The notes below the pieces were generated by a model. That model was not told the origin of the DNA, searched no databases, and saw only the letters and a list, made by a program, of their open reading frames with translations. Source: an uncultured Spirochaetota bacterium (GTDB lineage: Bacteria; Spirochaetota; Spirochaetia; JAFGXN01). Taken from it: 64,000 nt of DNA. Location of the stretch: assembly GCA_944388995.1 (NCBI GenBank), contig CALXKN010000007.1, forward strand, positions 4,732 to 68,731. The letters run 5' to 3'. This document shows positions 1-64,000 of the stretch, piece by piece. The number at the start of each line of letters is the position of its first letter. The stretch's first letter is position 1. Both the position numbers and the translations under genes were made by a program.

Positions 1-1
1 C

Positions 2-586
2 AACGGCAAGGTTCTCGTCATCATCACGAAAGAGGGATCGATTGCTTCGCCCCAAATGCCGCTGATGCGCATCTCCAATCCGGAGACAATCGCCGTCACC
101 AACGCTCTGCCGGAAAAGTACTACGAAGAGTTTATCGAAAAACAGTCGCGGATGGAGGTGTATGTCCACCGCCCCAACAGCGACAATCCGCCTCAGCCGG
201 CGTCGATTTTTTCGGTCAGCGACTTCATCGACTTTCAGAGCAAGACTTTTGTCGTCAAAAGTTCATTTGACCGCAACCCTGTCAACTGGGTGCCCGGAAT
301 GTTCGTCAAAACTGAATTTGTTTTGGAAAGCAAAAGAGACATTTACATGCTGCCGTTTGAACTGCTGGTCGCCGGCGAACGGCTTTGGATCGTTGAACGA
401 TCGGAAGAAAATCCCGAATCGGGAACCGCGCGCATGATTACGTTTGTACCAACCTATTATAATGCCGACTTTTTTGAAATCCCCGAAGAGTTTGCTTCTT
501 ACGAATTTGTCTGCGAGGGGCAGGATTTTCTGTATGAGGGAGAAGCCGTCCGTATTGTCGGGGAACCGCAGGAAACCGAACAATGA
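2..586 (+). CDS. RND efflux periplasmic adaptor (membrane fusion protein), C-terminal fragment; 5' end lies outside window
   Basis: Frame is open from nt 2 to the stop at 586 (no upstream stop inside window). C-terminal pattern PGMFVKTEFVLESKRDIYMLPFELL resembles the MFP/HlyD-family membrane-proximal domain. Stop overlaps the ATG of the downstream RND pump (ATGA). Confidence 0.55.
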   Translation, partial: NGKVLVIITKEGSIASPQMPLMRISNPETIAVTNALPEKYYEEFIEKQSRMEVYVHRPNSDNPPQPASIFSVSDFIDFQSKTFVVKSSFDRNPVNWVPGMFVKTEFVLESKRDIYMLPFELLVAGERLWIVERSEENPESGTARMITFVPTYYNADFFEIPEEFASYEFVCEGQDFLYEGEAVRIVGEPQETEQ

Positions 587-3500
587 GTCTGCCCGAATTA
601 TGTATCCGGCATAAAGCCGCTGTTGCCATCCTGACCGCCGTCGCTTTTTTGGCCGGCGTCCTCTCCTGGCGGGCGATGAATCAGGAGCTGATTCCCAACA
701 TCTCCATGCCGACGATTTACATCGCCATTCCCTATGAAGGCGCTTCGGCCGATCAAATCAACGACAAAATCACGAAAATTTTGGAAAATGAATTTTCGAC
801 AATGCCGAATCTGACGGAAATGACGGCGACCAACTTTTCGGGAGTTTCGCTGATGCTGCTGACCTTCGACGACTCCATCGATTTGTATACGAAAATCCTT
901 GATGTGCGCGAAGTCATCAATCAGAACAAAAGCCGGCTGCCGGAAGACATCCGAGAACCGATCATCGCTTTCGGAGGCGCTACCGACATTCCGATTTTTT
1001 CTTTCGCGATTATCAGCGACTCCGATTTCGAAGAGCTGGTTCGATTTGCCGAGGAAGAGTTGATTCCGGAACTCTCGCACCTGCACGGCGTCGCCGAGGT
1101 GGAAATCGACGGCTACAAACGGAGACAGGTCGACATTACGCTGAGGATGGACGATCTCTCGGCCAACGGTGTTTCGGCTCTCGAGGTGTTTGGCGCCCTT
1201 TCAACAAAATCGGTCTCCATTCCCGCCGGATACGCCACATTCCAAAAGAAAACAGTCAGTCTGAAAACGGTCTCCGAAAGCGCCGACCTTGAAGAAATTC
1301 GAAACATTATTGTCGGAAGCGCCAACGGAGCGCCGATTTACCTCGAAAATGTGGCAGATGTTGAATTGCGTTACAACGAAAAAAGCCGCGACATCACCAC
1401 CGACGGAAAAGAAGTCATCGTCGTCTCCGTTAAACGCCGTTCGGACGGAAACGCCGTTCAGATCATCGAGGAATCAAAGGAAATCCTGGCGGATTTCCGC
1501 GCCGCCAAAGGCAACAGCATCGATTTTCAAACGCTTGAAGACGACAGTACGATGGTCATCGATTCGATTAATTCAATCATTGAATCGGCTGTATTGGGAA
1601 TCGTCCTGGCGATATTAATCATTCTGCTTTTTTTGCGGGATACACGCTCGACGATCATTATCGGAACATCGATTCCGCTGAGTATCGTGTGCAGTATCAT
1701 CTGTATGAATGCGTTCGGCATCTCCATCAACTTTCTCAGCTTGTGCGGAATTACCGTCGCCCTGGGAATGGTTGTCGACAATTCGATTGTTGTTTACGAG
1801 AGTATTTTTACCCAACGCGACAAGGGAATGGATGCGGAAAAGTCGGCGGCCGAAGGAAGCCGCATCGTCGGCGGCGCCATTCTGGCTTCGACAACAACGA
1901 CAGCCTGCGTTTTTATTCCGCTGCTGTTTTTGGGAGGCATTGCCGGCATCTTTTTCAAAGATATTTCGCTGACGCTGGTTTTTTCGATTATCGCCTCGCT
2001 GGTCAGCGCCCTGACGGTTGTGCCGGCAATGTGCGCGCGGTTTCTGCGCGGCGAAAACCGTTTTAAACCGCCCCGTTTCCTGACGGTTGTCAGCGATTGG
2101 GTGGAAAACGGATTGCAGCGCCTCTCCCGGTTCTACGGAAACGCTTTGGAAACGGCCCTGACGCACCGCAAAACGGTTTTGGCGTTCGCCGTGCTGATTC
2201 TTGTCATCAGCGCATTACTAATCTCAATGATGGGCGTCATCTTCCTTCCGCCGACCGACTACTCCAACATCAAAATGGAAATGACGGTTCCCGGCAGTTA
2301 CACGTTTGAACAGTCGAAAGAAAAAGTCCGAGAAGTCGAAAATAAAATCGTTGAAATCATGGGAGAAGACTTAATGCGCCGTGTCTTCTTCGTCAACAAC
2401 GAACGCACCGACAACGTTTTTTTCATGAACGCAGCTCCCATTACCGCTACCCTCTTCCTGAAGCCGGTCGGAGAACGGGAAAAAGGAGCTTTGGAGTGGA
2501 TTGATGAGTTGGAAGAGGTGATCAGCGACGAAATTACCGACTGCGAAGTGGTTTTTACCAACGGAGGACTTGATTATCTGCTGCGTTACGTGACCGGAGG
2601 CGATAAAATCTACTCCGTCAGCATCGAAGGGAACGATTTGGATATCATGTACAAAGCTGCCGTTCAAATCGAGAATCTGATGAAACAGGATCCCGAAATT
2701 TACAAGACAAAAAAGAGTATGGATCTGGGGAGCAAAGAGGCTGTCATCCGTCTGGATCCCGACCGGATGGGAACGATGGGAATCGACAGCAAACAGGCCG
2801 CCTTTACGACGCGCATTCTCTTCAGCCGTACCAATGTCGGCGTTTTCAGTCAGAACGGAATGCTTTACGATATGTATCTGAGCAGCGATTACGGACAGAA
2901 ACCGATCACGCCGGAGTCGCTTGAAAACATTTATATCCGCAACATGATGAACGGATTTTCGGCGCTGGCCACCTTCTCCGATATCAGCTTTGAGAATGTC
3001 GCGACGAAAATCGACCGCAAAGACCGCAAGAATGTCATTACGATTACCGGTTTTGCCGACACAAACGATTTAAGCGGCATTCAGTCGCGCATGGACGCCC
3101 ATCTTGAGAAGATGAATCTCCCCTACGGCGTTTCATGGCAAACAACGGGAGCGGGAAAATTGGTCCAGGATATGCTGAAAGATGTTCTGCTGGCGCTCGG
3201 CGTTGCTATTTTTCTTGTCTACGCCGTCATGGTTATTCAGTTTAACCGTTTCAGTCAGCCGTTTATCATTCTGCTGTCAATTCCGTTCTGTCTCATCGGT
3301 GTTATTTTGGGACTGATGATTTTCGGTTCTCAAATTTCGCTGATTGCGCTGTTGGGAATCATCGCCTTGGCCGGCGTCGTCGTCAATAACGCCATCGTTT
3401 TGGTCGATTACATCAATTTTCTTCGGGATGAAAAAGGAATGGAGCTGCGTCCGGCCATCATTGCCGGTTGCCAAAACCGTCTGCGCCCGATTCTTATGAC

Positions 3501-3705
3501 GACTTTAACGACTCTCTTCGGCGTTCTGCCGCTCGCGTTTTCGAAAGGAAACGGAGCAGAGGTATATGCCCCTCTTGGGCAAGCCATTTTCGGTGGTCTG
3601 CTGACCTCAACGCTGATCACCCTTGTCTTAATTCCCATTCTGTACGAAGGACTGGAAATCCGTAAATTACGCCGAATAAAGGCTGAAAATGAGGCCGAAA
3701 AATGA
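583..3705 (+). CDS. RND (AcrB/HAE1-family) efflux transporter permease
   Basis: 1040 aa. N-terminal TM segment followed by a large periplasmic loop, 12-TM architecture, and conserved AcrB-like segments (e.g. GLVVDNSIVVYE, LLGIIALAGVVVNNAIVLVDYIN). Translationally coupled to the upstream adaptor. Confidence 0.9.
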   Translation: MSLPELCIRHKAAVAILTAVAFLAGVLSWRAMNQELIPNISMPTIYIAIPYEGASADQINDKITKILENEFSTMPNLTEMTATNFSGVSLMLLTFDDSIDLYTKILDVREVINQNKSRLPEDIREPIIAFGGATDIPIFSFAIISDSDFEELVRFAEEELIPELSHLHGVAEVEIDGYKRRQVDITLRMDDLSANGVSALEVFGALSTKSVSIPAGYATFQKKTVSLKTVSESADLEEIRNIIVGSANGAPIYLENVADVELRYNEKSRDITTDGKEVIVVSVKRRSDGNAVQIIEESKEILADFRAAKGNSIDFQTLEDDSTMVIDSINSIIESAVLGIVLAILIILLFLRDTRSTIIIGTSIPLSIVCSIICMNAFGISINFLSLCGITVALGMVVDNSIVVYESIFTQRDKGMDAEKSAAEGSRIVGGAILASTTTTACVFIPLLFLGGIAGIFFKDISLTLVFSIIASLVSALTVVPAMCARFLRGENRFKPPRFLTVVSDWVENGLQRLSRFYGNALETALTHRKTVLAFAVLILVISALLISMMGVIFLPPTDYSNIKMEMTVPGSYTFEQSKEKVREVENKIVEIMGEDLMRRVFFVNNERTDNVFFMNAAPITATLFLKPVGEREKGALEWIDELEEVISDEITDCEVVFTNGGLDYLLRYVTGGDKIYSVSIEGNDLDIMYKAAVQIENLMKQDPEIYKTKKSMDLGSKEAVIRLDPDRMGTMGIDSKQAAFTTRILFSRTNVGVFSQNGMLYDMYLSSDYGQKPITPESLENIYIRNMMNGFSALATFSDISFENVATKIDRKDRKNVITITGFADTNDLSGIQSRMDAHLEKMNLPYGVSWQTTGAGKLVQDMLKDVLLALGVAIFLVYAVMVIQFNRFSQPFIILLSIPFCLIGVILGLMIFGSQISLIALLGIIALAGVVVNNAIVLVDYINFLRDEKGMELRPAIIAGCQNRLRPILMTTLTTLFGVLPLAFSKGNGAEVYAPLGQAIFGGLLTSTLITLVLIPILYEGLEIRKLRRIKAENEAEK

Positions 3706-4523
3706 AAAAACACCTTTTTATTCTGCCGCTTTTGACAACCGCGCTTCTCACCGCTTATGCTCAGACACCGTTAAACCGGTTGGATTCACTTTACTTTGAC
3801 GGAGACGTTGAAGCCGCCTCCGTTTATGCCGAAAAAGTTCTGAACGATCCGAATCAAAGCGCTTCTCAGAAAAAAGCGGTCTCCGCTTACTTGGAAATGC
3901 GCCGATTTTTAACGGATACCACTCTCTCCGGACGGGAAAAACGCACCGGATTAGATGCCTGTCTGCTGCTTGCCGAAGAAGCGGCAACAAGCGATCCGGT
4001 TTGTGCAGATGCTTGGTACGCGCGGGCGTTGAACCGCATGTTTGCCGCCAATATGGTTCGGGAATTTTCCTCACTGGAAGCTATTACCGCGGCAAAAGAC
4101 GATTTTATTCGCGCCATCAATGCTGATCCGAATCATTTCGGCAGTCTGGCAGAACTTTCCGGAATTTACGGGCACATGCCCGAACTGATCACTTTCGGCG
4201 ACCGCAGCACAGCGGTCAGCCTTTCCAAGCAACTGTACGCTATCCGCGGAACCAAACGGGACGCTCAGCAACTGGTCTCCCTGCTCCTGCGACGCGATTG
4301 GAGCTTACGCAAACGGGAAAAAGAGCTGCCGTCTCAAGAGAGTGCTTTTGCTGCCGCAAAATCACCGTTTGAAGCGGCCGCCGCCTTTGAAGGCTCGTTC
4401 GAAGCCAAAACGCTTTTCGGAGTACCGACAGATGATCGGACGGAAGCTGTCCGTATTTCCGAGAAATTTCATTTGACCCCGGCCGACACCGACGGCGAAA
4501 AGGCCTGGAGCCGCGACTTTTAA
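3702..4523 (+). CDS. hypothetical secreted alpha-helical protein, translationally coupled to the RND pump (occupies the usual OMF position but is not TolC-like)
   Basis: ATGA overlap with the pump stop. Signal peptide MKKHLFILPLLTTALLTAYAQ. 273 aa, helical/TPR-like composition. No beta-barrel signature. Confidence 0.55.
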   Translation: MKKHLFILPLLTTALLTAYAQTPLNRLDSLYFDGDVEAASVYAEKVLNDPNQSASQKKAVSAYLEMRRFLTDTTLSGREKRTGLDACLLLAEEAATSDPVCADAWYARALNRMFAANMVREFSSLEAITAAKDDFIRAINADPNHFGSLAELSGIYGHMPELITFGDRSTAVSLSKQLYAIRGTKRDAQQLVSLLLRRDWSLRKREKELPSQESAFAAAKSPFEAAAAFEGSFEAKTLFGVPTDDRTEAVRISEKFHLTPADTDGEKAWSRDF

Positions 4524-4569
4524 AGTTATCCTCTTCCGTCTTTTGCGGATTCCGTTCAAAACAAAAAAA

Positions 4570-4591
4570 CTCCGCGGCACCCGCCGCGGAG
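4570..4591. terminator. GC-rich hairpin (CTCCGCGG-cacccg-CCGCGGAG) flanked by an A7 run on the plus side; possible bidirectional or backup terminator between convergent genes
   Basis: Perfect 8-bp stem with 6-nt loop. A-run at 4563-4569 gives a U-tract on the minus strand. There is no immediate T-run on the plus strand. Confidence 0.4.
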
Positions 4592-4783
4592 CAAAAGGAG
4601 GATATACTTTTTGCCATCTGCTTACTGAACTTTCAGCCAGCTGACATTATTACTATAACATATTTCGAGGAAATGTCAATATATTTAACAAAAAATTAAA
4701 ATAAAAAGACTTGTTTTTATTTATTACAAAATCAAAACCGTTCAATTTACGGCAAGGATTCGAAAAACCGAAACGTAAACTCT

Positions 4784-4811
4784 CAAAAAAAGGCGGAGCC
4801 GAAGCTCCGCC
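4784..4811 (-). terminator. rho-independent terminator of the minus-strand lipoprotein gene
   Basis: Stem GGCGGAGC/GCTCCGCC (4792-4799 and 4804-4811) with loop CGAA, followed on the minus strand by a U7 tract (plus A7 at 4785-4791). Lies 10 nt downstream of the stop at 4821. Confidence 0.7.
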
Positions 4812-4820
4812 GATATGCGA

Positions 4821-5261
4821 TTAATTCAAATCGATTTTTTCCATTTTTTGTCCCCGATATTTCAGGGATTTAATGTTGACCGGCAAAGACAGCGCCGCGT
4901 TGATCTCCAAATCCGTTGAAGCATACAGCCAGTGTTCTTTGACGACGCCCGATTCGACAACCAGATAAGAGAGCCCCATCATGTTGTCGCCTTCCATCCG
5001 GACAATGATTTGACGCCGCTCTCCGTCGAAACCGATTCCCAGCTGCCAATTCTCGGCATCAATGAACTGCGTCCCTTCTACAAGATCATAGGCATATTCA
5101 TTTCCGCCGTCAAAAACGATTTTCTCATCGTCGATGGAAAACTTAATTTGTTTGTCCGACGAATCCGTCAATACGTATTTCCCTTCACCGAAATTGTTTT
5201 CCGTATCGGCGCATCCGAAAAACAGCGTTAAACTGACTAAAATGAATCCAAATTTCCTCAT
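4821..5261 (-). CDS. hypothetical lipoprotein
   Basis: Signal peptide with lipobox-like LFFGCADT. 146 aa. Last gene of the CsgG-like cluster. Confidence 0.6.
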   Translation of the reverse strand: MRKFGFILVSLTLFFGCADTENNFGEGKYVLTDSSDKQIKFSIDDEKIVFDGGNEYAYDLVEGTQFIDAENWQLGIGFDGERRQIIVRMEGDNMMGLSYLVVESGVVKEHWLYASTDLEINAALSLPVNIKSLKYRGQKMEKIDLN

Positions 5262-5272
5262 TCTGATACTCC

Positions 5273-6163
5273 TTATTTCATTTGTTTTTCAAGGCGTTTG
5301 ATTTGAGAAGCGGACAGCGAATCTCCCGCGCGGCGGCAAATGTATCCGGCTTCAATCACGGCATCTTTATAGGCTTTGAATTTACTTCCCGAAGGAACCG
5401 CGCACTTGGCAACCGATCCGGCAACTTCACCGACAGCCGCAACGGCGACCAACTCTTCCGCTTTTCCTAAAGACTGATTCGTGTAAGGATCGAAAATTTC
5501 CTCGCCCTGTTTGTAAATATTGATCAATTCTCCGACGGAAAATCCGACATTGGAAATGGTGATAATTCCGTTTGAAACCGACAGTACCAAAGGAGGATAA
5601 ACGCTTTCAATGATTTCCGCTGTCAGCTTATTGGAAAGCGTTTCCATGGCAACGGCAATCACATCATTCGCCGCTTTGGTTCCGCCGCCGGCAACGGTCG
5701 CCACCGTTTTGTCGCCTTCAAAAGTCTCCCTGATGTTCTCTTGAATCACAATCCGTCCGTCATTGACATCCAAAAATTTTAATTCCAGTCCGATGGTGAC
5801 CAGATCCTGTGTCGATCCGCCCAGTCCCAAGACACTGACCTCTTTGGAATCTTTTGAAAAATCAACGATTTTCGCCGTCAGCAAAAAGTCCAAACCGCTC
5901 ATCTGCGTCAGACTGCCCAACTGAGTCAGACTTTCCTGCATGATGCTGTCGATATCGCCGACATTCCGCGTGATGACCGTGAAGCGGTTGCTTTTCACCA
6001 ATGCGGCAGAGAGATACGACTCCAGCTTTTGGGCGGCTTCTTTCGCATCGGCGTTTTCGACAACCACTTTAACGGTATCCAGACCGATAACGGGCTTTCT
6101 TTCCTGTGCAAAAACGCCCAAAACACATCCGATCATCAAAAAAACAAACAAACTTCTCTTCAT
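5273..6163 (-). CDS. CsgG-like secreted lipoprotein, paralog 1
   Basis: Start chosen at MKRSLFVFL (ATG 6161-6163) with AGGAGG 8 nt upstream. Signal peptide with a Cys at residue 14. Shares architecture with the upstream paralog (ALVKSNRF..., DFLLTA, NDGRIV, C-terminal beta-rich module). Confidence 0.5.
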   Translation of the reverse strand: MKRSLFVFLMIGCVLGVFAQERKPVIGLDTVKVVVENADAKEAAQKLESYLSAALVKSNRFTVITRNVGDIDSIMQESLTQLGSLTQMSGLDFLLTAKIVDFSKDSKEVSVLGLGGSTQDLVTIGLELKFLDVNDGRIVIQENIRETFEGDKTVATVAGGGTKAANDVIAVAMETLSNKLTAEIIESVYPPLVLSVSNGIITISNVGFSVGELINIYKQGEEIFDPYTNQSLGKAEELVAVAAVGEVAGSVAKCAVPSGSKFKAYKDAVIEAGYICRRAGDSLSASQIKRLEKQMK

Positions 6164-6192
6164 TCCTTCAACCTCCTGATTTGCTTTGTTTG

Positions 6193-7146
6193 TCAATATC
6201 CGAAGCGGGAACCCAATGCGTCCCGTTTCTTTTTCTCTTCATTGGTGATGTACTCCTGCTCATCATTCAAAGAAATTTTCTGACAGGAAAACCCTTCGTA
6301 AACATTGCCAGCATCCCCCTCCACCACCTCGGCAAAAGACTCTGTCGGACGCACCGTCGTGATTCTGACGCGAGCCACTTCATCGAATCCCAAATCGTTC
6401 AATTCGGCCATCTCTCCTTCAGGGAAAATTTTATAAATCTGTCCCTCTTCGATAAAACCAGCCCCGTAATTGATTTTAACGGAATCGCCGCTGACAGCCG
6501 TCACTTTAACCGGGTCAATCGCATTGGCGACCAAAAATCCGACTTGCAGCGCCGCTTTTCTCAGAACATCAGCAATGTAATTCTGTGAAGTTGACGCGCT
6601 GGCATAATTCTTGGTAGCGACAGGAGCCGCAATTTTTTGCTCCATATCAACAAATTCCGACATGACGATCCGTCCCGTCTGAGCGTCAATCAATTTGAAC
6701 GAGGCTCCGAAACGGAATGTTTTTGTTTCCTGAGAGTAACCTCTCGTCTTGATAATATTGGTATCGATCCCTGCCGTATCGACGGTCCCCGTCAGCAGAA
6801 AATGCACGCCTTTTAACTGCCCCGACTGCGCGGCCGTCTCCGGGTCGATCAATCCGGCGGCGCCCATTCCCTGTTCCTGAAGAAGAGCGTCCAAGCGGGA
6901 GCGTTCCAAACATTCAAAGCGTCTGGTCTTTACCAATGCGGTCGAGACCATATCAAGAAAAGAATCCATGGTAAACTGTGTTTCCGTCGGAACTTCTCCG
7001 AAAATCGTTTCCATATTGCCGACGGCATACGCCTTGTTTTCAAATTCGGCAAACCCGATTCGGATTCTTTCTTCCGGCTCTTCCTGTGAAAAGGCAGCAA
7101 AAGACAAAAAGAAAAGGCAAATACAAACGGCTGATTTTTTTCTCAT
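6193..7146 (-). CDS. CsgG-family (curli-assembly CsgG-like) lipoprotein, paralog 2
   Basis: Signal peptide with Cys. Motif string FAEFENK...TALVKTRRFECLERSRLDALLQEQ...SGQLKGVHFLLTGTV matches the CsgG-family pattern (F.VlER..L..ll.EQ...G..yLL.G.V). Confidence 0.55.
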   Translation of the reverse strand: MRKKSAVCICLFFLSFAAFSQEEPEERIRIGFAEFENKAYAVGNMETIFGEVPTETQFTMDSFLDMVSTALVKTRRFECLERSRLDALLQEQGMGAAGLIDPETAAQSGQLKGVHFLLTGTVDTAGIDTNIIKTRGYSQETKTFRFGASFKLIDAQTGRIVMSEFVDMEQKIAAPVATKNYASASTSQNYIADVLRKAALQVGFLVANAIDPVKVTAVSGDSVKINYGAGFIEEGQIYKIFPEGEMAELNDLGFDEVARVRITTVRPTESFAEVVEGDAGNVYEGFSCQKISLNDEQEYITNEEKKKRDALGSRFGY

Positions 7147-7171
7147 AAAGCACTCCTAAAAAAGATAGTGC

Positions 7172-7198
7172 ATTATAAAAAAAAAAAAAAAGAGTCAA
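7172..7198 (-). promoter_or_regulatory. sigma70-like promoter of the CsgG-like operon: -35 TTGACT, 15-nt spacer that is essentially a T15 homopolymer, -10 TATAAT
   Basis: Minus-strand read: TTGACT (7198-7193), T-tract (plus A15 at 7177-7191, first A shared with the -10), TATAAT (7177-7172). AGGAG RBS at 7153-7157 and ATG at 7146. Confidence 0.5.
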
Positions 7199-7216
7199 CG
7201 GTTTTTCCGGTAAAAG

Positions 7217-7240
7217 AAATTTTTTATAAAAAAATTTCAG
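7217..7240. promoter_or_regulatory. AT-rich near-perfect palindrome GAAATTTTTTATAAAAAAATTTC upstream of the -35 (possible UP element or regulator site)
   Basis: 23-nt inverted repeat with a one-base asymmetry, about 20 nt upstream of the -35 element. Confidence 0.3.
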
Positions 7241-7460
7241 AAAACAAACAATCCGTTCTGCGGTAAAATTGTCCGTCCGCAGGAAAAAAAGACAAAATAC
7301 CGGAAAAGATCGTTTACGGAGACGCTTACGCCGGAACCGGGAGTACGGACCGTGTAAAAAGGAACCCGGAGTTTCTCAGGGGAGACAGAGAAGCCCTGAC
7401 AGGAAGGTTTTAAGAACCGCTTCAAATTATTTTGAAACGGAGACGGCAGCCTCGTGTCTT

Positions 7461-7811
7461 CTATCGGACAAGAGGAAAGGTCTTTGTAAAGCCGCGGTTG
7501 GCAATGCCACCGATGTTGAAAACCGAGGTATACCCGGCGGCCTTCAGCCGGCGGACAGCCGCCGCCGCACGCGCGCCGCTGTGACAGTAAACAAAAACCG
7601 GCGCGTTTTTATCGGGAAGCGCTGCCTCAATTTTTTCATCGGGACAACCGGAGGGGAGCAGCAACGCGCCTTTAACGTGACCTTCTTCAAATTCCCCCGG
7701 AGTGCGGACGTCGGCAATGACGCTGCGAGAATCGGCGGCTATCCGCGACGCGGCCGCCTCCGGAAGCAAATTCACCCCGCCGTTAAAAAAACCGAACAAA
7801 CTCATCTTCAC
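7461..7811 (-). CDS. single-domain rhodanese-like sulfurtransferase
   Basis: Active-site loop VYCHSGARA (Cys-X-S-G-X-R). 116 aa. Confidence 0.8.
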   Translation of the reverse strand: MKMSLFGFFNGGVNLLPEAAASRIAADSRSVIADVRTPGEFEEGHVKGALLLPSGCPDEKIEAALPDKNAPVFVYCHSGARAAAAVRRLKAAGYTSVFNIGGIANRGFTKTFPLVR

Positions 7812-7913
7812 CTCCGAACAGACTGAAATCAGACGCCGCGCCGGATAAAATCAAGCCGGCCCCATGGCAACGCCCCCGCGGATAACCGCCGAGGAGGGCG
7901 GAAGGAACGGCGG

Positions 7914-8891
7914 TTAATCAGCCGCCGCTCGGAAAAAATTTTCAAGCGGTTTAAGAAGATTGCCAAGAGCATAACGACTGACAGCGTATTCGCGGTCGCT
8001 GCCGTCCGGCGCGACTCCGAAACGATCCTCTCCCGCAGACTCCGAAGAAACGCACAGCGTCTGCCTGCTGCCGTCGCGGAAACCGAGACTAACGGTTACG
8101 GCGGCCGTCTCGGGCGTCAGTCCGGACGGCGGAACAATCAGATCGGCTCCGCGTAATTCGGTAATTTGACGCAAAAACGAATCGACCTTCACGGTGTCAA
8201 GCGTTTCATCGTGTCCTTCCGCCTTCCAAACCAAACTTCCGTCCGGTCCGCCGGCGGTTTTGATTAACGTATAATCAAATGTCTCCCCGTCCGTCGGAGA
8301 AGTGCCTTTAACAACAACCGACTGAATCTCCGCGCTGACCGACGGATCGTCAAAAAGCGCAAGTTCCACCCAATGGGAACGGCGGGTGTAAAGATCCCAG
8401 CCCGGATCGTCGGTTTCGTAAACAACGGAATCCCCTTCCGCCCGCACATAGCGCCCGCCGCCGTCCGCTGCTTTTCCGATCAGCAGATGCCACTCTCCGG
8501 CATCGGCCGCCGTCATCCGGACAGAAATCTCCGGCGCGCCGTCGGCAACACCGAAATCGCCGTAGCGCTCTTCATTCGAAGTGATTTTCTTTCCCCTCGG
8601 CAAACCGGCAACGGTTTCAAGAAATTCCGCGACGGCGTCTTCGTCGGCCTCCGCGGCTGTTCCGTCGTAATCGACCCTCTGCGAACCGTCGGAAACGGCG
8701 ACCGAGACGGTCTGACCGTCTCCCTGAACCGTAACCGCGGTGATTTTATCCTTCGGGAAACGGGGCAGCAGCGGTCCGCTTTGTTCGCGCCCGCTGCGGT
8801 TACCGGCGGAAAAAACCGTTCCGATAATTAAAGTCAAAGTAAAAAACACGCACAGCGCCGCCGTAACGGCGATCTTTTTACGGTCGTTCAT
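7914..8891 (-). CDS. DUF4340-like protein (fourth gene of the ABC/GldG cassette)
   Basis: Start taken at MNDRKK (ATG 8889-8891), overlapping the GldG-like stop (ATGA). N-terminal TM anchor. Position downstream of the GldG-like gene matches the conserved four-gene cassette. Confidence 0.55.
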   Translation of the reverse strand: MNDRKKIAVTAALCVFFTLTLIIGTVFSAGNRSGREQSGPLLPRFPKDKITAVTVQGDGQTVSVAVSDGSQRVDYDGTAAEADEDAVAEFLETVAGLPRGKKITSNEERYGDFGVADGAPEISVRMTAADAGEWHLLIGKAADGGGRYVRAEGDSVVYETDDPGWDLYTRRSHWVELALFDDPSVSAEIQSVVVKGTSPTDGETFDYTLIKTAGGPDGSLVWKAEGHDETLDTVKVDSFLRQITELRGADLIVPPSGLTPETAAVTVSLGFRDGSRQTLCVSSESAGEDRFGVAPDGSDREYAVSRYALGNLLKPLENFFRAAAD

Positions 8892-10522
8892 CGACTGCCT
8901 CCTTTCCCCGCTCTCCGCTTGCGCAGGAAGATCCGTACTCCGCCGAAAACAATGATGCACAGCGGAACCACCGCCAGCACAAAAACCTGGACAAAAATAA
9001 AATAGGCGCGGCGCGCTTCGGGATCCTGAATTTGATCCAACTGCGTATTGCGCTGGACGCGGGTGCGCAACTGCAGCAGATCTTCGTCCGCTGTTAGCCA
9101 TTCGACGGCATTCTGAATAAACGTAAAATTCTGATCCAGATTAATGCTGAATAAGTTGTATAACTGAACCGTCATCTGATTCTGCTGATCGATAACAGCG
9201 AAATCGCTGTCGCCGACCGCCAAAATCCGCCCGACAGACGACGATTCGCTCAACGGCTGCGGAAATTCGCTCTCTTCTCCCGGCCGTTCGGGAAGCGCCT
9301 TTCCTTTAAAGTAACTGTCGAATTCACCGGACAAAGCGGCGGCAACGGAATAGGAATCGCGCAGCTGATTTTCGGCACCGGCCGCCATAATCACCGCCTG
9401 ATCGAAGTCGATTCCGCTGTCAAGACCTGCCGTCCATGCCCCGCCCGTCGTCTGAACCAAAGTCAGCGCATTCACCTTTCCGTTGTCCGCAACCGCCTCG
9501 GTCAATGTCAGCGGAGAGGCCCACAGCAGATTCAGCCCGTTAAACGAGGCGGTTACCGGATGGTTGCGGTTCCCTCCTGTTCCCGGAATTTTGACGAAAT
9601 ACGGATACTGAACAATCGAAAACGCCCTGCCGGTCGGCATCAGCGCCGCATTGCAGGAAGTATCAAGCAGCAGCTCTTCTTCAACGCGGATTCCGCACGC
9701 CTCCAGCCAATCGGAGACAGCGGAGCCGGAAACGGCCGAACCGCTCATCCCGTAAGGCGACAGCTGCGTTTGATGGCGGTCGACAAGCATTAAAAGCGCC
9801 CCGCCCCGAAGAAGATACTGATCGAGAACCAACTGCTGGTAAGCGCTTGCGGTTTCTCCGATAACAACCACCGCATTGAAGGAGGAGTCGATTTTCCGTT
9901 CCGGCTCGATCACCTCCACGGTGTACAGCGCACCGAGAACCTGATTCAGCAGAGCCAGCTGATTGTCAGCCGTCAGGCCGGGCGTCAGCGGCAGCAGGCC
10001 GATTTTCCGCTCCTCTTTGTAAACCAACTCCTTGATACGGCGGTCCAAATCGTACTCCAATGTCTCCGTCTGCGTTACCGCCGGAATCACGCTCTGCTCT
10101 CCCATGTACGAAAGAATCAATCCGGAATACGCCACCGACCGGGAAAATTCCGTAACGTTGTTTTCGCTGATCTGCAGCGGCATCAGCCCTTTCTGCGCCA
10201 GCTCCTGGGAAGCGCCGAGTTTATCGGAGTCGATCACTTCCACCGAAATCTTCCCTTTTGAAACCGACGCGTACTCGCGGACGGTATCTTCGATTTCACC
10301 AAAAACCGGCACCCGGTCTTTCAGCTTCGAGGAGAGATAATAAGTAATGTTGAGATGTTCGGGAATTTCCCGCACCGTCTGTTTTGTGACGGAAGAAAGC
10401 GAATAAGCCCGCGAAAAGGTCAGATCCGCCCGAAAACCGTAAACAAGACTGTTCAGCCCGATCAGAAGAATCAACAGAACGGTGAGAACGGTCAGCAGAA
10501 TTTGATTTTGCTTCATTTTCAT
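8888..10522 (-). CDS. GldG-like ABC-transporter auxiliary component
   Basis: 544 aa with an N-terminal TM, a large extracytoplasmic region and a C-terminal TM (YFIFVQVFVLAVVPLCIIVFGG). Immediately follows the ABC-2 permease. Confidence 0.7.
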   Translation of the reverse strand: MKMKQNQILLTVLTVLLILLIGLNSLVYGFRADLTFSRAYSLSSVTKQTVREIPEHLNITYYLSSKLKDRVPVFGEIEDTVREYASVSKGKISVEVIDSDKLGASQELAQKGLMPLQISENNVTEFSRSVAYSGLILSYMGEQSVIPAVTQTETLEYDLDRRIKELVYKEERKIGLLPLTPGLTADNQLALLNQVLGALYTVEVIEPERKIDSSFNAVVVIGETASAYQQLVLDQYLLRGGALLMLVDRHQTQLSPYGMSGSAVSGSAVSDWLEACGIRVEEELLLDTSCNAALMPTGRAFSIVQYPYFVKIPGTGGNRNHPVTASFNGLNLLWASPLTLTEAVADNGKVNALTLVQTTGGAWTAGLDSGIDFDQAVIMAAGAENQLRDSYSVAAALSGEFDSYFKGKALPERPGEESEFPQPLSESSSVGRILAVGDSDFAVIDQQNQMTVQLYNLFSINLDQNFTFIQNAVEWLTADEDLLQLRTRVQRNTQLDQIQDPEARRAYFIFVQVFVLAVVPLCIIVFGGVRIFLRKRRAGKGGSR

Positions 10523-10532
10523 CTCCGCCCTC

Positions 10533-11273
10533 CTATTTCCATTTCTTTAAGATCAAAACGCGGACGTTCAGGTAAAGAAAAAGCGCCGTCATTCCGAGGA
10601 AGTAGATCAAATCTCGGGAATCAAGGATTCCTTTTTTGAAGCTCTCGAAATGATGAGTCGCAAACAGCGTATTAATGACGCGGGCAACGGCGTCCGGCAC
10701 GCCGATCATCAGCGGAAAATAACCGCTGAGCACCAAAAACGCCAGCGCCAGAACCGAAACGAGAAAAGCGCTGATTTGATTGGATGAGAGCGCCGAAAAG
10801 AACATTCCTACGGCAATGCAGAGAGCGCCGAAAAGCGCCGTTCCCAAATACTGCCCGATCAGCTCACCGGGTTCAAAACGGCCGGTAAACGAAACCAAAA
10901 ACGGAACAAACACCGTCAGGGCAATCATAATCAGAAACAAAACGAAGGCGCCGAAAAACTTTCCGAGAACCAGCTGCGCCTCGCTGAACGGCAGCGTCAG
11001 CAGGATTTCATCGGATTTCATCTTCTTCTCTTCCGCCCACAAACGCATTGTCAGCGCCGGAATCACGATGATGAACAGAAACGGGAATGAGGAGAAATAA
11101 GCGCGGAAGGAAGCGTAATTCATCGTGAAAAACCCGTTAAACAGGAAAAACCACACCGCGGAGGCCGTCAGAAACACAACAAATACGATGCAGGCAATCG
11201 GTGAATTGAAATAAGTCTTCAGTTCTTTTTTCACAATCGGTCGAATGGTATCGCGCATCTCAAACTCCTTCAT
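10533..11273 (-). CDS. ABC-2 family transporter permease (GldF-like)
   Basis: 246 aa, six predicted TM helices. Overlaps the ATPase gene by 14 nt. Confidence 0.75.
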   Translation of the reverse strand: MKEFEMRDTIRPIVKKELKTYFNSPIACIVFVVFLTASAVWFFLFNGFFTMNYASFRAYFSSFPFLFIIVIPALTMRLWAEEKKMKSDEILLTLPFSEAQLVLGKFFGAFVLFLIMIALTVFVPFLVSFTGRFEPGELIGQYLGTALFGALCIAVGMFFSALSSNQISAFLVSVLALAFLVLSGYFPLMIGVPDAVARVINTLFATHHFESFKKGILDSRDLIYFLGMTALFLYLNVRVLILKKWK

Positions 11274-12192
11274 GCGTCAGGCGGATGAAGATGTCTTCCA
11301 GCCCGATTTTTTCCAAATACATCTCGGCGATCCGGTAACGGTTCTTTACCGCCCAATCGAAAATCTCCGCAGCGGCGTTTTCCGAAGTCAGCTGAACGGT
11401 AAAAGCCGCAAAGCCTTCTTTTGTTTCCGCGGGACGCACGGCCGTCACCGCCGCGCACTCTTTCAGCCGTTCCTCAACTCCGCTGCCGTCACCCGCCAAA
11501 ACGAGATGAAGCGTCGGTTCGCCTTTGAGGCTTTTGCCGATCTCTTCGGTTGTTCCTTCGGCGGCAATCAGCCCGTCGTTGACAATCAGCACCCGGTCGC
11601 AGACCGCTTCCACCTCCTGCAGAATGTGGGTGGAGAGCAGAACGGTCTTCTCCTTTCCGATGTTCTTAATCAGATTCCGAATTTCGATAATCTGATTCGG
11701 ATCCAAACCGGTCGTCGGTTCGTCCAGGATGAGAATTTCCGGTTTATGGATAATCGCCTGCGCCAATCCCGTCCGCTGACGGTAACCTTTTGACAGATTG
11801 CCGATTTCCTTATACAAAACGGAAGAGAGACCGCACTCGGCCGCCGTCTCTTCAATCCGCCGTTTCCGTTCCGCCGCGCCGATACCGCGCGCTTCGGCAA
11901 TGAAATTCAGATACTCGTACACATTCAAATCGGTGTAAACCGGAGCCATTTCAGGCAGATAACCGATCTGCCGCTTCACCGCCAACGGATCGCCGACAAC
12001 ATCAAAACCGTTGAGCGCCGCCGTTCCGCCGTCGGGATAGTGATAACAGGTCAGAACCTTCATAACCGTCGTCTTTCCCGCTCCGTTGGGACCGAGCAGT
12101 CCGACAATTTCGCCTTTTCCGATGGAAAAAGAGACTCCTTTGACGGCGGGAAAGGTACCGTAATTTTTCACCAAATCTTTTACTTCAATCAT
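11260..12192 (-). CDS. ABC transporter ATP-binding protein (GldA-like)
   Basis: Walker A GPNGAGKTT, signature LSKGYRQR, Walker B ILILDEPTTGLD. Confidence 0.9.
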   Translation of the reverse strand: MIEVKDLVKNYGTFPAVKGVSFSIGKGEIVGLLGPNGAGKTTVMKVLTCYHYPDGGTAALNGFDVVGDPLAVKRQIGYLPEMAPVYTDLNVYEYLNFIAEARGIGAAERKRRIEETAAECGLSSVLYKEIGNLSKGYRQRTGLAQAIIHKPEILILDEPTTGLDPNQIIEIRNLIKNIGKEKTVLLSTHILQEVEAVCDRVLIVNDGLIAAEGTTEEIGKSLKGEPTLHLVLAGDGSGVEERLKECAAVTAVRPAETKEGFAAFTVQLTSENAAAEIFDWAVKNRYRIAEMYLEKIGLEDIFIRLTHEGV

Positions 12193-12233
12193 AGAAACGC
12201 ATTTTCCCTCTCTCGATTTTATACTTTTATTTA

Positions 12234-12268
12234 AAACAAAAAAACAACCGGTTCGTTACATTTAACCG
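12234..12268 (-). terminator. weak putative terminator or attenuator downstream of rnz
   Basis: 5-bp stem CGGTT/AACCG with 10-nt loop overlapping the rnz stop, followed on the minus strand by UGUUUUUUUGUUUU. Confidence 0.3.
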
Positions 12269-13200
12269 CTGTTTTTTACGGAAAGGCTCATTCCGTCCTT
12301 TGTCAAAAACGTTTGCGGAAAAACGGCTTTGGCTTCGTTTAAAAGCTGCTGTAAATCGCGGTTGGTAAACCGCGGCGAATAGTGAATCAAACCCATTTGT
12401 CCGATTCCGCCGGCTTCGGCGGCGATTTGAGCCGCCTGCACCGCCGTCAGATGTTTTTTTTCGGCGGCGCTTTCTGCCAAATCCGCGGTAAACATTCCTT
12501 CGCAGATAAAAAGATCCGAACCGCTCACTTCTCCGGCGATTGTCGGCAGATACGCCGTATCGGTCACAAAAGAAAAACGGCAGCCGCGGCGCGGCGGTCC
12601 GAGCACCTCTTCCGGCTTCACCGGCCGGGAACGGAGACCGACGACCGTTTCGCCCCGCTGCAGATGCGACCAAAGCGGACCGCGCGGCACTCCGGCGGCT
12701 TCGGCTTTCGCGGGGTCAAAAACCCCCGGACGGGGATCTTCAACAAGTTTGTACCCGACGCAAACCTTCGAATGGTTGAGCGGAAACGAGTAAACCGAAA
12801 AATCGTCGCCGCGGAACACTTCCCCGGGAACCGAAGGATCGGAGATCTCCTTAACGATGATTTCGTAGTTGATATACATATCCAAAACGCGGCGGCTGGT
12901 TTCGACGTACTCTTTGATCTTCGGCGGTCCGACAATGATCAGAGGTTCGTCGCGGTCAACCTGAGCCGAAAGCATCAGCAATCCGGGAATGCCGGTGATG
13001 TGGTCGGCGTGCGTATGTGAAACAAAAACGGCCGACACCTTCTTCCATTTGAGATTGAGAGAGCGCAGCGAAATCTGTGTTCCTTCCCCGCAGTCAAAGA
13101 GAAAAAGCGAACCTTCGCGGCGCAGCAGAACGCTGGTCAAAAACCGGTTGGGAAGCGGCATCATCCCGCCGGTTCCGAGAACAAAAACTTCAAAACTCAT
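12262..13200 (-). CDS. rnz: ribonuclease Z (metallo-beta-lactamase fold tRNA 3' endonuclease)
   Basis: HxHxDH motif VSHTHADHITG. About 310 aa, typical short-form RNase Z layout. Confidence 0.8.
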   Translation of the reverse strand: MSFEVFVLGTGGMMPLPNRFLTSVLLRREGSLFLFDCGEGTQISLRSLNLKWKKVSAVFVSHTHADHITGIPGLLMLSAQVDRDEPLIIVGPPKIKEYVETSRRVLDMYINYEIIVKEISDPSVPGEVFRGDDFSVYSFPLNHSKVCVGYKLVEDPRPGVFDPAKAEAAGVPRGPLWSHLQRGETVVGLRSRPVKPEEVLGPPRRGCRFSFVTDTAYLPTIAGEVSGSDLFICEGMFTADLAESAAEKKHLTAVQAAQIAAEAGGIGQMGLIHYSPRFTNRDLQQLLNEAKAVFPQTFLTKDGMSLSVKNSG

Positions 13201-15667
13201 AGACCGTCTGCTCCTGCCGCGTTTCGTTTTCCGTTTTGACGGCGGTCACCCGGAAAACGGTCTGCCCTTTCACCCGCCGGCATTCAAAAGCGGCCGCCTC
13301 CGGATGCGTCAAAATCTCCGTTGCCAACGGATCTTCGATTTGAGAACGCAGGGCGCGGCGCATCGTTCTTGCCCCGTAAGCGGGATCGAATCCGGTCTTC
13401 ACCAATTCATCGCGGACAGCCGCGTCGATTTTCAGGCGGATGCCGATATTTTTCATCCGTCCGATGACTTCCCGGCAGAGCAGATCGACGATTTCGCGGA
13501 TCTGCGGCTCTTTCAGGGAGTCGAACACGACGATTTCATCCAGCCGGTTGATAAATTCCGGTGACAGAAAGCGTTTGGCCTCCGCCGTCGCCGACTGTTT
13601 GATTTCAGCGTAACTTTTCCATCCCTTTTCAGCCGAAAAACCCAACCGGCCGCCTTTGTTCAGATCCTTCGAACCGAGATTACTCGTCATGATGATAACG
13701 GCGTTGCGAAACGATACTTTATGCCCGAGACTGTCGACCAATTCGCCCTCCTCCAGCACCTGCAGCAGCAGATGAAAAACATCGGGATGGGCTTTTTCGA
13801 TTTCGTCCAGCAAAACAACGCAGTACGGACGCCTGCGCACCGCTCCGGAAAGAAGACCTCCGTCTTCGAATCCGACGTATCCGGGAGGCGCTCCGACCAA
13901 TTTGGAGACGTTGTGTTTTTCCATATAATCGGACATATCGACGCGGATCAACGCTTCCGGACTGCCGAAGAGCTTCTCGGCCAATGTCTTTGCCAGATAG
14001 GTTTTTCCGACGCCGGTCGGTCCCAAAAAGAGAAACGATCCGGAGGGGCGCCGCTCCGAAGCCAAACCGACGCGGGAACGGCGGATCGCGGAAGAGAGCG
14101 CCGCCACGGCCGCCTCCTGACCGATGACGGTACGGTTGAGCTCCTCTTCTAAATGCAGCAGACGGAGGGTTTCACTCTCGGCTAATTTTTCGGCAGGAAT
14201 TCCGGCGGCAACAGAGACGACGCGCAGAATATCGTCGGCTGTGACAACGCTGCGCTGCTCCGCATTCCGGTTCCGCCACTGGGCTTCAGCCGCCGCCTTT
14301 TCCGATTCCAGGCGCCGGACGGCGTCCCGCTCCTTTGCCGCCTCTTCGAAACACTGCCGGCCGACAAAAGCGGTTTTTTTCGCATTTCGGGCGCGGATTT
14401 TCTCTTCCAGTTTGAGAATTTCGGCCGGTTTCTCACTGCGTTCAATCCGTTTTTCGGCGCCGGCTTCGTCAATCAAATCAATCGCTTTGTCGGGCTGAAA
14501 ACGCTCGGTCAGATAACGGTTCGACGCGGAAACAGCCGTCTCAATCGCCTCCCGGGTATAGACGACGCGGTGGTGTTCGCCGTAGCGGCGGACAATTCCG
14601 AAGAGGATTTCCCGCGTCATTGCTTCGTCCGGTTCCTCAACGTAAATATTTTGAAACCGGCGGACCAAGGCGGCGTCGTTTTCAATCCGGCGGCGGTATT
14701 CTTTAACGGTTGTCGCTCCGATACACCTGAAATCGCCGCGGCTGAGAGGCGGTTTCAGGATATTGGCGGCGTCGATGGCTCCTTCCGAACCGCCGGCTCC
14801 GACAATGGTGTGAATTTCGTCGATAAAAAGAATGATGTTGCTGCGCTCCGTTACGATTTGAATCAGCTTCTTCAGCCGGTCTTCGAATTCCCCGCGGTAC
14901 TTCGTGCCGGCTACGACCGATCCCATATCCACCCGAAGAATTCTTTTATCCTCAAGTCCGTCGGGAACCGTTCCGGCCGCAATCCGCTGCGCCAAACCCT
15001 CTACCAGCGCAGTCTTTCCGACCCCCGGTTCCCCAAGCAGCAGCGGGTTGTTTTTACGCCGCCGGCTTAAAATCTTCATCATGCGTTCGATTTCTTTTTC
15101 GCGGCCGATAATCGGATCACAATCACCGGCAGCCGCCTGCGCAACCATGTCTTTCGTATACAAAGAGAGAAATTCGTTTTTCCGATTCTCTTCCTCAAGT
15201 TCCTTCGGCGTTCTGACCCGTTCAGAGCTCTCTTTTTTTGCCGCGGAAGGAAAAAAAAGACGGCCGTCCGCGATGAAGGGGCGGCACGGCGAATCTTCCG
15301 CTTCGGCTGCCGTCCGGAAAAGAAAAAGCACATCTCCGCAAAACCCCTCGGGCGCCGAAGAAATTTTTTCGGAGAGCCGCGCAAGAAAACCGGCATACCG
15401 CCGGGACGGCTGCGGCAGAAAAGACCGTTCTTCCCCCGCGGCGGTCTGCGCCACCGACTTTTTCAACTCTTCGGTCAGCTTCTGACGCGAACGGTCGGAA
15501 TCGAAACACTCCCGCGGCTTATACTTTTCCAAAACCGCCAGAAGCAAATGTTCGGGTTCGATCGATTTCGCGGCGAAACGGACGGCGGTTTCCCGAACCC
15601 CGTTGAGCAGCAGCTGCTCGGCGTCGTAATTCAGTCTTTGAGACACAAAACCTCCGATTTTCCGCAA
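13190..15667 (-). CDS. clpC: ClpC/ClpA-type Hsp100 AAA+ ATPase (two AAA modules, ClpP-interaction loop present)
   Basis: Clp N-domain. D1 Walker A GEPGVGKTA and Walker B ILFIDEIH. D2 Walker A GPTGVGKTY and Walker B VVLLDEIEKAH. GRLGFSAE loop (ClpP-binding (V/I)GF-type). Exact start ambiguous because it overlaps mcsB by 37 nt. Confidence 0.85.
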   Translation of the reverse strand: MRKIGGFVSQRLNYDAEQLLLNGVRETAVRFAAKSIEPEHLLLAVLEKYKPRECFDSDRSRQKLTEELKKSVAQTAAGEERSFLPQPSRRYAGFLARLSEKISSAPEGFCGDVLFLFRTAAEAEDSPCRPFIADGRLFFPSAAKKESSERVRTPKELEEENRKNEFLSLYTKDMVAQAAAGDCDPIIGREKEIERMMKILSRRRKNNPLLLGEPGVGKTALVEGLAQRIAAGTVPDGLEDKRILRVDMGSVVAGTKYRGEFEDRLKKLIQIVTERSNIILFIDEIHTIVGAGGSEGAIDAANILKPPLSRGDFRCIGATTVKEYRRRIENDAALVRRFQNIYVEEPDEAMTREILFGIVRRYGEHHRVVYTREAIETAVSASNRYLTERFQPDKAIDLIDEAGAEKRIERSEKPAEILKLEEKIRARNAKKTAFVGRQCFEEAAKERDAVRRLESEKAAAEAQWRNRNAEQRSVVTADDILRVVSVAAGIPAEKLAESETLRLLHLEEELNRTVIGQEAAVAALSSAIRRSRVGLASERRPSGSFLFLGPTGVGKTYLAKTLAEKLFGSPEALIRVDMSDYMEKHNVSKLVGAPPGYVGFEDGGLLSGAVRRRPYCVVLLDEIEKAHPDVFHLLLQVLEEGELVDSLGHKVSFRNAVIIMTSNLGSKDLNKGGRLGFSAEKGWKSYAEIKQSATAEAKRFLSPEFINRLDEIVVFDSLKEPQIREIVDLLCREVIGRMKNIGIRLKIDAAVRDELVKTGFDPAYGARTMRRALRSQIEDPLATEILTHPEAAAFECRRVKGQTVFRVTAVKTENETRQEQTVYEF

Positions 15668-16698
15668 AAAATATCTTTTAAAACCCGCGCGCGCAAATGG
15701 TCGCAGAGAAGCGGCTCGCCGCTATCCGGAAACTGCCGGCGGAAACGGTTCAGTGAACTCTCCTTTAAAAAATCAAAGAGACGGTTGAGTGTCGAACAGG
15801 AGAAATCGGCCGCTCCGGCAAGAACGGCAGTCCGGATAATGTCCAAAAGCCGGTAAGACTCCGAAAGGGTCATTTTTACCGAGGAATGAATCCGCTCCAA
15901 CGCATCGCGGTAACGGCTGTTGATTTGTTCTATCTGTTCCGGCTTCCACTCCCTCCGTTTCAGCCGTTCCATTTTGACAATGGTACTCAAATTTTTCGCA
16001 AACCGCTCAAGCATCCGGGTTTCCGGTTCGCCGTCCGACGCAACGGAGGTTACCGTCAAAACACCGGGAACGGTTTCCTTGAGATCCGGACACAGATACG
16101 GCTCGATTTTCAGATTCTCGGCAGCCGCGATTTTCAGCAGCCGGTTTCCTTCGTCGGTTTGGTTCAGCGCCGGAAGGGAGAGCAGAACCTCGGCCTCGAT
16201 TCCCGCTCCCGTCAGATCCAAGCGGCCGTTCAGGTATCCGTACCGCAATGAAACCGCATAAGGAAAGACCGTTTCCAGCCGGCGGTCGCATCCGATGACG
16301 GCTACCGCCGCGTGAAACAGTTCAAATTCGGGAACGACCGCCCTCAACTCGATTTGTTCCCGGTTCAAAAAAAGCAGCGCCGCGGCGTTGTCGTACAGAT
16401 AAAAAGACGCCGGCACCGCCAGACGGCCGTAGTCGCCGGGAAGGATTCCCCGGTCGCGGTAATAATCAAAATTCGCTCCGACTGCTTTTTCCGCGCGGAA
16501 AAGATTCCGCTGTGATTCGGGCAGATGCGACAGGCGCTCTTTCACGCGGGTCATAAAGCGGTGGGAATCCGCCGCCGACATCTTCTCCGGGAACGGAAAA
16601 TCCGCCATACTGCGGAACAGGGAAACGCGGGAACGGATCACGCAGTCGCCGAAAGAGACAAATTCCCTGTCCCGTGAAACATCAATTTCTTCATTCAT
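15631..16698 (-). CDS. mcsB: McsB-like protein (protein arginine kinase family); catalytic motifs look degenerate
   Basis: N-terminal VIRSRVSLFRSMADFPFPE matches the McsB VLSSRIRLARNF..FPT block. Colinear similarity across the domain. Sits between mcsA and clpC. Expected CPTN(V)GTGLRAS reads NGRLDLTGAGIEAE and NEEDH reads NREQIE. Confidence 0.65.
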   Translation of the reverse strand: MNEEIDVSRDREFVSFGDCVIRSRVSLFRSMADFPFPEKMSAADSHRFMTRVKERLSHLPESQRNLFRAEKAVGANFDYYRDRGILPGDYGRLAVPASFYLYDNAAALLFLNREQIELRAVVPEFELFHAAVAVIGCDRRLETVFPYAVSLRYGYLNGRLDLTGAGIEAEVLLSLPALNQTDEGNRLLKIAAAENLKIEPYLCPDLKETVPGVLTVTSVASDGEPETRMLERFAKNLSTIVKMERLKRREWKPEQIEQINSRYRDALERIHSSVKMTLSESYRLLDIIRTAVLAGAADFSCSTLNRLFDFLKESSLNRFRRQFPDSGEPLLCDHLRARVLKDIFCGKSEVLCLKD

Positions 16699-17191
16699 AA
16701 CGCAAAATCTCTTGCTTTTGTTCGATTTCCTCTTTCAGTCGCTGCGCTTCGGCGTAATCCTCCGCCTCAACGGCAGCCTGCAGACGTTTTTTCTGATCGG
16801 GGATTTCCTCCAGCATCGTCCTGTAAATTTCCATCGACCGGGGAATCCGACCTGAATAAATTTTATCATGAAAACGGCTGTCGTTCAACTCTTTTTCAAA
16901 AGTCCCGTAACATTGCGGACAGCCGGCAGTCTCTTTTTTCAGAAGCAGACTCAAAGCCGTTCCGCAGCGGGGACAGTAAACGGCGCGCCCGTTGGGCGGA
17001 TACGGCGGCTCTTTCATCGATCCGACGGCACGGAAAATCGTATCCAGAACCTTTTCCAGCTGCGGATTCTTTTGATCGATCCCCCGCTCCGCCGCGCAGG
17101 AAGAGCACAGATTCAAATCGGTTGTCTGATTGCCGCGTGTCTGTTTGATGTGGATGACCGCATCGTTTTTTTTACAAATATCGCACTTCAT
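16691..17191 (-). CDS. mcsA: McsA-like zinc-finger / UVR-domain activator protein
   Basis: CDIC...CSSC and CPRC...CPQC zinc-finger pairs plus a C-terminal UVR-like helix (EAEDYAEAQRLKEEIEQ). 166 aa. Directly upstream of mcsB. Confidence 0.7.
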   Translation of the reverse strand: MKCDICKKNDAVIHIKQTRGNQTTDLNLCSSCAAERGIDQKNPQLEKVLDTIFRAVGSMKEPPYPPNGRAVYCPRCGTALSLLLKKETAGCPQCYGTFEKELNDSRFHDKIYSGRIPRSMEIYRTMLEEIPDQKKRLQAAVEAEDYAEAQRLKEEIEQKQEILRYE

Positions 17192-17192
17192 A

Positions 17193-18494
17193 TCAAATAT
17201 CCTTTATGACGTCCGACGGTTTCCGGCTGACGGCCGCCACGGCCGGAATCAAAGCGGCCGCCCCCGAAACGGCAACCGCCAGAACCGCGACCGCGCACAC
17301 CTGTTTCCACCGGATGACCAACGGTATATCTTCAAGATAGTAATCTTTATTGAGAATTTCAATACCGTGCCGGAAAAAACCGTCGCCGTTGATTCCGCTC
17401 AGCAATCCGAAAAAGAAGGACGCTGCAGCGTCGGCCGCCTCCATCAATGTGTTGAGGTTGACGGCGGCCAAAAGACCGAGACTCAGTCCGATAAAGGCGC
17501 CGCAAATACCGACAAGCAAACCGACGGATAAAAAGGCGGTGAAAATCGTCTGCTTCGGAACGCCGAGACTGCGTAAAACCGCGACCGCCGTCCGTTTTTC
17601 CAGTTCAAGCGCCACCATAATGGAAAAAATATTGACCGCCGCCAGAAAGATGATCAGCACGGCAATCATCGAAACCAGAAAAAAGGTGCTTTCAAGATTT
17701 TCGACCAGAGAGCGGTTTTTTTCTTTCCATGTGCGGAAAAAAATTCCCTCTCCGCCGAATTGTCTGTTCAGTTCGGATGAAATTTGCGCCGCCGTTCCGT
17801 CGGTCAGGCAGGTCAGTTTAACGGCGACGGCCGTCCGCACCTGAGCACCGAAAAGTTCCTCCAAGCGCTCCCGGTTGATGTACGCGGTCATTTGATCCAG
17901 TTCGTAATAGCCGGTGGAAAAAATTCCCGAAATGGTGAAAGCCGCCGCCTTCAAAACGGGACGGCCGGCCGCCTCTGCCGCGCTCAAAAGACGCACCGTA
18001 TCGCCGACGGAGGCTCCGAGGGTTTGCGCCAATCCGTCGCTGAGAAGAATGTCCGCAGAGCCGGTTAAGTCAAACGTTCCGCCGAGAATTTCAAAATAGC
18101 GCGCAAACCCCGCGTCGCTTTCATACAGCGACGGCGGTACGCCTTTGACGGCAGCGGCACTCCGACGGCTGCCGGCGGTTAAAAGTCCGCGGCTTTCGCC
18201 GATCGGAACCGCCGATTTCACCCCCGGAACTTCGCTGACGGCCGCTGCGACAGCGGCGGCGTTTGCGTTGAAATCACTCAAATACGACTGTCCGACAATA
18301 TGAAACGACCCGACCTCCAGATAACGTTCGATGATGCCGTCAATCATTCCCGAAGCGGTCTGAATCACCACAATCACCGGAATCAACGACAAAACAATGC
18401 CGAAAACGGCGCCGCGGACCTTCCCCGAATCGCGGCGGCCGCCGAGCGGAACAAAGAGCATCCGGAAAGCGTAAAAAAAAGCGCCGGTTTTCAT
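17193..18494 (-). CDS. LolC/LolE-like FtsX-family ABC permease
   Basis: 433 aa with N-terminal TM, a periplasmic MacB/Lol-type domain and three C-terminal TMs (FtsX fold). Confidence 0.8.
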   Translation of the reverse strand: MKTGAFFYAFRMLFVPLGGRRDSGKVRGAVFGIVLSLIPVIVVIQTASGMIDGIIERYLEVGSFHIVGQSYLSDFNANAAAVAAAVSEVPGVKSAVPIGESRGLLTAGSRRSAAAVKGVPPSLYESDAGFARYFEILGGTFDLTGSADILLSDGLAQTLGASVGDTVRLLSAAEAAGRPVLKAAAFTISGIFSTGYYELDQMTAYINRERLEELFGAQVRTAVAVKLTCLTDGTAAQISSELNRQFGGEGIFFRTWKEKNRSLVENLESTFFLVSMIAVLIIFLAAVNIFSIMVALELEKRTAVAVLRSLGVPKQTIFTAFLSVGLLVGICGAFIGLSLGLLAAVNLNTLMEAADAAASFFFGLLSGINGDGFFRHGIEILNKDYYLEDIPLVIRWKQVCAVAVLAVAVSGAAALIPAVAAVSRKPSDVIKDI

Positions 18495-19180
18495 CGCGAA
18501 TGCAGCCGCCCCTGAGTCAAAACATAACGGACGTCTCCCTTCTGCGCCAACCGGAGATCATGCGTTACCAGAACCAGACTTTTTCCCTCGTTTTCCACCA
18601 TATCAAAAAGCATCTGCTCCACCTTTTCCGAATGCGCTTCGTCAAGGTTGCCGGTCGGTTCATCCGCCAAAATTAACGGCGGATTGTTGATTAAGGCGCG
18701 GGCGACGGCGATGCGTTGGCATTCCCCGCCGGAAAGCTGCGCGGGAAAGTGATCGGCACGGGAAGAGAGCCCCACCTTTTCGATTAAGGTCTGCGCGCGC
18801 TTTTTGGCGCTCTTAAACGGCTCGCCCGCCAAATAAGCGGGCAGGAAAATGTTCTCCAGCGCGGTAAAATCCTCCAGCAGGTGGTGGAACTGAAAAACAA
18901 AACCGATGTATTTACGGCGGTACTCGGTCAGCTGCGGTTCATTCATCTGCGACAGACGGAGATTTTCCATTGTCACTTCCCCGCCGCTTGCGGAATCCAG
19001 TCCGGAAATCAGATTCAGCAGGGTTGTCTTTCCGCAGCCGCTGCTGCCCGTAACGGTCATCTTCTCCTTCCGCTTCAAACGGAAACTGACGCCGTTAAGA
19101 ATCGAAATCCGTTCCTCCCCCGGTTCGTAAATTTTCGACAGATTCTCGACGGAAAGGAGAATTGAGCTGTCATCACTCAT
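18491..19180 (-). CDS. lolD: LolD-like ABC transporter ATP-binding protein
   Basis: Walker [10 protein letters not shown], signature [15 protein letters not shown], Walker [13 protein letters not shown]. Confidence 0.85.
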
Positions 19181-20417
19181 AACGCATCACCTCGCACGGT
19201 TTGACGGCCGTCACGCGCGCCGTCGCCGCTCCGGAAGCCGCCGCCGTTGCCGCCAGACTCAGACCGGCAATGGCCGCCACTTCGGAAAAATCGATTCGGA
19301 TCGGAAGATCGTAAAAAAACCGGAAATCGGGAACAAACCCGCCGGGAAGCGAAAAAAACAGCGATTCGGCAAACAGAATCAGTTCGGAAAAGCGGACCGT
19401 CGCCAGCAGCCCGAGAGAAACGCCGAAAAACACGGCCACCGCTCCCATCAGGATTCCGATAAACAGGAACGAGAGCCGGATTTCGCGCGGCGAAATTCCC
19501 ATCGCCTTGAAAACGGCAATCTCCTTCTGTTTCTCAAAAACCAACCGTTTAATCATGAAATAAAGATTCAAAACGACAACGGCTGCAGCCAGACTGAGTA
19601 AAAACGACATTGCGAATTTTTCGATTCTCAGAGCGCTGAAAAACGAACGGTGAAAATCGCGCCAGCTTTCAATCCGCGCTTCCGGCGGCACAATCTCCGC
19701 CAAAGCCGCCGCCGTCTGTTCGTCGGCAAAACGGTTCTTCAGCTTAATGCCGTAAATCTCCGGGTTGAGTGAAAAACCGGAGCTCAGACTCTCCGACTCG
19801 GTCAGAATCAGAAGCTCGTCAATCTCGCGGAAAGCGGTCTCATAAATGCCGGCGACGGTGAACGCCTGAACCGGCGGCTTTAAAAGCGAAAATTCCGGCG
19901 CGCTCAGCGAAATCAGCTGCAGTTCATCGCCGATCAAAAGTCCCATGTTCAGGGCGACGGCGCGGCTGACAAAAACCGCATTCGGACGGCCGAAAGAGAG
20001 CCGTCCCCTCACCTCGGTCAGCTGCTCCGCCATTCCGGGATCCGTCTCTTTCCAATTTTCGGGGACGGCTCGCAGCAGATAGCCGAAAAAGCGTCCGTTT
20101 TTGCCGATTGCGACGGTTTGGGTTTCGCGGAACGGAATGAGCGAAACCACATTCGGCAGAGCGCGGATTTGCTCCGCCTGCTCTTCACTCAGACAGACAT
20201 TTCCGATTCTCATATGATACGAAGAGACTTCGACAATGGCGTCGATATAGCCGTACTGCAGCCCGTTCATGATGCTGAGAATCAAAATCAGCGCAAAGAT
20301 GCCGCACGCCAGCGTTCCTGTCAGAAGAAGGCTCAGCAGCCGCTTCCCGCGGGAACGACTGCGGAAAAGAATGCGGTAAGCAATGTAGAGCGGACGGAAC
20401 AGCGACGGCCTCTTCAT
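19173..20417 (-). CDS. LolC/LolE-like FtsX-family ABC permease (second copy)
   Basis: 414 aa with the same architecture as 17193-18494. Confidence 0.8.
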   Translation of the reverse strand: MKRPSLFRPLYIAYRILFRSRSRGKRLLSLLLTGTLACGIFALILILSIMNGLQYGYIDAIVEVSSYHMRIGNVCLSEEQAEQIRALPNVVSLIPFRETQTVAIGKNGRFFGYLLRAVPENWKETDPGMAEQLTEVRGRLSFGRPNAVFVSRAVALNMGLLIGDELQLISLSAPEFSLLKPPVQAFTVAGIYETAFREIDELLILTESESLSSGFSLNPEIYGIKLKNRFADEQTAAALAEIVPPEARIESWRDFHRSFFSALRIEKFAMSFLLSLAAAVVVLNLYFMIKRLVFEKQKEIAVFKAMGISPREIRLSFLFIGILMGAVAVFFGVSLGLLATVRFSELILFAESLFFSLPGGFVPDFRFFYDLPIRIDFSEVAAIAGLSLAATAAASGAATARVTAVKPCEVMRYE

Positions 20418-21544
20418 GAATTTCCGCCCTCTTCCGGAGTTTCGCTTTCTTCTGGAGTTTCGCTTTCTTCTGGAGTTTCAGAGGAGGTCTGCGCGGACGA
20501 AGAAGCGCTGAACAGCAGTTCGTTTTCCACTTCAATATTGTCCTTAAAAACGATGCGGATAAAAGGCGCTCCGTTACGGTAAACGGTTTCGGTGTAATCC
20601 TGAGCCGACTCACCGTAAACCAACTCCCTTGTCAGGACTCCGTTGATAAAAACAACGCTTTCGGTCAGCTCTCCCTCATCATCGTATTCGTAAGTGACCC
20701 GTTCCCGGCGGCCGTCAGAGCTGATATATTTTTCCGAAACAAGATTGTCGTCATTGTAGGTGTAATCGATGACGATTTTCGACGGACCGATATAAGTGAC
20801 CTCCCTGACAACGCGGTCTTCTTCATCAAAACTCCGGACGATTTTCTTGTCCTGCGTAAAGTCCTCTTCCACCGCTTCGCCGTTTTCATCCTGTTCCACC
20901 TTCCGGTAGACCAAATCGGTTCCGATCCACTCTTCGGAAGAGGTCAGCTTTCCTTTAAAGTAGTTGTACTGAAACGAATAACCGTTGTAGTTGTGAATTT
21001 GGTTGCGCAAATCGAAGTCCAAAAATCCGTAAACGGAGTATGTGACCCCGCCGTCTTCGTAAGTGTTGGTTGCCCGCAACAGCCGTCCGTTTGAGCCGCG
21101 GGTGTAGGTTGTCGTGTAAATCACCTTCTCGTCGGGAGTTTTGACGACTGTCGAAATGAGATCCCTTCCCGAATAACGGTACTCCCTGATTTCCGAAATT
21201 CTGTTTTCAAAATAAATTTCCTCTTTCACCAGACGGAAGTTTTCGAAATACGACGTCGAAAGCTTTTTGGCGCCGACCAATTCGGTCTCCTGCCACTGTC
21301 CCGGCCGGGCTTTCCGGTTTTCATAAACCCGTTCCCAGCGGCGGATCTCCTTTTGATTCTCGAAAAGCTGGCGGATAACGGCATTATCGAGATCTTCGAC
21401 CGATAAAACGTATTCGAATTCGTCGATTCGGGAAATTCCGATCCGGTTAAAGACCGCTCCCGATTTGTCGGCCCGATAATACGTCGTCTGCGCGGACAGA
21501 GAAAAAGAGAAAAAGATCATCGGCAGCAAAAAAAGACGCTTCAT
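20414..21544 (-). CDS. secreted repeat protein (YwqK/MORN-like internal repeats) with a C-terminal (SETPEE)n tail
   Basis: Signal peptide MKRLFLLPMIFFSFSLSAQ. Repeated Y/E/T-rich beta-hairpin-like units. C-terminus SSETPEESETPEESETPEEGGNS. Confidence 0.5.
   Translation of the reverse strand: MKRLFLLPMIFFSFSLSAQTTYYRADKSGAVFNRIGISRIDEFEYVLSVEDLDNAVIRQLFENQKEIRRWERVYENRKARPGQWQETELVGAKKLSTSYFENFRLVKEEIYFENRISEIREYRYSGRDLISTVVKTPDEKVIYTTTYTRGSNGRLLRATNTYEDGGVTYSVYGFLDFDLRNQIHNYNGYSFQYNYFKGKLTSSEEWIGTDLVYRKVEQDENGEAVEEDFTQDKKIVRSFDEEDRVVREVTYIGPSKIVIDYTYNDDNLVSEKYISSDGRRERVTYEYDDEGELTESVVFINGVLTRELVYGESAQDYTETVYRNGAPFIRIVFKDNIEVENELLFSASSSAQTSSETPEESETPEESETPEEGGNS
20430..20480. repeat. about 2.5 tandem copies of an 18-bp unit (GGAGTTTCGCTTTCTTCT on the plus strand) encoding (SETPEE)n
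   Basis: Direct tandem repetition visible at 20436-20453, 20454-20471, and a partial third copy. Confidence 0.7.
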
Positions 21545-22458
21545 TCTCCCAAAAACCGGTCCAAAAAAAGTTCGGCGTCAAACGGATGAAAATCATCAAG
21601 TCTTTCCCCCGTTCCAGTAAACGCAATCGGAAGCCCGAAACGGCGGCAAATCGCGAACAAATTTCCGCCTTTGGAAAGCGAATCGGTTTTCGTCAGAATG
21701 ACGGCGTCGACGCCGACCGCATCGTTGAAAACCTCCGCCTGACTGACGCTGTTCTGACCCGTCGTCGCATCCAAAACCAAAAACTTCCGCAGACGGTAAT
21801 CGCCGCCTTTCGATTCCAGAATTTTGCTGATTTTTTTCAGCTCCTCAACCAAGTGCGATTTTGTATGCATCCGTCCGGCCGTATCGGCAAGAATCAAGGC
21901 GGCCTTCCTCGCTTTGGCGCTTTCAACCGCATCATAAATCACCGCTCCGGGATCGGATCCGGCTTCATGTCTGACAAGACGCACGCCTAAACGCTCTCCG
22001 TGACGTTCAAGCTGTTCGGCGGCGGCGGCCCGGAACGTATCGCCGGCCGCCAGCACAATACGATCATTGCCGATCTGTTTTCCGTAAAAATGCGCCATTT
22101 TGGCAACCGTTGTCGTTTTTCCGACTCCGTTGACGCCCAAAATCAAACCGACATTCAGGCGGCCGTCCTCCAAGTCGCCGCCGCCGGTAATCAGCGACTC
22201 TCTCAGAATCTCCCGCAGCAAACGGCGGGCCGCGGCTTCATCCTCGGTTTTTCCTGCCTTGACGCGGCGACGCAGCTCTTCGCACACTTCCACCGCGGTT
22301 TTTACGCCGGCATCGCCTTCAACCATTAAATCTTCCAGCTGTCCGTAAAATTCTTCCGAAAGTCCGCCGCCTTTCAGAAACGAAAAAAGCCGGAATCCCT
22401 TTGTCTGCGGCAGATCCTTTTGCCCGTCCGTTGTCTTATTCCGATTGAAAATTCCCAT
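21541..22458 (-). CDS. ftsY: signal recognition particle receptor FtsY
   Basis: SRP-GTPase motifs GVNGVGKTTT, DTAGR and LTKTD. 305-aa short-form FtsY. Confidence 0.9.
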   Translation of the reverse strand: MGIFNRNKTTDGQKDLPQTKGFRLFSFLKGGGLSEEFYGQLEDLMVEGDAGVKTAVEVCEELRRRVKAGKTEDEAAARRLLREILRESLITGGGDLEDGRLNVGLILGVNGVGKTTTVAKMAHFYGKQIGNDRIVLAAGDTFRAAAAEQLERHGERLGVRLVRHEAGSDPGAVIYDAVESAKARKAALILADTAGRMHTKSHLVEELKKISKILESKGGDYRLRKFLVLDATTGQNSVSQAEVFNDAVGVDAVILTKTDSLSKGGNLFAICRRFGLPIAFTGTGERLDDFHPFDAELFLDRFLGE

Positions 22459-22464
22459 AGCGCC

Positions 22465-23919
22465 TCACATATTGTCATAAACTTTGATATAATCAATCAT
22501 ATCGATAATCAGTCCGGCCGCCATCATCGCATCCAGCACAATACTGACCGTAAAAAGCATTGCCATTGATTTGTATCCGAAAATGATCTGCTGACGCTGA
22601 ACGGCGTTGTCCTCGGTGGCGTCGGGAATCGAATTCAAAAAACGCGTCTGATAACCGCTTGACAAAAGCGTCATCGGAATGGAAACCGCCAGACCGGCAA
22701 TGTTAAAGTAAAAATCCTTCCTTTTCTGCTTCAGGTATTCGTCGCGGTTGAACGCCGTCGACTTCAGCACAAAATCGAGATTGGTGTTTCCGTCCGGAGT
22801 CAGCGCCGACACCAAGTCGAGGTAACCGTCTTTTTTCAGCATCAGAGGCTCGTTCAAACCGCCGTTTTCAACCAAAAACGGCGTGGCGCCGACCCAAAGC
22901 GACGACAGATAGATGTCGGCTCCCGGCGGATAGGTATTGACGACGACCGGCGGAACCGTATTGCGGATTAAGGCGACCGAGAGGGTTTTGGTCTCCTTCG
23001 GATTCAGAACCAGTTCCACCTCTTCACCGACATACCCGGGAGCTTCAATGGTCATCACATAGGTTCCCGGCACAATGCTGTTATTGCGGTAGACACCGGA
23101 ACCGCTGTATTTTTCCCCGATCTGAATCGAAGCGGTAATCGGCAGTACCGAAACCGTCAGGTCGGCCCACTCGTGACCGACAATGACCGTAATCAAATCG
23201 TTTAAATGTCCGGCAATTTGTCCTTCAATGATATCGGGCGATCCGCCGCCTTCGGCTTCAAAGACAATCCTGTCCAAAACCGACGAATAAGCTCCCACGC
23301 GGTAATACATATAACCGGCCATCTCTTCCAGCTGCCCGAAAATCAGCAAATCCGCCTTCTTTTCCTCGGCAAACTGCTTCTGCTTATCGGTGACCGGGGC
23401 AAACAGTTCGCTGCTGTCGCTCTCTCTCAGAACGACGATGGCCCGTTCCGGATTGATTTCGATGTCTTGCGGTTTAAATTCCGTCAGAAAACGGATCTTT
23501 TTGTTCAGTTCGTCCCTTTTTTGGAGCAGATCCCATTCCTTTGTCTGCCGCGCGTTCAGAATTGACGGCTTGAAAACCTCAAAATCCAGATCGTCAAACG
23601 ATTTGCGCAGATCAGCCGCCTCTTTCAAAACCGTCTGCCGGGCATTTTCAATGATTTTTTCGGCGTACTTCAACCGTTCTTCTTCGGAAAAAATATGCGT
23701 CTGATAATTCAGGATTGTTGTGTAAATTTTCAGCGGCAGGCTCGAGGCCAAGTAACGGTTTTCCAATGAGATATTCCTCGTATCAAAAAAAGAGACCGCA
23801 ACGTTCCACTCCGCCGTTCCGTCTTTCAGCGAGAGCGTTTCCTCATAATCGACCTCTTCGGCAGACAAGGCGCCGAGCCCCGCGAGGAAAAAAATTCCCG
23901 AAAACAGTAACCGCCGCAT
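22465..23919 (-). CDS. secreted PEGA-domain protein
   Basis: Start taken at MRRLLFSGIFFLAGLGALSA (ATG 23919, adjacent to the prfB stop). C-terminal region with EAPGY and beta-sandwich-like repeats (PEGA-like), followed by a TM segment. Confidence 0.45.
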   Translation of the reverse strand: MRRLLFSGIFFLAGLGALSAEEVDYEETLSLKDGTAEWNVAVSFFDTRNISLENRYLASSLPLKIYTTILNYQTHIFSEEERLKYAEKIIENARQTVLKEAADLRKSFDDLDFEVFKPSILNARQTKEWDLLQKRDELNKKIRFLTEFKPQDIEINPERAIVVLRESDSSELFAPVTDKQKQFAEEKKADLLIFGQLEEMAGYMYYRVGAYSSVLDRIVFEAEGGGSPDIIEGQIAGHLNDLITVIVGHEWADLTVSVLPITASIQIGEKYSGSGVYRNNSIVPGTYVMTIEAPGYVGEEVELVLNPKETKTLSVALIRNTVPPVVVNTYPPGADIYLSSLWVGATPFLVENGGLNEPLMLKKDGYLDLVSALTPDGNTNLDFVLKSTAFNRDEYLKQKRKDFYFNIAGLAVSIPMTLLSSGYQTRFLNSIPDATEDNAVQRQQIIFGYKSMAMLFTVSIVLDAMMAAGLIIDMIDYIKVYDNM

Positions 23920-23921
23920 TC

Positions 23922-25031
23922 TCACCCGGCAGACTCTCCCTTTGCGTCCCATTTCAAAAACGCTTCCATAAATTCGCTGATGTTTCCGTCCATTACGGCC
24001 TGAATATTGCCTTTTTCGTGTTTGGTGCGGTGGTCTTTGACCATCGTGTACGGCTGGAACACATACGAGCGGATTTGATTGCCCCAGGAAATCTCTTTCT
24101 TCTCACCGTTTTGTTTCTCCCGCTCTTCGTCCTGCTCTTTTTTGTAAAGATCGTAAAGCCGCGAACGGAGCATATTCATTGCGGTTGCGCGGTTTTTGAT
24201 CTGACTGCGTTCGTTCTGGCACTGAACGACGATGCCTGTCGGCAAATGGGTGATGCGGACGGCGGAGTCGGTCGTATTGACATGCTGTCCTCCGGCGCCC
24301 GACGAACGGTAAGTATCAATGCGTAAATCTTCGGGACGGATATCGACTTCAATATTTTCATCCATAACGGGAGAGGCAAACACGGATGCAAACGAAGTGT
24401 GGCGGCGCGCGTTGGAATCAAACGGCGAAATGCGCACCAAACGGTGAATGCCGGTCTCGCCTTTCAGGTAACCGTAAGCGTAAAGGCCTTTAATCTGAAC
24501 CGTCACCGATTTCAGGCCTCCCTCCGCCTCCAAAATATCCAGCAGTTCGGTTTTGTAACCGCGCATTTCGGCCCACCGCAGATACATCCGGTAAAGCATG
24601 GAAACCCAATCGCACGCTTCCGTTCCCCCGGCTCCCGAATGGATGGTCAGATACGCGTCCGCCCTGTCAAATTCGCCGTTAAGCAGTTCAATCAGCCGCA
24701 GCTCTTCGTACAACTTTTCGGCATCCGTCAAAGAACGGCTCAACTCTTCCTGCCACGACGGATCGCTGTCGCTCTCCGCCATTTGGAGAAGTTCGGTAAT
24801 GTCATCGTAGTCGCAAAACAGTTTTTTCCAGGACTCGGCGCGTTTTTTCATTGCCGTCAGTTCATTCAGAACCGCTTCGGCCTTCTCCCGATCGTTCCAG
24901 AAGTCGGGCGCGCATGACAGCGCTTCCTTCTCCGCAATTTTCGCTTCCGATGCGGATAAATCAAGATCCCCGCGAATTTCATTAATTTTTATTCCAAGGG
25001 AACGGACCGCCGCTTTGAGATCATCCAGCAC
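23922..25031 (-). CDS. prfB: peptide chain release factor 2, encoded in a single frame (no +1 frameshift site)
   Basis: GGQ motif (SGAGGQHVNTT) and SPF tripeptide (RISPFDS). GTG start preceded by GGTGG. Codons 22-27 read GGG GAT CTT GAT TTA TCC, so there is no CTT TGA shift site. Confidence 0.9.
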   Translation of the reverse strand: MLDDLKAAVRSLGIKINEIRGDLDLSASEAKIAEKEALSCAPDFWNDREKAEAVLNELTAMKKRAESWKKLFCDYDDITELLQMAESDSDPSWQEELSRSLTDAEKLYEELRLIELLNGEFDRADAYLTIHSGAGGTEACDWVSMLYRMYLRWAEMRGYKTELLDILEAEGGLKSVTVQIKGLYAYGYLKGETGIHRLVRISPFDSNARRHTSFASVFASPVMDENIEVDIRPEDLRIDTYRSSGAGGQHVNTTDSAVRITHLPTGIVVQCQNERSQIKNRATAMNMLRSRLYDLYKKEQDEEREKQNGEKKEISWGNQIRSYVFQPYTMVKDHRTKHEKGNIQAVMDGNISEFMEAFLKWDAKGESAG

Positions 25032-25073
25032 AATTCCACCTCGTTTTCAGTTTACCGTATTTCAAAGGAAAAT

Positions 25074-27032
25074 TCAACCGCGGACAACGGATCGGACGAT
25101 ATTCAGAGCGACGCCGAAAAAACAGGACGATTCGGCCTTTAAATCAAACTTCCAGACAACCTTGACGGAAACGTGCTGATACAAGGAACACCTCTTTCCG
25201 TCCGCATCCGTTTCGGCGTAAACCGGCATTACAAAAACGTCGCACGGCGCGCCGAAAAAATTCAAAGTCAGCGCCGTATCATTTGCGCCGTCACTGAGTT
25301 TCAGGCTCTTCGGGCAGCGGAAACGGTGCGCCCGGTCGATCGACGCAGAGTCGTGCGGACCGGAAACTTCTGCCGAACAAAGGGCGCAGTCGCTGAAAGA
25401 CAAATTGAGCTCCGTTCCGAAATAACGGGAGAGGTTTTGATTTCCCGTGCTGTCGAAGCGGTACTCAACGGACACATCGTTACGTTTAAGAATGTAATCC
25501 TTGCTCATTTCGATGTCATCGGGAAGCTGGAGTGAAAACCTCAAAACGCGTTTTGCTTCATTAAACGATTCCGACTTATAGGAAAAATCACTCAAATCGC
25601 ACTGAAAGTCCGCAGGATCCAAAACACCGCCGATCTTTTCGTAATCCTCCGAAAGAATAAAAAAATCCTGAAAACAGGCGGCACCGCGGCGCAAAAACCG
25701 GCCGAATTCGCAGTTTTCATCATAATCACAAAAAGTATTGATGTAGTTGAACGACGACGGCAGGTAATCCAATTCGCGGATCGTCGCTCCTTTCCGGTGA
25801 AACAGGGCAATCAGCGTCGGTCCGTAATGAAAGATTTCAGTTAAGCCGTCGTTGTCGAAGTCGATTTCCCTCACCGCGGCGGCGGTTTTCCGCAAAACCT
25901 TCTCGACAGAAATCAACGCGGTATACGATTTTTGACGCGCGGCCGCATCGAAAACCCCGGCGTCACCGGCTTTTCTCATCGGATAGGCCGCCTGCCCTTC
26001 GGCTAAAACGTCGGCGCACTGCTTTTGTTCGGCTTTCGGAAGGGTTTTCAGATACGATTCAATATAACGGATGCGGTGGTAGATGTGTGCCGCTTCCCGG
26101 TATTTGATCAAAAAATTGCGGAAAGCTCCCCGCCTGAACAATGTTTTGCAGTCGGTGGAATCAAACTGCCGGGAAAAGAGATCATAATTGCGCCGCTGTC
26201 CGTCAAAAAACATTCTGCCGGCACATCCGTCGCCGACGGAAGCGGAAATATAAACCGGTTTCAAGTCTTTTGCTTTTTTGACGGCGGTTCCCGGATGCGC
26301 AAAAAGGAACGAAGCGGCGCCGCACAGTCTGATAAAGCGGGCCATCCACTCGTAATCGCCGGCATTCAGCGTAAACCCGTTTTTAAAAACCGTGACCGTA
26401 TCGTCGCGGCAGGTTGCGCCCAGCCGGCTTAAATTATCAAAATATCCGTCGGCGGGAACCTCGCAAAACGGCTGTGAAAGCGACTCAATCACCGGAAAGA
26501 GGTAGAGCAAATGACCCTGCTCTTCCGTTATAAAAACATTGAACATATCTTTTGCGGAAAATCCGCAGGCGCGGATAACCGAATCATCGATGAATGTGTA
26601 AAGAAAACCCATCGCGTTCAAAATTGACGGAAACGACGCTTCCCAATTACCGTCGTTCAGCCAAAAACCTTTCGGACGGACGCCTTTGCCGACCGAATCC
26701 CTGACGGCTGTGAAGTGTTTTTCGATTTGATACGCACAGCTGCGGCGCGAAATCAGCTGCAGCGGCGGTTCATAGTATCCGCTTGAAAGAAATTCGATTT
26801 GCTTGTGTTTGGAGCAACAGGTCCGCAACTGAAGCAGACACTCAGGGTGCCGTTTTTTCAGCCATGCCGTCAGATTGCCGCTGAAATAAAGCGTTACTTT
26901 GAATTTCGGAAAACGCAGCAACAGTTCGACAAGAGGAACAACAGACTGCCGGTAGAGTTCTTCCGCTTCAGGCTCTTTAAAACAGGGAGGCAAAGAAAAA
27001 TGGAGTCCGACAATCAGAGAAACGCTGCCCAC
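25074..27032 (-). CDS. glycoside hydrolase family 57-like protein (possibly non-catalytic)
   Basis: N-terminal blocks IVGLHFSLP, FPKFKVTLYFSGNLTAWL, KQIEFLSSGYYEPPLQLI and GFWLNDGNW align by eye with GH57 (HNHQP, MKVAIHTSGPLIEWL, GFYEPVL, WLTERVW). Confidence 0.5.
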   Translation of the reverse strand: MGSVSLIVGLHFSLPPCFKEPEAEELYRQSVVPLVELLLRFPKFKVTLYFSGNLTAWLKKRHPECLLQLRTCCSKHKQIEFLSSGYYEPPLQLISRRSCAYQIEKHFTAVRDSVGKGVRPKGFWLNDGNWEASFPSILNAMGFLYTFIDDSVIRACGFSAKDMFNVFITEEQGHLLYLFPVIESLSQPFCEVPADGYFDNLSRLGATCRDDTVTVFKNGFTLNAGDYEWMARFIRLCGAASFLFAHPGTAVKKAKDLKPVYISASVGDGCAGRMFFDGQRRNYDLFSRQFDSTDCKTLFRRGAFRNFLIKYREAAHIYHRIRYIESYLKTLPKAEQKQCADVLAEGQAAYPMRKAGDAGVFDAAARQKSYTALISVEKVLRKTAAAVREIDFDNDGLTEIFHYGPTLIALFHRKGATIRELDYLPSSFNYINTFCDYDENCEFGRFLRRGAACFQDFFILSEDYEKIGGVLDPADFQCDLSDFSYKSESFNEAKRVLRFSLQLPDDIEMSKDYILKRNDVSVEYRFDSTGNQNLSRYFGTELNLSFSDCALCSAEVSGPHDSASIDRAHRFRCPKSLKLSDGANDTALTLNFFGAPCDVFVMPVYAETDADGKRCSLYQHVSVKVVWKFDLKAESSCFFGVALNIVRSVVRG

Positions 27033-27042
27033 ACCCGTTTTC

Positions 27043-27849
27043 CTACTTTATTCTGACAATACAGCGAACGGGACACTTTTCCGCCGCTTTCGCCCGATCT
27101 CCGGAACGGGTATAATCGATTTCCGCCAAAAACCCGTTCATGACAAATCCGCCTTCGGGGGAATTTTTAACGCACAAAGAACACCCCAGACAGCCGACGC
27201 CGCAGTCCGCTTTCGTCTGAACGCCTTTTCCCGGGTGGGAGCACGCTACCGCGTAATCGGCCGACTCGGGAATCATGCGGATGACATTCATCGGACACGC
27301 TTCGACACATTTCCGGCAGGAGACGCACTTTCTCCGGTCGACGACAACCCGCTTCTGTCTGTCCCGGTAAATGGCGTTGACGGGGCAAACTTCCATGCAG
27401 CTGCCGCCTCCGAGACAGCCGTACTTGCATTTTTTCGAACCTTTGTAAAAAAGCGCCCGGCTGTTGCAGTCATCCAACCCGCTGTAAAGAAACTGTCTTT
27501 CCGGGGCGTCCGCCGCAGCGGCGTGGCAGGCAATGAAGGCCTTTTCCGGCTCTGCCTGCGCCTCCACCTTTTGACCCATAATTCCGCCGATTTTCCGCAA
27601 TCCGTCGGCGCTTAAAGACGTACACCGCGTTAAAGGCGCGCCGTTTAAAACAACCGCCTCGGCGTAGGCGGCGCAGCCGGCAAAACCGCAGGCGCCGCAG
27701 TTCGCTCCGGGAAGAATCTCTTCGATTTGCTCAATCCGCTCTTCTTTCGGAACCGACAGGAAACGCGAGGCAAGCGCAATAATAAAGCCGAGCAGAAGTC
27801 CGACGGACAACACGATCATGACGGATGCAAACAGAATCAGAAAACTCAT
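27043..27849 (-). CDS. rnfB: Rnf complex subunit B (Fe-S)
   Basis: N-terminal TM, CGACGFAGC cluster motif, and two 4Fe-4S ferredoxin motifs (CMEVCP and CVEACP). Confidence 0.85.
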   Translation of the reverse strand: MSFLILFASVMIVLSVGLLLGFIIALASRFLSVPKEERIEQIEEILPGANCGACGFAGCAAYAEAVVLNGAPLTRCTSLSADGLRKIGGIMGQKVEAQAEPEKAFIACHAAAADAPERQFLYSGLDDCNSRALFYKGSKKCKYGCLGGGSCMEVCPVNAIYRDRQKRVVVDRRKCVSCRKCVEACPMNVIRMIPESADYAVACSHPGKGVQTKADCGVGCLGCSLCVKNSPEGGFVMNGFLAEIDYTRSGDRAKAAEKCPVRCIVRIK

Positions 27850-27858
27850 ACGCCGACC

Positions 27859-28458
27859 TCACTCTGCCGGAAACAGATTGGCGATCATGGAGCTGCTGAA
27901 CGCCATAAACGCCAAAGCCATGGCTCCGGCCGTAACAAACGCAACCGGCACCCCTTTAAAGGGTTCCGGCACCTTCTCCAACGAAAGCTTCTCCCTTAAA
28001 AACGACATGATGATCAGAACCATCAGGAATCCGATCCCGCCGGACATTCCGGCCACAAGCGATTCCAGCGCTCCGTAATTTTCATCAACCGCAATGATGG
28101 CGATTCCCAAAACCGCGCAGTTGGTGGTAATCAGAGGCAGATAAATTCCCAGCGCTTTGTAGAGCGCCGGAGAAAATTTACGGATAACCAGCTCGACCAA
28201 CTGAACCAAGGAAGCGATCACCAAAATAAAGACAATGGTTTTCAGAAATTCGATTCCCAGCGGCGCCAAAATCCCGTGATAAATCACCCATGTCAGAACC
28301 GATGTGATCGACATGACAAAAATAACGGCAAACCCCATTCCGACCGCCGACTCCCGGTTGCGGGAAACCCCGATAAACGGGCAGAGCCCCATAAATTTCG
28401 ACAGAATGAAGTTATTGACCAGCACAAACGAAAAGAAGATAACAACCAAATTCATCAT
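27859..28458 (-). CDS. rnfA: Rnf complex subunit A
   Basis: About 199-aa polytopic protein. GLCPFIGVS and YLPLITTNCAVLG blocks typical of RnfA/NqrE. Confidence 0.9.
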   Translation of the reverse strand: MMNLVVIFFSFVLVNNFILSKFMGLCPFIGVSRNRESAVGMGFAVIFVMSITSVLTWVIYHGILAPLGIEFLKTIVFILVIASLVQLVELVIRKFSPALYKALGIYLPLITTNCAVLGIAIIAVDENYGALESLVAGMSGGIGFLMVLIIMSFLREKLSLEKVPEPFKGVPVAFVTAGAMALAFMAFSSSMIANLFPAE

Positions 28459-29105
28459 ACGGAAGCTCCTTTCCGCGCATCTTTGCCGGGACGGCTGCGG
28501 TACTGCTTAACGGCATTAATGCCGGCAATCACAAAACCGACAACGAAAAGCGCTCCGGCCGGCGTTGCCAAAACCGAAACCGGCGCTTCGCTCAATCCGG
28601 GAATGACAAAACGGTAAACCGTCGAACCCGATTCCCAAAGCGTCAGCGTTCCCGCTCCCAAAATTTCGCGGATAAACGCAATCAGCATCAGCGAAAGCGT
28701 GAATCCGATTCCCATGCCCAAACCGTCCAAAACCGACGGCAGAAGTCTGTTCTTCCCGGCAAACGCTTCGGCCCGCCCCAAAACGATGCAGTTGACGACA
28801 ATCAGCGGAATGAAAATACCCAGCCCGCTGTACAGTACCGGCGAAAACGCGCGCAGCATCAATTCGACAATCGTGACAAAGGTCGCGATAATGACGATAT
28901 ACCCGGGAATGCGCACCTGATTCGGAATGATTTTTTTCATCAGGCTGATGACGGCGTTGGAGCAAACCAACACGAAGATGACGCCGAGTCCCATGCCGAT
29001 GGCATTGAAAAACTTTCCGGAGACTCCCAACGTCGGGCACAGTCCCAAAAGCAGCATCAGCACCGGATTTTCGCGGAAAATTCCTTTTGTGAGTTCTTTA
29101 ATCAT
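28455..29105 (-). CDS. rnfE: Rnf complex subunit E
   Basis: GLCPTLGVS and IPLIVVNCIVLGRAE blocks (RnfE/NqrD family). Confidence 0.9.
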   Translation of the reverse strand: MIKELTKGIFRENPVLMLLLGLCPTLGVSGKFFNAIGMGLGVIFVLVCSNAVISLMKKIIPNQVRIPGYIVIIATFVTIVELMLRAFSPVLYSGLGIFIPLIVVNCIVLGRAEAFAGKNRLLPSVLDGLGMGIGFTLSLMLIAFIREILGAGTLTLWESGSTVYRFVIPGLSEAPVSVLATPAGALFVVGFVIAGINAVKQYRSRPGKDARKGASV

Positions 29106-29757
29106 CGGCTCCTCCTTCAGCGATAAAAGCGGCGCCTGAAGCGAGCGCGGCGGCCACGGCTTTAAACGTCACGGTTGCGCCGGCCAAAGCGTCAGACTCG
29201 GATTTCGGCAGCTCTTCGCGGCTCTGCGGAAGCGGTTTTCCGGGCGCGCCGAATCCTTTGAATTTATCCATGTAGCCGGGAAGCGCCGCTTTTTTTCCGA
29301 TTCCGGGAGTCTCGGAATCGCTGACCACAACCGCGTCTTTTACGCTTCCGTCCGGCGCGTAATATGCCAGAATCAGCATATCTCCGCCGTATCCCTTTCC
29401 GGTCAGCTCCAACACATAGCCAAGCATCTGCCCGCCGTCGTAAACATCATAGATGCGGCTGATTCCCAAGCGGTTTTCGACAGCGCGTCCGTTGCGGACG
29501 GAGGCGCTGCCGTCCGGGTTTTTGGCACGCGTCTCGATTTTATGGAAACCGACAGCGTAATACGTGTCGATGCTTTCATTGCCTCCGTTGACCAACGCAT
29601 TCAGCGACTGTTCGGTTGACAGCTCCGTATTGCGGTCGATCAGCGGTTTTGTAAACTTGTAAACAAAGCCCAAAAGCAGAGCAGCCGCCGCGCAAATCAG
29701 CGCCAGCGTTCCTGAAATTCGCAGGATTTCCAATTGATCGGCTTTCGTCAGTTTCAT
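29098..29757 (-). CDS. rnfG: Rnf complex subunit G (FMN-binding)
   Basis: N-terminal TM and ETPGIGKK FMN-attachment-like motif (S/TGxG). Confidence 0.8.
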   Translation of the reverse strand: MKLTKADQLEILRISGTLALICAAAALLLGFVYKFTKPLIDRNTELSTEQSLNALVNGGNESIDTYYAVGFHKIETRAKNPDGSASVRNGRAVENRLGISRIYDVYDGGQMLGYVLELTGKGYGGDMLILAYYAPDGSVKDAVVVSDSETPGIGKKAALPGYMDKFKGFGAPGKPLPQSREELPKSESDALAGATVTFKAVAAALASGAAFIAEGGADD

Positions 29758-30905
29758 GCATTGCCTCCTTTTCCGACTCCAACCCTGCGCTTCTTTTTAA
29801 CTCCATAACGGCGGGGAATGAAAAGCCGGTCCAGCATCGGTACGGTCAAATTCATGAAAACAATCGCCAGCGAAACCCCTTCGGGAAAAGAACCGTAATA
29901 CCGAATCAGAAAGGTCAGCAACCCGCATCCGATACCGAAAAGAAACATCGAGCCCCGGCGGAACGGCGAGGTCACCATATCGGTCGCCATGAAAAAAGCG
30001 CCGAGGAAGAGACCGCCGCTGAAAATCTGATAAACCACATCTCCGGAAAAAAAACCGGTTCCCGCGCGCAGTCCGCCGAAAACCCAAACGGCCGCCGCAA
30101 ACGATCCGATAAAAGCAACCGGAATTTCCCAGTGGATGATCTTTTTCGCTATCAGAAACAATCCGCCCAGCAGAAGCAAAAACACCGAAATTTCCCCGAT
30201 ACAGCCGCCTTTGATACCGAAAAACGCATCAAAGTAGCCGTAGCAGAAGTTTTCTCCGAAAAGCGAGTTGATTTTGTCGGTGACGGCGGCGTCGTACTTT
30301 GAAAGCGAGTAATGCTTCAGTGAAAGCACTTCCATTTCATTTGAGATTGAACCGGCATATTCGGGGACGGAACTTTTCAGAAATGTCAGCGGAGTGGCCG
30401 ACGTCATCGCGTCCCCCGTCGCGCCGGCGACGGTGAGGCCCGATTCCAAAATCGTGCGCGGCGTCTGAAAAGTGAACATCGCCGACGACCACGAAAAAAA
30501 CGCGATAAGCCGTCCTCCCAAAGCGGGGTTGATGATGTTGCAGCCCAAACCGCCGAACGCGCCTTTAAAGACGATGACCGCCGCCAAAGAGGCAATCGCG
30601 GGAATATACAGCGGAACCGACGGCGGCATGTTCATTCCGACCAGCAGTCCCGTCAGAACAGCCGAACCGTCAGACAGCGTATTTTTTTTCCGGATAAGAC
30701 AGATTGCCCCCTCTCCGGCCGCGGCCGCCGCAACGGAAACCGCCAGAACCGCCGCCGCGTACCAACCGAACTGATACACTCCCCACAGAGCCGCCGGCAG
30801 CAACGCCAGAATCACGTAAACCATGATCCGGGCCGTCGAACGCGGACTCCGAATCTGAGGAGAAGAGGCAACCGAAAACTGAAATTCCTGTTTTTTCCGC
30901 TTCAT
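29754..30905 (-). CDS. rnfD: Rnf complex subunit D
   Basis: Polytopic protein with GNIINPALGGR and GEIS...LGG blocks typical of RnfD/NqrB. Confidence 0.85.
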   Translation of the reverse strand: MKRKKQEFQFSVASSPQIRSPRSTARIMVYVILALLPAALWGVYQFGWYAAAVLAVSVAAAAAGEGAICLIRKKNTLSDGSAVLTGLLVGMNMPPSVPLYIPAIASLAAVIVFKGAFGGLGCNIINPALGGRLIAFFSWSSAMFTFQTPRTILESGLTVAGATGDAMTSATPLTFLKSSVPEYAGSISNEMEVLSLKHYSLSKYDAAVTDKINSLFGENFCYGYFDAFFGIKGGCIGEISVFLLLLGGLFLIAKKIIHWEIPVAFIGSFAAAVWVFGGLRAGTGFFSGDVVYQIFSGGLFLGAFFMATDMVTSPFRRGSMFLFGIGCGLLTFLIRYYGSFPEGVSLAIVFMNLTVPMLDRLFIPRRYGVKKKRRVGVGKGGNA

Positions 30906-32224
30906 TTCTTTCTCCCCATCCTTTTTCCTTTTTTAAACGCCTGCACCAAATAAATCCCCGCCGGGCAGGCGTAGGCACAGCAGCCGCACTCCTTGCAGTC
31001 GGGCAGACCGGCCGCCGCCGCTTTTTCGTATTCGCCGGCCTGAATCAACTTGTACATCATTGCCGGCGGCAATCCCATCGGACAGACGGAAACGCAGCTT
31101 CCGCAGTGAAGGCAGGCGGTTTGCGGTTTGTCGCAGACCTCTCCGGCAGTCAGAGCCAAAACACCGCCGGTACTTTTTGTAACGGGAGTGTCCCAATCGG
31201 CGAGCGCAAACCCCATCATCGGGCCGCCGACAACAATCTTTTTGACTTTCGAAAAATCTGTCCGGCATTCGGTCAGCAAATCCCGGACCGGCACGCCGAT
31301 ACGTGTTTTCAGATTTGCGGGATCGGCGACGGCGCCGCCGGAAACGGTCACAATCCTCTCCGTCAGCGGCCGTTTCAGAACGACGGCGTCAAAAACCGAT
31401 TTGGCCGTCGCGACATTGCAGACCACACATCCGGCGTCAATCGGCAGAGCTCCGGAAGGAACCTCTCTTCCTGTCAGAGCCCGAATCAGCTGCTTCTCGT
31501 CACCCTGCGGATAGCGGACCTTCAGCATCTCCACCGCATACGGCCGCTTTGAATGCGCAACCGCTCCGCGCAGTTTTCCGGCCGCTTCCGGCTTATTGGC
31601 CTCGACGGCTATGATCACCTTATCCGCCTCCGTGATTTGCGCCAAAATATCGATCCCCTCCAAAACTTCGTCGGTATACTCGAGCATGACGCGGTAATCG
31701 GCGCACAGATACGGCTCGCATTCGGCGCCGTTGATAATCAGATATTCGGCCTTCTTCCCCTTCGGCACAGCGATTTTGACATGAACGGGAAATGCCGCTC
31801 CGCCTAAACCAACCAAACCGGCTTCCCGAATCTGCCCTGTCAGCTCCTCGCGGGAAAGACCGACCCACCTGTCATTAATCCGTCCGTCCTCAACAGACTC
31901 AAAGGTTCCTTCAATTCTCAAATAAACAGCCTGACTGGAAGAACCGTTGGGCAGCGTCAGAGGCCCGACCTTTTCGACAACGCCCGGAAAGGGACAATAG
32001 ACGTGAGCGGAAATCAGTCCGTTTGCCCGTCCGATCAACTCCCCTTCCGCCACCGTATCGCCCGGTCTGACAAGGCACTCGGCCGGCGCCCCCAAATGCT
32101 GCCCCATCGGAATGACGGCCCGCTGTCCGAAGTAACTGTTGCGGATCGGACGGTCTGCCGCCAATCTTTTTTTGTCATCGGGATGAACGCCGCCCCGCCC
32201 GAAGGTTTTCAGTCGCTGTTTCAT
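30902..32224 (-). CDS. rnfC: Rnf complex subunit C
   Basis: Start taken at MKQRLKTF (ATG 32224), immediately after the upstream stop at 32227. IINGAECEPYL NADH-binding block and two C-terminal 4Fe-4S motifs (CLHCGSCVSVCP and CKECGCCAYACP). Confidence 0.85.
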   Translation of the reverse strand: MKQRLKTFGRGGVHPDDKKRLAADRPIRNSYFGQRAVIPMGQHLGAPAECLVRPGDTVAEGELIGRANGLISAHVYCPFPGVVEKVGPLTLPNGSSSQAVYLRIEGTFESVEDGRINDRWVGLSREELTGQIREAGLVGLGGAAFPVHVKIAVPKGKKAEYLIINGAECEPYLCADYRVMLEYTDEVLEGIDILAQITEADKVIIAVEANKPEAAGKLRGAVAHSKRPYAVEMLKVRYPQGDEKQLIRALTGREVPSGALPIDAGCVVCNVATAKSVFDAVVLKRPLTERIVTVSGGAVADPANLKTRIGVPVRDLLTECRTDFSKVKKIVVGGPMMGFALADWDTPVTKSTGGVLALTAGEVCDKPQTACLHCGSCVSVCPMGLPPAMMYKLIQAGEYEKAAAAGLPDCKECGCCAYACPAGIYLVQAFKKGKRMGRKK

Positions 32225-32226
32225 AA

Positions 32227-33717
32227 TTAATCCTTGTATTTGATTAAACGTATCTTCCGCTTCGAAACCCGAAAGAACGGAATTAAAAACGCAAAATATC
32301 CCGCCGCAACCGCAATCCAAACCGCGAAGGAACCTCTCGGAACCGTCCGCACGGCAACATCCCTGTCCGTCAAAAAATATGCAGACAGAGGATCTGATTT
32401 GACTTTTTTCATTATACTATCGAAACCGTCTTCTGTAAATATTTCGATCAAGATTTTTTCGTTACGGACGGAATTCCCTTCGTAAAAAAAGTGCGGAACC
32501 GTCACTTCATACCCGGGCGGCGGCAGCCGTTCCAGCTTTTCATAGCGGTAACTGTACTGAAAGACCTTTTCTTCAAGGTAACCGGCAGCGTTTAAAGTCC
32601 CCCGCTGCTGATTTTGAGTTTTTTCATAAATTTCTTCATAAGTTCTTGACCCAAAAAGCGGATCTGCCTTCTGCGCAGGATTTTCCGCCGGAACTGACAC
32701 CACAAAAATAAGCGCGCCGATTGGAAGAGCTGCCGTCAGCACTCCCAAAACTATTTCGGCAGCAGCACACTTCCACGGCAAACGATAATCCTTTCCGAAA
32801 AAAGGTTTTGGAATAAACTGAAACCCGTGCGGTCGGTTCACTTCCCGGACCACGGAAACAAACGCCAGAGAAAGACCGAAAAGCGACATTGCAACAGCAG
32901 CAACTGCCGCCAAACGCTCTCCGGGAAAAAACAAAGGAGGCAGAACGGCGCAAAAAACCGCGGCTGAAAGCTGCCCCGCAATCGATTTTTTGTCCTTCCC
33001 GGAAAACAAATCGACGCCGTTGAAAGTAAAGTACTCCCGCTGCGGCTGCCATTTCCGCCACAGAGACAGAAACACATTGCCGATAAAAACAGCCGCGCTC
33101 AGAACAAGAGCGTTACCGGAAAACAGCGCGGCCGCAAAAAGCACCGCCAAGAATAAAAGTCCTTTTCGGGATTTTCGTTGCACAAAGGACGAGAAAATCC
33201 AGGTAAGAATAACCGCTGACGTAAAAAAAACCGATTCCGCAACCGGCCGATGCTGTTCAACGGCGACCGCAGGCGCATCCGGGTACTCCATATTCCACTC
33301 CCTCAGCACTTCGGCAGAAAGCGGTTCTTTCAGTATAAACAACCTCATCGGACGTCCGTCTTCCTCAAAATCAAAAAGTTGCGGCAGCCGGGTCAAAAAC
33401 GGCGTTAGCCGATCGTCATCCGGTAAAAACCGATCCTTCAGCTCGCCTATGGTCAGCCTTTCCGGATTATAATGATCCAACTGAATCTCAATGTCGGCAG
33501 CGGAAAAAAAATCGATCCCTTTTTCTTTCAAAAAAAGTGCCGGAGCATCGCCCGATTCCGCCGGGAAAGCCGCAAACGGCGTGGCAACGTCCGCTCCCCC
33601 GTCACGCAGAAAAAGCAAAACCGCCGCGCTGCCGAATAAACAAAATAAAGAGAAGATGATCGCCGCTCGCGCGATTTTCATATGGCGCTGATTGAAAAAA
33701 GACGGAGACTCCTCCAT
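32227..33717 (-). CDS. hypothetical polytopic membrane protein immediately upstream of, and abutting, rnfC
   Basis: 496 aa, about 8 hydrophobic segments, large soluble loops. No recognisable catalytic motif. Confidence 0.5.
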   Translation of the reverse strand: MEESPSFFNQRHMKIARAAIIFSLFCLFGSAAVLLFLRDGGADVATPFAAFPAESGDAPALFLKEKGIDFFSAADIEIQLDHYNPERLTIGELKDRFLPDDDRLTPFLTRLPQLFDFEEDGRPMRLFILKEPLSAEVLREWNMEYPDAPAVAVEQHRPVAESVFFTSAVILTWIFSSFVQRKSRKGLLFLAVLFAAALFSGNALVLSAAVFIGNVFLSLWRKWQPQREYFTFNGVDLFSGKDKKSIAGQLSAAVFCAVLPPLFFPGERLAAVAAVAMSLFGLSLAFVSVVREVNRPHGFQFIPKPFFGKDYRLPWKCAAAEIVLGVLTAALPIGALIFVVSVPAENPAQKADPLFGSRTYEEIYEKTQNQQRGTLNAAGYLEEKVFQYSYRYEKLERLPPPGYEVTVPHFFYEGNSVRNEKILIEIFTEDGFDSIMKKVKSDPLSAYFLTDRDVAVRTVPRGSFAVWIAVAAGYFAFLIPFFRVSKRKIRLIKYKD

Positions 33718-33797
33718 AAATACTGATTATATAAAAAAACTCGTTAAAGTAAATAAAAAGAGTTCACAAATTCACAAAAAGGGACTATAATTTCAGA

Positions 33798-34652
33798 ATG
33801 AGAATTCGGCTTCCCGCATTATTCCAACGAAAAAGGATAAAAGTTTACGCTTTGGTCGGTCCTGCGGGGACGGGGAAGAGTTTTCGTTCCAAATTAGTTG
33901 CCGACTCACACAATATCGACATGATTGTCGACGACGGTTTGCTGATCAAAAACCGCCGGATTCTGGCAGGCACTTCGGCGAAAAAGGCAGACTCTTATTT
34001 GGGAGCGGTTCGGATTGCTATTTTCGAGGACCTCTTTCACAGAGAAGAAGTGAAAAAAGCCATTGAAGAGCAAAAACCGAAATCGATTTTGATATTGGGA
34101 ACCAGCGATAAAATGATTACCCGTATCTGCAAACGGCTGGATCTGCCGCTTCCGTTCCTCACCATCAATATTAACGACATTGCCTCAAAAGAAGAAATCG
34201 AAAAGGCCGTCAGCGCCCGTAAAAGCGGAAAGCACGTCATTCCGGCTCCCATCATTGAAGTGGAAAAACGTTACCCCTCTTCGGCTATCAGCGCCCTGCT
34301 TCTTTCGTTTTCAAGAAATATTTTTTCCAAAAAAAAACGCTTCATCGAAAAGACTATTGTTCAACCCGATTACGAAACCCCGGCCGGTTCCATCACTATT
34401 TCGGAAGCAGCACTGACACAAATGCTGATGCACTGCACGGAGGAATTCGACTCCTCTATCAAAATAAAAAGACTTTCAATTAAGGAAAACGGCAACACCT
34501 ATTCGCTGAAATTGGGACTGGAGGTGCCCATTCATTCGTCGCTTCCCTTCCGCCTGACAGAACTGCGTCATTTTATTATTAAAAATATAGAAAAATATAG
34601 TGGAATTCTTCTGGAAAAAGTCGATATTAATATCGTGAGTATGTCTCAATAA
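33798..34652 (+). CDS. hypothetical fusion protein: N-terminal P-loop NTPase-like module plus C-terminal Asp23/Gls24-like domain
   Basis: Walker A VGPAGTGKS near the N-terminus and a Walker B-like SILILGTSD. C-terminal about 100 aa (GSITISEAALTQMLMHC...LEKVDINIVS) resembles the Asp23/alkaline-shock-protein fold pattern. Confidence 0.5.
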   Translation: MRIRLPALFQRKRIKVYALVGPAGTGKSFRSKLVADSHNIDMIVDDGLLIKNRRILAGTSAKKADSYLGAVRIAIFEDLFHREEVKKAIEEQKPKSILILGTSDKMITRICKRLDLPLPFLTININDIASKEEIEKAVSARKSGKHVIPAPIIEVEKRYPSSAISALLLSFSRNIFSKKKRFIEKTIVQPDYETPAGSITISEAALTQMLMHCTEEFDSSIKIKRLSIKENGNTYSLKLGLEVPIHSSLPFRLTELRHFIIKNIEKYSGILLEKVDINIVSMSQ

Positions 34653-34675
34653 TTCGCAAAAAGAGGAATCGAACC

Positions 34676-36121
34676 ATGAAACGACTTTTATTCATTTTTT
34701 TGATTACCGCATTATCCGTCTCCGGCTTTGCTCAATTCTCGGACAAAATCGTTGAAAGTAAATATTACCGCGTCTTCTTTCAGGAGAATGAACAGGAAGC
34801 GGTACTGACCGCTCAAAAACTTGACGCCTACTTCGATTTTTACAACAGCTATTTTCATTTTGATACAAGCGCGATGCCCTCCCGGCTGAACGTCAAAATT
34901 CTTGATTCAAAATCCGCATACGCCGATTATGTTTCCGCTTCAACAACCGTAAGCAATCCGGTTTCGTCATTCTTATTTATCCAGTATCGGGATGCGTCTA
35001 AAAGCGAACTGATCGGCTACAAAAACAATAATCCCGATTTTGAAGATACTCTGAGTCATTACAGCTTTATTCAGTTTTTCCGGAATTTTATTACCAATCC
35101 TCCGCTTTGGCTGGAAAAGGGTTTTGCCGTCTATTTCGGAAAATCGTTTTATTCTCCTTCAAAAAGCGCCGTTATTTACAAAGAAAATCTGACATGGTTG
35201 AACACCCTGAAATCATTTCTCGACGCTGATCCGCCCGCTTTAATCGACTTAAATACACTCTTTTCAATGAATACCGAAGAAGTGTCCGAAAACAGTGATT
35301 TGTTTTACGCTCAATCCTGGGGACTTGTCAAATTTCTTATCGAAAATCCGAAAGCAGTTTATAACCGCGTTATTTGGGACTCGATTAACAAACTTTCCCC
35401 GGACGCATCAAAAACCCAAAACGAAGAAAATGTCAAACGGTCATTTGCATGGCTTGATTCAGCTGAATTTTCGAAAGATTTTTACGAATACATTACCGCT
35501 TTAAAAACATTCCCCCAACTGGTTGACAGCGGTATCGCTCTTTATGAAAAAGAGAAATATGATGAAGCAAAAATGGCTTTAATCAAAGCTGTCACAATGG
35601 AAGACACAAATTACATTCCATATTATTATCTCGGATTAATCCATTATAATACGGAAGATTACGCAATGGCTGATTTTTACTACAACTCCGCACTGCAGAT
35701 GAACGGCGATAAGGCCATTTGCTACTACGCACTGGGAGTCAACGCTTTTGCCGAACAGGATTACGAAAGATCTGTCAAATATTTAAAGACAGCTGTCGCC
35801 TGCTCTCCCGAATACCGGGAAAGAACGGATAAGATCATCGATAATATCCGCACCATTTTAAGACTGCAAAACCGCACCATGGATATTGAAGCTATCGAAC
35901 CGTATCAAATACCAACCGAAGAAAGGAAAGAAGCGGCTCCGGTCAGTCCGGATATCACCGTTACCACAACCGCTCCGGAAGCAGCCGAAGCTCCGGTGAC
36001 GATTGAGGATGAATCTCTGGCGGAAGAAGCGATCGACGCCCCCGTTCAGCCGGAGGAAGAGGATGAAGTCGGGCGGCTGCGCTTGGATAAAGATACAGGA
36101 GAATATATCCTGATCAACTGA
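34676..36121 (+). CDS. hypothetical secreted protein with TPR repeats and an acidic C-terminal tail
   Basis: Signal peptide MKRLLFIFLITALSVSGFAQ. Central TPR-like repeats (YYYLGLIHYNTEDYAMADFYYNSALQMNGDKAICYYALGV...). Final about 60 aa rich in E/P/A/T. Confidence 0.5.
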   Translation: MKRLLFIFLITALSVSGFAQFSDKIVESKYYRVFFQENEQEAVLTAQKLDAYFDFYNSYFHFDTSAMPSRLNVKILDSKSAYADYVSASTTVSNPVSSFLFIQYRDASKSELIGYKNNNPDFEDTLSHYSFIQFFRNFITNPPLWLEKGFAVYFGKSFYSPSKSAVIYKENLTWLNTLKSFLDADPPALIDLNTLFSMNTEEVSENSDLFYAQSWGLVKFLIENPKAVYNRVIWDSINKLSPDASKTQNEENVKRSFAWLDSAEFSKDFYEYITALKTFPQLVDSGIALYEKEKYDEAKMALIKAVTMEDTNYIPYYYLGLIHYNTEDYAMADFYYNSALQMNGDKAICYYALGVNAFAEQDYERSVKYLKTAVACSPEYRERTDKIIDNIRTILRLQNRTMDIEAIEPYQIPTEERKEAAPVSPDITVTTTAPEAAEAPVTIEDESLAEEAIDAPVQPEEEDEVGRLRLDKDTGEYILIN

Positions 36122-36142
36122 TAACGCAAAGCGTTCGATAAG

Positions 36143-36180
36143 CGGCGGACAAATCAGAATGATTGTCCGCCGTTTTTTTT
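36143..36180 (+). terminator. rho-independent terminator of the plus-strand two-gene island
   Basis: Stem CGGCGGACAA/TTGTCCGCCG (36143-36152 and 36163-36172) with 10-nt loop, followed by T8 (36173-36180). Overlaps the 3' end of the convergent nucleotidyltransferase gene. Confidence 0.65.
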
Positions 36181-37314
36181 ACCGTCATCATTCGAATCTT
36201 TGCCGGCCTTCTTTTTAGAAGATCGAAAACGCCGTTTTTTGCCGGAACCGGATCGTCTCTCTTTCGGTTTTACTCCGTCGCGTAAATCAAAAATCATCCG
36301 AACGGCTCCCTCAATTTGAGAAACCGGAAGTTGCAACGGTTTTTCAAATTCTTTGCAAAATGCCTTCTTTTCGCTAAAATTCTCAAACCATCCTGCCTCC
36401 TGTCGAAACGGAGGCAAAAACACTTTAAAAAAGTGAAACAGTAAAACATCGCGTTCGGGAAACGAATCCGCCCCGGAAGCTGAAACCTCTGCATCCAAAA
36501 GCATCATTTCAGCATAAAAGGTTTTTCTCACTGTCTTTGAAGCGGACAAGGCTGAAGAAAGATTAGGCAAAAAAAACGGCATCAAATTCAAGTCGTCGAT
36601 TTGTTCAAAAACGGCTGTAGCCTTTCCCGAAGAAAGAATTTTAAAAAATTCTTCTGTTAAACGCGAAACAGAAACTGTTGCCAACAATGACGCCTTTTTT
36701 CTGAGAACCGCTTTCATTTTATGCGGAATTTTCAAACCGCACTTGGCGGCATATTTTGCGGCGCGCAGCATTCGCACCGGATCAGAATCAAAAATAGTTT
36801 CCAAAGGAATGACATTAACAAGTTTGCCGTTTTTTAAATCCCGAACTCCCCCGACGTAATCAATGAGCTGTTCCTTTTCGGGATCGTAAAACAAGGCGTT
36901 CACCGTAAAATCGCGTCTTCTGACATCTTCTTCAATGGATCCGTACACCGCATTGAAGTTTCCAGAAGAAACCGCTCGAAATGTTGTCACTTCCACTATA
37001 TAGCGCCCGGGGAAAATAACATGAGCCAACTTGAACCGTTTCCCGATAATCCAGGCATTGGGGAAAATTTTACGGATACGGTTCGGAACGGCATCGGTAG
37101 CGACATCAAAATCTTTCGGAATTTTGTTTAAAAGCAAATCCCTGACAGCGCCTCCGACAATATACGCCTGATATCCGGATTTTTTTAATATCCGCACCAC
37201 TTCAAGCGCTTGCGGCGCAATCATTTTACGACGAAGAGAGTGTTCATCCTTTGTATAGACGACAGCAACCGGAATTCGTTTGCCGTCGGAACCGGTTCCG
37301 TACCTTTGAATCAT
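36154..37314 (-). CDS. poly(A) polymerase / CCA-adding tRNA nucleotidyltransferase family protein (PcnB-like) with a basic C-terminal tail
   Basis: Head-domain motif GGAVRDLLL...DFDVAT. RRDFTVNAL block. K/R-rich C-terminus. Confidence 0.7.
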   Translation of the reverse strand: MIQRYGTGSDGKRIPVAVVYTKDEHSLRRKMIAPQALEVVRILKKSGYQAYIVGGAVRDLLLNKIPKDFDVATDAVPNRIRKIFPNAWIIGKRFKLAHVIFPGRYIVEVTTFRAVSSGNFNAVYGSIEEDVRRRDFTVNALFYDPEKEQLIDYVGGVRDLKNGKLVNVIPLETIFDSDPVRMLRAAKYAAKCGLKIPHKMKAVLRKKASLLATVSVSRLTEEFFKILSSGKATAVFEQIDDLNLMPFFLPNLSSALSASKTVRKTFYAEMMLLDAEVSASGADSFPERDVLLFHFFKVFLPPFRQEAGWFENFSEKKAFCKEFEKPLQLPVSQIEGAVRMIFDLRDGVKPKERRSGSGKKRRFRSSKKKAGKDSNDDGKKNGGQSF

Positions 37315-37320
37315 GATAAA

Positions 37321-39528
37321 TCAGCGAAACGTAACGGACGTGACCAAAGTCAAATTTTCGGAACTGTTTCCAATCAGAATTTCATAAACCCCAGACTCTG
37401 TTATCCATCGGCTTTCTTCTGTATCGTAATAACGGAAGGAGTCTGCCGTTAAAGGCATCGAGACGGATTTTGTCTCTCCCGGTTCCAAACGGACTTTTTC
37501 AAAGCCCTTCAATTCTTTTTGAACGCGGTCAACTTTTGAATCAACGGCATGTACATAAAGCTGCACAACCTCCGCTCCAGCACAATCCCCGGTATTGGTA
37601 ACAGAAACAGTCACTTTGATTTCTTCTCCTTGAGAAAACGAAGAGCGGGAAACTTTCAGCTGATCGATTTTAAAGTCGGTATAGGACAAGCCGAATCCGA
37701 ACGGAAACTGCGCTTTTTTAGCCGCTTTATCAAGATACCGGTACCCCAAATACCTTCCTTCGGCGTAAACCATATGATCCATCCGATCATAAGAAACGGG
37801 ATCGTTTTCAAAAAGACCGAAATTCTTCGATTTCAGCATTTTCGGATCGCCTCCGAAAACCTTAAAACGCCCGACTCCCAACGGAGAAACAATGCGGTAT
37901 TTTGTATCGCGAGGCCAAACAATCAATTTATCGGGATTTTCAAGCTGTGCTGCGACGGGACCGAAATCTTCCCATTGTTTTACCATTGAAAACGGCAGCT
38001 TCCCGGAGGGATTGACATCTCCGAAAACGATATGCGCCAATGCGGCGTCCGCCCATTTTCCGGCATACCCTAAATGAATAAACCCTTTGACTTTATGAAT
38101 CCAGCTCTCCGTTTCGACACCCCCGCCATAATTACTGACAACAACCAGATTCGGATTCCATCGGGAAATTTTATCGATATCCCTCAGATTTTTTGCTTTC
38201 ATCTCCCAAGGACGGTCATTGGCCTCTCCTTCACCAAAAACCCAATATCCGGCAAAATAGAGAACCACGTCGGCTCCTTTAATAGATGCGATATCGGAAG
38301 CCGGACATTGATAAATTTTGGTTTCGCGGTCGCGGTATTTTCTGAAGCCGGAAAGCGCATTAACCGTCATCAGTCGTCCCGGGCGACCGGTAAAAACAGT
38401 GCACGCACCAACTGTTGTCGTATTTAGATAATATCCGTTCCAGCCGACCAATGCCACCCTTACCGGTTCTGTCTGCGAAACCGGCAGAATATCGTCTTCA
38501 TTTTTTAAAAGAATGATTCCTTCTTCCGCAAGGCGACAGGCGAGAGCATCATGTTCCTTCGGATTTTCTTCCAAAGCAGTATTTTTTTGCGGTCCGTCAT
38601 AAATACCGCAATCGATATAAGTTCTCAGAATACGAAACACTTTTTCATCCAACAAAGTTTCTTTATCGGGAATATTCAAAGCGGCAATTTCCTTCGGGGA
38701 AAAATACCCGCTGGAATTCGGCATCTCCAAATCCAAACCGGCCGTAAACGATCCTTCTGTAGAATAAATGGAAAGCCAATCGGAAACGACAAAACCCTTG
38801 AAACCGAGATCATTTTTCAAAACATCAGTGATTAAGCGTTTATTCTCCGCCATAGGAAAGCCGTTAACCGGATTGTACCCCGTCATAACAGCGCCGACAC
38901 CGGCTTTTACGGCCGCTTCAAAGGGTGGCAGATAAATTTCACGCAAAGTTCTTTCATCAATATCGCTGCTGACACCATGGCGATCGAAATCCTGATTGTT
39001 TGCCAAATAGTGCTTGACGCAGGCAATCACTTTTTGCCCCTGCATCGCTTTAATGTAAGAGGCCGTCATTTCAGAGCTCAGGTAGGGATCTTCGCCCATG
39101 TATTCAAAGTTGCGTCCGCAGTTTGGCATGCGGTAAATATTGACTCCAGGTCCTAAAATAATACGCTCGCCGCGCGCAACCGCCTCTTTTGCAACCGCCT
39201 CTGCCGCCAAAGCCATTGCCTCCCGGTTCCATGAAGCAGTCACCACTAATGTTGACGGGAAAGAGGTGCCGTCAAACGAGACTCCCATCGTCGAATCCTG
39301 GAAATGAACAGGTGGAAGACCCAAACGCTCAACTTCTCCCTGAACTTTCCACTCGGAACCGCGGATAAATGAAACTTTTTCATCATAAGTCATTTCATTT
39401 GTAATCAGGCGGGCTTTCTCGTCTGCGGATAAATCCAAGCTCAAAACCTCCTGAAGAAATGTTTCCTGATCAGAGTAAGATGTACAGGCAAAAACTAAAA
39501 AAACCAAAAAAAAGGCAGGAATTTTCAT
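37321..39528 (-). CDS. glycoside hydrolase family 3 beta-glucosidase (BglX-like), secreted
   Basis: Signal peptide. GH3 blocks KHYLANNQD and GFVVSDW (Asp nucleophile region). 735 aa with a C-terminal Fn3-like domain. Confidence 0.85.
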   Translation of the reverse strand: MKIPAFFLVFLVFACTSYSDQETFLQEVLSLDLSADEKARLITNEMTYDEKVSFIRGSEWKVQGEVERLGLPPVHFQDSTMGVSFDGTSFPSTLVVTASWNREAMALAAEAVAKEAVARGERIILGPGVNIYRMPNCGRNFEYMGEDPYLSSEMTASYIKAMQGQKVIACVKHYLANNQDFDRHGVSSDIDERTLREIYLPPFEAAVKAGVGAVMTGYNPVNGFPMAENKRLITDVLKNDLGFKGFVVSDWLSIYSTEGSFTAGLDLEMPNSSGYFSPKEIAALNIPDKETLLDEKVFRILRTYIDCGIYDGPQKNTALEENPKEHDALACRLAEEGIILLKNEDDILPVSQTEPVRVALVGWNGYYLNTTTVGACTVFTGRPGRLMTVNALSGFRKYRDRETKIYQCPASDIASIKGADVVLYFAGYWVFGEGEANDRPWEMKAKNLRDIDKISRWNPNLVVVSNYGGGVETESWIHKVKGFIHLGYAGKWADAALAHIVFGDVNPSGKLPFSMVKQWEDFGPVAAQLENPDKLIVWPRDTKYRIVSPLGVGRFKVFGGDPKMLKSKNFGLFENDPVSYDRMDHMVYAEGRYLGYRYLDKAAKKAQFPFGFGLSYTDFKIDQLKVSRSSFSQGEEIKVTVSVTNTGDCAGAEVVQLYVHAVDSKVDRVQKELKGFEKVRLEPGETKSVSMPLTADSFRYYDTEESRWITESGVYEILIGNSSENLTLVTSVTFR

Positions 39529-39588
39529 ACCGGGCTCCTAAAATTTTATATTGCATTCAAAACGGTTCTGCAAATCAAATCGTTCCGT

Positions 39589-40332
39589 TTACAATCTTGT
39601 CAAAATCTCCGTCCGATCGGGGAAAACGGCTACCGTGTCCTCGAAATGCGCCGAAAGCGAACCGTCGCGGGTAACGACCGTCCAGCCGTCGTCCAAAACA
39701 TCCACTTCCCACCCGCCGGCGTTAATCATCGGTTCTATGGCGATGACCATACCGCTTTTCAAACGCGGATTTTTCCCGGAGAGCGAACAGTAGTTGGGGA
39801 CCTCCGGATCTTCATGCAGCTTTAATCCGACGCCGTGTCCGCAATAATCGCGGACAACGCCGTATTTTCCCGCGCGGGAAAACACGGCCGCCGAAATATC
39901 CTTGATCCGGTTCCCGCAGACCGCCTGTCTGATTCCTTCGTCCAGACACTCCGAGGTGACATCCATCAGCCGTTTGGCTTCATTGCTGACGGTTCCGACG
40001 GGAAAAGTCCGCGCCATATCGCTGAAAAATCCGTTCAGATTGATTCCGAGATCCATACTGACGATGTCCCCGGCGCGCAGAACCCGGTTTCCGGGAATGC
40101 CGTGAATCACCTCGTCGTTGACGGAAATGCACGCCGAACCGGGGAAGCCGCCGTACCCCAAAAACGCCGGCCGGCCGCCGTGTCCGGTAATATAGCGGTA
40201 AACCCATTGATCCAACTGTTTGGTGGTAACGCCCTCCCGGATTTCCCCTTCAACTTCCCCCATTAAACGGGCCAAAAGGCGGCAGGATTTTCTGATTCCG
40301 TCAATTTCAGCTTCGGACTTGATAACAATCAC
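39589..40332 (-). CDS. map: methionine aminopeptidase type I
   Basis: Metal-ligand blocks DIVSMDLG, HGVGLKLHE and VIAIEPM. GTG start at 40332-40330 overlapping the upstream stop (GTGA). The longer ORF to 40503 is an N-terminal over-extension. Confidence 0.85.
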   Translation of the reverse strand: MIVIKSEAEIDGIRKSCRLLARLMGEVEGEIREGVTTKQLDQWVYRYITGHGGRPAFLGYGGFPGSACISVNDEVIHGIPGNRVLRAGDIVSMDLGINLNGFFSDMARTFPVGTVSNEAKRLMDVTSECLDEGIRQAVCGNRIKDISAAVFSRAGKYGVVRDYCGHGVGLKLHEDPEVPNYCSLSGKNPRLKSGMVIAIEPMINAGGWEVDVLDDGWTVVTRDGSLSAHFEDTVAVFPDRTEILTRL

Positions 40333-42005
40333 TTTTCTATCCCCGAATTCAGATAATCCAGATAAGAGATAACCTCGATATTTGCCGGATCCAAGTCGTG
40401 CGCCAAGCGGAACGATCGCGCGGCCTTTTCCCGTTCGTTCTTCATCAGATAAATCCGTCCGTAAAGAACGTGAACAGCCGCCGACAGAATGTCGTCCTCC
40501 CAATCGATATAGGAGCGCGCCGCATCCGCCTCCTTTAAGGCCCGATCCGGATAACCGAAATAAAGAGACAAAAGCGCGCAGTTGTAAAACAGCTGGTATC
40601 CCATCGGAAACGAATCAGACGAACGCTCCGCCTTTCGGGTACACGCCGAAAAGGCCTCGTAGGCGGCGTTAAAGTCCTCTTTCAGAACCGACGAAACACC
40701 TGTGTAAAAATCGATCCAGGCGCGTTCGCCGTAATCGCGGCGGCAGTGCGCCAAGAGCCGGTCCATTTCGGCCGAATCCGACAGGCCGACAAGGTACCAA
40801 AGAAAAATCCGCGGGATTTTTTCGTTGATCGCTTTATTCTTATTGTACAGATTCCACAAAACGCCGATGAACAGCTCGGGAGAAGCCGCCGTATCCGAAA
40901 AACGGTAGGCCAAAACGGCGTCAACGTTATCGGCGTCGGTCTGCAGGAAATTCTTTAAAACCGCTCTGGCTTTTTCACTCTGCCCCAAATCCATGTAATC
41001 CTGAGCCAATTTTAAATTCAGGACAGCTATATCGGGGAAGGCCGCAACTCCCTGTTCCATGTATTTCACCGCATCGGGAGAGTCTTTATAAATCCATGCC
41101 AAATTAAAATACGGGACAAAACTGTAATCAGGATAGGCATTTACAAAATCGGCATATAAAGCGGCCGCTTCGTTGACGATCCCTGTGTCCATACACAAAT
41201 CGGCCAGAAAGAGGTACCAATCGCGATTGGCTTCCATGAAAAAATCTTTATCCAGCATTTGCGCATAGGAGTACGCCTTTTCGGCATCTCCGGCGTCATA
41301 CGCCAAATAACTCCCGAGCATCGGATTCTGACTGCCGATCCGTTCATTAAACAGGTCAAAAGCTTCCCGAATTTGTCCTGAGAGAGCCAAACTCAGTATA
41401 TAATTTTTAATCAGCCTTACATCATCAGAACGCCCGATTAAATAACGGTAACCGTTCGGATCTTCGTCAACCGCTACGGAAACTGCCGCTCGGCTGAAAG
41501 AATCAAAAGAAAAGAGCGCCGGATCCGGTATATTGCCGGAGCGTAAAGCCGCTTCGGCAAAAAAAGACGGCAATACCCCGCGTTGATTGAAAGCCGTCGA
41601 AGCGGTCTCCCACGCTTTATCCGCATGGGCTGTCTTCATCAGCGCATAAACATAAAGAGAAACCGCTTCACTCTCATTCGGATAAAGGCCGACAGCCCGT
41701 TCTGTAAACGAAAGGAAATTTTCATAGCGCCCCTGTGCCGAAGCCGTCAAAAAAACCCTTTTTAAAATTTCCTTATAAACAGAAAAATCATAATCAAAAT
41801 CTTTCAAATCTTCCAGAAGACGATCCGCCTGCGCATAATATCCCTTTGCGATATGACCATCAACAGTTGAAAGCTGGTAGAGCACCTGTGATTCCGCTTT
41901 ATGCTTAATCACCGCATCGACAATGAAAACTGCGGCAAATCCCGTTATAATAAAAACAAATACGGAAACGCAGGCAACAATAAACCCTTTTTTTCTTCCC
42001 GTCAT
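40329..42005 (-). CDS. membrane-anchored TPR-repeat protein
   Basis: N-terminal TM (IVACVSVFVFIITGFAAVFIV), then multiple TPR-like repeats. 558 aa. Confidence 0.55.
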   Translation of the reverse strand: MTGRKKGFIVACVSVFVFIITGFAAVFIVDAVIKHKAESQVLYQLSTVDGHIAKGYYAQADRLLEDLKDFDYDFSVYKEILKRVFLTASAQGRYENFLSFTERAVGLYPNESEAVSLYVYALMKTAHADKAWETASTAFNQRGVLPSFFAEAALRSGNIPDPALFSFDSFSRAAVSVAVDEDPNGYRYLIGRSDDVRLIKNYILSLALSGQIREAFDLFNERIGSQNPMLGSYLAYDAGDAEKAYSYAQMLDKDFFMEANRDWYLFLADLCMDTGIVNEAAALYADFVNAYPDYSFVPYFNLAWIYKDSPDAVKYMEQGVAAFPDIAVLNLKLAQDYMDLGQSEKARAVLKNFLQTDADNVDAVLAYRFSDTAASPELFIGVLWNLYNKNKAINEKIPRIFLWYLVGLSDSAEMDRLLAHCRRDYGERAWIDFYTGVSSVLKEDFNAAYEAFSACTRKAERSSDSFPMGYQLFYNCALLSLYFGYPDRALKEADAARSYIDWEDDILSAAVHVLYGRIYLMKNEREKAARSFRLAHDLDPANIEVISYLDYLNSGIEK

Positions 42006-42409
42006 TTGAGAACCTCTCGCGATAATTTATCCAAAATCCCGTTCACGAAACGGTAGGAATCATCCGCTGAAAAATTCTTTGAAATCTCAACCGCTTCGTC
42101 AATGACAATCCGCGGAGCCAAAGGTTGCGTCTGAAACAACATTTCATAGACGGAAACCCTTAAAACAGCCAAGTCAACCTTGGCGATTCTGTCAAAATCC
42201 CGTTTATCGGAAGCCGATTCAATCAGCCGGTCGATTTCCGTTAAACGCTCAAACGCACCGCCGATCAGAAAACGGGCGAACAGAAGGCTCTCTTCCTTCA
42301 GATCGGAAGAGACCCATCTTAAATCGGAAAGCGTCCGTTCATCTTTGCGCATCTCGTAACTGTAGAGAACCTGAACGGCAATAATCCGCCCGGAATGACG
42401 AACCCCCAC
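42002..42409 (-). CDS. nusB: transcription antitermination factor NusB
   Basis: GRIIAVQVLYSYEM (ARxxAxQxLY motif). 135 aa. Confidence 0.8.
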   Translation of the reverse strand: MGVRHSGRIIAVQVLYSYEMRKDERTLSDLRWVSSDLKEESLLFARFLIGGAFERLTEIDRLIESASDKRDFDRIAKVDLAVLRVSVYEMLFQTQPLAPRIVIDEAVEISKNFSADDSYRFVNGILDKLSREVLK

Positions 42410-43443
42410 TAATCCAAATCCTCGTCAAAATATTTAATATCCGCCTCTTTCCTCAACTCTTTGCTCAATTCCTGAAGGGCGGTATTGTAATTCCCGTACA
42501 TTTTCATTGTCCGCATCTGATCTTTCACGCTGTCGCCGAAAGTGACCGACTGTTCAGGGTCGATTTTATCGTCGTACTTCGGAATGCCCGCCTCTTCTTT
42601 GGCTGTCACTTTAAACACATGATAGCCGCGCTCGGTTTCCAGGACGTCGGTAATCCCGTCAACCGGCAGCGAAAACAGAGTTTCCACAATTTTCGCATCC
42701 AGCAGCTGAAACGCTTCGCTGAAAAGAAGCCACCCCATTGCGCCGCCGTTGTACTTTGTTCCGCGGTCTTCCGAATAGGTTCTGGCGGCTTCTTCAAAAC
42801 TCATCCGGCCGGAAGAGACCTTCGTTTTTGCCTCGTCAATGACCTTCCGCGCGTTTTTTTTGTCATCCGCATTCAGCCCCGTTGTATCAATATAAATCTG
42901 GCTGACGCGCACGCGGGCCGGCAGATTCAGCGTTCCCGCATTTACCTGCCGCTGGAATTCGGCGCGCGCTTCGGCATCCGTTACTTCAGGCGGCGTCAGC
43001 GCCTCCGGCCGCTTTTTTGCCACATACTGCTTGATTTTCTCCTGATTGACAAACGCCTCTTTGATACGATCCAGCGTCATGCCGCCGTAAGTTTCCAAAT
43101 CCTTATCGGTTGCGGTACGCCGCAGCAGAGCCGACAGTTCCGCCAGCTTCTGCCTTTTAAAGGTATTAAACGACGTTTCGCTGACTTTAATTTCGTCCCG
43201 ATCGGCCGCCTGTACCAACAAAGCGACGTCAATCAACTGATCCAAAACCTCTTTTTTGGTAACGGAAAGCGCATTGTTCGACGCCTTCAGGATTTCATCA
43301 TAGCGGGCGTCAACGGAAGCGCGGGTAATCGGCTCTCTGCGGATCAATTCAACGGTTGCAACAATGTTATCGATCCGATCGGCGGCAAAAGATCCGGCCG
43401 CCGCGGAAACGGCAAGCAAAACACAAAAAACCGATTTTTTCAT
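42409..43443 (-). CDS. SurA/PrsA-like periplasmic peptidyl-prolyl isomerase (parvulin domain)
   Basis: Signal peptide. C-terminal parvulin block GGAMGWL...GYHVFKV. Confidence 0.65.
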   Translation of the reverse strand: MKKSVFCVLLAVSAAAGSFAADRIDNIVATVELIRREPITRASVDARYDEILKASNNALSVTKKEVLDQLIDVALLVQAADRDEIKVSETSFNTFKRQKLAELSALLRRTATDKDLETYGGMTLDRIKEAFVNQEKIKQYVAKKRPEALTPPEVTDAEARAEFQRQVNAGTLNLPARVRVSQIYIDTTGLNADDKKNARKVIDEAKTKVSSGRMSFEEAARTYSEDRGTKYNGGAMGWLLFSEAFQLLDAKIVETLFSLPVDGITDVLETERGYHVFKVTAKEEAGIPKYDDKIDPEQSVTFGDSVKDQMRTMKMYGNYNTALQELSKELRKEADIKYFDEDLD

Positions 43444-43465
43444 TCCGACGCCTCCGCTTCAGATT

Positions 43466-43861
43466 TTATTCTGCCGTTCCTGTCCCTGTTTCGCCCGGAA
43501 CATCCTCCGCCTCAGAGGAAGCGCCCAGATCCCGGTACTCCTGAATATCGTCGATCCATGTCCGTTCCGCCGCGCTTTGCGCATTGACTTCGGCTTCGAC
43601 TCCTTCAAGCGCCTTGGCGTCGCTGTAGCTTTTTGTGTAAACCATCATCAGCGCCAAAGAAAGAACAAAGAAGAGCACGGCCAAAATACCGGTAAAACGG
43701 GCAAGGATGTTTCCCGACTGCAGACCGACGGAAGAGTTGTTGCTTCCCCCGAAAATGCCGCCGAGTCCGTCCCCCTGCGAATCCTGCAGTAAAACAACGG
43801 CCATCAGCAGAACCGAAACGATACAAAACAAAATCAGTAAAATTACACTTAATACCGCCAT
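43466..43861 (-). CDS. secG: preprotein translocase subunit SecG with an acidic C-terminal extension
   Basis: Two TM helices flanking a Gly-rich loop (LGGIFGGSNNSSVG). Confidence 0.75.
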   Translation of the reverse strand: MAVLSVILLILFCIVSVLLMAVVLLQDSQGDGLGGIFGGSNNSSVGLQSGNILARFTGILAVLFFVLSLALMMVYTKSYSDAKALEGVEAEVNAQSAAERTWIDDIQEYRDLGASSEAEDVPGETGTGTAE

Positions 43862-43872
43862 TCAAAACTCCG

Positions 43873-44625
43873 TTATTTATCGTAATTGACAATCGGCAGG
43901 AAGGTTTCGGCTTTCAGCGAGGCTCCGCCAATCAAACCGCCGTCGATATCCGGCATCGCCATCAGCTCCTTGGCATTGCCGGCGTTCATCGAACCGCCGT
44001 ACTGAATAATCAGGTTTTCGGCGCATTTCGGGCAATACAGTTCACCGACTTTGGCGCGGGCGGCGGCATGGACTTCCTGAGCATCCTGCGGAGTTGCGGT
44101 TTTTCCGGTTCCGATAGCCCAAACCGGTTCGTAGGCAATAACCACGCGGGACAATTCTTCCGCCGTCACATCTTTCAGTCCCGCTTCAATCTGAGCGTTG
44201 ACCACTTCAATCGCCCTTCCGGCTTCCCGTTCTTCCAGGGTTTCCCCGACGCACAGAATCACCTCCAGACCGTGTGTCAGCGCCAGCTTCACCTTCTTAT
44301 TGATAATTTCATCCGTCTCGTTGTAAATCGACCGCCGTTCAGAATGTCCGAGAATCACCACCTGAACGCCGACATCTTTCAGCATCAAGACCGAAGTTTC
44401 GCCGGTGTAAGCGCCCGTTTCGGCAAACGCCATATTCTGAGCCCCGAGCAAAATCGGGGAACCGGGCAGAACCTTCGAAACGGCGTCCAGACAGGTAAAA
44501 TTGGGAGCGATCAGCACCCGGTGCGGGCAGTCCTTTACGGACTTAACCAACGATTTTGCCAACTCGACGGCCTGTGTCACCGTCAGATTCATCTTCCAGT
44601 TACCGGCAATAAAACTCTTTCTCAT
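43873..44625 (-). CDS. tpiA: triosephosphate isomerase
   Basis: IAGNWKMN, HSERR and AYEPVWAIGTGKTA motifs. Confidence 0.9.
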   Translation of the reverse strand: MRKSFIAGNWKMNLTVTQAVELAKSLVKSVKDCPHRVLIAPNFTCLDAVSKVLPGSPILLGAQNMAFAETGAYTGETSVLMLKDVGVQVVILGHSERRSIYNETDEIINKKVKLALTHGLEVILCVGETLEEREAGRAIEVVNAQIEAGLKDVTAEELSRVVIAYEPVWAIGTGKTATPQDAQEVHAAARAKVGELYCPKCAENLIIQYGGSMNAGNAKELMAMPDIDGGLIGGASLKAETFLPIVNYDK

Positions 44626-44640
44626 GTCCGAACTCCTTTC

Positions 44641-45825
44641 TCAGTCTTCCAACGCAACGATACCGGGCAGCTTCTTGCCTTCAAGGAATTCGAGAGAGGC
44701 GCCGCCTCCGGTGGAAACGTGGCTCAATTTCTTTGTCAGACCGAATTTGTTTGCCGCCGCAACGGAATCTCCGCCGCCGACAACGGTCGTTCCTTTGCAC
44801 TCCGCCACAGCCATCGCCACTTCTTTGGTTCCCTCCGCAAACTTATCGAATTCAAAAACGCCCATGGGACCGTTCCAAACAACGGTTTTTGCGGGAATAA
44901 TTGCTTCGGAAAAGAGACGGATGGTTTTGGGGCCGATATCCATTCCCATTTTATCGGCGGGAATGTTGTCGGAATCGATGGTCTCGGCATCGGCATTTTC
45001 GGAAAATTCGGAGGCAACCACATTGTCAACGGGAAGAAGCACTTTCACCCCCGCTTTTTCGGCAGCCGCCAGGAAATTTTTCGCCGTATCGATGAAGTCG
45101 TTCTCAAGCAATGATTTTCCGACCTCAAAACCCTGAGCCTTCAAAAAAGTATACGCCATACCGCCGCCGATAATAAAAGTATCGGCTGTCTTCAGCAGCG
45201 ATTCCAAAACACCGATCTTCGACGAAACTTTTGCACCGCCGACAATGGCAACAAACGGTTTTTCGGGATTCGTCAAAAGAGGAGCAAAAAACTTCACCTC
45301 TTTCTCAATCAAAAATCCGGCAGCCGACGGCAGAAGATGCGCCACGCCTTCGGTGGAAGCCTCCGCGCGGTGGGCGGTTCCGAATGCATCATTAACATAA
45401 ACCTCTCCGAGAGCCGCCAACTTCTTCGCAAACTCCGGATCGTTTTTCTTTTCTGCCTTATAATAGCGAACATTCTCCAAAAAAAGAATCTCGCCCGGTT
45501 TTAAGGCTTTCGCTGCAGCTTCCACTTTATCACCGACAACGTCGTCAATGTACTGAACCGGACGGCCCAACTTCTCACTCAGCCGTTTGGCAATCGGTTT
45601 CACGGAAAACTGCGGTTCGCGAGTTCCGTCGCCCGCCGGGCGGCCGAGGTGGCACATTACCACCAACGAGGTTCCCGGTTTGGCCAAAATATATTCAATC
45701 GTCGGCAAAGCTTCGACAATTCTGGTTTCATCCGTAATCACTCCGTCTTTGATCGGAACATTGAAATCAACGCGCAACAAAACCCGTTTGTTGTCCAAAT
45801 CCATATCTCGAACAGTTCTTAACAT
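44641..45825 (-). CDS. pgk: phosphoglycerate kinase
   Basis: RVDFNVP, HLGRP and GGGASLE motifs. 394 aa. Confidence 0.95.
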   Translation of the reverse strand: MLRTVRDMDLDNKRVLLRVDFNVPIKDGVITDETRIVEALPTIEYILAKPGTSLVVMCHLGRPAGDGTREPQFSVKPIAKRLSEKLGRPVQYIDDVVGDKVEAAAKALKPGEILFLENVRYYKAEKKNDPEFAKKLAALGEVYVNDAFGTAHRAEASTEGVAHLLPSAAGFLIEKEVKFFAPLLTNPEKPFVAIVGGAKVSSKIGVLESLLKTADTFIIGGGMAYTFLKAQGFEVGKSLLENDFIDTAKNFLAAAEKAGVKVLLPVDNVVASEFSENADAETIDSDNIPADKMGMDIGPKTIRLFSEAIIPAKTVVWNGPMGVFEFDKFAEGTKEVAMAVAECKGTTVVGGGDSVAAANKFGLTKKLSHVSTGGGASLEFLEGKKLPGIVALED

Positions 45826-45902
45826 AGGAAAATCTCCTCCGAAACAATGAAATAAAAAAGGAAATGACAGCCCCCGGAAGGAGGCTGCCGTCTCAACCGG
45901 AA

Positions 45903-46991
<1,089 letters not shown>

Positions 46992-47011
46992 TCAGGGTAT
47001 TATCTTTTAAA

Positions 47012-47040
47012 ACTATATTCGAAATGCGGGCGGTTGTCAA
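47012..47040 (-). promoter_or_regulatory. sigma70-type promoter for the gap-pgk-tpiA-secG operon: -35 TTGACA, 17-nt spacer, -10 TATAGT
   Basis: Minus-strand read TTGACA (47040-47035), 17 nt, TATAGT (47017-47012). About 40-nt leader to the gap RBS. Confidence 0.55.
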
Positions 47041-47108
47041 GAAAAAAAGAAAGCAATCGGCCGTTTTTCGTTCTTCTCCCGCCTGGGGTCTCCTCAAAAA
47101 AAAAAGAG

Positions 47109-47137
47109 TTGCCGATTTCCGTTTTCGGATTTACAAT
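47109..47137 (+). promoter_or_regulatory. possible galM promoter (-35 TTGCCG, 17 nt, -10 TACAAT)
   Basis: Hexamers visible. The predicted transcription start would fall inside the AGAGG RBS (47143-47147), so this is doubtful. Confidence 0.25.
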
Positions 47138-47155
47138 GTTACAGAGGTAAATAAA

Positions 47156-48178
47156 ATGAATCAAGGTCGTTTCTATACTTTAAAAAACAAAAACGGAACG
47201 GAAATCAAGCTGTTCGATTACGGCGCCGCGTTGGCGGGAGTCAGGGTTCCCGACAAAAACGGAAAATTTGACGATGTTGTTTTCGGCTTCGACGATTTGA
47301 AAGGATACGCCGAGTTTAACGACTTTTTCGGGTCGACAGTCGGACGGCACGCCGGAAGAATCGGCGGAGGACGCTTCGAAATCGACGGGAATGTCTTTCA
47401 GCTGGCGGTCAACAACGGAAAAAACCACCTCCACGGCGGCATCAAAGGATTCGACAAAGTTTTCTGGAACGCGCAGGAGTTGTCAACAAAAAAAGGGAAC
47501 GCCGTCAGTTTTTCATACCTGAGCCCCGACGGGGAAGAGCACTATCCCGGCAACTTAACCGTCACCACAGTCTACACGCTGACGGACGCCGACGAAATCA
47601 TCATCGATATGTACGCAGTAACGGACAAGGCTACGCCCGTCAATCTGACCAACCACACCTACTTTAACCTCTCGGGAGCCGGAAATCCGTCGATTCTCGA
47701 TCACCGGCTGAAGCTGAACTGTGACTTTTTTCTCCCCGGCGACGAAGGACTGATTCCGACGGGAGAAGTGGCGCCGGTCGACGGAACGCCGCTTGATTTC
47801 CGCGAATTCAAAGCCATCGGGAAGGAGATTGACGCCGATCATCCGTCAACGAAATTCGGCTCCGGATACGACCTGGCGTTTGTTGTCAACGGAAAAGGAA
47901 ACGAAACCGTCCACGCCGCGTCGGTCATCGACGATAAAAGCGGCCGCCGTCTCGATGTTTTCACAAACCAAAAAGCTCTCATCTTCTACACAGGCAATTT
48001 CCTGAAAGGTAATTTCAAGGCGAAGGACGGAAAAACCTACCCGAGACGCTCCGGATTCTGCCTGGAACCGGGCGCCTTTCCCGATTCGCCGAACAAACCG
48101 TGGTTTCCGGACATCATTCTGAAACCGGGCGAACTGTACCACAATCAGATCATCTTCCGTTTCGGGATCGAAAATTAA
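47156..48178 (+). CDS. galM: aldose 1-epimerase (mutarotase)
   Basis: Start at MNQGRFYTL with AGAGG RBS. Mutarotase blocks NHLHGG and FCLEPG. Confidence 0.85.
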   Translation: MNQGRFYTLKNKNGTEIKLFDYGAALAGVRVPDKNGKFDDVVFGFDDLKGYAEFNDFFGSTVGRHAGRIGGGRFEIDGNVFQLAVNNGKNHLHGGIKGFDKVFWNAQELSTKKGNAVSFSYLSPDGEEHYPGNLTVTTVYTLTDADEIIIDMYAVTDKATPVNLTNHTYFNLSGAGNPSILDHRLKLNCDFFLPGDEGLIPTGEVAPVDGTPLDFREFKAIGKEIDADHPSTKFGSGYDLAFVVNGKGNETVHAASVIDDKSGRRLDVFTNQKALIFYTGNFLKGNFKAKDGKTYPRRSGFCLEPGAFPDSPNKPWFPDIILKPGELYHNQIIFRFGIEN

Positions 48179-48181
48179 CGC

Positions 48182-49945
48182 TCAATACGGTATCAGCGGG
48201 TCGATGAAACCTCCGTTTTCATCGACCCATTTTTTTTCATCATCGCTCAGCAGCGAACAGTCGGTCAGCCGGGATTCAAACGGAAAATCGGTCAGCCGCT
48301 CGAAACGCAGATAACCGGAATCGGTTTCATCGCGGACGACGGCGTAGATATTCTCCAAGCGGATACCGTACTCCCCTTTGCGGTAACACCCCGGTTCGAT
48401 GGAAACAATCATTCCGGGTAAAGCAGCGACTGTTTCATTGGAAGGAGAAATCGAAAACGGCGGTTCATGAACACAGTTGATCCAGCCAACGCCGTGACCT
48501 GTGCCGTGACCGTATTCCGCTCCGCCGCGCCGCGCCTCGCCGCGGGCAACCGCGTCGAGCGCGGCTCCGCAGGTTCCCTGCGGAAAGCGTGTGCGCGCCA
48601 GAGCAATATGGGCTTTCAGGACGGCGGTGTAATCGCGCACCGCTTGCGGCGGGGGATCGCCGCCGCCGGTCCAAAAAACCCGCGTTATGTCGGTGGTTCC
48701 GTTGACGGAGTGCGTACCGCAGTCAAGCAGCAGCAAACCGCCCAGACCGACGGCGGCGGCCGTTTCCGCTTCGGGTTTGTAGTGAACAACCGCGCCGTTT
48801 TCCCCGAAGGCGGCGATGGTCTCAAACGAAGCACCGCGGTAACTCTTTTCCTTGCGCCGCAGCTCTTCGAGCAGACGGCTCAGATCCGCTTCATTGAAAC
48901 TCTCTCCGGCCTCAACCGCTTCCAGCAGCCGCCGCCGGAAACGTAGCAAAACCCGTTTATCCGCCGCCGCGGCCTTTTTCACCGCGGCAATTTCCCCCCG
49001 CGTTTTAACGGTCTGCATCAGCCGGATCCGCAGCCGGTCGTCGACAACAGTATTGCGGCGGGCTGTTAAAAACCGGAAGAGATTTTCGTTTAAATCGTTC
49101 AGCGAGCATTCGATTTTCAGTCCGCAGACCGAATCAAGACGACTCAGAAATTCCCCGTACGGGAAAATTTCAACATTGGGAAGTTCCTGCGGCAATGGAT
49201 GATCGGTAAACAGCTCCATCCGATCGGATGTAATTAAAGCCCACGAATAGAAAAACACGTCTTCGCGTGCATCTCGGAACAGTCGGAAACCGGTTAGCCA
49301 AGCTATCGTGTCGGGCGCGGTCAAAAGAAGCACATCTCCCTTCATATCGCGGCGCAGCAATCCGATTTTTTTCCGAAAAGCACGCACAGGATCTTTGACG
49401 ACCGCATCCAGGGGCTCGGATCCGGGACAAAACCTCTGCGTCCGCCCCGAATCAAAATCGGTCAAATCGGTTTTCTGTTCACGGCAAACCAATTCCAGCT
49501 TCCGGTAAAACGGGTGAGAGATTCCGCTTTTATTAACGGCAACCGTCTCTCCGGCAGTCAATCGCTCTCCCAGCCACTGCGGCAGCGGCGCCTCTTCTCC
49601 GTCTTTGACCAAAACGACATCGCGGTTTTCAAAAAGTTGTTCGCACTCCAGATAATAACGGCTATCGGTACGAAAAAAAATCTTTTCAGGCGTCAAAATC
49701 ACCGTTCCAGCCGAACCGCGGAAGCCAAGCAGCCGCTTCCGTTCGTTGAAAAAGTCAGGAACATTTTCACATAAATGAGGATCAGCCGAAAAAAGAATCA
49801 GCCAATCGATTCCTTCCGCTGCCATCCGATTCCGTATTTCGTCAATTGCATCCATGCTCACAGTATACCGCCGCCCCCCGATTTCGGCAAGCAGAAAAAA
49901 ATGATTGTCTTTTTTCAAATTTTGTGATATAATAAAATGTGTCAC
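48182..49945 (-). CDS. Xaa-Pro aminopeptidase-like M24B metallopeptidase
   Basis: Pita-bread metal ligands HGTGHGVG and SIEPG...GIRLEN. N-terminal creatinase-like domains. The true start may be the internal Met at 49855 (MDAIDEIR). Confidence 0.8.
   Translation of the reverse strand: MTHFIISQNLKKDNHFFLLAEIGGRRYTVSMDAIDEIRNRMAAEGIDWLILFSADPHLCENVPDFFNERKRLLGFRGSAGTVILTPEKIFFRTDSRYYLECEQLFENRDVVLVKDGEEAPLPQWLGERLTAGETVAVNKSGISHPFYRKLELVCREQKTDLTDFDSGRTQRFCPGSEPLDAVVKDPVRAFRKKIGLLRRDMKGDVLLLTAPDTIAWLTGFRLFRDAREDVFFYSWALITSDRMELFTDHPLPQELPNVEIFPYGEFLSRLDSVCGLKIECSLNDLNENLFRFLTARRNTVVDDRLRIRLMQTVKTRGEIAAVKKAAAADKRVLLRFRRRLLEAVEAGESFNEADLSRLLEELRRKEKSYRGASFETIAAFGENGAVVHYKPEAETAAAVGLGGLLLLDCGTHSVNGTTDITRVFWTGGGDPPPQAVRDYTAVLKAHIALARTRFPQGTCGAALDAVARGEARRGGAEYGHGTGHGVGWINCVHEPPFSISPSNETVAALPGMIVSIEPGCYRKGEYGIRLENIYAVVRDETDSGYLRFERLTDFPFESRLTDCSLLSDDEKKWVDENGGFIDPLIPY
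49905..49933 (+). promoter_or_regulatory. extended -10 promoter (-35 TTGTCT, 17 nt, TGaTATAAT) for the dtxR-family regulator, pyrK and pyrD operon
   Basis: TTGTCT 49905-49910, TG 49925-49926, TATAAT 49928-49933. The predicted transcription start coincides with the GTG start at 49939. Confidence 0.4.
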
Positions 49946-50373
49946 AAGAATTAACTGAAAGTTTAGAAGATTATTTGGAAGCGATTTCTCATTTACAGGA
50001 AGAGTTTAAAGTCGCACGAGTCAAAGACATCTCTTCTCGACTCAATGTGAAAATGCCGTCCGTCACCAACGCGCTGAAAGTATTGAAATCGAAAAATATG
50101 ATCGATTACGAGAAAAATTCTTTCATTACACTGACGCAGGAAGGTGAAAAAGCGGCGCAGCGGATTATCCGCAAGCATGAAGTCTGCAAAGATTTTTTTC
50201 TGAATATTCTGCATTTACCGGAGGAGGAAGCCGACCGCCTGGCGTGCTCTGTCGAACATCACATTTCCGGGAAAACGGTTTCCAAATGGGCTCGACTGAC
50301 CGAACTGATCGAAGATTTTTGCAAAAAGAACGACGATTTTGCGCGATGCATGAATCAACTCGGGACCGATTGA
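49939..50373 (+). CDS. DtxR/MntR-family metal-dependent transcriptional regulator
   Basis: N-terminal LTESLEDYLEAI..ARVKDIS..LNVKMPSVTNAL matches the DtxR-family HTH plus metal-site region. GTG start. Ends 1 nt before the pyrK ATG. Confidence 0.75.
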   Translation: MSQELTESLEDYLEAISHLQEEFKVARVKDISSRLNVKMPSVTNALKVLKSKNMIDYEKNSFITLTQEGEKAAQRIIRKHEVCKDFFLNILHLPEEEADRLACSVEHHISGKTVSKWARLTELIEDFCKKNDDFARCMNQLGTD

Positions 50374-50374
50374 A

Positions 50375-51133
50375 ATGACCGACTTTTTATCCGAAATTCT
50401 CGTTAACGAAAAGATTGCTCCCGATTTTTACCGCCTGCGCTTCACCGTTCCGATGGACACCGAAATTTTACCGGGATCGTTTTTTTCTTTAAAAGACGAA
50501 CTGCCGACAGGAACGCTGTTGCGGCGGCCGTTCGCTTTTTCCGATGCCGGCAAAGGCGAGGCTGAAGCGCTTTATCAAATTCGAGGAAAAACAACGCACG
50601 CGCTTTCACTGCGAAAACCGGGCAGCCGGTTTCAAATTCTGCTGCCGTGCGGCAACGGTTTTCCGATCGACAAAATCGCTGCCCGGCAGCCGGTTTTAAT
50701 CGCCGGAGGTGTCGGTCTCGGTCCGATTCTCTTCCTTTATCGAAGCTTGTCACGTAAAAACAGGGAACCGCTTCTCGTTGCCGGATTCCGCAGCGCGTCT
50801 CTTATTCCGCATTCGCAGCTGCCGGCCTCAACGGTTATCTGCACCGACGACGGTTCTTTCGGCGTTAAAGGTTCGGTTCTTGACGGCGTGCGGGAAATTT
50901 CTGCGAAACAGCCGCTTTTTTTCGCCTGCGGACCGACAGCAATGATGAAAGCGCTCGCGTTTGAGGCTGCGCAGCGTCAAGCCGATGCATTTGTTTCGTT
51001 GGAAGCGATGATGGGATGCTCGCTCGGCGCCTGCATGGGGTGCGTTGTTCCGATCTGCGGCGGAGGATACAAACGAGTTTGCAAAGAAGGTCCGGTTTTT
51101 GACGCGAAGGAGATTTTATGGACATCGATGTGA
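50375..51133 (+). CDS. pyrK: dihydroorotate dehydrogenase (class 1B) electron-transfer subunit
   Basis: FAD/NAD-binding fold (RRPFAFS, GGVGLGP). C-terminal 2Fe-2S motif CSLGACMGCVV...C. Confidence 0.85.
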   Translation: MTDFLSEILVNEKIAPDFYRLRFTVPMDTEILPGSFFSLKDELPTGTLLRRPFAFSDAGKGEAEALYQIRGKTTHALSLRKPGSRFQILLPCGNGFPIDKIAARQPVLIAGGVGLGPILFLYRSLSRKNREPLLVAGFRSASLIPHSQLPASTVICTDDGSFGVKGSVLDGVREISAKQPLFFACGPTAMMKALAFEAAQRQADAFVSLEAMMGCSLGACMGCVVPICGGGYKRVCKEGPVFDAKEILWTSM

Positions 51134-52032
51134 CGGTCAAAATCGGGAAGGGAGTTTTACCGACACCGACAGGCGCCGCTTCCGGTACTTTCGGTTACGG
51201 AGATGAATTTGCCGGTTTGTACGATCCGTCAAAATTGGGCGCTGTTTACACAAAAGCGATCTCTCTTTTTCCCCGAGAGGGCAATCCGCCGCCTCGACTG
51301 ACAGAAACGCCGTCAGGAATCCTTAATGCCATCGGACTGGCCAATGTCGGCGTTGAAGCGTTCATCGAAAAAAAACTCGAATTTTTATTAAAGCAATCGT
51401 TTGCAACCGTCGTTAATATTGCCGGTTCTTCGCCCGACGAATACGTTCGCACGCTCTGCCGGTTAAGCGACAGCGGCGTTTGGGGATTCGAAATCAACCT
51501 TTCGTGTCCGAATGTCAAACACGGTTGTCTCGCATTCGGCACCGATCCTCATCATGTCGAAAATCTGACCGCCCTTCTCCGCAAAGAAACCGATAAACCG
51601 CTGATCATCAAACTGACTCCGAATGTCACCGACATCGGAACGATAGCCGAAGCCGCAGAAGCAGGCGGCGCAGACGCTGTCAGCCTGATTAACACGTTGT
51701 TAGGCATGGCAATTGACGTCAAAACCGCCCGTTTTAAGTTAGCCAACCGCACAGGAGGACTTTCGGGTCCCGCTGTTAAGCCGGTCGGAGTGGCTGCCGT
51801 CTACAATGTCTCTCGCCGTGTTAAAATTCCGGTTATCGGCATGGGAGGCATCATGTGCGCTGACGACGCCGTCGAATATCTTCTGGCGGGAGCCAAAGCG
51901 GTTCAAATTGGCACCGGAAACTTTATCACACCGGGGCTGTGCGACTCCGTTTACGACGGTATTGTCGATTATATGAAGGAAAAAAATCTCTCTAAAATAG
52001 ACGACTTTGCCTCCCTCCTGCAGGATGCATGA
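51118..52032 (+). CDS. pyrD: dihydroorotate dehydrogenase catalytic subunit (class 1B)
   Basis: Blocks GYGDEF, NLSCPNV and IGMGGI. Overlaps pyrK by 16 nt. Confidence 0.9.
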   Translation: MDIDVTVKIGKGVLPTPTGAASGTFGYGDEFAGLYDPSKLGAVYTKAISLFPREGNPPPRLTETPSGILNAIGLANVGVEAFIEKKLEFLLKQSFATVVNIAGSSPDEYVRTLCRLSDSGVWGFEINLSCPNVKHGCLAFGTDPHHVENLTALLRKETDKPLIIKLTPNVTDIGTIAEAAEAGGADAVSLINTLLGMAIDVKTARFKLANRTGGLSGPAVKPVGVAAVYNVSRRVKIPVIGMGGIMCADDAVEYLLAGAKAVQIGTGNFITPGLCDSVYDGIVDYMKEKNLSKIDDFASLLQDA

Positions 52033-52072
52033 GAAAAGCAGAGTTTTATTCCGAAAAGCTTTTGCCGTTATT

Positions 52073-52471
52073 TCAGCAGTTCAAAATCCGTTCCGCTAAA
52101 TGAACGGCGTTAAGAACACCCTGTTTACCGATTCCCATAGTAGCGCACGGAATTCCTTTTGGCAGCTGCAAAATCGACAGCAGCGCATCAACGCCGGAAA
52201 GACAGCCGGCAACAAGGGGAATCCCGATAACCGGTTTTTTGACCAATGCCGCAACAACGCCCGGCAGTGCGGCGGAAAGACCGGCCGCTGTAATGATCAC
52301 GCGGTAATTTTCCTCGTTCTGCATTAAAAACGCCTTCAGTTCCTCCGGATTGCGGTGAGCGGAGTAAACTTTAAAGTCGTAAGTCAAACCTTTTTCGTCC
52401 GCCAGCTGCAAAGCCGGCGCCATTTGCTCTCGATCCGATTCGGATCCGACAATAAAAAGCAGTTGTTTCAT
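52073..52471 (-). CDS. purE: 5-(carboxyamino)imidazole ribonucleotide mutase/carboxylase PurE
   Basis: Start at MKQLLFIVGSESD. Blocks SAHRNP and AAGLSAALPGVVAA...PVIGIP. Confidence 0.85.
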   Translation of the reverse strand: MKQLLFIVGSESDREQMAPALQLADEKGLTYDFKVYSAHRNPEELKAFLMQNEENYRVIITAAGLSAALPGVVAALVKKPVIGIPLVAGCLSGVDALLSILQLPKGIPCATMGIGKQGVLNAVHLAERILNC

Positions 52472-52505
52472 TTTTTCTCCTTGCAAACCGAGTCAACGGC
52501 AGCTG

Positions 52506-53762
52506 TCAAAAGAATTTTTTTCCGATATCGCTGCGGCTCCAACACCCCTCGAAATGCAGCTGCCGCACGCCGTCGTAGGCTTTCTTGGCAGCTTCGGACA
52601 ACGTTTCCGCCACACCGACGACGGTAAAACAGCGGCCGCCGGCGGTTCGCAGTTTGCCGTCTTCACCCCGCACCGTTGCGGCATGAAAAACCGTCAAATC
52701 GCTGCGGTTTTCGGGCAAGGCAGTCACTTCGCAATTTTTTTTGTACGGACCGGGATAACCTTCCGCCGCCACAACCACTCCGACAGCCGCCTTTCCCGCC
52801 AAATCAAACGCACCTTCGGTTTCCAACTCATCAAGTTTCTGATCCCGTAAAGCGGCCGCCAAAAATTCAAAACAGCACGGAAGCGCCGCCAGCAACGGCT
52901 GCGTTTCCGGATCCCCGAACCGGACGTTAAATTCAAGCACTTTCGGACCGTCAGCTGTTATCATTAAACCGATGTAAAGCAGTCCTTTGTATGTCAATCC
53001 GTCTTTTTGCAGACCGGCCATAACCGGTTCAACGATTTCCTTGGAAATTTCTTTTTTCAGTTCGGGAGTCACGCACGGAACGGGACAGATTGCCCCCATT
53101 CCGCCGGTATTCGGTCCGTTGTCGCCGTCGCCGGCCTTTTTGAAATCGGCGCACGGCGGCAGAATCGCGTAATGCTTTCCGTCCATCAAAACAAAAATCG
53201 AAATTTCATAACCGCTTAAAAACTCCTCAACCAGCAACTTATCGGTTTTGAGGATTTCTGTTCCGAATTCGAGAAGCGCTTTTTTGTCATCCGATTCAAG
53301 AACGCCTTTACCGGCTGCTAAACCGCTTTTTTTGACAACAACTTTTCCGTTTGTTTTCTCAATATACGCAATAAAATCGTCGGGATTTTGAAATTCTTGC
53401 GCTTCAGCAGTAGGAATCCGGTGACGATTCATAAATTCCTTTGAAAACACTTTGCTCGATTCCAACTGCGCCGCCTCTTTATGAGGACCAAATGCGGCAA
53501 TTCCGGCTTCCGTCAGAGCGTCAACTACTCCGTTTGCCAAGGGAATTTCCGGACCAACAAAGACAAAATCAATGCCGTAATCGCGGCATACTTTAACGAC
53601 CGCTTCGTTATCCGTCTCGGAACTGAGTGTGAGTAAAGTAGCCGCTTCAGCCATGCCGGCATTTCCGGGTGCGGCAAAAAGCGAATCTTTCCCCAAAGTC
53701 TCTGAAAACTTCCATACAACCGCATGCTCCCGAGCTCCTGAGCCCAAAACCAAGACTTTCAT
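52506..53762 (-). CDS. purD: phosphoribosylamine--glycine ligase
   Basis: MKVLVLGSGAREHA N-terminus, ATP-grasp blocks. 418 aa. Confidence 0.9.
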   Translation of the reverse strand: MKVLVLGSGAREHAVVWKFSETLGKDSLFAAPGNAGMAEAATLLTLSSETDNEAVVKVCRDYGIDFVFVGPEIPLANGVVDALTEAGIAAFGPHKEAAQLESSKVFSKEFMNRHRIPTAEAQEFQNPDDFIAYIEKTNGKVVVKKSGLAAGKGVLESDDKKALLEFGTEILKTDKLLVEEFLSGYEISIFVLMDGKHYAILPPCADFKKAGDGDNGPNTGGMGAICPVPCVTPELKKEISKEIVEPVMAGLQKDGLTYKGLLYIGLMITADGPKVLEFNVRFGDPETQPLLAALPCCFEFLAAALRDQKLDELETEGAFDLAGKAAVGVVVAAEGYPGPYKKNCEVTALPENRSDLTVFHAATVRGEDGKLRTAGGRCFTVVGVAETLSEAAKKAYDGVRQLHFEGCWSRSDIGKKFF

Positions 53763-54331
53763 TTTCCCTCCTCCGCGCGATTCAGCAATTCAATGACCGT
53801 CTGCGGATAAATTTCGTATTCACAAGCGTGAATTTTTTCTTCAATTTCCTCGATGGTTTCTTCTCCGGTTCGAAAAAACGATTTCTGCCGAATGACTTTC
53901 CCCGTATCCATTCCGGCATCAACGTAATGAACAGTCACGCCGAGTTCTTTATCGGGAGAAGCAAAACTCTCCTCAATTCCGTGCGTTCCCGGATATTTCG
54001 GCAACAAAGCGGGGTGAATGTTGATGATTTTTCCGGCATACTTTTCCGTCATTTCAGGCGATAAAAGTTTCATAAATCCGGCTAAAACGATCAAATCGGG
54101 TTTCAGTCGGGTCAGCAGAGCGTCGATTTCAGCTTCCGTTTCGCCGCGGCTCCGTCCGAGATAGGAAACGTGATACGCCGGGATGCCGAGTTTTGCAGCG
54201 CGAACGAACGAATACGCATCTTTTTTATTGCAAATCATGGCAGTGATTTTATGCTCCGTTTCGGCGACTGCTTCGCATATGGCTTGAAAATTGGAACCAT
54301 TACCCGACGTGAAGACGACAGCTTCAGCCAT
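53759..54331 (-). CDS. purN: phosphoribosylglycinamide formyltransferase
   Basis: SGNGSNFQAI and INIHPALLP blocks. Confidence 0.85.
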   Translation of the reverse strand: MAEAVVFTSGNGSNFQAICEAVAETEHKITAMICNKKDAYSFVRAAKLGIPAYHVSYLGRSRGETEAEIDALLTRLKPDLIVLAGFMKLLSPEMTEKYAGKIINIHPALLPKYPGTHGIEESFASPDKELGVTVHYVDAGMDTGKVIRQKSFFRTGEETIEEIEEKIHACEYEIYPQTVIELLNRAEEGK

Positions 54332-55283
54332 TGACCAGCTCTCCGACCTTAATCAGTTCAATTTTTTCGGCGGCCGCTTTTTTCAGAACGGCGTCGGCGT
54401 CGGCGGCTTTGACGACAATGACGATTCCCAATCCCATATTGAAAACTTTCCGCATTTCAGCTGTTTCGATCCCGCCTTTCTCCTGTATCAAATGGAAAAT
54501 TTCAGGAACGGGCCAATCCCAAGTAAACTGCGGCTTGAGATGCGGCGGCAGAACGCGAACCGTGTTGCCTTCCAATCCGCCGCCGGTAATGTGAGCAGCG
54601 CCAAGCAGGCAGCCGGTCGCCAACAACGCTTTCATTTCTTTAACATAAATTTTTGTCGGAGTCAGCAGTTTTTCCCAAACCGCATCGTTTTCACCGGACA
54701 ACGCTTTGCGTGCCAGAGAAAGTCCGTTCGAATGCACTCCGGAAGAAGGCAAGGCAAAAAGAAGATCGCCGGCGCTCATTTTTTCTTTAAACGGCAGAAC
54801 CGTCTCTTCGTCGCCGATCCCCACACAAAATCCCGCCAAATCGAAGTCGTCGTTCCGGTACAAATCCGGCATTTCCGCAGTCTCTCCGCCGGTCAAAACG
54901 CATTCGGCCTGTTCGCAGCCGTTTACAATTCCTTTGATGACATCTTTCAGAACGGATTCGTTCAGCCGGCCGCAGGCGATATAATCCAAAAATGAAATCG
55001 GTTCAATTCCGCACACGATCAAATCGTTGACGCTCATCGCCACCAGATCGATGCCGACCGTGTCGTATTTTTTCAGCCTCATCGCCGCCAGCAGCTTCGT
55101 ACCCACGCCGTCGGTACAGGAAAACAGCAGCGGCTTTTTATATTTGGTCAGATCCACCGGCAGACCGCCTGCAAATCCGCCAATGGAGGACGATACCGCT
55201 TTCGAACGAATGCTTCCGATAAACGACGCAAACCGATCACCTTTTTCGATGTCGACGCCGGCTTCTTTGTATGAAAATCCCAT
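54324..55283 (-). CDS. purM: phosphoribosylformylglycinamidine cyclo-ligase
   Basis: SYKEAGVDI and DGVGTK blocks. 319 aa. Confidence 0.9.
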   Translation of the reverse strand: MGFSYKEAGVDIEKGDRFASFIGSIRSKAVSSSIGGFAGGLPVDLTKYKKPLLFSCTDGVGTKLLAAMRLKKYDTVGIDLVAMSVNDLIVCGIEPISFLDYIACGRLNESVLKDVIKGIVNGCEQAECVLTGGETAEMPDLYRNDDFDLAGFCVGIGDEETVLPFKEKMSAGDLLFALPSSGVHSNGLSLARKALSGENDAVWEKLLTPTKIYVKEMKALLATGCLLGAAHITGGGLEGNTVRVLPPHLKPQFTWDWPVPEIFHLIQEKGGIETAEMRKVFNMGLGIVIVVKAADADAVLKKAAAEKIELIKVGELVNG

Positions 55284-55296
55284 TTCCCGCTCCTTT

Positions 55297-56232
55297 TTAC
55301 AAAAACGCTTTCCACCGTTTTTTGATGTCGTTGTATTTCAGTTTTTTCAACGGAACCCAAAGAATTGCTCCATCTTCCCCGATAAGCTGCACCTGCCTCC
55401 GCAGCAAATTAATTTCACCGACTTTATAAGAAAGTTCGCCGGCGCGGACAACAGCGTCTTTTTTCGGGAAGAGCTTTTTCTCCGTTTTATAAAAGTCGTT
55501 TTCATACGCCAGACAGCAAAGAAGGCGGCCGCACGGACCGGAAATCTTCATGGCATTCAACGACATATTCTGTTCCTTCGCCATTTTGATGGAAACCGCG
55601 CTCGGCTTGTCGCTGACAGAAGCGCAGCAGAATGGACGGCCGCAAACAGCCAGACCGCCGACAATGCGCGATTCGTCGCGGACACCGACCTGCCTCAATT
55701 CAATTCGCTCCCGAAAAGAAGAAACCAATTCTTTTAAAAGTCCGCGGAAATCAACGCGGTTTTCCGACGTGTAAAAAAACATCAGTTTCGGTTCGTCGGT
55801 TAAATAGTGAGCCGAAATCAGTTTCATATCGAGTTTTAAAGCGGCAATTTTCTTACGGCAGAAATCAAACGCTTTCTGTTCGGCGTCCCGGTTACGGTTG
55901 TATTTTTCGAGATCTTTTTCCGTCGCCGCCCGGATTAATTTGACCGTATTTTTCGGCGACACTTCCCGCTGTGAAACTTTTCCGAGAATACGGCACAAAT
56001 CCTTTCCGTACCGGGCGTCGGCAATGATGCTGCCGTTGCGAATCAGCTTCTCGGCCTCCTCTTCCGGAACCGCCAGATAACTTGTCTCGCAGGAGTGCGT
56101 CAGCTTAACCATCAGCAGAACTTCGTCATCTTTCAGCCGGCAGCGGTTGGAACTCCGCCGGTTTTCGGAAGTCTCTTCAAAATCATCCTCAATGACCAGC
56201 CCGTCTTCTTCGGCAACAATCTCTTTTCCCAA
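55297..56232 (-). CDS. PSP1/RicT (YaaT)-family protein
   Basis: Conserved core RIELRQVGVRDESRIVGGLAVCGRPFCCASV. Confidence 0.7.
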   Translation of the reverse strand: MGKEIVAEEDGLVIEDDFEETSENRRSSNRCRLKDDEVLLMVKLTHSCETSYLAVPEEEAEKLIRNGSIIADARYGKDLCRILGKVSQREVSPKNTVKLIRAATEKDLEKYNRNRDAEQKAFDFCRKKIAALKLDMKLISAHYLTDEPKLMFFYTSENRVDFRGLLKELVSSFRERIELRQVGVRDESRIVGGLAVCGRPFCCASVSDKPSAVSIKMAKEQNMSLNAMKISGPCGRLLCCLAYENDFYKTEKKLFPKKDAVVRAGELSYKVGEINLLRRQVQLIGEDGAILWVPLKKLKYNDIKKRWKAFL

Positions 56233-56242
56233 AACAAACTCC

Positions 56243-56755
56243 TTAACTCAGCAAATCGACAATCAACCCTTCGATTTCATTTATGCGGCTGAGAATCCGA
56301 ATCGGCCGCGCCTGTTCATCCATTAAGTCAACGGTCAGAAGATTGAGTTTTTCGTCAATGACTTCAACCGTCCTCAATACCTCCTGACGCGGCATTCCTC
56401 CGCGCACCCGCCTTGTAAAGCGGATCTCCTTTTCCTTCAGTGAAGCGGCAATGACCGCTTCCATCAGCTTTCTGATTTGATTTTTATACTCCCGAATCAC
56501 TTCGGGGCTGCGCGTCGCCGCCACCTCTTTTCCCAATGCCGTGATTTTGACGCGCATTTGCTCCCATTCTTCCGGAGCGGGAGAGGAGTGCCGGCGGCGG
56601 TCGCCGGCTTCCGCGCCGTTTTCGCGCCGAACCCGCGAAAAAAAACTTCCGGCGGAAACGTCGGCGCCGCTTTTTTCCGTTTTATCAGATCCGGAAAACG
56701 TTTCGACCGGAGCGCCGCCCGGAAACGATGGCGGAAACGTTGTGATCTTAGCCAT
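56243..56755 (-). CDS. hypothetical protein, possibly DUF327 (YaaR-like)
   Basis: 170 aa with a helical C-terminal half. Sits directly upstream of the RicT/PSP1 gene, as yaaR lies near yaaT in Bacillus. Weak assignment. Confidence 0.4.
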   Translation of the reverse strand: MAKITTFPPSFPGGAPVETFSGSDKTEKSGADVSAGSFFSRVRRENGAEAGDRRRHSSPAPEEWEQMRVKITALGKEVAATRSPEVIREYKNQIRKLMEAVIAASLKEKEIRFTRRVRGGMPRQEVLRTVEVIDEKLNLLTVDLMDEQARPIRILSRINEIEGLIVDLLS

Positions 56756-57185
56756 TTTCCGCGGTCTTTCTCATCGGATTGAAACGCTGCGGATCCGTTT
56801 CGGTTGGCGCTCCGGAACTCTCTTCCGAAACCGCTTCAGGCGACCGGGTTACCGTGCACTGTCCGTGAAGCAGCACGTTCTCCTCTACCGTCAGCCGCGG
56901 CGTTTTGATATTTCCGATCACGACACCGCCTGTCAAAACGACAATCCGTTCCGACGCCTTGATATTTCCTTTTACGATACCGCCGATGACAACCGTTTCC
57001 GCGGTGATGAAACTTTCCGCGCAGCCGTCTTTCCCGATCAGAACCTTTCCCGTTGAACGAATCGTCCCCCGAAACGAACCGTCAATTCTTAATAACTCAC
57101 TGGCATTAACGGAACCGGACACAAACGTTCCTTCGCCGATAATCGAATTAATGTAATGATTTCCGGTAAAAAAATCCCGTTCCAT
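56748..57185 (-). CDS. bactofilin-family cytoskeletal protein
   Basis: Repetitive beta-helical pattern (G.V.G.I.S.G.V.IG) across about 110 aa, typical of bactofilin (DUF583). Confidence 0.75.
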   Translation of the reverse strand: MERDFFTGNHYINSIIGEGTFVSGSVNASELLRIDGSFRGTIRSTGKVLIGKDGCAESFITAETVVIGGIVKGNIKASERIVVLTGGVVIGNIKTPRLTVEENVLLHGQCTVTRSPEAVSEESSGAPTETDPQRFNPMRKTAENG

Positions 57186-57190
57186 AAACT

Positions 57191-58210
57191 TTACTCCATT
57201 GACAGGAAACGAATCGGATCAATATTTTGGGAACCGATTCTGATTTCATAATGAACGTGAGGTCCTGTCGTTAATCCGGTATTTCCCATCGCCGCAATGA
57301 GCTGACCTTGTGAAACCGTATCACCGGCCCGCACATAAACGGCGTCACAGTGAGCATACCGCGTAAAAAAACCGTACTTATGCTGAATGGTCAGGTAATT
57401 GCCGTAATCATCGTTCCACGCCACTTCGACGACCTTTCCGTTGGCGGTCGATACGATTCCCGTTCCGCGGGTGTAGGCAATATCCAGCGCATTGTGAAGA
57501 TACCAGTAACCGCGGATCGGATGACGGGCAGGTCCGAACGGCGCCGTAATATATCCGACTCCGCGGACAACAGGCCATCCGGTTGGAATTTCCTCTAACA
57601 GGTTCCCTTTTGAATTCAGCAAATCCGAAACCCTGGCAAGCTGCTCCATCGAATCTTCGAGGAATCCCGAAATATTCTCAATCGTTTGAATTTCCCGAAG
57701 ACTTTGTTCATCATGCGCCTCGACATTGAAAAATGAAGCGTAATCCCCACGTGTTTCCACCGAACGGTTGACGGAAGAAAGACCGAAAGAATCAAGCGTA
57801 TTTGCCAATACCGATTCAAATTCCCCGGCGGTCCGCCGTAATTCGGCAATACCGTCTTTCATCTGCTCGTTTTCAACTTCAGCCGCCGCCATCCGCAATT
57901 CGGCGGACGCCGCCTGCCAGCCGCCGGTCGCAAACAAAATTCCCAGAACGGCGGTAACGACCGACAGAATGACAACAAAGGCGCACAGCGCAAACACGGT
58001 CGCAAACGAAATTTTAAAATTCACGGCCTTTTTTTCCGTGTGCGGAATCACCATGACGGTGTAACGCCGTCCCAACAACCGGGAAAGTTTATTCAAACGG
58101 ATGCGGGCTCTCTTAAAGACTGCGGAAAAAAAAGCCGATATCCTTGAGAAAAAACGGTTTTCTATTTTTCTGTAATTATGGGTTAAGGACACCGAATCCT
58201 CGCTTTTCAA
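57191..58210 (-). CDS. M23-family (LytM-like) peptidoglycan endopeptidase
   Basis: HNALDIA, GNTGLTTGPHVHYEI (HxH zinc site). N-terminal TM anchor. The true start may be internal. Confidence 0.8.
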   Translation of the reverse strand: MKSEDSVSLTHNYRKIENRFFSRISAFFSAVFKRARIRLNKLSRLLGRRYTVMVIPHTEKKAVNFKISFATVFALCAFVVILSVVTAVLGILFATGGWQAASAELRMAAAEVENEQMKDGIAELRRTAGEFESVLANTLDSFGLSSVNRSVETRGDYASFFNVEAHDEQSLREIQTIENISGFLEDSMEQLARVSDLLNSKGNLLEEIPTGWPVVRGVGYITAPFGPARHPIRGYWYLHNALDIAYTRGTGIVSTANGKVVEVAWNDDYGNYLTIQHKYGFFTRYAHCDAVYVRAGDTVSQGQLIAAMGNTGLTTGPHVHYEIRIGSQNIDPIRFLSME

Positions 58211-58311
58211 ATAATCTGCGGGAAAAGAATACCACGGATTGAAAAAATTGTCAAATCATGGTAACGAAAACGGCGCAGCTCCTGGGAATCATCCGAATCA
58301 AAGAAAAAACC

Positions 58312-58340
58312 TTGACCTCTTTCATCTTATATGTTACCAT
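58312..58340 (+). promoter_or_regulatory. possible tatD promoter (-35 TTGACC, 17 nt, -10 TACCAT)
   Basis: Hexamers in the 172-nt divergent intergenic region. The -10 is weak. Confidence 0.3.
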
Positions 58341-58382
58341 TTCCGTACAGGGTTTCCCTGAAATTTCAACGCAGGACACGTT

Positions 58383-59156
58383 ATGAATTTATTTGATACT
58401 CACGCACACATCGGACTGATTCACGACGATCCGATTGAACAGCTGATTGTCGCCAAAGAAGCCAAACAAGCCGGCGTCAGACATATCGTTGCCGTCTGCA
58501 ATAACGTAAAAGATTTTTACACGGTTTACGATAATTTGGCGCTTGCCGATAACGTCCTCTATGCCGTCGGTATTTCTCCGGCGGAAGTCGGGAATTTACC
58601 CGGTAATTGGGAAGAGATGGTGAGCGCCGGCGCATTGAAAGAAAAAGTCGTCGCCATCGGCGAAACGGGACTGGATTATTACCGGAAATTCGGCAATAAG
58701 AACGCTCAGATTGAACTTTTCCGCCGTCAGTTGGCGCTGGCCGACAAAGCGGATAAGCCGGTGATTATCCACAACCGGGAAGCGGGAGAGGATATTTTCG
58801 ATATTCTGAAGACGCACCTCCCGTCCAAAGGAGCCGTCCTTCACTGCTATTCGGAAGACGCGGCCTATGCGAAGAAGATTCTTGACATGAACGTCATGTT
58901 CTCGTTTGCCGGCAATCTGACGTACAAAAACGCCCGCAACCTGCATGAGACCGTCAAAATCCTGCCGCCGGAGCGGATTCTTTTGGAGTCGGAAGCTCCG
59001 TTTATGGTTCCCTCCGTTTACCGCGGAAAACGCAACCGTCCGTCTTACTTGAAGGAGACGCTGAAATTTCTTGCCCGCCTCCTTGACCGGAACGAAGAGG
59101 ATTTGGCGGAAATCATTTATCAAAACTCCCTGAGATTCTTCGGCATCACGGAATAA
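58383..59156 (+). CDS. tatD: TatD-family metal-dependent hydrolase
   Basis: N-terminal DTHAHI and GETGLDYY blocks. Confidence 0.85.
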   Translation: MNLFDTHAHIGLIHDDPIEQLIVAKEAKQAGVRHIVAVCNNVKDFYTVYDNLALADNVLYAVGISPAEVGNLPGNWEEMVSAGALKEKVVAIGETGLDYYRKFGNKNAQIELFRRQLALADKADKPVIIHNREAGEDIFDILKTHLPSKGAVLHCYSEDAAYAKKILDMNVMFSFAGNLTYKNARNLHETVKILPPERILLESEAPFMVPSVYRGKRNRPSYLKETLKFLARLLDRNEEDLAEIIYQNSLRFFGITE

Positions 59157-59157
59157 A

Positions 59158-60159
59158 ATGAACGGAGTCAACGTCTTGCCGGGACTGTCCGTTTCCGGCA
59201 CTCTTTTTTTGGCGCCGATGGCCGGATACACCGATTTCGTTTTCCGCTCTCTCTGTGCCGAATTCGGGGCCGATTTGTGCTACACGGAGATGGTCAGCTG
59301 CGAGGGGCTGTCCCGCCTCAATAAAAAGACCGCCGAATTAATGAAAAGAGGCGACGCCGAAAAGCAAAGCGCCATCCAACTCTTCGGAGTCAATCCCGAT
59401 TCGTGTTTTGAAGCCGCAAAAAACGCCGCCGCACTCAACCCGGACATCATCGATTTTAACTGCGGATGCCCGGTTCCGAAGGTGGTCAAAACCGGCGCCG
59501 GCGCGGCGCTGATGCGCGACCACGGACTTTTAAAGGAGTTGGTTGCAGCCCTGAAAGCCGGAACGGAAGCCGCCGGAAAAAAAATCCCGGTTTCGGTTAA
59601 AATCCGCGCCGGCTGGAATGCGGAAGAGATCAATGCGCCGGAAACGGCCGCGGCCGCTGTCGAAGCGGGGGCTGCTATCATCGGTATTCACGGACGAACA
59701 AGAGCACAAGGATACAGCGGTACCGCTGACCTTGAAATCATCCGAAACGTCAAAAAAGCGGTATCCGTTCCCGTCATCGGTTCCGGCGATCTTTTCTCTC
59801 CCTGGGACGTCAAACGGATGTTTGAGCAGACGGGCGTCGACGCCGTCATGATTGCCCGCGGAGCCGTCGGCTCTCCTCAAATTTTCATGCAGATCAAGGA
59901 ATTCCTTTCAACCGGAGAGATCCGCACCGTTTTCTCGGATGAGGAGAAACTCCGGACGGCCCGGCGCCATTTACGCGGGGCGGTCGCCGCTTTCGGCGAA
60001 CGGCGCGCCTGTAAAGAAATCCGCAAACATTTATGCGCCTACTCCAAAGGCATCCGCAACGGAACCGTTTTGCGCAACCGTATCGTCCGTTGCGCGACGC
60101 TCGCGGAATACGAAGAGGCCTTTGACGGCTTTTTTCAATCGGAAGGAATCGGACCGTGA
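59158..60159 (+). CDS. tRNA-dihydrouridine synthase
   Basis: LAPMAGYTD and NCGCP (catalytic Cys) blocks of the Dus family. Confidence 0.85.
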   Translation: MNGVNVLPGLSVSGTLFLAPMAGYTDFVFRSLCAEFGADLCYTEMVSCEGLSRLNKKTAELMKRGDAEKQSAIQLFGVNPDSCFEAAKNAAALNPDIIDFNCGCPVPKVVKTGAGAALMRDHGLLKELVAALKAGTEAAGKKIPVSVKIRAGWNAEEINAPETAAAAVEAGAAIIGIHGRTRAQGYSGTADLEIIRNVKKAVSVPVIGSGDLFSPWDVKRMFEQTGVDAVMIARGAVGSPQIFMQIKEFLSTGEIRTVFSDEEKLRTARRHLRGAVAAFGERRACKEIRKHLCAYSKGIRNGTVLRNRIVRCATLAEYEEAFDGFFQSEGIGP

Positions 60160-60208
60160 CCGATTGATTTTCACCCGTAAATCGGATAATATAAACAAAG
60201 AGGTTGCC

Positions 60209-60967
60209 ATGAAAATCATTTTGGTTGGATACGGACGAATGGGAAAAGCGGTCGAAGCCGCCGCCCTCCGGCGCGGTCATTCGGTTGCAGCCAAAGTCGA
60301 CCCGGTTGCGGAAGACGCCGGCGTTGCCGGAACGCTGACTCCCGATTTACTGAAAAATGCCGACGCCGTCATCGAATTCGCCCTTCCCCAAGGAATCGAA
60401 ACCAATACGTCGCTTTACGCAGAAGCCGCCGTTCCGGCCGTCATCGGAACCACCGGTTGGGAAGACCGCCGGGAAACGGTCGCCGCTTCAGTCATCCGCG
60501 ACGGCGGAACCGTTTTGTGGGGCAACAATTTTTCGGTCGGCGCCCACCTTCTGTTCAAACTGACAGCCGAAATTTCCCGGTTGACCGAAAAACTCCCCGA
60601 TTACGACATTATGATACATGAATTCCATCACAAGATGAAAAAAGATTCGCCGTCGGGAACTGCCCTGACATTGGCCGAAAAGGTTCTTGAAAACAATCAT
60701 CGGAAAACCGTTGTGCAGACACAGACGCTTAACCGCGCCGTCAGACCGGAAGAGCTTCACGTTGTCGGCATCCGCGGCGGTTTTCTCCCCGGCGTCCATA
60801 CGGTAACGGTCGACGGTCCCTTCGATACCGTCGAACTGACTCATACAGCCCGCAGCCGCGACGGATTTGCGCTCGGAGCCGTTATGGCCGCCGAATGGCT
60901 GATCGGCAAAAAAGGCTTTTTCCGCGTCGAAGACTTCATCGACGATCTCTTCAGAAAGGAGCTATAA
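60209..60967 (+). CDS. dapB: 4-hydroxy-tetrahydrodipicolinate reductase
   Basis: Start at MKIILVGYGRMGK (ATG 60209) with AAAGAGG RBS. EFHHKMKKDSPSGTA block. The longer listed ORF from 59852 is an upstream over-extension. Confidence 0.85.
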   Translation: MKIILVGYGRMGKAVEAAALRRGHSVAAKVDPVAEDAGVAGTLTPDLLKNADAVIEFALPQGIETNTSLYAEAAVPAVIGTTGWEDRRETVAASVIRDGGTVLWGNNFSVGAHLLFKLTAEISRLTEKLPDYDIMIHEFHHKMKKDSPSGTALTLAEKVLENNHRKTVVQTQTLNRAVRPEELHVVGIRGGFLPGVHTVTVDGPFDTVELTHTARSRDGFALGAVMAAEWLIGKKGFFRVEDFIDDLFRKEL

Positions 60968-60968
60968 A

Positions 60969-61850
60969 ATGAAAAAACTCTCGGGAGTCATTACCGCTTT
61001 ACCGACGCCGTTCCTTGAAAACGGAGCGCTGGATGCCGACGCCCTGAAAAAATTCGTCGACTTTCAAATCGAAAACGGGGTCTCCGCTCTGCTGCCGGTC
61101 GGAACCACCGGAGAAAGTCCGACACTCTCCCACGACGAACACGCCGAAGTCATCCGCATTGTTGTTGACCGGGCGGCAGAACGGGTTCCCGTCATCTGCG
61201 GAACCGGCTCCAATTCAACGGCCGAAGCCGTCGCCCTGACCAAACAGGCGGCCGATGACGGAGCCGCCTACTCGCTCCAGGTCACACCGTACTACAACAA
61301 ACCGAGCCAGGAAGGACTTTTCCGCCACTTCTCAGCTGTTGCCGACGCCTCGCCGATTCCCGTCATCCTTTACAACATTGCCGGCCGGACCGGACGCAAC
61401 ATTGAAACCGAAACCGTCGCCCGCCTGGCCGAACACCCGAATATCATCGGCATAAAAGAGGCCTCCGGCTCACTGTCGCAGGTCACGGAGGTCATATGCG
61501 CCGTTCCCGAAGATTTTATAGTCTTTTCCGGCGACGACGGCCTGACTTTGCCGATTATTGCGGTCGGAGGCGACGGCGTCATTTCGGTGGCCTCCAACAT
61601 CATCCCGCAGGCCATGGTCGAAATGACGGCGGCCGCGCTTTCCGGCGATTTTGAGACCGCCCGGAAATACAACCGGAAATACCACGCCCTCTTCAAAAAT
61701 CTCTTTATTGATACCAATCCGATTCCTGTCAAATATGCGCTGTCCAAAACCGGACGGATGAAGGAAGTTTACCGGCTGCCGCTCTGCCCGATGAACGCCT
61801 CATGCAAAGCGGCGTTGGACGCGGTACTGAAAGAAACCGAAGTGATTTAG
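60969..61850 (+). CDS. dapA: 4-hydroxy-tetrahydrodipicolinate synthase
   Basis: GVITALPTPF and VGTTGE blocks. 293 aa. Confidence 0.9.
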   Translation: MKKLSGVITALPTPFLENGALDADALKKFVDFQIENGVSALLPVGTTGESPTLSHDEHAEVIRIVVDRAAERVPVICGTGSNSTAEAVALTKQAADDGAAYSLQVTPYYNKPSQEGLFRHFSAVADASPIPVILYNIAGRTGRNIETETVARLAEHPNIIGIKEASGSLSQVTEVICAVPEDFIVFSGDDGLTLPIIAVGGDGVISVASNIIPQAMVEMTAAALSGDFETARKYNRKYHALFKNLFIDTNPIPVKYALSKTGRMKEVYRLPLCPMNASCKAALDAVLKETEVI

Positions 61851-61858
61851 GAGCGGAA

Positions 61859-62491
61859 ATGCGCGGAAAAAATCAGGAGAAGAGCAATCGGGAAAAAATG
61901 ATTGCGGGAGAGCTCTATTCGACAAACGACCGCGAACTGATTCTTTTACGGTGGCGTGCGCAGCGTCTCTGCCGAAAAATCAACCGTTTTCCGACTATGC
62001 CGTTTTATCCGTTAAAAAAACGCCTGCTGAGAAAACTCTTCGGAAAATGCGGAAGGAACGCGTACATCGAAGCGCCGTTTCACTGCGACTACGGTTTCAA
62101 CATCTCTGTAGGAGATTCGTTTTACGCCAACGCCGGATGTATTTTTCTTGACGTTACGCCGATTCTCATCGGAGACAATGTCATGTTCGGTCCGAACGTG
62201 CAGCTTTACGCGGCAACCCATCCGCTTTCCCCGCAGGAAAGGTTAAAGGGAGAAGAGTACGGCAAACCGATCAGCGTCGGAGACAATGTGTGGATCGGAG
62301 GAAACACCGTCATTATGCCGGGAGTTTCCGTCGGGAAAAACTCGGTTATCGGCGCCGGCAGCGTCGTTACCAAAGACATTCCCGAAAACGTCGTCGCATT
62401 CGGAAACCCGTGCCGTATTTACAGGCAAATTGAAGCGTCTGAAGCGCAGACGGCGGCCGCTTTCTCAGGAATGGACCGCCGTTCTCCGTAA
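61859..62491 (+). CDS. maltose/galactoside O-acetyltransferase-type hexapeptide-repeat acetyltransferase
   Basis: N-terminal EKMIAGELY plus left-handed beta-helix hexapeptide repeats (IGDNVMFGPNV, VGDNVWIGGN). Confidence 0.75.
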   Translation: MRGKNQEKSNREKMIAGELYSTNDRELILLRWRAQRLCRKINRFPTMPFYPLKKRLLRKLFGKCGRNAYIEAPFHCDYGFNISVGDSFYANAGCIFLDVTPILIGDNVMFGPNVQLYAATHPLSPQERLKGEEYGKPISVGDNVWIGGNTVIMPGVSVGKNSVIGAGSVVTKDIPENVVAFGNPCRIYRQIEASEAQTAAAFSGMDRRSP

Positions 62492-62500
62492 AACAACCGC

Positions 62501-63286
62501 TCAGAAAACAAACGGAATCATCGCTTTCCGCGAAGAAGGATATTCGTCTCCGAATTTTTCCCTGTACCACTGAAGGTTTTTGTAAGCGCGCGGCCCCAAA
62601 TTGGCAAATGTAAAAACGGCAAAGGCCAATCCGGCCCATGAAGCGGTTAAAACCGCCCAGCCGAGCCACTCCATAAACTCACCGAAGTAATTGGGAGAGG
62701 CTACCCACTTATGCAGTCCGCGGTTCGGGATTTTATAACCCGTCTCTCCCGGTTTGCGCAGGGAGCGTAATACGGCGTCGGAGTGCTGATTAATAATCCA
62801 TCCGGCAACAAAAAGACCGGTTCCGACAATAAAGTACGGCGTCAGAAACCACGACAGGTCGTATTTGACGGCCGCGTCGGGTGAAAGAAACATTTCATAA
62901 CCGTTAATATAACCGTTAACTGAATTGAAGAGCGCGCCTGTCAGGGGAATGGCAATCGCCATCGGCCGGCTTCCCTTTGAAAGACGCAGCGGATAAACAA
63001 ACGTCCTGTAAATGTAATGGAATTCCCATATACAGATGAAAACAACCATTGCCGGATTTTCCCAGCCGCGCCCCAAATAAAACATGACGAGGATGACGGC
63101 AAAAGCGGGAAACTCCATAATCACCCAACCGGGACGGGCCGGCATCACGGGGCCGAAACCCTTCGTTACAAATTTACCGTAAGGCGCCGACTTATAAAAT
63201 AAAAACAGAACCACAAAAATCGATGAAACAAGCTGAAAAACCAATAAAATTTGATATGCGTGCGAGTAGTCAGATAAATGCTCCAA
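62501..63286 (-). CDS. 3-oxo-5-alpha-steroid 4-dehydrogenase (steroid 5-alpha-reductase / DUF1295) family membrane protein
   Basis: Polytopic. C-terminal SPNYFGEFMEWLGWA block characteristic of the family. Confidence 0.6.
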   Translation of the reverse strand: MEHLSDYSHAYQILLVFQLVSSIFVVLFLFYKSAPYGKFVTKGFGPVMPARPGWVIMEFPAFAVILVMFYLGRGWENPAMVVFICIWEFHYIYRTFVYPLRLSKGSRPMAIAIPLTGALFNSVNGYINGYEMFLSPDAAVKYDLSWFLTPYFIVGTGLFVAGWIINQHSDAVLRSLRKPGETGYKIPNRGLHKWVASPNYFGEFMEWLGWAVLTASWAGLAFAVFTFANLGPRAYKNLQWYREKFGDEYPSSRKAMIPFVF

Positions 63287-63334
63287 AGTATCCTCTCCGT
63301 ATGTTCAGGTTAACACACATCAGCGCCTTTGTCA

Positions 63335-63363
63335 ATAAAAAAGGAGACCGGAAAGGTCTCCTT
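63335..63363 (-). terminator. rho-independent terminator of the partial minus-strand gene at the window end
   Basis: Stem AAGGAGACC/GGTCTCCTT (63341-63349 and 63355-63363) with loop GGAAA, followed on the minus strand by a U-run (plus ATAAAAAA 63335-63342). Confidence 0.6.
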
Positions 63364-63383
63364 TGAAACAAGAAAGAAATGGT

Positions 63384-64000
63384 CTACCACTCATCCGACA
63401 TATTCTCAATGCCGCTGTACTGCGACAAGTGAACGACATCGGTATAAGCTTCCAAATCATCAAAATAGATGTAGTAATCCCGCGTCATCTCTTCAGCATT
63501 GAATTTGAGAACCAAACCCAACACCATGAAACCGGGTTTATCGGGCGCCATGGCATCTTCCTGAACAACCGTCGGCGGAACATAGGCCACCAACTGTTTC
63601 CATCCGATAAAATTCAGTTTCGGATTTTCAAACGGAATATCTGCAATCATGCCGGTCGGAGTCTGCACGCGGACATACAATTCGTGATTCATACCGCGTC
63701 CGCAAACCCACAGCGAAAACGCTTTTGTAATCCCCTCAACCCGAATGGGAGTACTTCTTTTCAAAAAGAACTCTTCTCCGTAAGCACGGCGGGTAAAGTT
63801 GATTTTTGCACCCAAAACAACGGAGCGGTCTTCCGGAACGGCAGCTTCGCCGGTAATATCCAGTTTTCCGCTTCCCGAATTCTCTTCAGAAGCGGCATCC
63901 GAACCGTCACCGGAATTTTCTTCCGAAGCGCCTTCCGAATTCGCATCCGGTTTATCGGGGCGATCAATGTACTTCAAAGAAGCCGTTGCCGTATCGGGAA
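63384..64000 (-). CDS. hypothetical protein, 5' end outside window
   Basis: Frame stays open to the window edge. Predicted product has an acidic low-complexity N-terminal region (SEENSGDGSDAASEENSGSG) followed by a beta-rich domain. Confidence 0.4.
   Translation of the reverse strand, partial: PDTATASLKYIDRPDKPDANSEGASEENSGDGSDAASEENSGSGKLDITGEAAVPEDRSVVLGAKINFTRRAYGEEFFLKRSTPIRVEGITKAFSLWVCGRGMNHELYVRVQTPTGMIADIPFENPKLNFIGWKQLVAYVPPTVVQEDAMAPDKPGFMVLGLVLKFNAEEMTRDYYIYFDDLEAYTDVVHLSQYSGIENMSDEW

Follow-up and report, generated by a model that had tools for sequence, protein, structure and literature searches.

A GH57 4-alpha-glucanotransferase-like protein with replaced catalytic residues, encoded at the end of the spirochaetal rnf operon

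Why should a protein related to the GH57 glycosidases, with its catalytic residues replaced, be encoded between the genes of the Rnf complex and prfB, and what might it do there? The question is raised by a 64-kb stretch of DNA from an uncultured Spirochaetota bacterium (the window), in which a first-pass annotation had recognized such a protein and suggested that its fold had outlived its hydrolase chemistry. Rnf has a central part in the energy conservation of anaerobic spirochaetes, and it is poorly defined in Treponema pallidum. The gene, here called GH57L, and its neighbors are arranged as follows.

23922–25031, minus strand: prfB, the downstream neighbor, after a 42-nt gap
25074–27032, minus strand: GH57L, a GH57 4-alpha-glucanotransferase-like coding sequence (652 aa, GTG start, TGA stop)
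27033–27045, minus strand: rnfB-GH57L junction (rnfB stop codon TAG at 27045–27043, GTG start at 27032)
27043–27849, minus strand: rnfB (FeS and Fer4 domains), the gene immediately upstream
27859–32224, minus strand: rnfC-rnfD-rnfG-rnfE-rnfA, frames overlapping or abutting (−8 to +9 nt)
27859–28458, minus strand: rnfA
28455–29105, minus strand: rnfE
29098–29757, minus strand: rnfG
29754–30905, minus strand: rnfD
30902–32224, minus strand: rnfC
32227–33717, minus strand: X, a multi-pass membrane protein of 496 aa, first gene of the cluster

Fold and active-site residues

The open reading frame occupies exactly the interval given above, and the GH57 kinship that had been proposed for the N-terminal half of its product is far above chance level. 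The Pfam profile PF03065 matches with E=4.1e-17 and 62.8 bits against a cut-off of 21.2 bits, in an alignment that spans only profile positions 64–204 of 291, and phmmer comparison with PDB 1K1W gives E=8.9e-27. Pfam also matched both the middle (PF09094) and the C-terminal (PF09095) domains specific to 4-alpha-glucanotransferases (4AGT); none of the NCBIfam profiles matched. The predicted model is confident and compact and contains the incomplete (beta/alpha)7 TIM barrel of GH57. Its best structural match by far, over 588 residues, is TLGT (PDB 1K1W/1K1X/1K1Y), the structural prototype of the GH57 4AGTs, while GH38 structures appear among the fold matches at a TM of only ~0.4. The fold of a TLGT-type enzyme is retained in full, with all three domains; these and the CSRs (placed by alignment) are located as listed.

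26223–27032, minus strand: N-terminal (beta/alpha)7-barrel domain, aa 1–270, holding degenerate CSR-1 to CSR-4
25878–26222, minus strand: helical middle domain, aa 271–385 (PF09094), including CSR-5
25077–25877, minus strand: C-terminal beta-sandwich domain, aa 386–652 (PF09095, mutarotase-like)
26988–27002, minus strand: CSR-1, HFSLP (canonical HNHQP), aa 11–15
26787–26804, minus strand: CSR-2, KQIEFL
26646–26663, minus strand: CSR-3, WLNDGN (canonical WLxERV)
26358–26387, minus strand: CSR-4, FKNGFTLNAG (canonical xDDGEKFGxW)
25971–25997, minus strand: CSR-5, GQAAYPMRK (canonical GQCN[CD]xYWH)

CSR-2 alone is recognizably conserved, and CSR-1, -3, -4 and -5 are degenerate. The substitutions described by the first-pass annotation were all recovered, with agreement among three independent alignments (HMMER; MAFFT). 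The hallmark motif of CSR-1 retains His11, but His13 is replaced by Ser and Gln14 by Leu. At the nucleophile position, Glu123 of TLGT has become Asp127 (codon 26652–26654), followed by Gly128 in place of Arg124. The acid/base region HDDGEKFG reads FKNGFTLN, a segment with neither Asp nor Glu, in which Asn218 (codon 26379–26381) stands for the acid/base Asp214, Lys217 for Asp213 and Phe220 for Glu216, and the acceptor-site Trp is gone. One of the reference motifs that the annotation had given was slightly wrong, the actual TLGT sequence being MKVNVHFSGPLLEWI, but what it said of the residues in the protein itself holds. Further losses affect the acceptor platform of TLGT (Y183, F187 and W221, here Q187, E191 and G225) and its auxiliary carboxylates (E216 and D354, here F220 and Y350, the D354 position reading Tyr or Ala). 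Trp124 and Trp130 are kept. All told, the protein shares three of the 18 functional positions of TLGT and has lost 15. In CSR-2, Glu80 shows no variation in the 47-sequence alignment (A2) and is kept in canonical and rnf-linked groups alike, whereas Lys77 is peculiar to the rnf-linked group and is Gly in the canonical one.

The protein lacks the Glu nucleophile on beta4, the Asp donor on beta7 and the full set of five CSRs that mark an active GH57 enzyme, and also the aromatic platform and auxiliary carboxylates of an active 4-alpha-glucanotransferase (EC 2.4.1.25). Because the cleft residues are replaced, retaining hydrolysis or transfer of alpha-glucans is very unlikely. The cleft has been dismantled by the change of the nucleophile Glu to Asp and of the acid/base Asp to Asn, together with the loss of two more carboxylates and the aromatic platform. 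Since Asp127 is a conservative replacement and is conserved in the clade, the protein may have residual or altered chemistry. The idea of a GH57 fold deprived of hydrolase chemistry is thus supported by the alignments, which place Asp127 and Asn218 where Glu and Asp would be expected.

Several other identities were considered and set aside. A scan of the 652 residues found neither a signal peptide nor a hydrophobic segment, so the protein is soluble, and a secreted or periplasmic amylase was rejected. An Fe-S or redox subunit was likewise rejected, as none of the 22 cysteines lies in a column of the 47-sequence alignment that is invariant or nearly so (at least 90%). A resemblance to CE4 deacetylases comes down to YTFIDD; this motif corresponds to the 'VDD' strand general to GH57 and is found in TLGT and the canonical homologue P0016 as well. 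Finally, a GH38-type mannosidase was dismissed for want of a PF01074 match at E≤1; a metal-site His/Asp motif of the GH38 kind was not seen by eye in the N-terminal strand GLHFSLPP.

Linkage to rnf in the window and across spirochaetes

The position between the rnf genes and prfB, in the same direction, is as first described; to this it should be added that the genes are on the minus strand, so that rnfB is upstream (10-nt gap) and prfB downstream (42-nt gap). An AGGA Shine-Dalgarno-like motif (27044–27041) lies 8 nt upstream of the GTG and overlaps the rnfB stop codon, and no terminator-like hairpin was found in the 10-nt gap; the promoter and terminator scans matched shuffled-sequence level and served only to note hairpin-free junctions. 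In the window, the tightly spaced co-directional string runs on past GH57L, and co-transcription alone is therefore not specific. The adjacency of prfB is kept only inside the clade of the query protein, which places prfB outside the conserved module. The rnf cluster of the window is canonical, having rnfB and a recognizable FMN-binding RnfG. X is kept at the same position in spirochaete rnf clusters. Only eight homologues of it were found, its predicted model is of low confidence (pLDDT 66, pTM 0.49), a fold search with that model gave no significant match (best E=0.1, TM≤0.22), and Pfam returned only a sub-threshold 'Sensor' match.

A genome scan was seeded with a 9-sequence alignment, the 47-sequence alignment being too divergent as a seed. 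Of 38 spirochaete genome loci that could be assessed, 33 have the orthologue directly 3' of rnfA or rnfB and in the same orientation. The same adjacency was seen on nine further metagenome or draft-genome contigs, including that of Treponema primitia. Outside the query's clade the orthologues are only 25–27% identical, and the downstream genes differ between loci. Adjacency is broken in four Alkalispirochaeta loci, of which three have a ~6-kb opposite-strand insertion between the gene and rnf and one (L026) has no rnf within the available 5.5 kb of upstream sequence; a degenerate homologue, P0103, is also without rnf linkage. The contig of P0065 extends too little upstream for its context to be judged. 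By comparison, none of the four catalytically intact relatives is rnf-linked, and two of them lie within alpha-glucan clusters. Conserved position within the rnf cluster across lineages, which we took as the mark of an Rnf accessory gene, is found here: the GH57-like gene recurs at the end of the rnf operon across spirochaetes. It occurs in canonical clusters with rnfB and in noncanonical ones without it, and a replacement for RnfB was rejected on that ground.

The rnf-linked proteins differ in what remains of the active site. Some, of the Alkalispirochaeta type, retain both Glu and Asp and, by their residues, may be active enzymes; the ancestral linkage may therefore have been metabolic and not structural. 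In other orthologues at the same operon position the nucleophile is replaced by Gly, Arg, Ala, Leu or Cys, and it follows that the function conserved in the rnf-linked family is independent of that carboxylate. A Q..RGDK..K motif is common to seven of eight rnf-linked lineages and is missing from the query's clade. Residues whose conservation is peculiar to the rnf-linked group lie mostly in the C-terminal domain (G404, H412, L424, Y430, Y513 and N584); R381 is another of them.

Selection and the likely role of the protein

GH57L is under strong purifying selection. Against an 85%-identical orthologue, dN/dS is 0.093 for the N-terminal barrel and ~0.09 in each of the three domains, with dS unsaturated. 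The query's clade is isolated, forming one 50%-identity cluster with its next relatives at ~29%. The closest genome records, at 85%, 62% and 61% identity, are MAGs labeled Spirochaetes, Spirochaetales or Spirochaetia, and the annotation of homologue P0011 gives a Spirochaetia bacterium as its source. Across the clade, at 57–100% identity, WLNDGNW (with Asp127) and K217-N218-G219-F220 are strictly conserved. Among lineages the CSRs vary greatly, and in several nearer relatives only CSR-1 is lost, Glu and Asp being retained.

We consider it somewhat probable that the product is a soluble cytoplasmic protein without catalytic activity whose function is tied to the Rnf complex of spirochaetes. From synteny only, which is indirect evidence, we infer functional coupling to Rnf. 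GH57L is kept as the final gene of a spirochaetal cluster X-rnfCDGEA(B)-GH57L, whose junctions are short enough for translational coupling. The most likely role would be a non-catalytic one connected with Rnf, a ferredoxin:NAD+ oxidoreductase: the protein might, for example, be produced along with the complex as an accessory, assembly or regulatory factor at its cytoplasmic periphery. Physical binding to the complex is speculative, and we regard as doubtful the narrower proposal that the protein is a true peripheral component of an Rnf complex particular to spirochaetes, or a factor dedicated to its assembly.

An unlikely alternative is that the protein is a stand-alone, non-catalytic binder or sensor of alpha-glucans (glycogen or maltodextrin), its position reflecting inherited gene order with no role in Rnf. 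Ligand binding often survives in pseudoenzymes, the entire 4AGT architecture is kept, including the mutarotase-like C-terminal and helical domains, a surface sugar-binding site has been proposed at the domain 2/3 interface of archaeal enzymes, and Glu80, Trp124 and Trp130 remain. However, the aromatic platform and all four cleft carboxylates are replaced, and no alpha-glucan metabolism genes were found in the window or in annotated related loci; the absence from the window also led us to reject a place in a glycogen locus. Moreover, adjacency to rnf persists at 25% identity while the downstream neighbors turn over, unlike what neutral inheritance would give, and T. pallidum keeps the gene in a reduced genome despite completely degenerate CSRs.

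The strict conservation around Asp127 and Asn218, with a barrel as constrained as the other domains, is also what would be expected of a neofunctionalized enzyme in which Asp127 serves as nucleophile or base, like the Asp of GH38, and another residue as acid, in a different chemistry or on a different substrate. GH57 and GH38 have the fold and the nucleophile position in common, GH38 structures are among the fold matches, and the nearer relatives that have lost CSR-1 alone can be read in the same way. We nevertheless judge this quite improbable: no carboxylate is found at or beside the acid/base position, the −1 subsite His13 and the equivalent of Asp354 are gone, Pfam gave no GH38N match at E≤1, and some orthologues at the rnf position have no carboxylate at the nucleophile site. 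That GH57L is a decaying, functionless relic of a former glucanotransferase gene, as the loss of 15 functional positions and the divergence of the CSRs might suggest, is effectively refuted by the low dN/dS in all three domains, the full-length intact frame in every lineage examined, the confident compact model and the retention in T. pallidum.

Comparison with known systems

The non-catalytic, Rnf-tied reading can be set beside what is known of related proteins. RnfH is a lineage-specific accessory protein of proteobacterial rnf operons, and PnsB2, a mutarotase-fold subunit of chloroplast NDH (PDB 9grx chain 2), was only one of dozens of mutarotases matched; the GH57-like protein has no specific relationship to either. 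TLGT-type enzymes with intact motifs differ from it in not being rnf-linked (four examined). Homologues are labeled 'alpha-amylase', '4-alpha-glucanotransferase' or 'glycosyl hydrolase' in the sources, and such labels call for caution, as they would point mistakenly to a part in starch or glycogen metabolism.

To our knowledge, the pseudoenzyme group to which the protein belongs has been described in silico and never assigned a function. This 4AGT-like group comprises 63 bacterial sequences, mostly from Treponema, Spirochaeta and Sphaerochaeta and including T. pallidum AAC65134.1/O83182 (Martinovicova & Janecek 2018, 3 Biotech 8:307, PMC6037648). As far as that description goes, the group and our protein are alike in their three-domain 4AGT architecture of ~620–670 aa, their spirochaete origin and the retained KQxExL of CSR-2; one or both catalytic residues are missing in the group and both are replaced here, so that the protein agrees in architecture, catalytic loss and bacterial, spirochaetal origin. 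Unusually, its nucleophile position holds Asp and its acid/base position Asn, and its CSR set (HFSLP/KQIEFL/WLNDGN/FKNGFTLNAG/GQAAYPMRK) occurs in none of the 63 members listed. T. primitia, a species on that list, has the operon position described above, and the passages and supplementary table of PMC6037648 that bear on the group do not discuss gene context or Rnf. The GH57 'alpha-amylase-like' proteins, with incomplete catalytic machinery and a proposed non-enzymatic role (Janecek & Blesak 2011, as cited in the same passages), are both archaeal and bacterial and differ in being nearer the ~440-aa alpha-amylase specificity than the three-domain 4AGT. The pseudoenzyme type has thus already been described, and the operon context is the new result.

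The T. pallidum orthologue was not among the best 120 profile-search matches, in which the treponemes are termite-gut and related ones. From gene order, TP0147 is probably the T. pallidum GH57-like protein, AAC65134.1 (619 aa). Cotranscription of tp0147–tp0153 has been reported (RT-PCR, 'data not shown'), with TP0152 as RnfC, TP0151 as RnfD and TP0149 resembling RnfE in a 'noncanonical Rnf' unit, and the nature of tp0147 was not commented on (Deka et al. 2015, mBio 6:e00519-15, PMC4436053). The order of these seven genes matches X-rnfC-rnfD-G-E-A-GH57L in Treponema loci. If the protein were indeed a subunit or dedicated assembly factor, a glycosidase scaffold would have been taken up by an ion-pumping ferredoxin/flavodoxin:NAD+ oxidoreductase, and GH57L would account for one of the 'unidentified components' of noncanonical Rnf in T. 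pallidum. In this operon context, what looked like a dead amylase becomes a testable hypothesis on the make-up or regulation of spirochaete Rnf, the group behaving as an orthologous family bound to the 3' end of rnf operons throughout Spirochaetota, including the lineage of the syphilis agent, both where Rnf is noncanonical, as in T. pallidum, and where, as in the window, the cluster has rnfB and an FMN-binding RnfG.

An open reading frame with a dismantled GH57 active site

The first-pass annotation had placed the gene between prfB and the rnf genes, and this position proved exact: rnfB precedes it and prfB comes after. Its observations stood, with the strand corrected to minus and small errors found in the reference motifs it quoted. 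The locus contains the following features.

25074-27032, minus strand: GH57-like protein (GH57L), 652 aa, GTG start
32227-33717, minus strand: X, 496-aa membrane protein, 2 nt upstream of rnfC
23922-25031, minus strand: prfB (RF2), 369 aa, GTG start

The GH57L start lies 10 nt past the rnfB stop codon, which is overlapped by a Shine-Dalgarno-like AGGA 8 nt upstream of that start. The protein matched the Pfam GH57 family PF03065 (E=4.1e-17, 62.8 bits against a 21.2-bit cut-off) as well as PF09094 and PF09095, which are both specific to GH57 proteins of the alpha-amylase/4-alpha-glucanotransferase type; a search of NCBIfam gave no match. Its sole solved relative by sequence is the Thermococcus litoralis 4-alpha-glucanotransferase TLGT (1K1W, E=8.9e-27), so the GH57 relationship claimed earlier is borne out. 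The protein is assigned the GH57/TLGT fold and a cytoplasmic location.

In the 1K1W alignment, GIHNHQP pairs with GLHFSLP, WLTERVW with WLNDGNW (Glu123 to Asp127) and HDDGEKFG with FKNGFTLN (Asp214 to Asn218). These assignments were identical in MAFFT alignments with up to 157 homologues, and the window coordinates of every motif were verified by translation. The substitutions read in the first pass (HxHQP to HFSLP, nucleophile Glu to Asp-Gly, acid/base region KNGFTLN) were thus recovered, and the catalytic columns hold Asp127 and Asn218, not Glu and Asp. Four catalytically important carboxylates are described in the literature (TLGT E123, D214, E216 and D354, equal to PfuAmyGT E131, D222, E224 and D362), along with a +1 to +3 acceptor platform of three aromatics (PSGT Y181, F185 and W219, equal to TLGT Y183, F187 and W221). 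When 18 functional positions were scored in a MAFFT alignment anchored to TLGT numbering, 14 canonical enzymes were near-invariant (H-H-Q-E-W-E-R-Y-F-D-D-E-W-N-C/D-Y-W-H). The window protein retains only H11, E80 and W124; the other 15 positions read S13, L14, D127, G128, Q187, E191, K217, N218, F220, G225, A349, Y350, M352, R353 and K354. The whole cleft is dismantled, beyond the loss of a catalytic dyad, which argues against canonical retaining chemistry and against glucan binding in the former cleft. The proposed loss of hydrolase chemistry is supported by the 15 missing residues.

Linkage to rnf genes across spirochaetes

The gene order in the window is X-rnfC-rnfD-rnfG-rnfE-rnfA-rnfB, then GH57L, then prfB, with intergenic distances of -8 to +42 nt. 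Within the clade of the window protein the adjacency to rnfB is constant and that to prfB is not, as contigs encoding the homologue P0013 carry a convergent Pyr_redox_2 gene instead. Scanned at one genome per species, GTDB yielded 45 loci, 43 with spirochaete record titles; rnf genes were sought in the loci by tblastn with the window Rnf proteins and noncanonical Rnf proteins from two loci. The nearest upstream same-strand gene was an rnf gene, within ~120 nt, in 33 of the 38 assessable spirochaete loci; automated scoring gave 31, and L007 and L027, which it missed because of spurious overlapping ORFs, were added from coordinates. Linkage notwithstanding, GH57L identity outside the window protein's own clade is only 25-27%.

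Two cluster types were found: X-rnfCDGEAB-GH57L (the window protein's clade, Oceanispirochaeta and others) and X-rnfCDGEA-GH57L without rnfB (Treponema and Alkalispirochaeta/Spirochaeta), the latter confirmed with Pfam in L022 and L027. Metagenome contigs encoding the homologues P0014 and P0015 fit these two types, as does the draft genome of cultured Treponema primitia (GCA_000297095.1). What lies downstream of GH57L differs: it can be prfB, metG or the gene of a convergent secreted protein that L044 and L027 have in common. Locus positions are listed below.

L022 4432-9946; L027 4550-9956; L054 2577-7997; L059 3284-8955: rnf clusters without rnfB, Treponema and Alkalispirochaeta/Spirochaeta
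L044 12048-13400; L027 11992-13272; L025 11892-13142, minus strand: convergent protein downstream of GH57L, 416-450 aa
L033 3459-9620 (also L023, L045): opposite-strand block of prfC, ABC-F ATPase and three-subunit 2-oxoacid:ferredoxin oxidoreductase
L020 2646-5962; L025 7473-11878: GH57L directly after rnfC (L020) or rnfC-rnfD (L025), related MAG loci, ~50% identity to window proteins
L058 8001-10007: P0103, degenerate GH57 protein of the 4AGT-like kind, motifs SFIFP / WNCLGS / NFNGLDW

The RnfG/E/A-like genes of the rnfB-less clusters are very divergent, and are barely detected or missed by Pfam. The convergent protein, for which Pfam gave no match, has an apparent signal peptide and lies just 3' of GH57L in several lineages, with 32% identity between the copies of L044 and L027 (E=3e-62). 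In the L044, L027 and L025 genomes, the transcription unit that runs in the rnf direction ends at this gene.

Several loci depart from this close linkage. The gap between rnf and GH57L is ~0.6 kb in L031, and in three Alkalispirochaeta loci the opposite-strand block (~6.3 kb) separates rnfA from GH57L; GH57L of these genomes keeps both catalytic residues. For a fourth Alkalispirochaeta locus, L026, no rnf gene was found in the 5.5 kb of available upstream sequence. Neither L020 nor L025 has a detectable rnfG, rnfE, rnfA or rnfB anywhere in the locus, their rnf clusters being either truncated or split. None of four controls with fully canonical motifs (L041, P0016, P0123, P0151) had rnf nearby, and two of them adjoin other GH57 or GalT-like genes. 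P0103 is also not rnf-linked, its gene being flanked by groES and an ornithine carbamoyltransferase gene, so what is linked to rnf is the spirochaete family, and a dead GH57 protein as such need not be. P0103 shares Asn-Gly at the acid/base position with the window protein.

Within the rnf-linked family, Glu and Asp are both kept in the Alkalispirochaeta type, Glu alone in L015, L016, L025 and L044, and neither in Oceanispirochaeta, Treponema and the window protein's clade. Because the replacements differ among all three, the losses look independent, with gene and position kept, as would be expected of a conserved role that needs no glycoside chemistry. A lineage-weighted comparison of eight rnf-linked lineages with canonical proteins identified 44 positions conserved in both groups, which make up the core of the fold, 20 that are invariant in canonical proteins but lost from the rnf-linked ones and cluster around the cleft, and 17 conserved in the rnf-linked group only. 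Nine of the 17 are kept in the window protein (K77, T108, R381, G404, H412, L424, Y430, Y513, N584), and most of these belong to the C-terminal domain. The helical domain of seven of the eight lineages has a Q..RGDK..K motif that canonical enzymes lack; the window protein's clade lacks it too and reads YLKTLPKAEQK there (window protein positions ~327-336).

X is a multi-pass protein with ~7 hydrophobic segments, two soluble regions and only 3 Cys, and its homologues come first in both canonical and noncanonical (rnfB-less) spirochaete rnf clusters. Its evolution is fast: identity is 52% and dN/dS 0.25, against 87-98% identity for the Rnf subunits. No Pfam family scored above threshold, no fold match was obtained with a low-confidence model, and a word search returned only 8 homologues. 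On the other side of GH57L, prfB is a single uninterrupted ORF, apparently without the programmed +1 frameshift that many bacterial prfB genes have. The next gene, for a PEGA-domain protein (22465-23952), shares 31 nt with the 3' end of prfB.

Possible roles of GH57L

The window protein has lost 15 of the 18 functional residues, and its gene keeps a place at the end of spirochaete rnf clusters, with short junctions. This suggests that GH57L would be made together with Rnf and have a non-catalytic role linked to it, be it accessory, assembly or regulatory. Speculatively, it could dock on the cytoplasmic face of the complex, at RnfB, RnfC or loops of X. We regard it as rather unlikely that the window protein belongs to Rnf as an accessory subunit proper. 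No recognizable motif marks it as an Fe-S or flavin carrier, and no Cys is conserved. It is also not a simple substitute for RnfB, since clusters with rnfB carry it as well as clusters lacking rnfB. Some rnf-linked orthologues may, from their residues, still be enzymes, in which case the linkage could first have arisen for metabolic reasons, and of an ancestral dual role the window protein could have kept only a part.

The binding protein offered as an alternative in the first pass, here a stand-alone glucan-binding protein whose gene order is historically inherited, is disfavored by the dismantled cleft. This reading is weakened by the loss of the aromatic platform, by downstream neighbors that turn over where upstream ones do not, and by the lack of alpha-glucan genes in the window: none for glycogen or alpha-glucan metabolism was found among the annotated ORFs of the 64 kb, which are a subset of all ORFs there. 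Other genes annotated there include:

37321-39528, minus strand: GH3 glycosidase
43873-46982, minus strand: gap-pgk-tpi glycolysis cluster
47024-48178, plus strand: aldose 1-epimerase
15631-16698, minus strand: ATP:guanido phosphotransferase, McsB-like
13190-15667, minus strand: ClpC/ClpB-type AAA+ protein, next after the McsB-like gene

Together the last two resemble a spirochaetal quality-control pair based on protein-arginine phosphorylation.

A neo-functionalized enzyme using Asp127 is likewise weakened, as the acid/base is missing and orthologues in the same operon slot have non-acidic residues at that position. A decaying relic is refuted by dN/dS: the gene is under purifying selection, with a value of 0.090 against the 85%-identical orthologue in L007 (dS = 0.83, unsaturated). 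By domain, the barrel gave 0.093, the helical domain 0.053 and the C-domain 0.102, which is comparable to the 0.119 of RnfB and the 0.054 of RnfC. The altered motifs HFSLP, WLNDGNW, FKNGF and GQxAYP are kept through the clade down to 57% identity.

Relation to described proteins and clusters

According to the supplementary table of Martinovicova and Janecek (2018; PMC6037648), the 4AGT-like group, whose proteins are missing one or both catalytic residues, is almost wholly spirochaetal, with members from T. denticola, T. primitia, Spirochaeta, Sphaerochaeta and T. pallidum (AAC65134.1/O83182; conserved sequence regions KLTEA/KRLELL/FLEASA). None of the listed members carries the set of regions seen in the window protein. 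An exhaustive search of 1.84 billion representatives placed its clade in one 50%-identity cluster, with the next relatives at ~29% identity. Together, the unmatched set and the lone cluster point to a new, isolated sub-clade within this already described class.

The linkage to Rnf appears from these gene orders to be phylum-wide and previously unremarked, a literature search having found no paper linking Rnf, spirochaetes and GH57, and it yields a testable hypothesis. Deka et al. (2015; PMC4436053) reported, from RT-PCR with data not shown, that a seven-gene unit in T. pallidum, tp0147-tp0153, is cotranscribed; its order corresponds to X-C-D-G-E-A-GH57L of the Treponema loci. Given this match, TP0147 is very probably the GH57-like protein of Janecek's table, and TP0153 is probably the counterpart of X. 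The "noncanonical Rnf" of T. pallidum is matched by the rnfB-less clusters of Treponema and Alkalispirochaeta/Spirochaeta.

Follow-up and report, generated by a model that had tools for sequence, protein, structure and literature searches.

The window, i.e., the whole 64-kb stretch of spirochaete DNA that was analysed, contains two adjacent genes on the plus strand, flanked by a long minus-strand run that ends at 33717 and by another that begins at 36154. The ORF coordinates and these flanking runs agree with an earlier sequence-only reading that had described a plus-strand two-gene island between minus-strand arrays. All features named in that reading were recovered: the Walker A motif and Asp23-like C-terminus of gene 1, the signal peptide, TPRs, and acidic tail of gene 2, the two ORFs themselves, and the terminator. 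As each gene has hundreds of full-length homologues, both are real genes and not chance ORFs. The features of the locus, in window coordinates, are as follows:

33763..33791, plus strand: sigma-70-like promoter, TTCACA-17-TATAAT, 11/12 consensus match
33798..34652, plus strand: gene 1, ORF of 284 aa, cytoplasmic P-loop / linker / Asp23-like protein
33840..34223, plus strand: kinase-type P-loop domain of gene 1, residues 15-142
33858..33881, plus strand: Walker A of gene 1, G21-S28
33930..33935, plus strand: invariant D45-D46 of gene 1
34224..34391, plus strand: conserved linker of gene 1, residues 143-198, from family alignments
34392..34649, plus strand: Asp23/AmaP-type alpha-beta-beta-alpha-beta domain of gene 1, residues 199-284
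34662..34667, plus strand: Shine-Dalgarno AGAGGA of gene 2, 8 nt 5' of its ATG, read from the sequence
34676..36121, plus strand: gene 2, ORF of 481 aa, secreted DUF1570-like / TPR protein
34676..34732, plus strand: signal peptide of gene 2, residues 1-19, hydrophobic window, predicted cleavage between GFA and Q
34736..35500, plus strand: DUF1570/Peptidase_MA-like N-domain of gene 2, degenerate zinc site
35513..35875, plus strand: TPR region of gene 2, about residues 280-400
35888..36118, plus strand: E/P/A/T-rich tail of gene 2, ending in the conserved motif RLRLDKDTGEYILIN
36143..36180, plus strand: intrinsic terminator, 10-13 bp GC-rich hairpin at 36143-36172, then U8

The promoter hexamers and their spacing to the ATG are kept in two relatives, L001 and L002, in which the gene 1 protein is ~80% identical to that of the window. 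The -10 element ends 6 nt 5' of the gene 1 ATG, and the mRNA is therefore probably leaderless, as judged from this geometry. Genes 1 and 2 are separated by an intergenic gap of 23 nt. The terminator hairpin has a folding energy of -22.3 kcal/mol (z -5.3; 0/200 shuffles as stable) and is kept, with sequence changes, in the same two relatives, which corroborates the view that the pair has a terminator of its own. A consensus terminator scan missed this hairpin because its loop is longer than 8 nt. The pcnB gene runs convergently, and its stop codon overlaps with the terminator.

The GC content dips at the locus (0.42 vs. ~0.51). Recent horizontal transfer is not favoured as the cause of this dip, as the same block is found with the same synteny in the relatives with ~80% protein identity. 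An Rfam search of the whole 64-kb window yielded no match, and neither gene 1, gene 2, nor the upstream membrane protein matched the PADLOC anti-phage defence models.

The gene 1 protein and its family

The P-loop module of gene 1 had been read as a Walker A motif, VGPAGTGKS (residues 20-28), combined with a "Walker-B-like" ILILGTSD (residues 97-104). The first part holds: G21, G24, G26, K27, and S28 are invariant across phyla in the alignment, and the domain has the P-loop NTPase fold, with the Walker A GxxxxGK[ST] placed between strand 1 and helix 1 and a parallel sheet. The second part does not: relatives carry E, I, H, A, R, T, K or G at the D104 position, T102 and S103 are the sole invariant residues of this strand, and ILILGTSD is thus not a canonical Walker B. 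Instead of a conserved Walker B acid, the family possesses invariant D45-D46 after strand 2; S60, K62, T102, S103, and R141 are the other invariant residues of the domain. The domain is minimal (~130 aa), with neither a lid nor a separate acceptor-binding domain in the model.

The 55-aa linker carries the motifs GKHVIPxP (H146 and P149 invariant) and EKxVVxPxY (P190 and G197 invariant). Its pLDDT is <50 in the AF2 model of gene 1, the pTM of which is 0.47, with the linker and the domain arrangement poorly modelled. Residues invariant across phyla cluster in the P-loop domain and the linker, while the Asp23 part is variable. A hydrophobicity scan of the protein detected no TM segment. The possibility that the linker or the N-terminus forms an amphipathic helix that binds the membrane was also considered and rejected, as the hydrophobic-moment scan gave no consistent peak.

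The C-terminus of the AF2 model consists of a helix (203-217), two strands (222-231 and 234-244), a helix (249-268), and a strand (271-283), with pLDDT of 76-90; this is the alpha-beta-beta-alpha-beta order of the Asp23/Gls24 fold. By itself, the window protein falls under every Pfam and NCBIfam cut-off, and it had no match to the Pfam Asp23 HMM (PF03780, gathering score 28 bits) at E<=0.1. Among 35 aligned homologues, 30 matched PF03780 at E<=0.01 (best 7e-7), and 30 matched the NCBIfam AmaP model (NF033218, best E 2.3e-7). Family members from Bacillota scored 35.5-50.2 bits against PF03780, above its cut-off of 28. As the window protein has no PF03780 match of its own, its Asp23 membership rests on transitive homology via the alignment. 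The resemblance to Asp23/Gls24 proteins noticed earlier is therefore real, though indirect, coming through the homologues and the AF2 fold. The PDB fold matches listed for gene 1 were generic folds of the class and included no solved Asp23-family structure. The whole-model fold search, dominated by generic alpha-beta-beta-alpha-beta matches (the C-terminal domains of MamM and CzcD, and RbfA), was discarded as carrying no functional information.

The Asp23 domain is missing from a clade of Spirochaetia proteins of 208-246 aa (at least 120 clusters). These proteins keep the linker and stop just past EKTVVRPEYG, and their genes are still upstream of gene 2 in 7/7 loci examined. The existence of this clade means that the Asp23 domain is dispensable in one lineage of the family.

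The database search yielded 4322 homologues of gene 1. At least 591 spirochaete species genomes carry a member of the family, which extends to Bacillota, Atribacterota, Synergistota, and Dependentiae. A profile of the N-domain found 853 representatives (50% identity), nearly all of 264-300 aa, which makes the fusion the usual architecture. The sequence-only reading had assigned the fusion to no described family. This remains true insofar as no curated model, solved structure or paper describing the fusion was found, but the protein belongs to a multi-phylum family with thousands of members that annotation pipelines already label. Existing labels are "Asp23/Gls24 family" or "YloU/adenylate kinase family enzyme" (JGI and PGAP name both halves); many members bear the NCBI name "Asp23/Gls24 family envelope stress response protein", and some the PGAP name "AAA family ATPase". 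A PDB sequence search with the gene 1 protein and the family profile returned just Walker-A-level matches to ABC transporters and Vps4. Searches of the open-access literature on Asp23 and Treponema, on alkaline shock protein and spirochaetes, and on DUF1570 found no paper on the fusion or on the gene 2 family. The window gene 1 still occupies its ancestral genomic position and is not a unique invention but one ordinary orthologue within a large uncharacterised family. The family defines a P-loop domain family for which Pfam has no model.

Comparison with known proteins placed gene 1 outside the established families. Its C-terminal ~85-100 residues are homologous at the family level to Asp23/Gls24 proteins (S. 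aureus Asp23, B. subtilis YqhY/RfaA and YloU/RfaB) and share their layout. However, canonical members are small and stand-alone, whereas in gene 1 the Asp23 domain is the minor and least conserved part of a 284-aa protein. Being a P-loop fusion, gene 1 differs from the small stand-alone Asp23 proteins with a fakA, accBC or AmaP context, and no DAK2, ACC or AmaP genes were found in the ~170 loci examined. Residues 174-279 align to the C-terminal two-thirds of the model for AmaP, the Asp23 membrane anchor, but the window protein scored 13.8 bits vs. a cut-off of 55 and has no TM-like segment, and AmaP has no P-loop. Identity with AmaP was rejected on the score and on the lack of a hydrophobic segment.

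P-loop kinases with an Asp after strand 2 (CoaE, shikimate, gluconate and CMP kinases, T4 PNK/Clp1) showed no membership with gene 1 at the sequence level; the comparisons with gluconokinase and cytidylate kinase were marginal. Mur ligase and FPGS domains score as well as these kinases do. Compared to known P-loop kinases, the gene 1 domain is much smaller, and it has a GTS motif where an acidic Walker B is usual. Three further assignments were rejected: adenylate/NMP kinase, as in the JGI label (adenylate kinase model 13 bits vs. 315; no lid or NMP-binding subdomain); AAA+ ATPase, as in the PGAP label (PF00004, 15.7 vs. 21.2 bits, residues 19-63 aligned to profile positions 3-45 only; no AAA lid); and an HPr kinase/phosphorylase-like P-loop, for which sequence or fold similarity to HPrK was lacking.

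The gene 2 protein

The signal peptide, TPRs, and E/P/A/T-rich tail previously described for gene 2 were all confirmed. Residues 1-19 are hydrophobic, and the putative cleavage site precedes Q20, which is near-invariant in the family alignment as part of an A-F-[AG]-Q motif. The protein scored 40.7 bits against TPR_2 (PF07719, cut-off 27) over two stretches and was also above the cut-offs of TPR_8 and TPR_1. The tail is lineage-specific: it is shared by only the closest relatives (P0122, P0126, P0130, and P0131) and is missing in the majority of homologues, which are ~396-430 aa long and many of which carry PF07607 and TPRs.

What had been called a "non-TPR N-domain" is present, and its identity can be specified as a degenerate DUF1570/Peptidase_MA-like domain. 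Residues 126-226 gave sub-threshold matches to DUF1570 (15.6 vs. 22 bits) and Peptidase_MA_2 (17.9 vs. 32.4 bits). The zinc site reads H128-Y-S-F-I-Q133 instead of HExxH (PPLWLEKGFAVYF), and HExxH is lost in 22/22 aligned family members, which follow the pattern H-[YHQ]-x-[FCY]-[IVM]-Q. Since the motif is lost in the whole family, gene 2 is predicted not to be a peptidase; judging by its sequence, it is a relative of the DUF1570 (PF07607)/Peptidase_MA clan and not an active member. In common with DUF1570/Peptidase_MA_2 proteins, it is an exported protein whose gluzincin-like N-domain precedes the TPRs, but it differs from them in the lost HExxH and the score below the cut-off. E. coli BepA, with an M48 peptidase domain and TPRs, presents what we take to be an architectural likeness only; gene 2 shows no sequence relation to M48.

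Linkage of the two genes and their neighbourhoods

The degree to which the two genes are conserved together depends on the gene from which it is assessed. Gene 1 (31-50% identity) was found upstream on the same strand in 71/71 gene-2-centred metagenome loci with upstream sequence, and in 3/3 long contigs. When loci were centred on gene 1, gene 2 was present in 37 of 80 spirochaete loci and missing from the other 43; outside spirochaetes, none of the seven neighbourhoods examined had gene 2 beside gene 1. The expectation that the pair is conserved as a unit was thus correct as seen from gene 2 and not as seen from gene 1. In ~11 loci, an AI-2E family membrane transporter lies between the two genes.

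An RluD-type pseudouridine synthase gene is located directly upstream of and co-directional with gene 1 in 43/74 spirochaete loci, at distances that range from -56 to +255 nt and are mostly <50. PcnB is convergent downstream in 52/80 spirochaete loci, and an RlmD-like methyltransferase is nearby. Because the convergent pcnB is retained in 48/55 loci, part of the adjacency signal of the pair reflects general synteny. RluD, DUF212, Hydrolase_4, and RlmD were not found within the 64-kb window, and this lineage has therefore lost that part of the ancestral block.

The seven non-spirochaete neighbourhoods were all different and shared no operon partner. With x denoting gene 1, contexts included ProRS-x-MiaB-MutSL, RNase Y/YmdB-x, x convergent with a beta-CASP RNase, x-UDG-YchF, x-OGG, and x-DnaD-DnaI. 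Genes for sensors, kinases or regulators are missing around the pair, the neighbours of which are mostly RNA/DNA housekeeping genes (RluD, PcnB, RlmD, and others). Taken together, genes 1 and 2 form a genuine and uncharacterised spirochaete operon that is widely conserved and not unique. Its interest to spirochaete biology lies in a core gene, present in at least 591 species genomes, and a strictly linked secreted partner, both unstudied.

Possible roles of the pair

Asp23-family proteins occur widely in Bacillota and in several further phyla, and their expression is strong. To our knowledge, their biochemical role has been obscure since they were named, and it is only recently that one member, RfaA, was shown to act as a proteolysis adaptor. 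A multi-phylum fusion of Asp23 with a conserved kinase-like P-loop domain offers a testable lead, namely that Asp23 modules work with ATP-dependent enzymes. Asp23 proteins form ring multimers, and RfaA (YqhY), for which rings are predicted, acts as the adaptor through which ClpEP degrades AccC; in B. subtilis, YloU is co-operonic with the fatty acid kinase FakA, and the other Asp23-family gene with accBC (10.1101/2024.02.19.580884). Like these YloU-FakA and YqhY-AccBC operons of Bacillota, gene 1 ties an Asp23-type module to what may be an ATP-using enzyme, in this case by covalent fusion. It differs from them in that the partner is a P-loop domain, where those operons have a DAK2 kinase or an ATP-grasp carboxylase, and in that there are no lipid genes nearby.

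By a small margin over even chances, we favour the interpretation that the locus is a self-contained operon in which gene 1 combines a P-loop catalytic core with an Asp23 accessory module and gene 2 encodes an exported non-catalytic accessory. The operon (promoter, gene 1, gene 2, and intrinsic terminator) would be vertically inherited in spirochaetes. Catalysis would reside in the P-loop domain, which would be an ATP-dependent phosphotransferase or, at a minimum, an NTPase, with K27 and S28 holding Mg-ATP. D45-D46, after strand 2, would correspond in position to the Asp that activates the acceptor in dephospho-CoA, shikimate, gluconate, and polynucleotide kinases, and R141, K62, S60, T102, and S103 would complete the active site. 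The Asp23 domain may serve as an accessory module for oligomerisation or partner binding, because the ring-forming Asp23 proteins RfaA and YloU pair with ATP-using enzymes. Gene 2 would provide an exported, non-catalytic, probably periplasmic binding scaffold, an accessory found only in the gene 1 operon. We infer physical or functional coupling of the two proteins; with gene 1 in the cytoplasm, gene 2 in the periplasm, and no constant membrane component, this coupling may be mere co-expression. A bolder version, which we consider rather improbable, is that the P-loop domain founds a new kinase family acting on a lipid/envelope precursor or an RNA 5' end, that the Asp23 fusion is a Rosetta stone for Asp23 proteins as general regulators or scaffolds of ATP-dependent kinases, and that in spirochaetes one pathway with gene 2 forms a new cytoplasm-to-periplasm route of envelope biogenesis.

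The neighbourhoods would also suit a nucleic-acid-directed enzyme, for instance 5'-OH polynucleotide kinase-like or an RNA/ribosome-associated factor, which would act together with the RNA-modifying neighbours and use the Asp23-like domain as a KH/RbfA-like binding module. RluD and PcnB adjoin gene 1 in spirochaetes at the frequencies given above, with the RlmD-like methyltransferase nearby, and MiaB, MutSL, RNase Y, beta-CASP RNase, UDG, OGG, and DnaD-DnaI do so in other phyla. However, RNA/DNA housekeeping genes commonly adjoin any core gene, the window lacks RluD and RlmD, and the structural matches are generic, with scores that do not exceed those of small-molecule kinases or of the C-terminal domains of cation transporters. 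Nor would such a role account for the strict linkage to a secreted protein, and we regard it as unlikely. The envelope-stress or trans-envelope signalling pair proposed in the sequence-only reading gained no direct support and appears a distinctly poor candidate. It draws on the envelope-related annotation of the Asp23 family and the AmaP-like alignment of gene 1, on the export and BepA-like layout of gene 2 (peptidase-like domain plus TPR), on the fact that gene 2 was never found without gene 1 upstream (71/71), and on the interposed AI-2E transporter. Yet gene 1 has no TM segment, there is no constant membrane partner and no sensor, kinase or regulator gene among the housekeeping neighbours, and gene 1 occurs without gene 2 in over half of the spirochaete loci and in all seven non-spirochaete neighbourhoods. 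Moreover, a clade in which the pair is retained has lost the Asp23 domain, the sole "envelope" connection, and recent work connects Asp23 proteins to cytoplasmic lipid-synthesis enzymes, not to stress sensing (10.1101/2024.02.19.580884).

That connection could, by analogy, make gene 1 a lipid or fatty-acid kinase analogue, a one-polypeptide counterpart of YloU-FakA feeding envelope lipid synthesis. The co-operonic fakA and accBC of B. subtilis and the Rosetta-stone logic of a covalent Asp23-kinase-like join point this way, but the argument is pure analogy: gene 1 has no sequence or fold similarity to the FakA DAK2 domain, and no DegV/FakB or lipid genes were found in the neighbourhoods examined, making such a role very improbable. 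A further analogy, with the RfaA-ClpEP adaptor and its predicted rings, would make gene 1 a nucleotide-dependent switch or adaptor, with ATP controlling Asp23-mediated assembly or client delivery to a protease. The minimal P-loop domain, without a lid, an acceptor-binding domain or a canonical Walker B acid, is consistent with such a switch, to which we give a low probability: the strongest conservation in the protein (D45-D46, S60, K62, T102-S103, and R141) looks like an active site, and the Asp23-less clade shows that the P-loop part works alone.

Layout and expression signals of the locus

The two-gene plus-strand island described in the sequence-only reading was recovered with both ORFs at identical coordinates, and the claim that the pair has its own terminator also held.

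Features of the locus
33798-34652, plus strand: gene 1, ORF of 284 aa
34676-36121, plus strand: gene 2, ORF of 481 aa
36143-36180, plus strand: terminator, GC-rich hairpin followed by U8 (-22.3 kcal/mol, z -5.3)

The two genes are the sole sizeable plus-strand genes between two minus-strand runs, one ending at 33717 (the Rnf operon, with a gene for a 496-aa membrane protein at its head) and the other starting at 36154 (pcnB followed by a GH3 glycosidase). The 80-nt spacer 5' of gene 1 contains a promoter, TTCACA-17-TATAAT (window 33763-33800 region); both hexamers and their spacing to the gene 1 ATG are kept in the two closest relatives (loci L001 and L002). Since the ATG lies 6 nt past the end of the -10 TATAAT and a convincing Shine-Dalgarno sequence is absent, the gene 1 transcript is probably leaderless. 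Gene 2 follows after a gap of 23 nt and is preceded by an AGAGGA Shine-Dalgarno sequence. The terminator hairpin is also kept in relatives; the consensus terminator scan passed over it solely because its loop exceeds 8 nt.

A second promoter-like site in this 80-nt spacer, TTTACT-16-TATAAT (33753-33726), points the other way, towards the membrane-protein/Rnf operon. The neighbouring pcnB gene (36154-37314, minus strand) scored 329 bits on TIGR01942 (pcnB subfamily, cut-off 305.65), and the terminator hairpin loop contains its stop codon, so that one 40-nt stretch belongs to both convergent units. Across gene 1, gene 2 and pcnB (window 34001-38000) GC content falls to 0.42-0.45, versus 0.49-0.56 in the flanks. 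Recent transfer of this block is unlikely, as it lies in conserved synteny among relatives.

The gene 1 family and its proposed activity

On its own, the gene 1 protein passed no Pfam or NCBIfam threshold, giving only a Walker-A-level AAA match and a weak AmaP match at residues 174-279, and a PDB sequence search returned no sequence relatives. Pfam Asp23 was matched by 30 of 35 aligned homologues, as was the AmaP model (30/35), and an AlphaFold model from this alignment showed three regions.

Regions of the gene 1 protein
Residues 15-142: P-loop domain
Residues 143-198: linker, poorly modelled
Residues 200-284: alpha-beta-beta-alpha-beta domain

Given these matches and this model, the description of gene 1 as P-loop plus Asp23-like was correct. 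Membership of AmaP, adenylate kinase or AAA+ was rejected because all cut-offs and defining features failed.

Gene 1 matched 4322 database proteins (typically 284-300 aa), labelled at source as hypothetical, "Asp23/Gls24 family envelope stress response protein", "AAA family ATPase" or "YloU/adenylate kinase family enzyme". When one genome per species was scanned with a sequence pattern, a relative turned up in at least 591 species genomes; all 80 listed were spirochaetes or unclassified MAGs, among them Treponema, Sphaerochaeta, Rectinemataceae and Sediminispirochaeta. Cluster look-ups extended the family to Atribacterota, Synergistota, Dependentiae and Bacillota (Clostridiales, Peptococcia, Schwartzia, Dethiobacter, Formimonas), with Pfam Asp23 scores of as much as 50 bits among the Bacillota members. 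The P-loop domain profile retrieved 853 relatives among 1.84 billion representative proteins; as almost all of the 150 listed were 264-300 aa, the domain occurs essentially only in the fused architecture. The fusion, which the earlier reading could assign to no described family, is real and functionally undescribed; its family is widespread and already machine-annotated.

An Asp23-less gene 1 of 208-246 aa was found in seven loci (L157, L168, L170, L173-L176; e.g. L173:1951-2586) and at least 120 database clusters (proteins P0448-P0567) from soil "Spirochaetia bacterium" MAGs. These proteins stop right past the linker motif EKTVVRPEYG, with a basic tail; the MAGs encoding them, from soil and peat, form one clade and are GC-rich (56-66%). 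Gene 2 still lies 3' of them in 7/7 loci examined. The core is therefore the P-loop domain with its linker, from which the Asp23 module can be separated. All residues invariant across phyla fall in the P-loop domain (G21, G24, G26, K27, S28, D45, D46, G47, G58, S60, K62, F76, T102, S103, M106, R141) or the linker (H146, P149, P190, G197), and the Asp23 part is variable. The proposed "Walker-B-like ILILGTSD" did not survive the alignment, the acidic residue of this motif varying across the family.

An invariant Asp-Asp (D45-D46) stands directly past strand 2 of the P-loop domain. The acceptor-activating Asp of dephospho-CoA, shikimate, gluconate and polynucleotide kinases lies just after strand 2; because the Asp-Asp occupies this position, we infer that gene 1 may use a kinase-type mechanism. 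We lean slightly towards a general picture in which gene 1 would be an ATP-dependent, kinase-type enzyme whose Asp23 part is an accessory module for oligomerisation or for partner binding, and gene 2 an exported, non-catalytic TPR scaffold co-expressed with it in many spirochaetes. For an envelope-stress or signalling pair, as first suggested, nothing was found in favour; the initial observation is confirmed and its interpretation partly supported. The two Asp23 proteins of Bacillus subtilis are encoded in conserved operons, alongside fakA (fatty-acid kinase) and accBC; both are predicted to form multimeric rings, and one, RfaA (YqhY), serves as an adaptor when ClpEP degrades AccC (10.1101/2024.02.19.580884). 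The gene 1 family parallels YloU-FakA in combining an Asp23 module with a kinase-like ATP-binding domain, here in one polypeptide, but its P-loop domain is unrelated.

Gene 2 and its linkage to gene 1

Gene 2 encodes an N-terminal signal segment, a sub-threshold DUF1570/Peptidase_MA-like domain and TPR_2 repeats far over threshold. Most of its homologues come from spirochaetes and have 396-430 aa, and PF07607 is present in many. HExxH is degenerate in all 22 aligned members (H-[YHQ]-x-[FCY]-[IVM]-Q), which identifies the family, as judged from the alignment, as a putative pseudo-peptidase. The likeness to BepA is presumably one of layout only (peptidase-like domain plus TPR). A literature search of open-access text for DUF1570 gave no result. 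The E/P/A/T-rich tail is limited to near relatives of the window protein. Its last ~15 residues (RLRLDKDTGEYILIN, residues about 467-481, window 36074-36118) follow a low-complexity acidic stretch and are kept in the tail-bearing close relatives P0122 and P0126, more weakly in P0130, a pattern that suggests a short motif for interaction or sorting at the C-terminus.

A gene 2 homologue lay directly 3' of gene 1 in 37/80 species loci; in those without it, convergent pcnB comes immediately after gene 1. We also assembled a gene-2-centred set (80 loci from a metagenome scan plus three long contigs), with just 31-50% identity to the window proteins.

Neighbours in gene-2-centred loci
Gene 1 upstream, same strand: 71/71 loci with upstream sequence
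pcnB convergent downstream: 48/55
RluD upstream, co-directional: 16/37

The supposed co-occurrence therefore held in one direction: gene 1 accompanied gene 2 every time, whereas many loci had gene 1 without gene 2. Gene 2 is strictly dependent on the operon of gene 1; gene 1 itself is a core gene of housekeeping type and is frequently found alone. The link between the two is the tightest in the block, and part of the signal is general synteny. About 11 sediment-derived loci (L149, L151, L155, L158, L163-L167, L172, L177; e.g. L166:1765-2847) carry a 360-aa AI-2E family transporter (PF01594, 183 bits) between the two genes, an arrangement of cytoplasmic P-loop, membrane transporter and periplasmic TPR.

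Gene neighbourhoods

Clustered neighbours point to an ancestral block around the pair.

Proposed ancestral block
Minus strand: Rnf...RnfC, ~500-aa membrane protein, DUF212
Plus strand: RluD, gene 1, gene 2
Beyond gene 2: pcnB (-), Hydrolase_4 (-), RlmD (+)

An RluD-type gene (S4 + PseudoU_synth_2) was directly 5' of gene 1 in 43/74 loci, with small gaps or overlaps (L010-L080, e.g. L046:4929-5948; L095, L097), and many spirochaetes have a TRAM/U5-methyltransferase (RlmD-like) gene and pcnB just 3'; gene 1 is therefore embedded among RNA-modification genes. In the window, RluD-type and RlmD-like genes are absent and pcnB alone is present; RluD and DUF212 have been lost from this position in its lineage. 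Seven non-spirochaete neighbourhoods showed no common partner.

Non-spirochaete neighbourhoods (x, gene 1 homologue)
Rex, ferredoxin, x, OGG, GroESL
GDH, x, methylmalonyl-CoA mutase
Fur, x, DnaD, DnaI
ProRS, x, MiaB, MutS, MutL
RNase Y...YmdB...x
BcrAD, x, UDG, YchF
x convergent with beta-CASP RNase

The 496-aa protein (32227-33717, minus strand; about six hydrophobic segments) lies directly 5' of rnfC, and its gene appears to open the Rnf operon. It matched no Pfam family (weak 'Sensor' match, 24.8 bits against a cut-off of 28.2), and neither did the 491-512-aa genes in loci L095-L097. An iterative search recovered homologues of 460-510 aa, likewise placed, in at least 38 spirochaete loci; an uncharacterised membrane subunit associated with Rnf is one possible identity for the protein. 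With rnfC starting at its listed TTG (32320), the two genes overlap by 94 nt; from an internal rnfC ATG near 32224 (MKQRLKTF...), translation would begin 2 nt past the membrane-protein stop codon.
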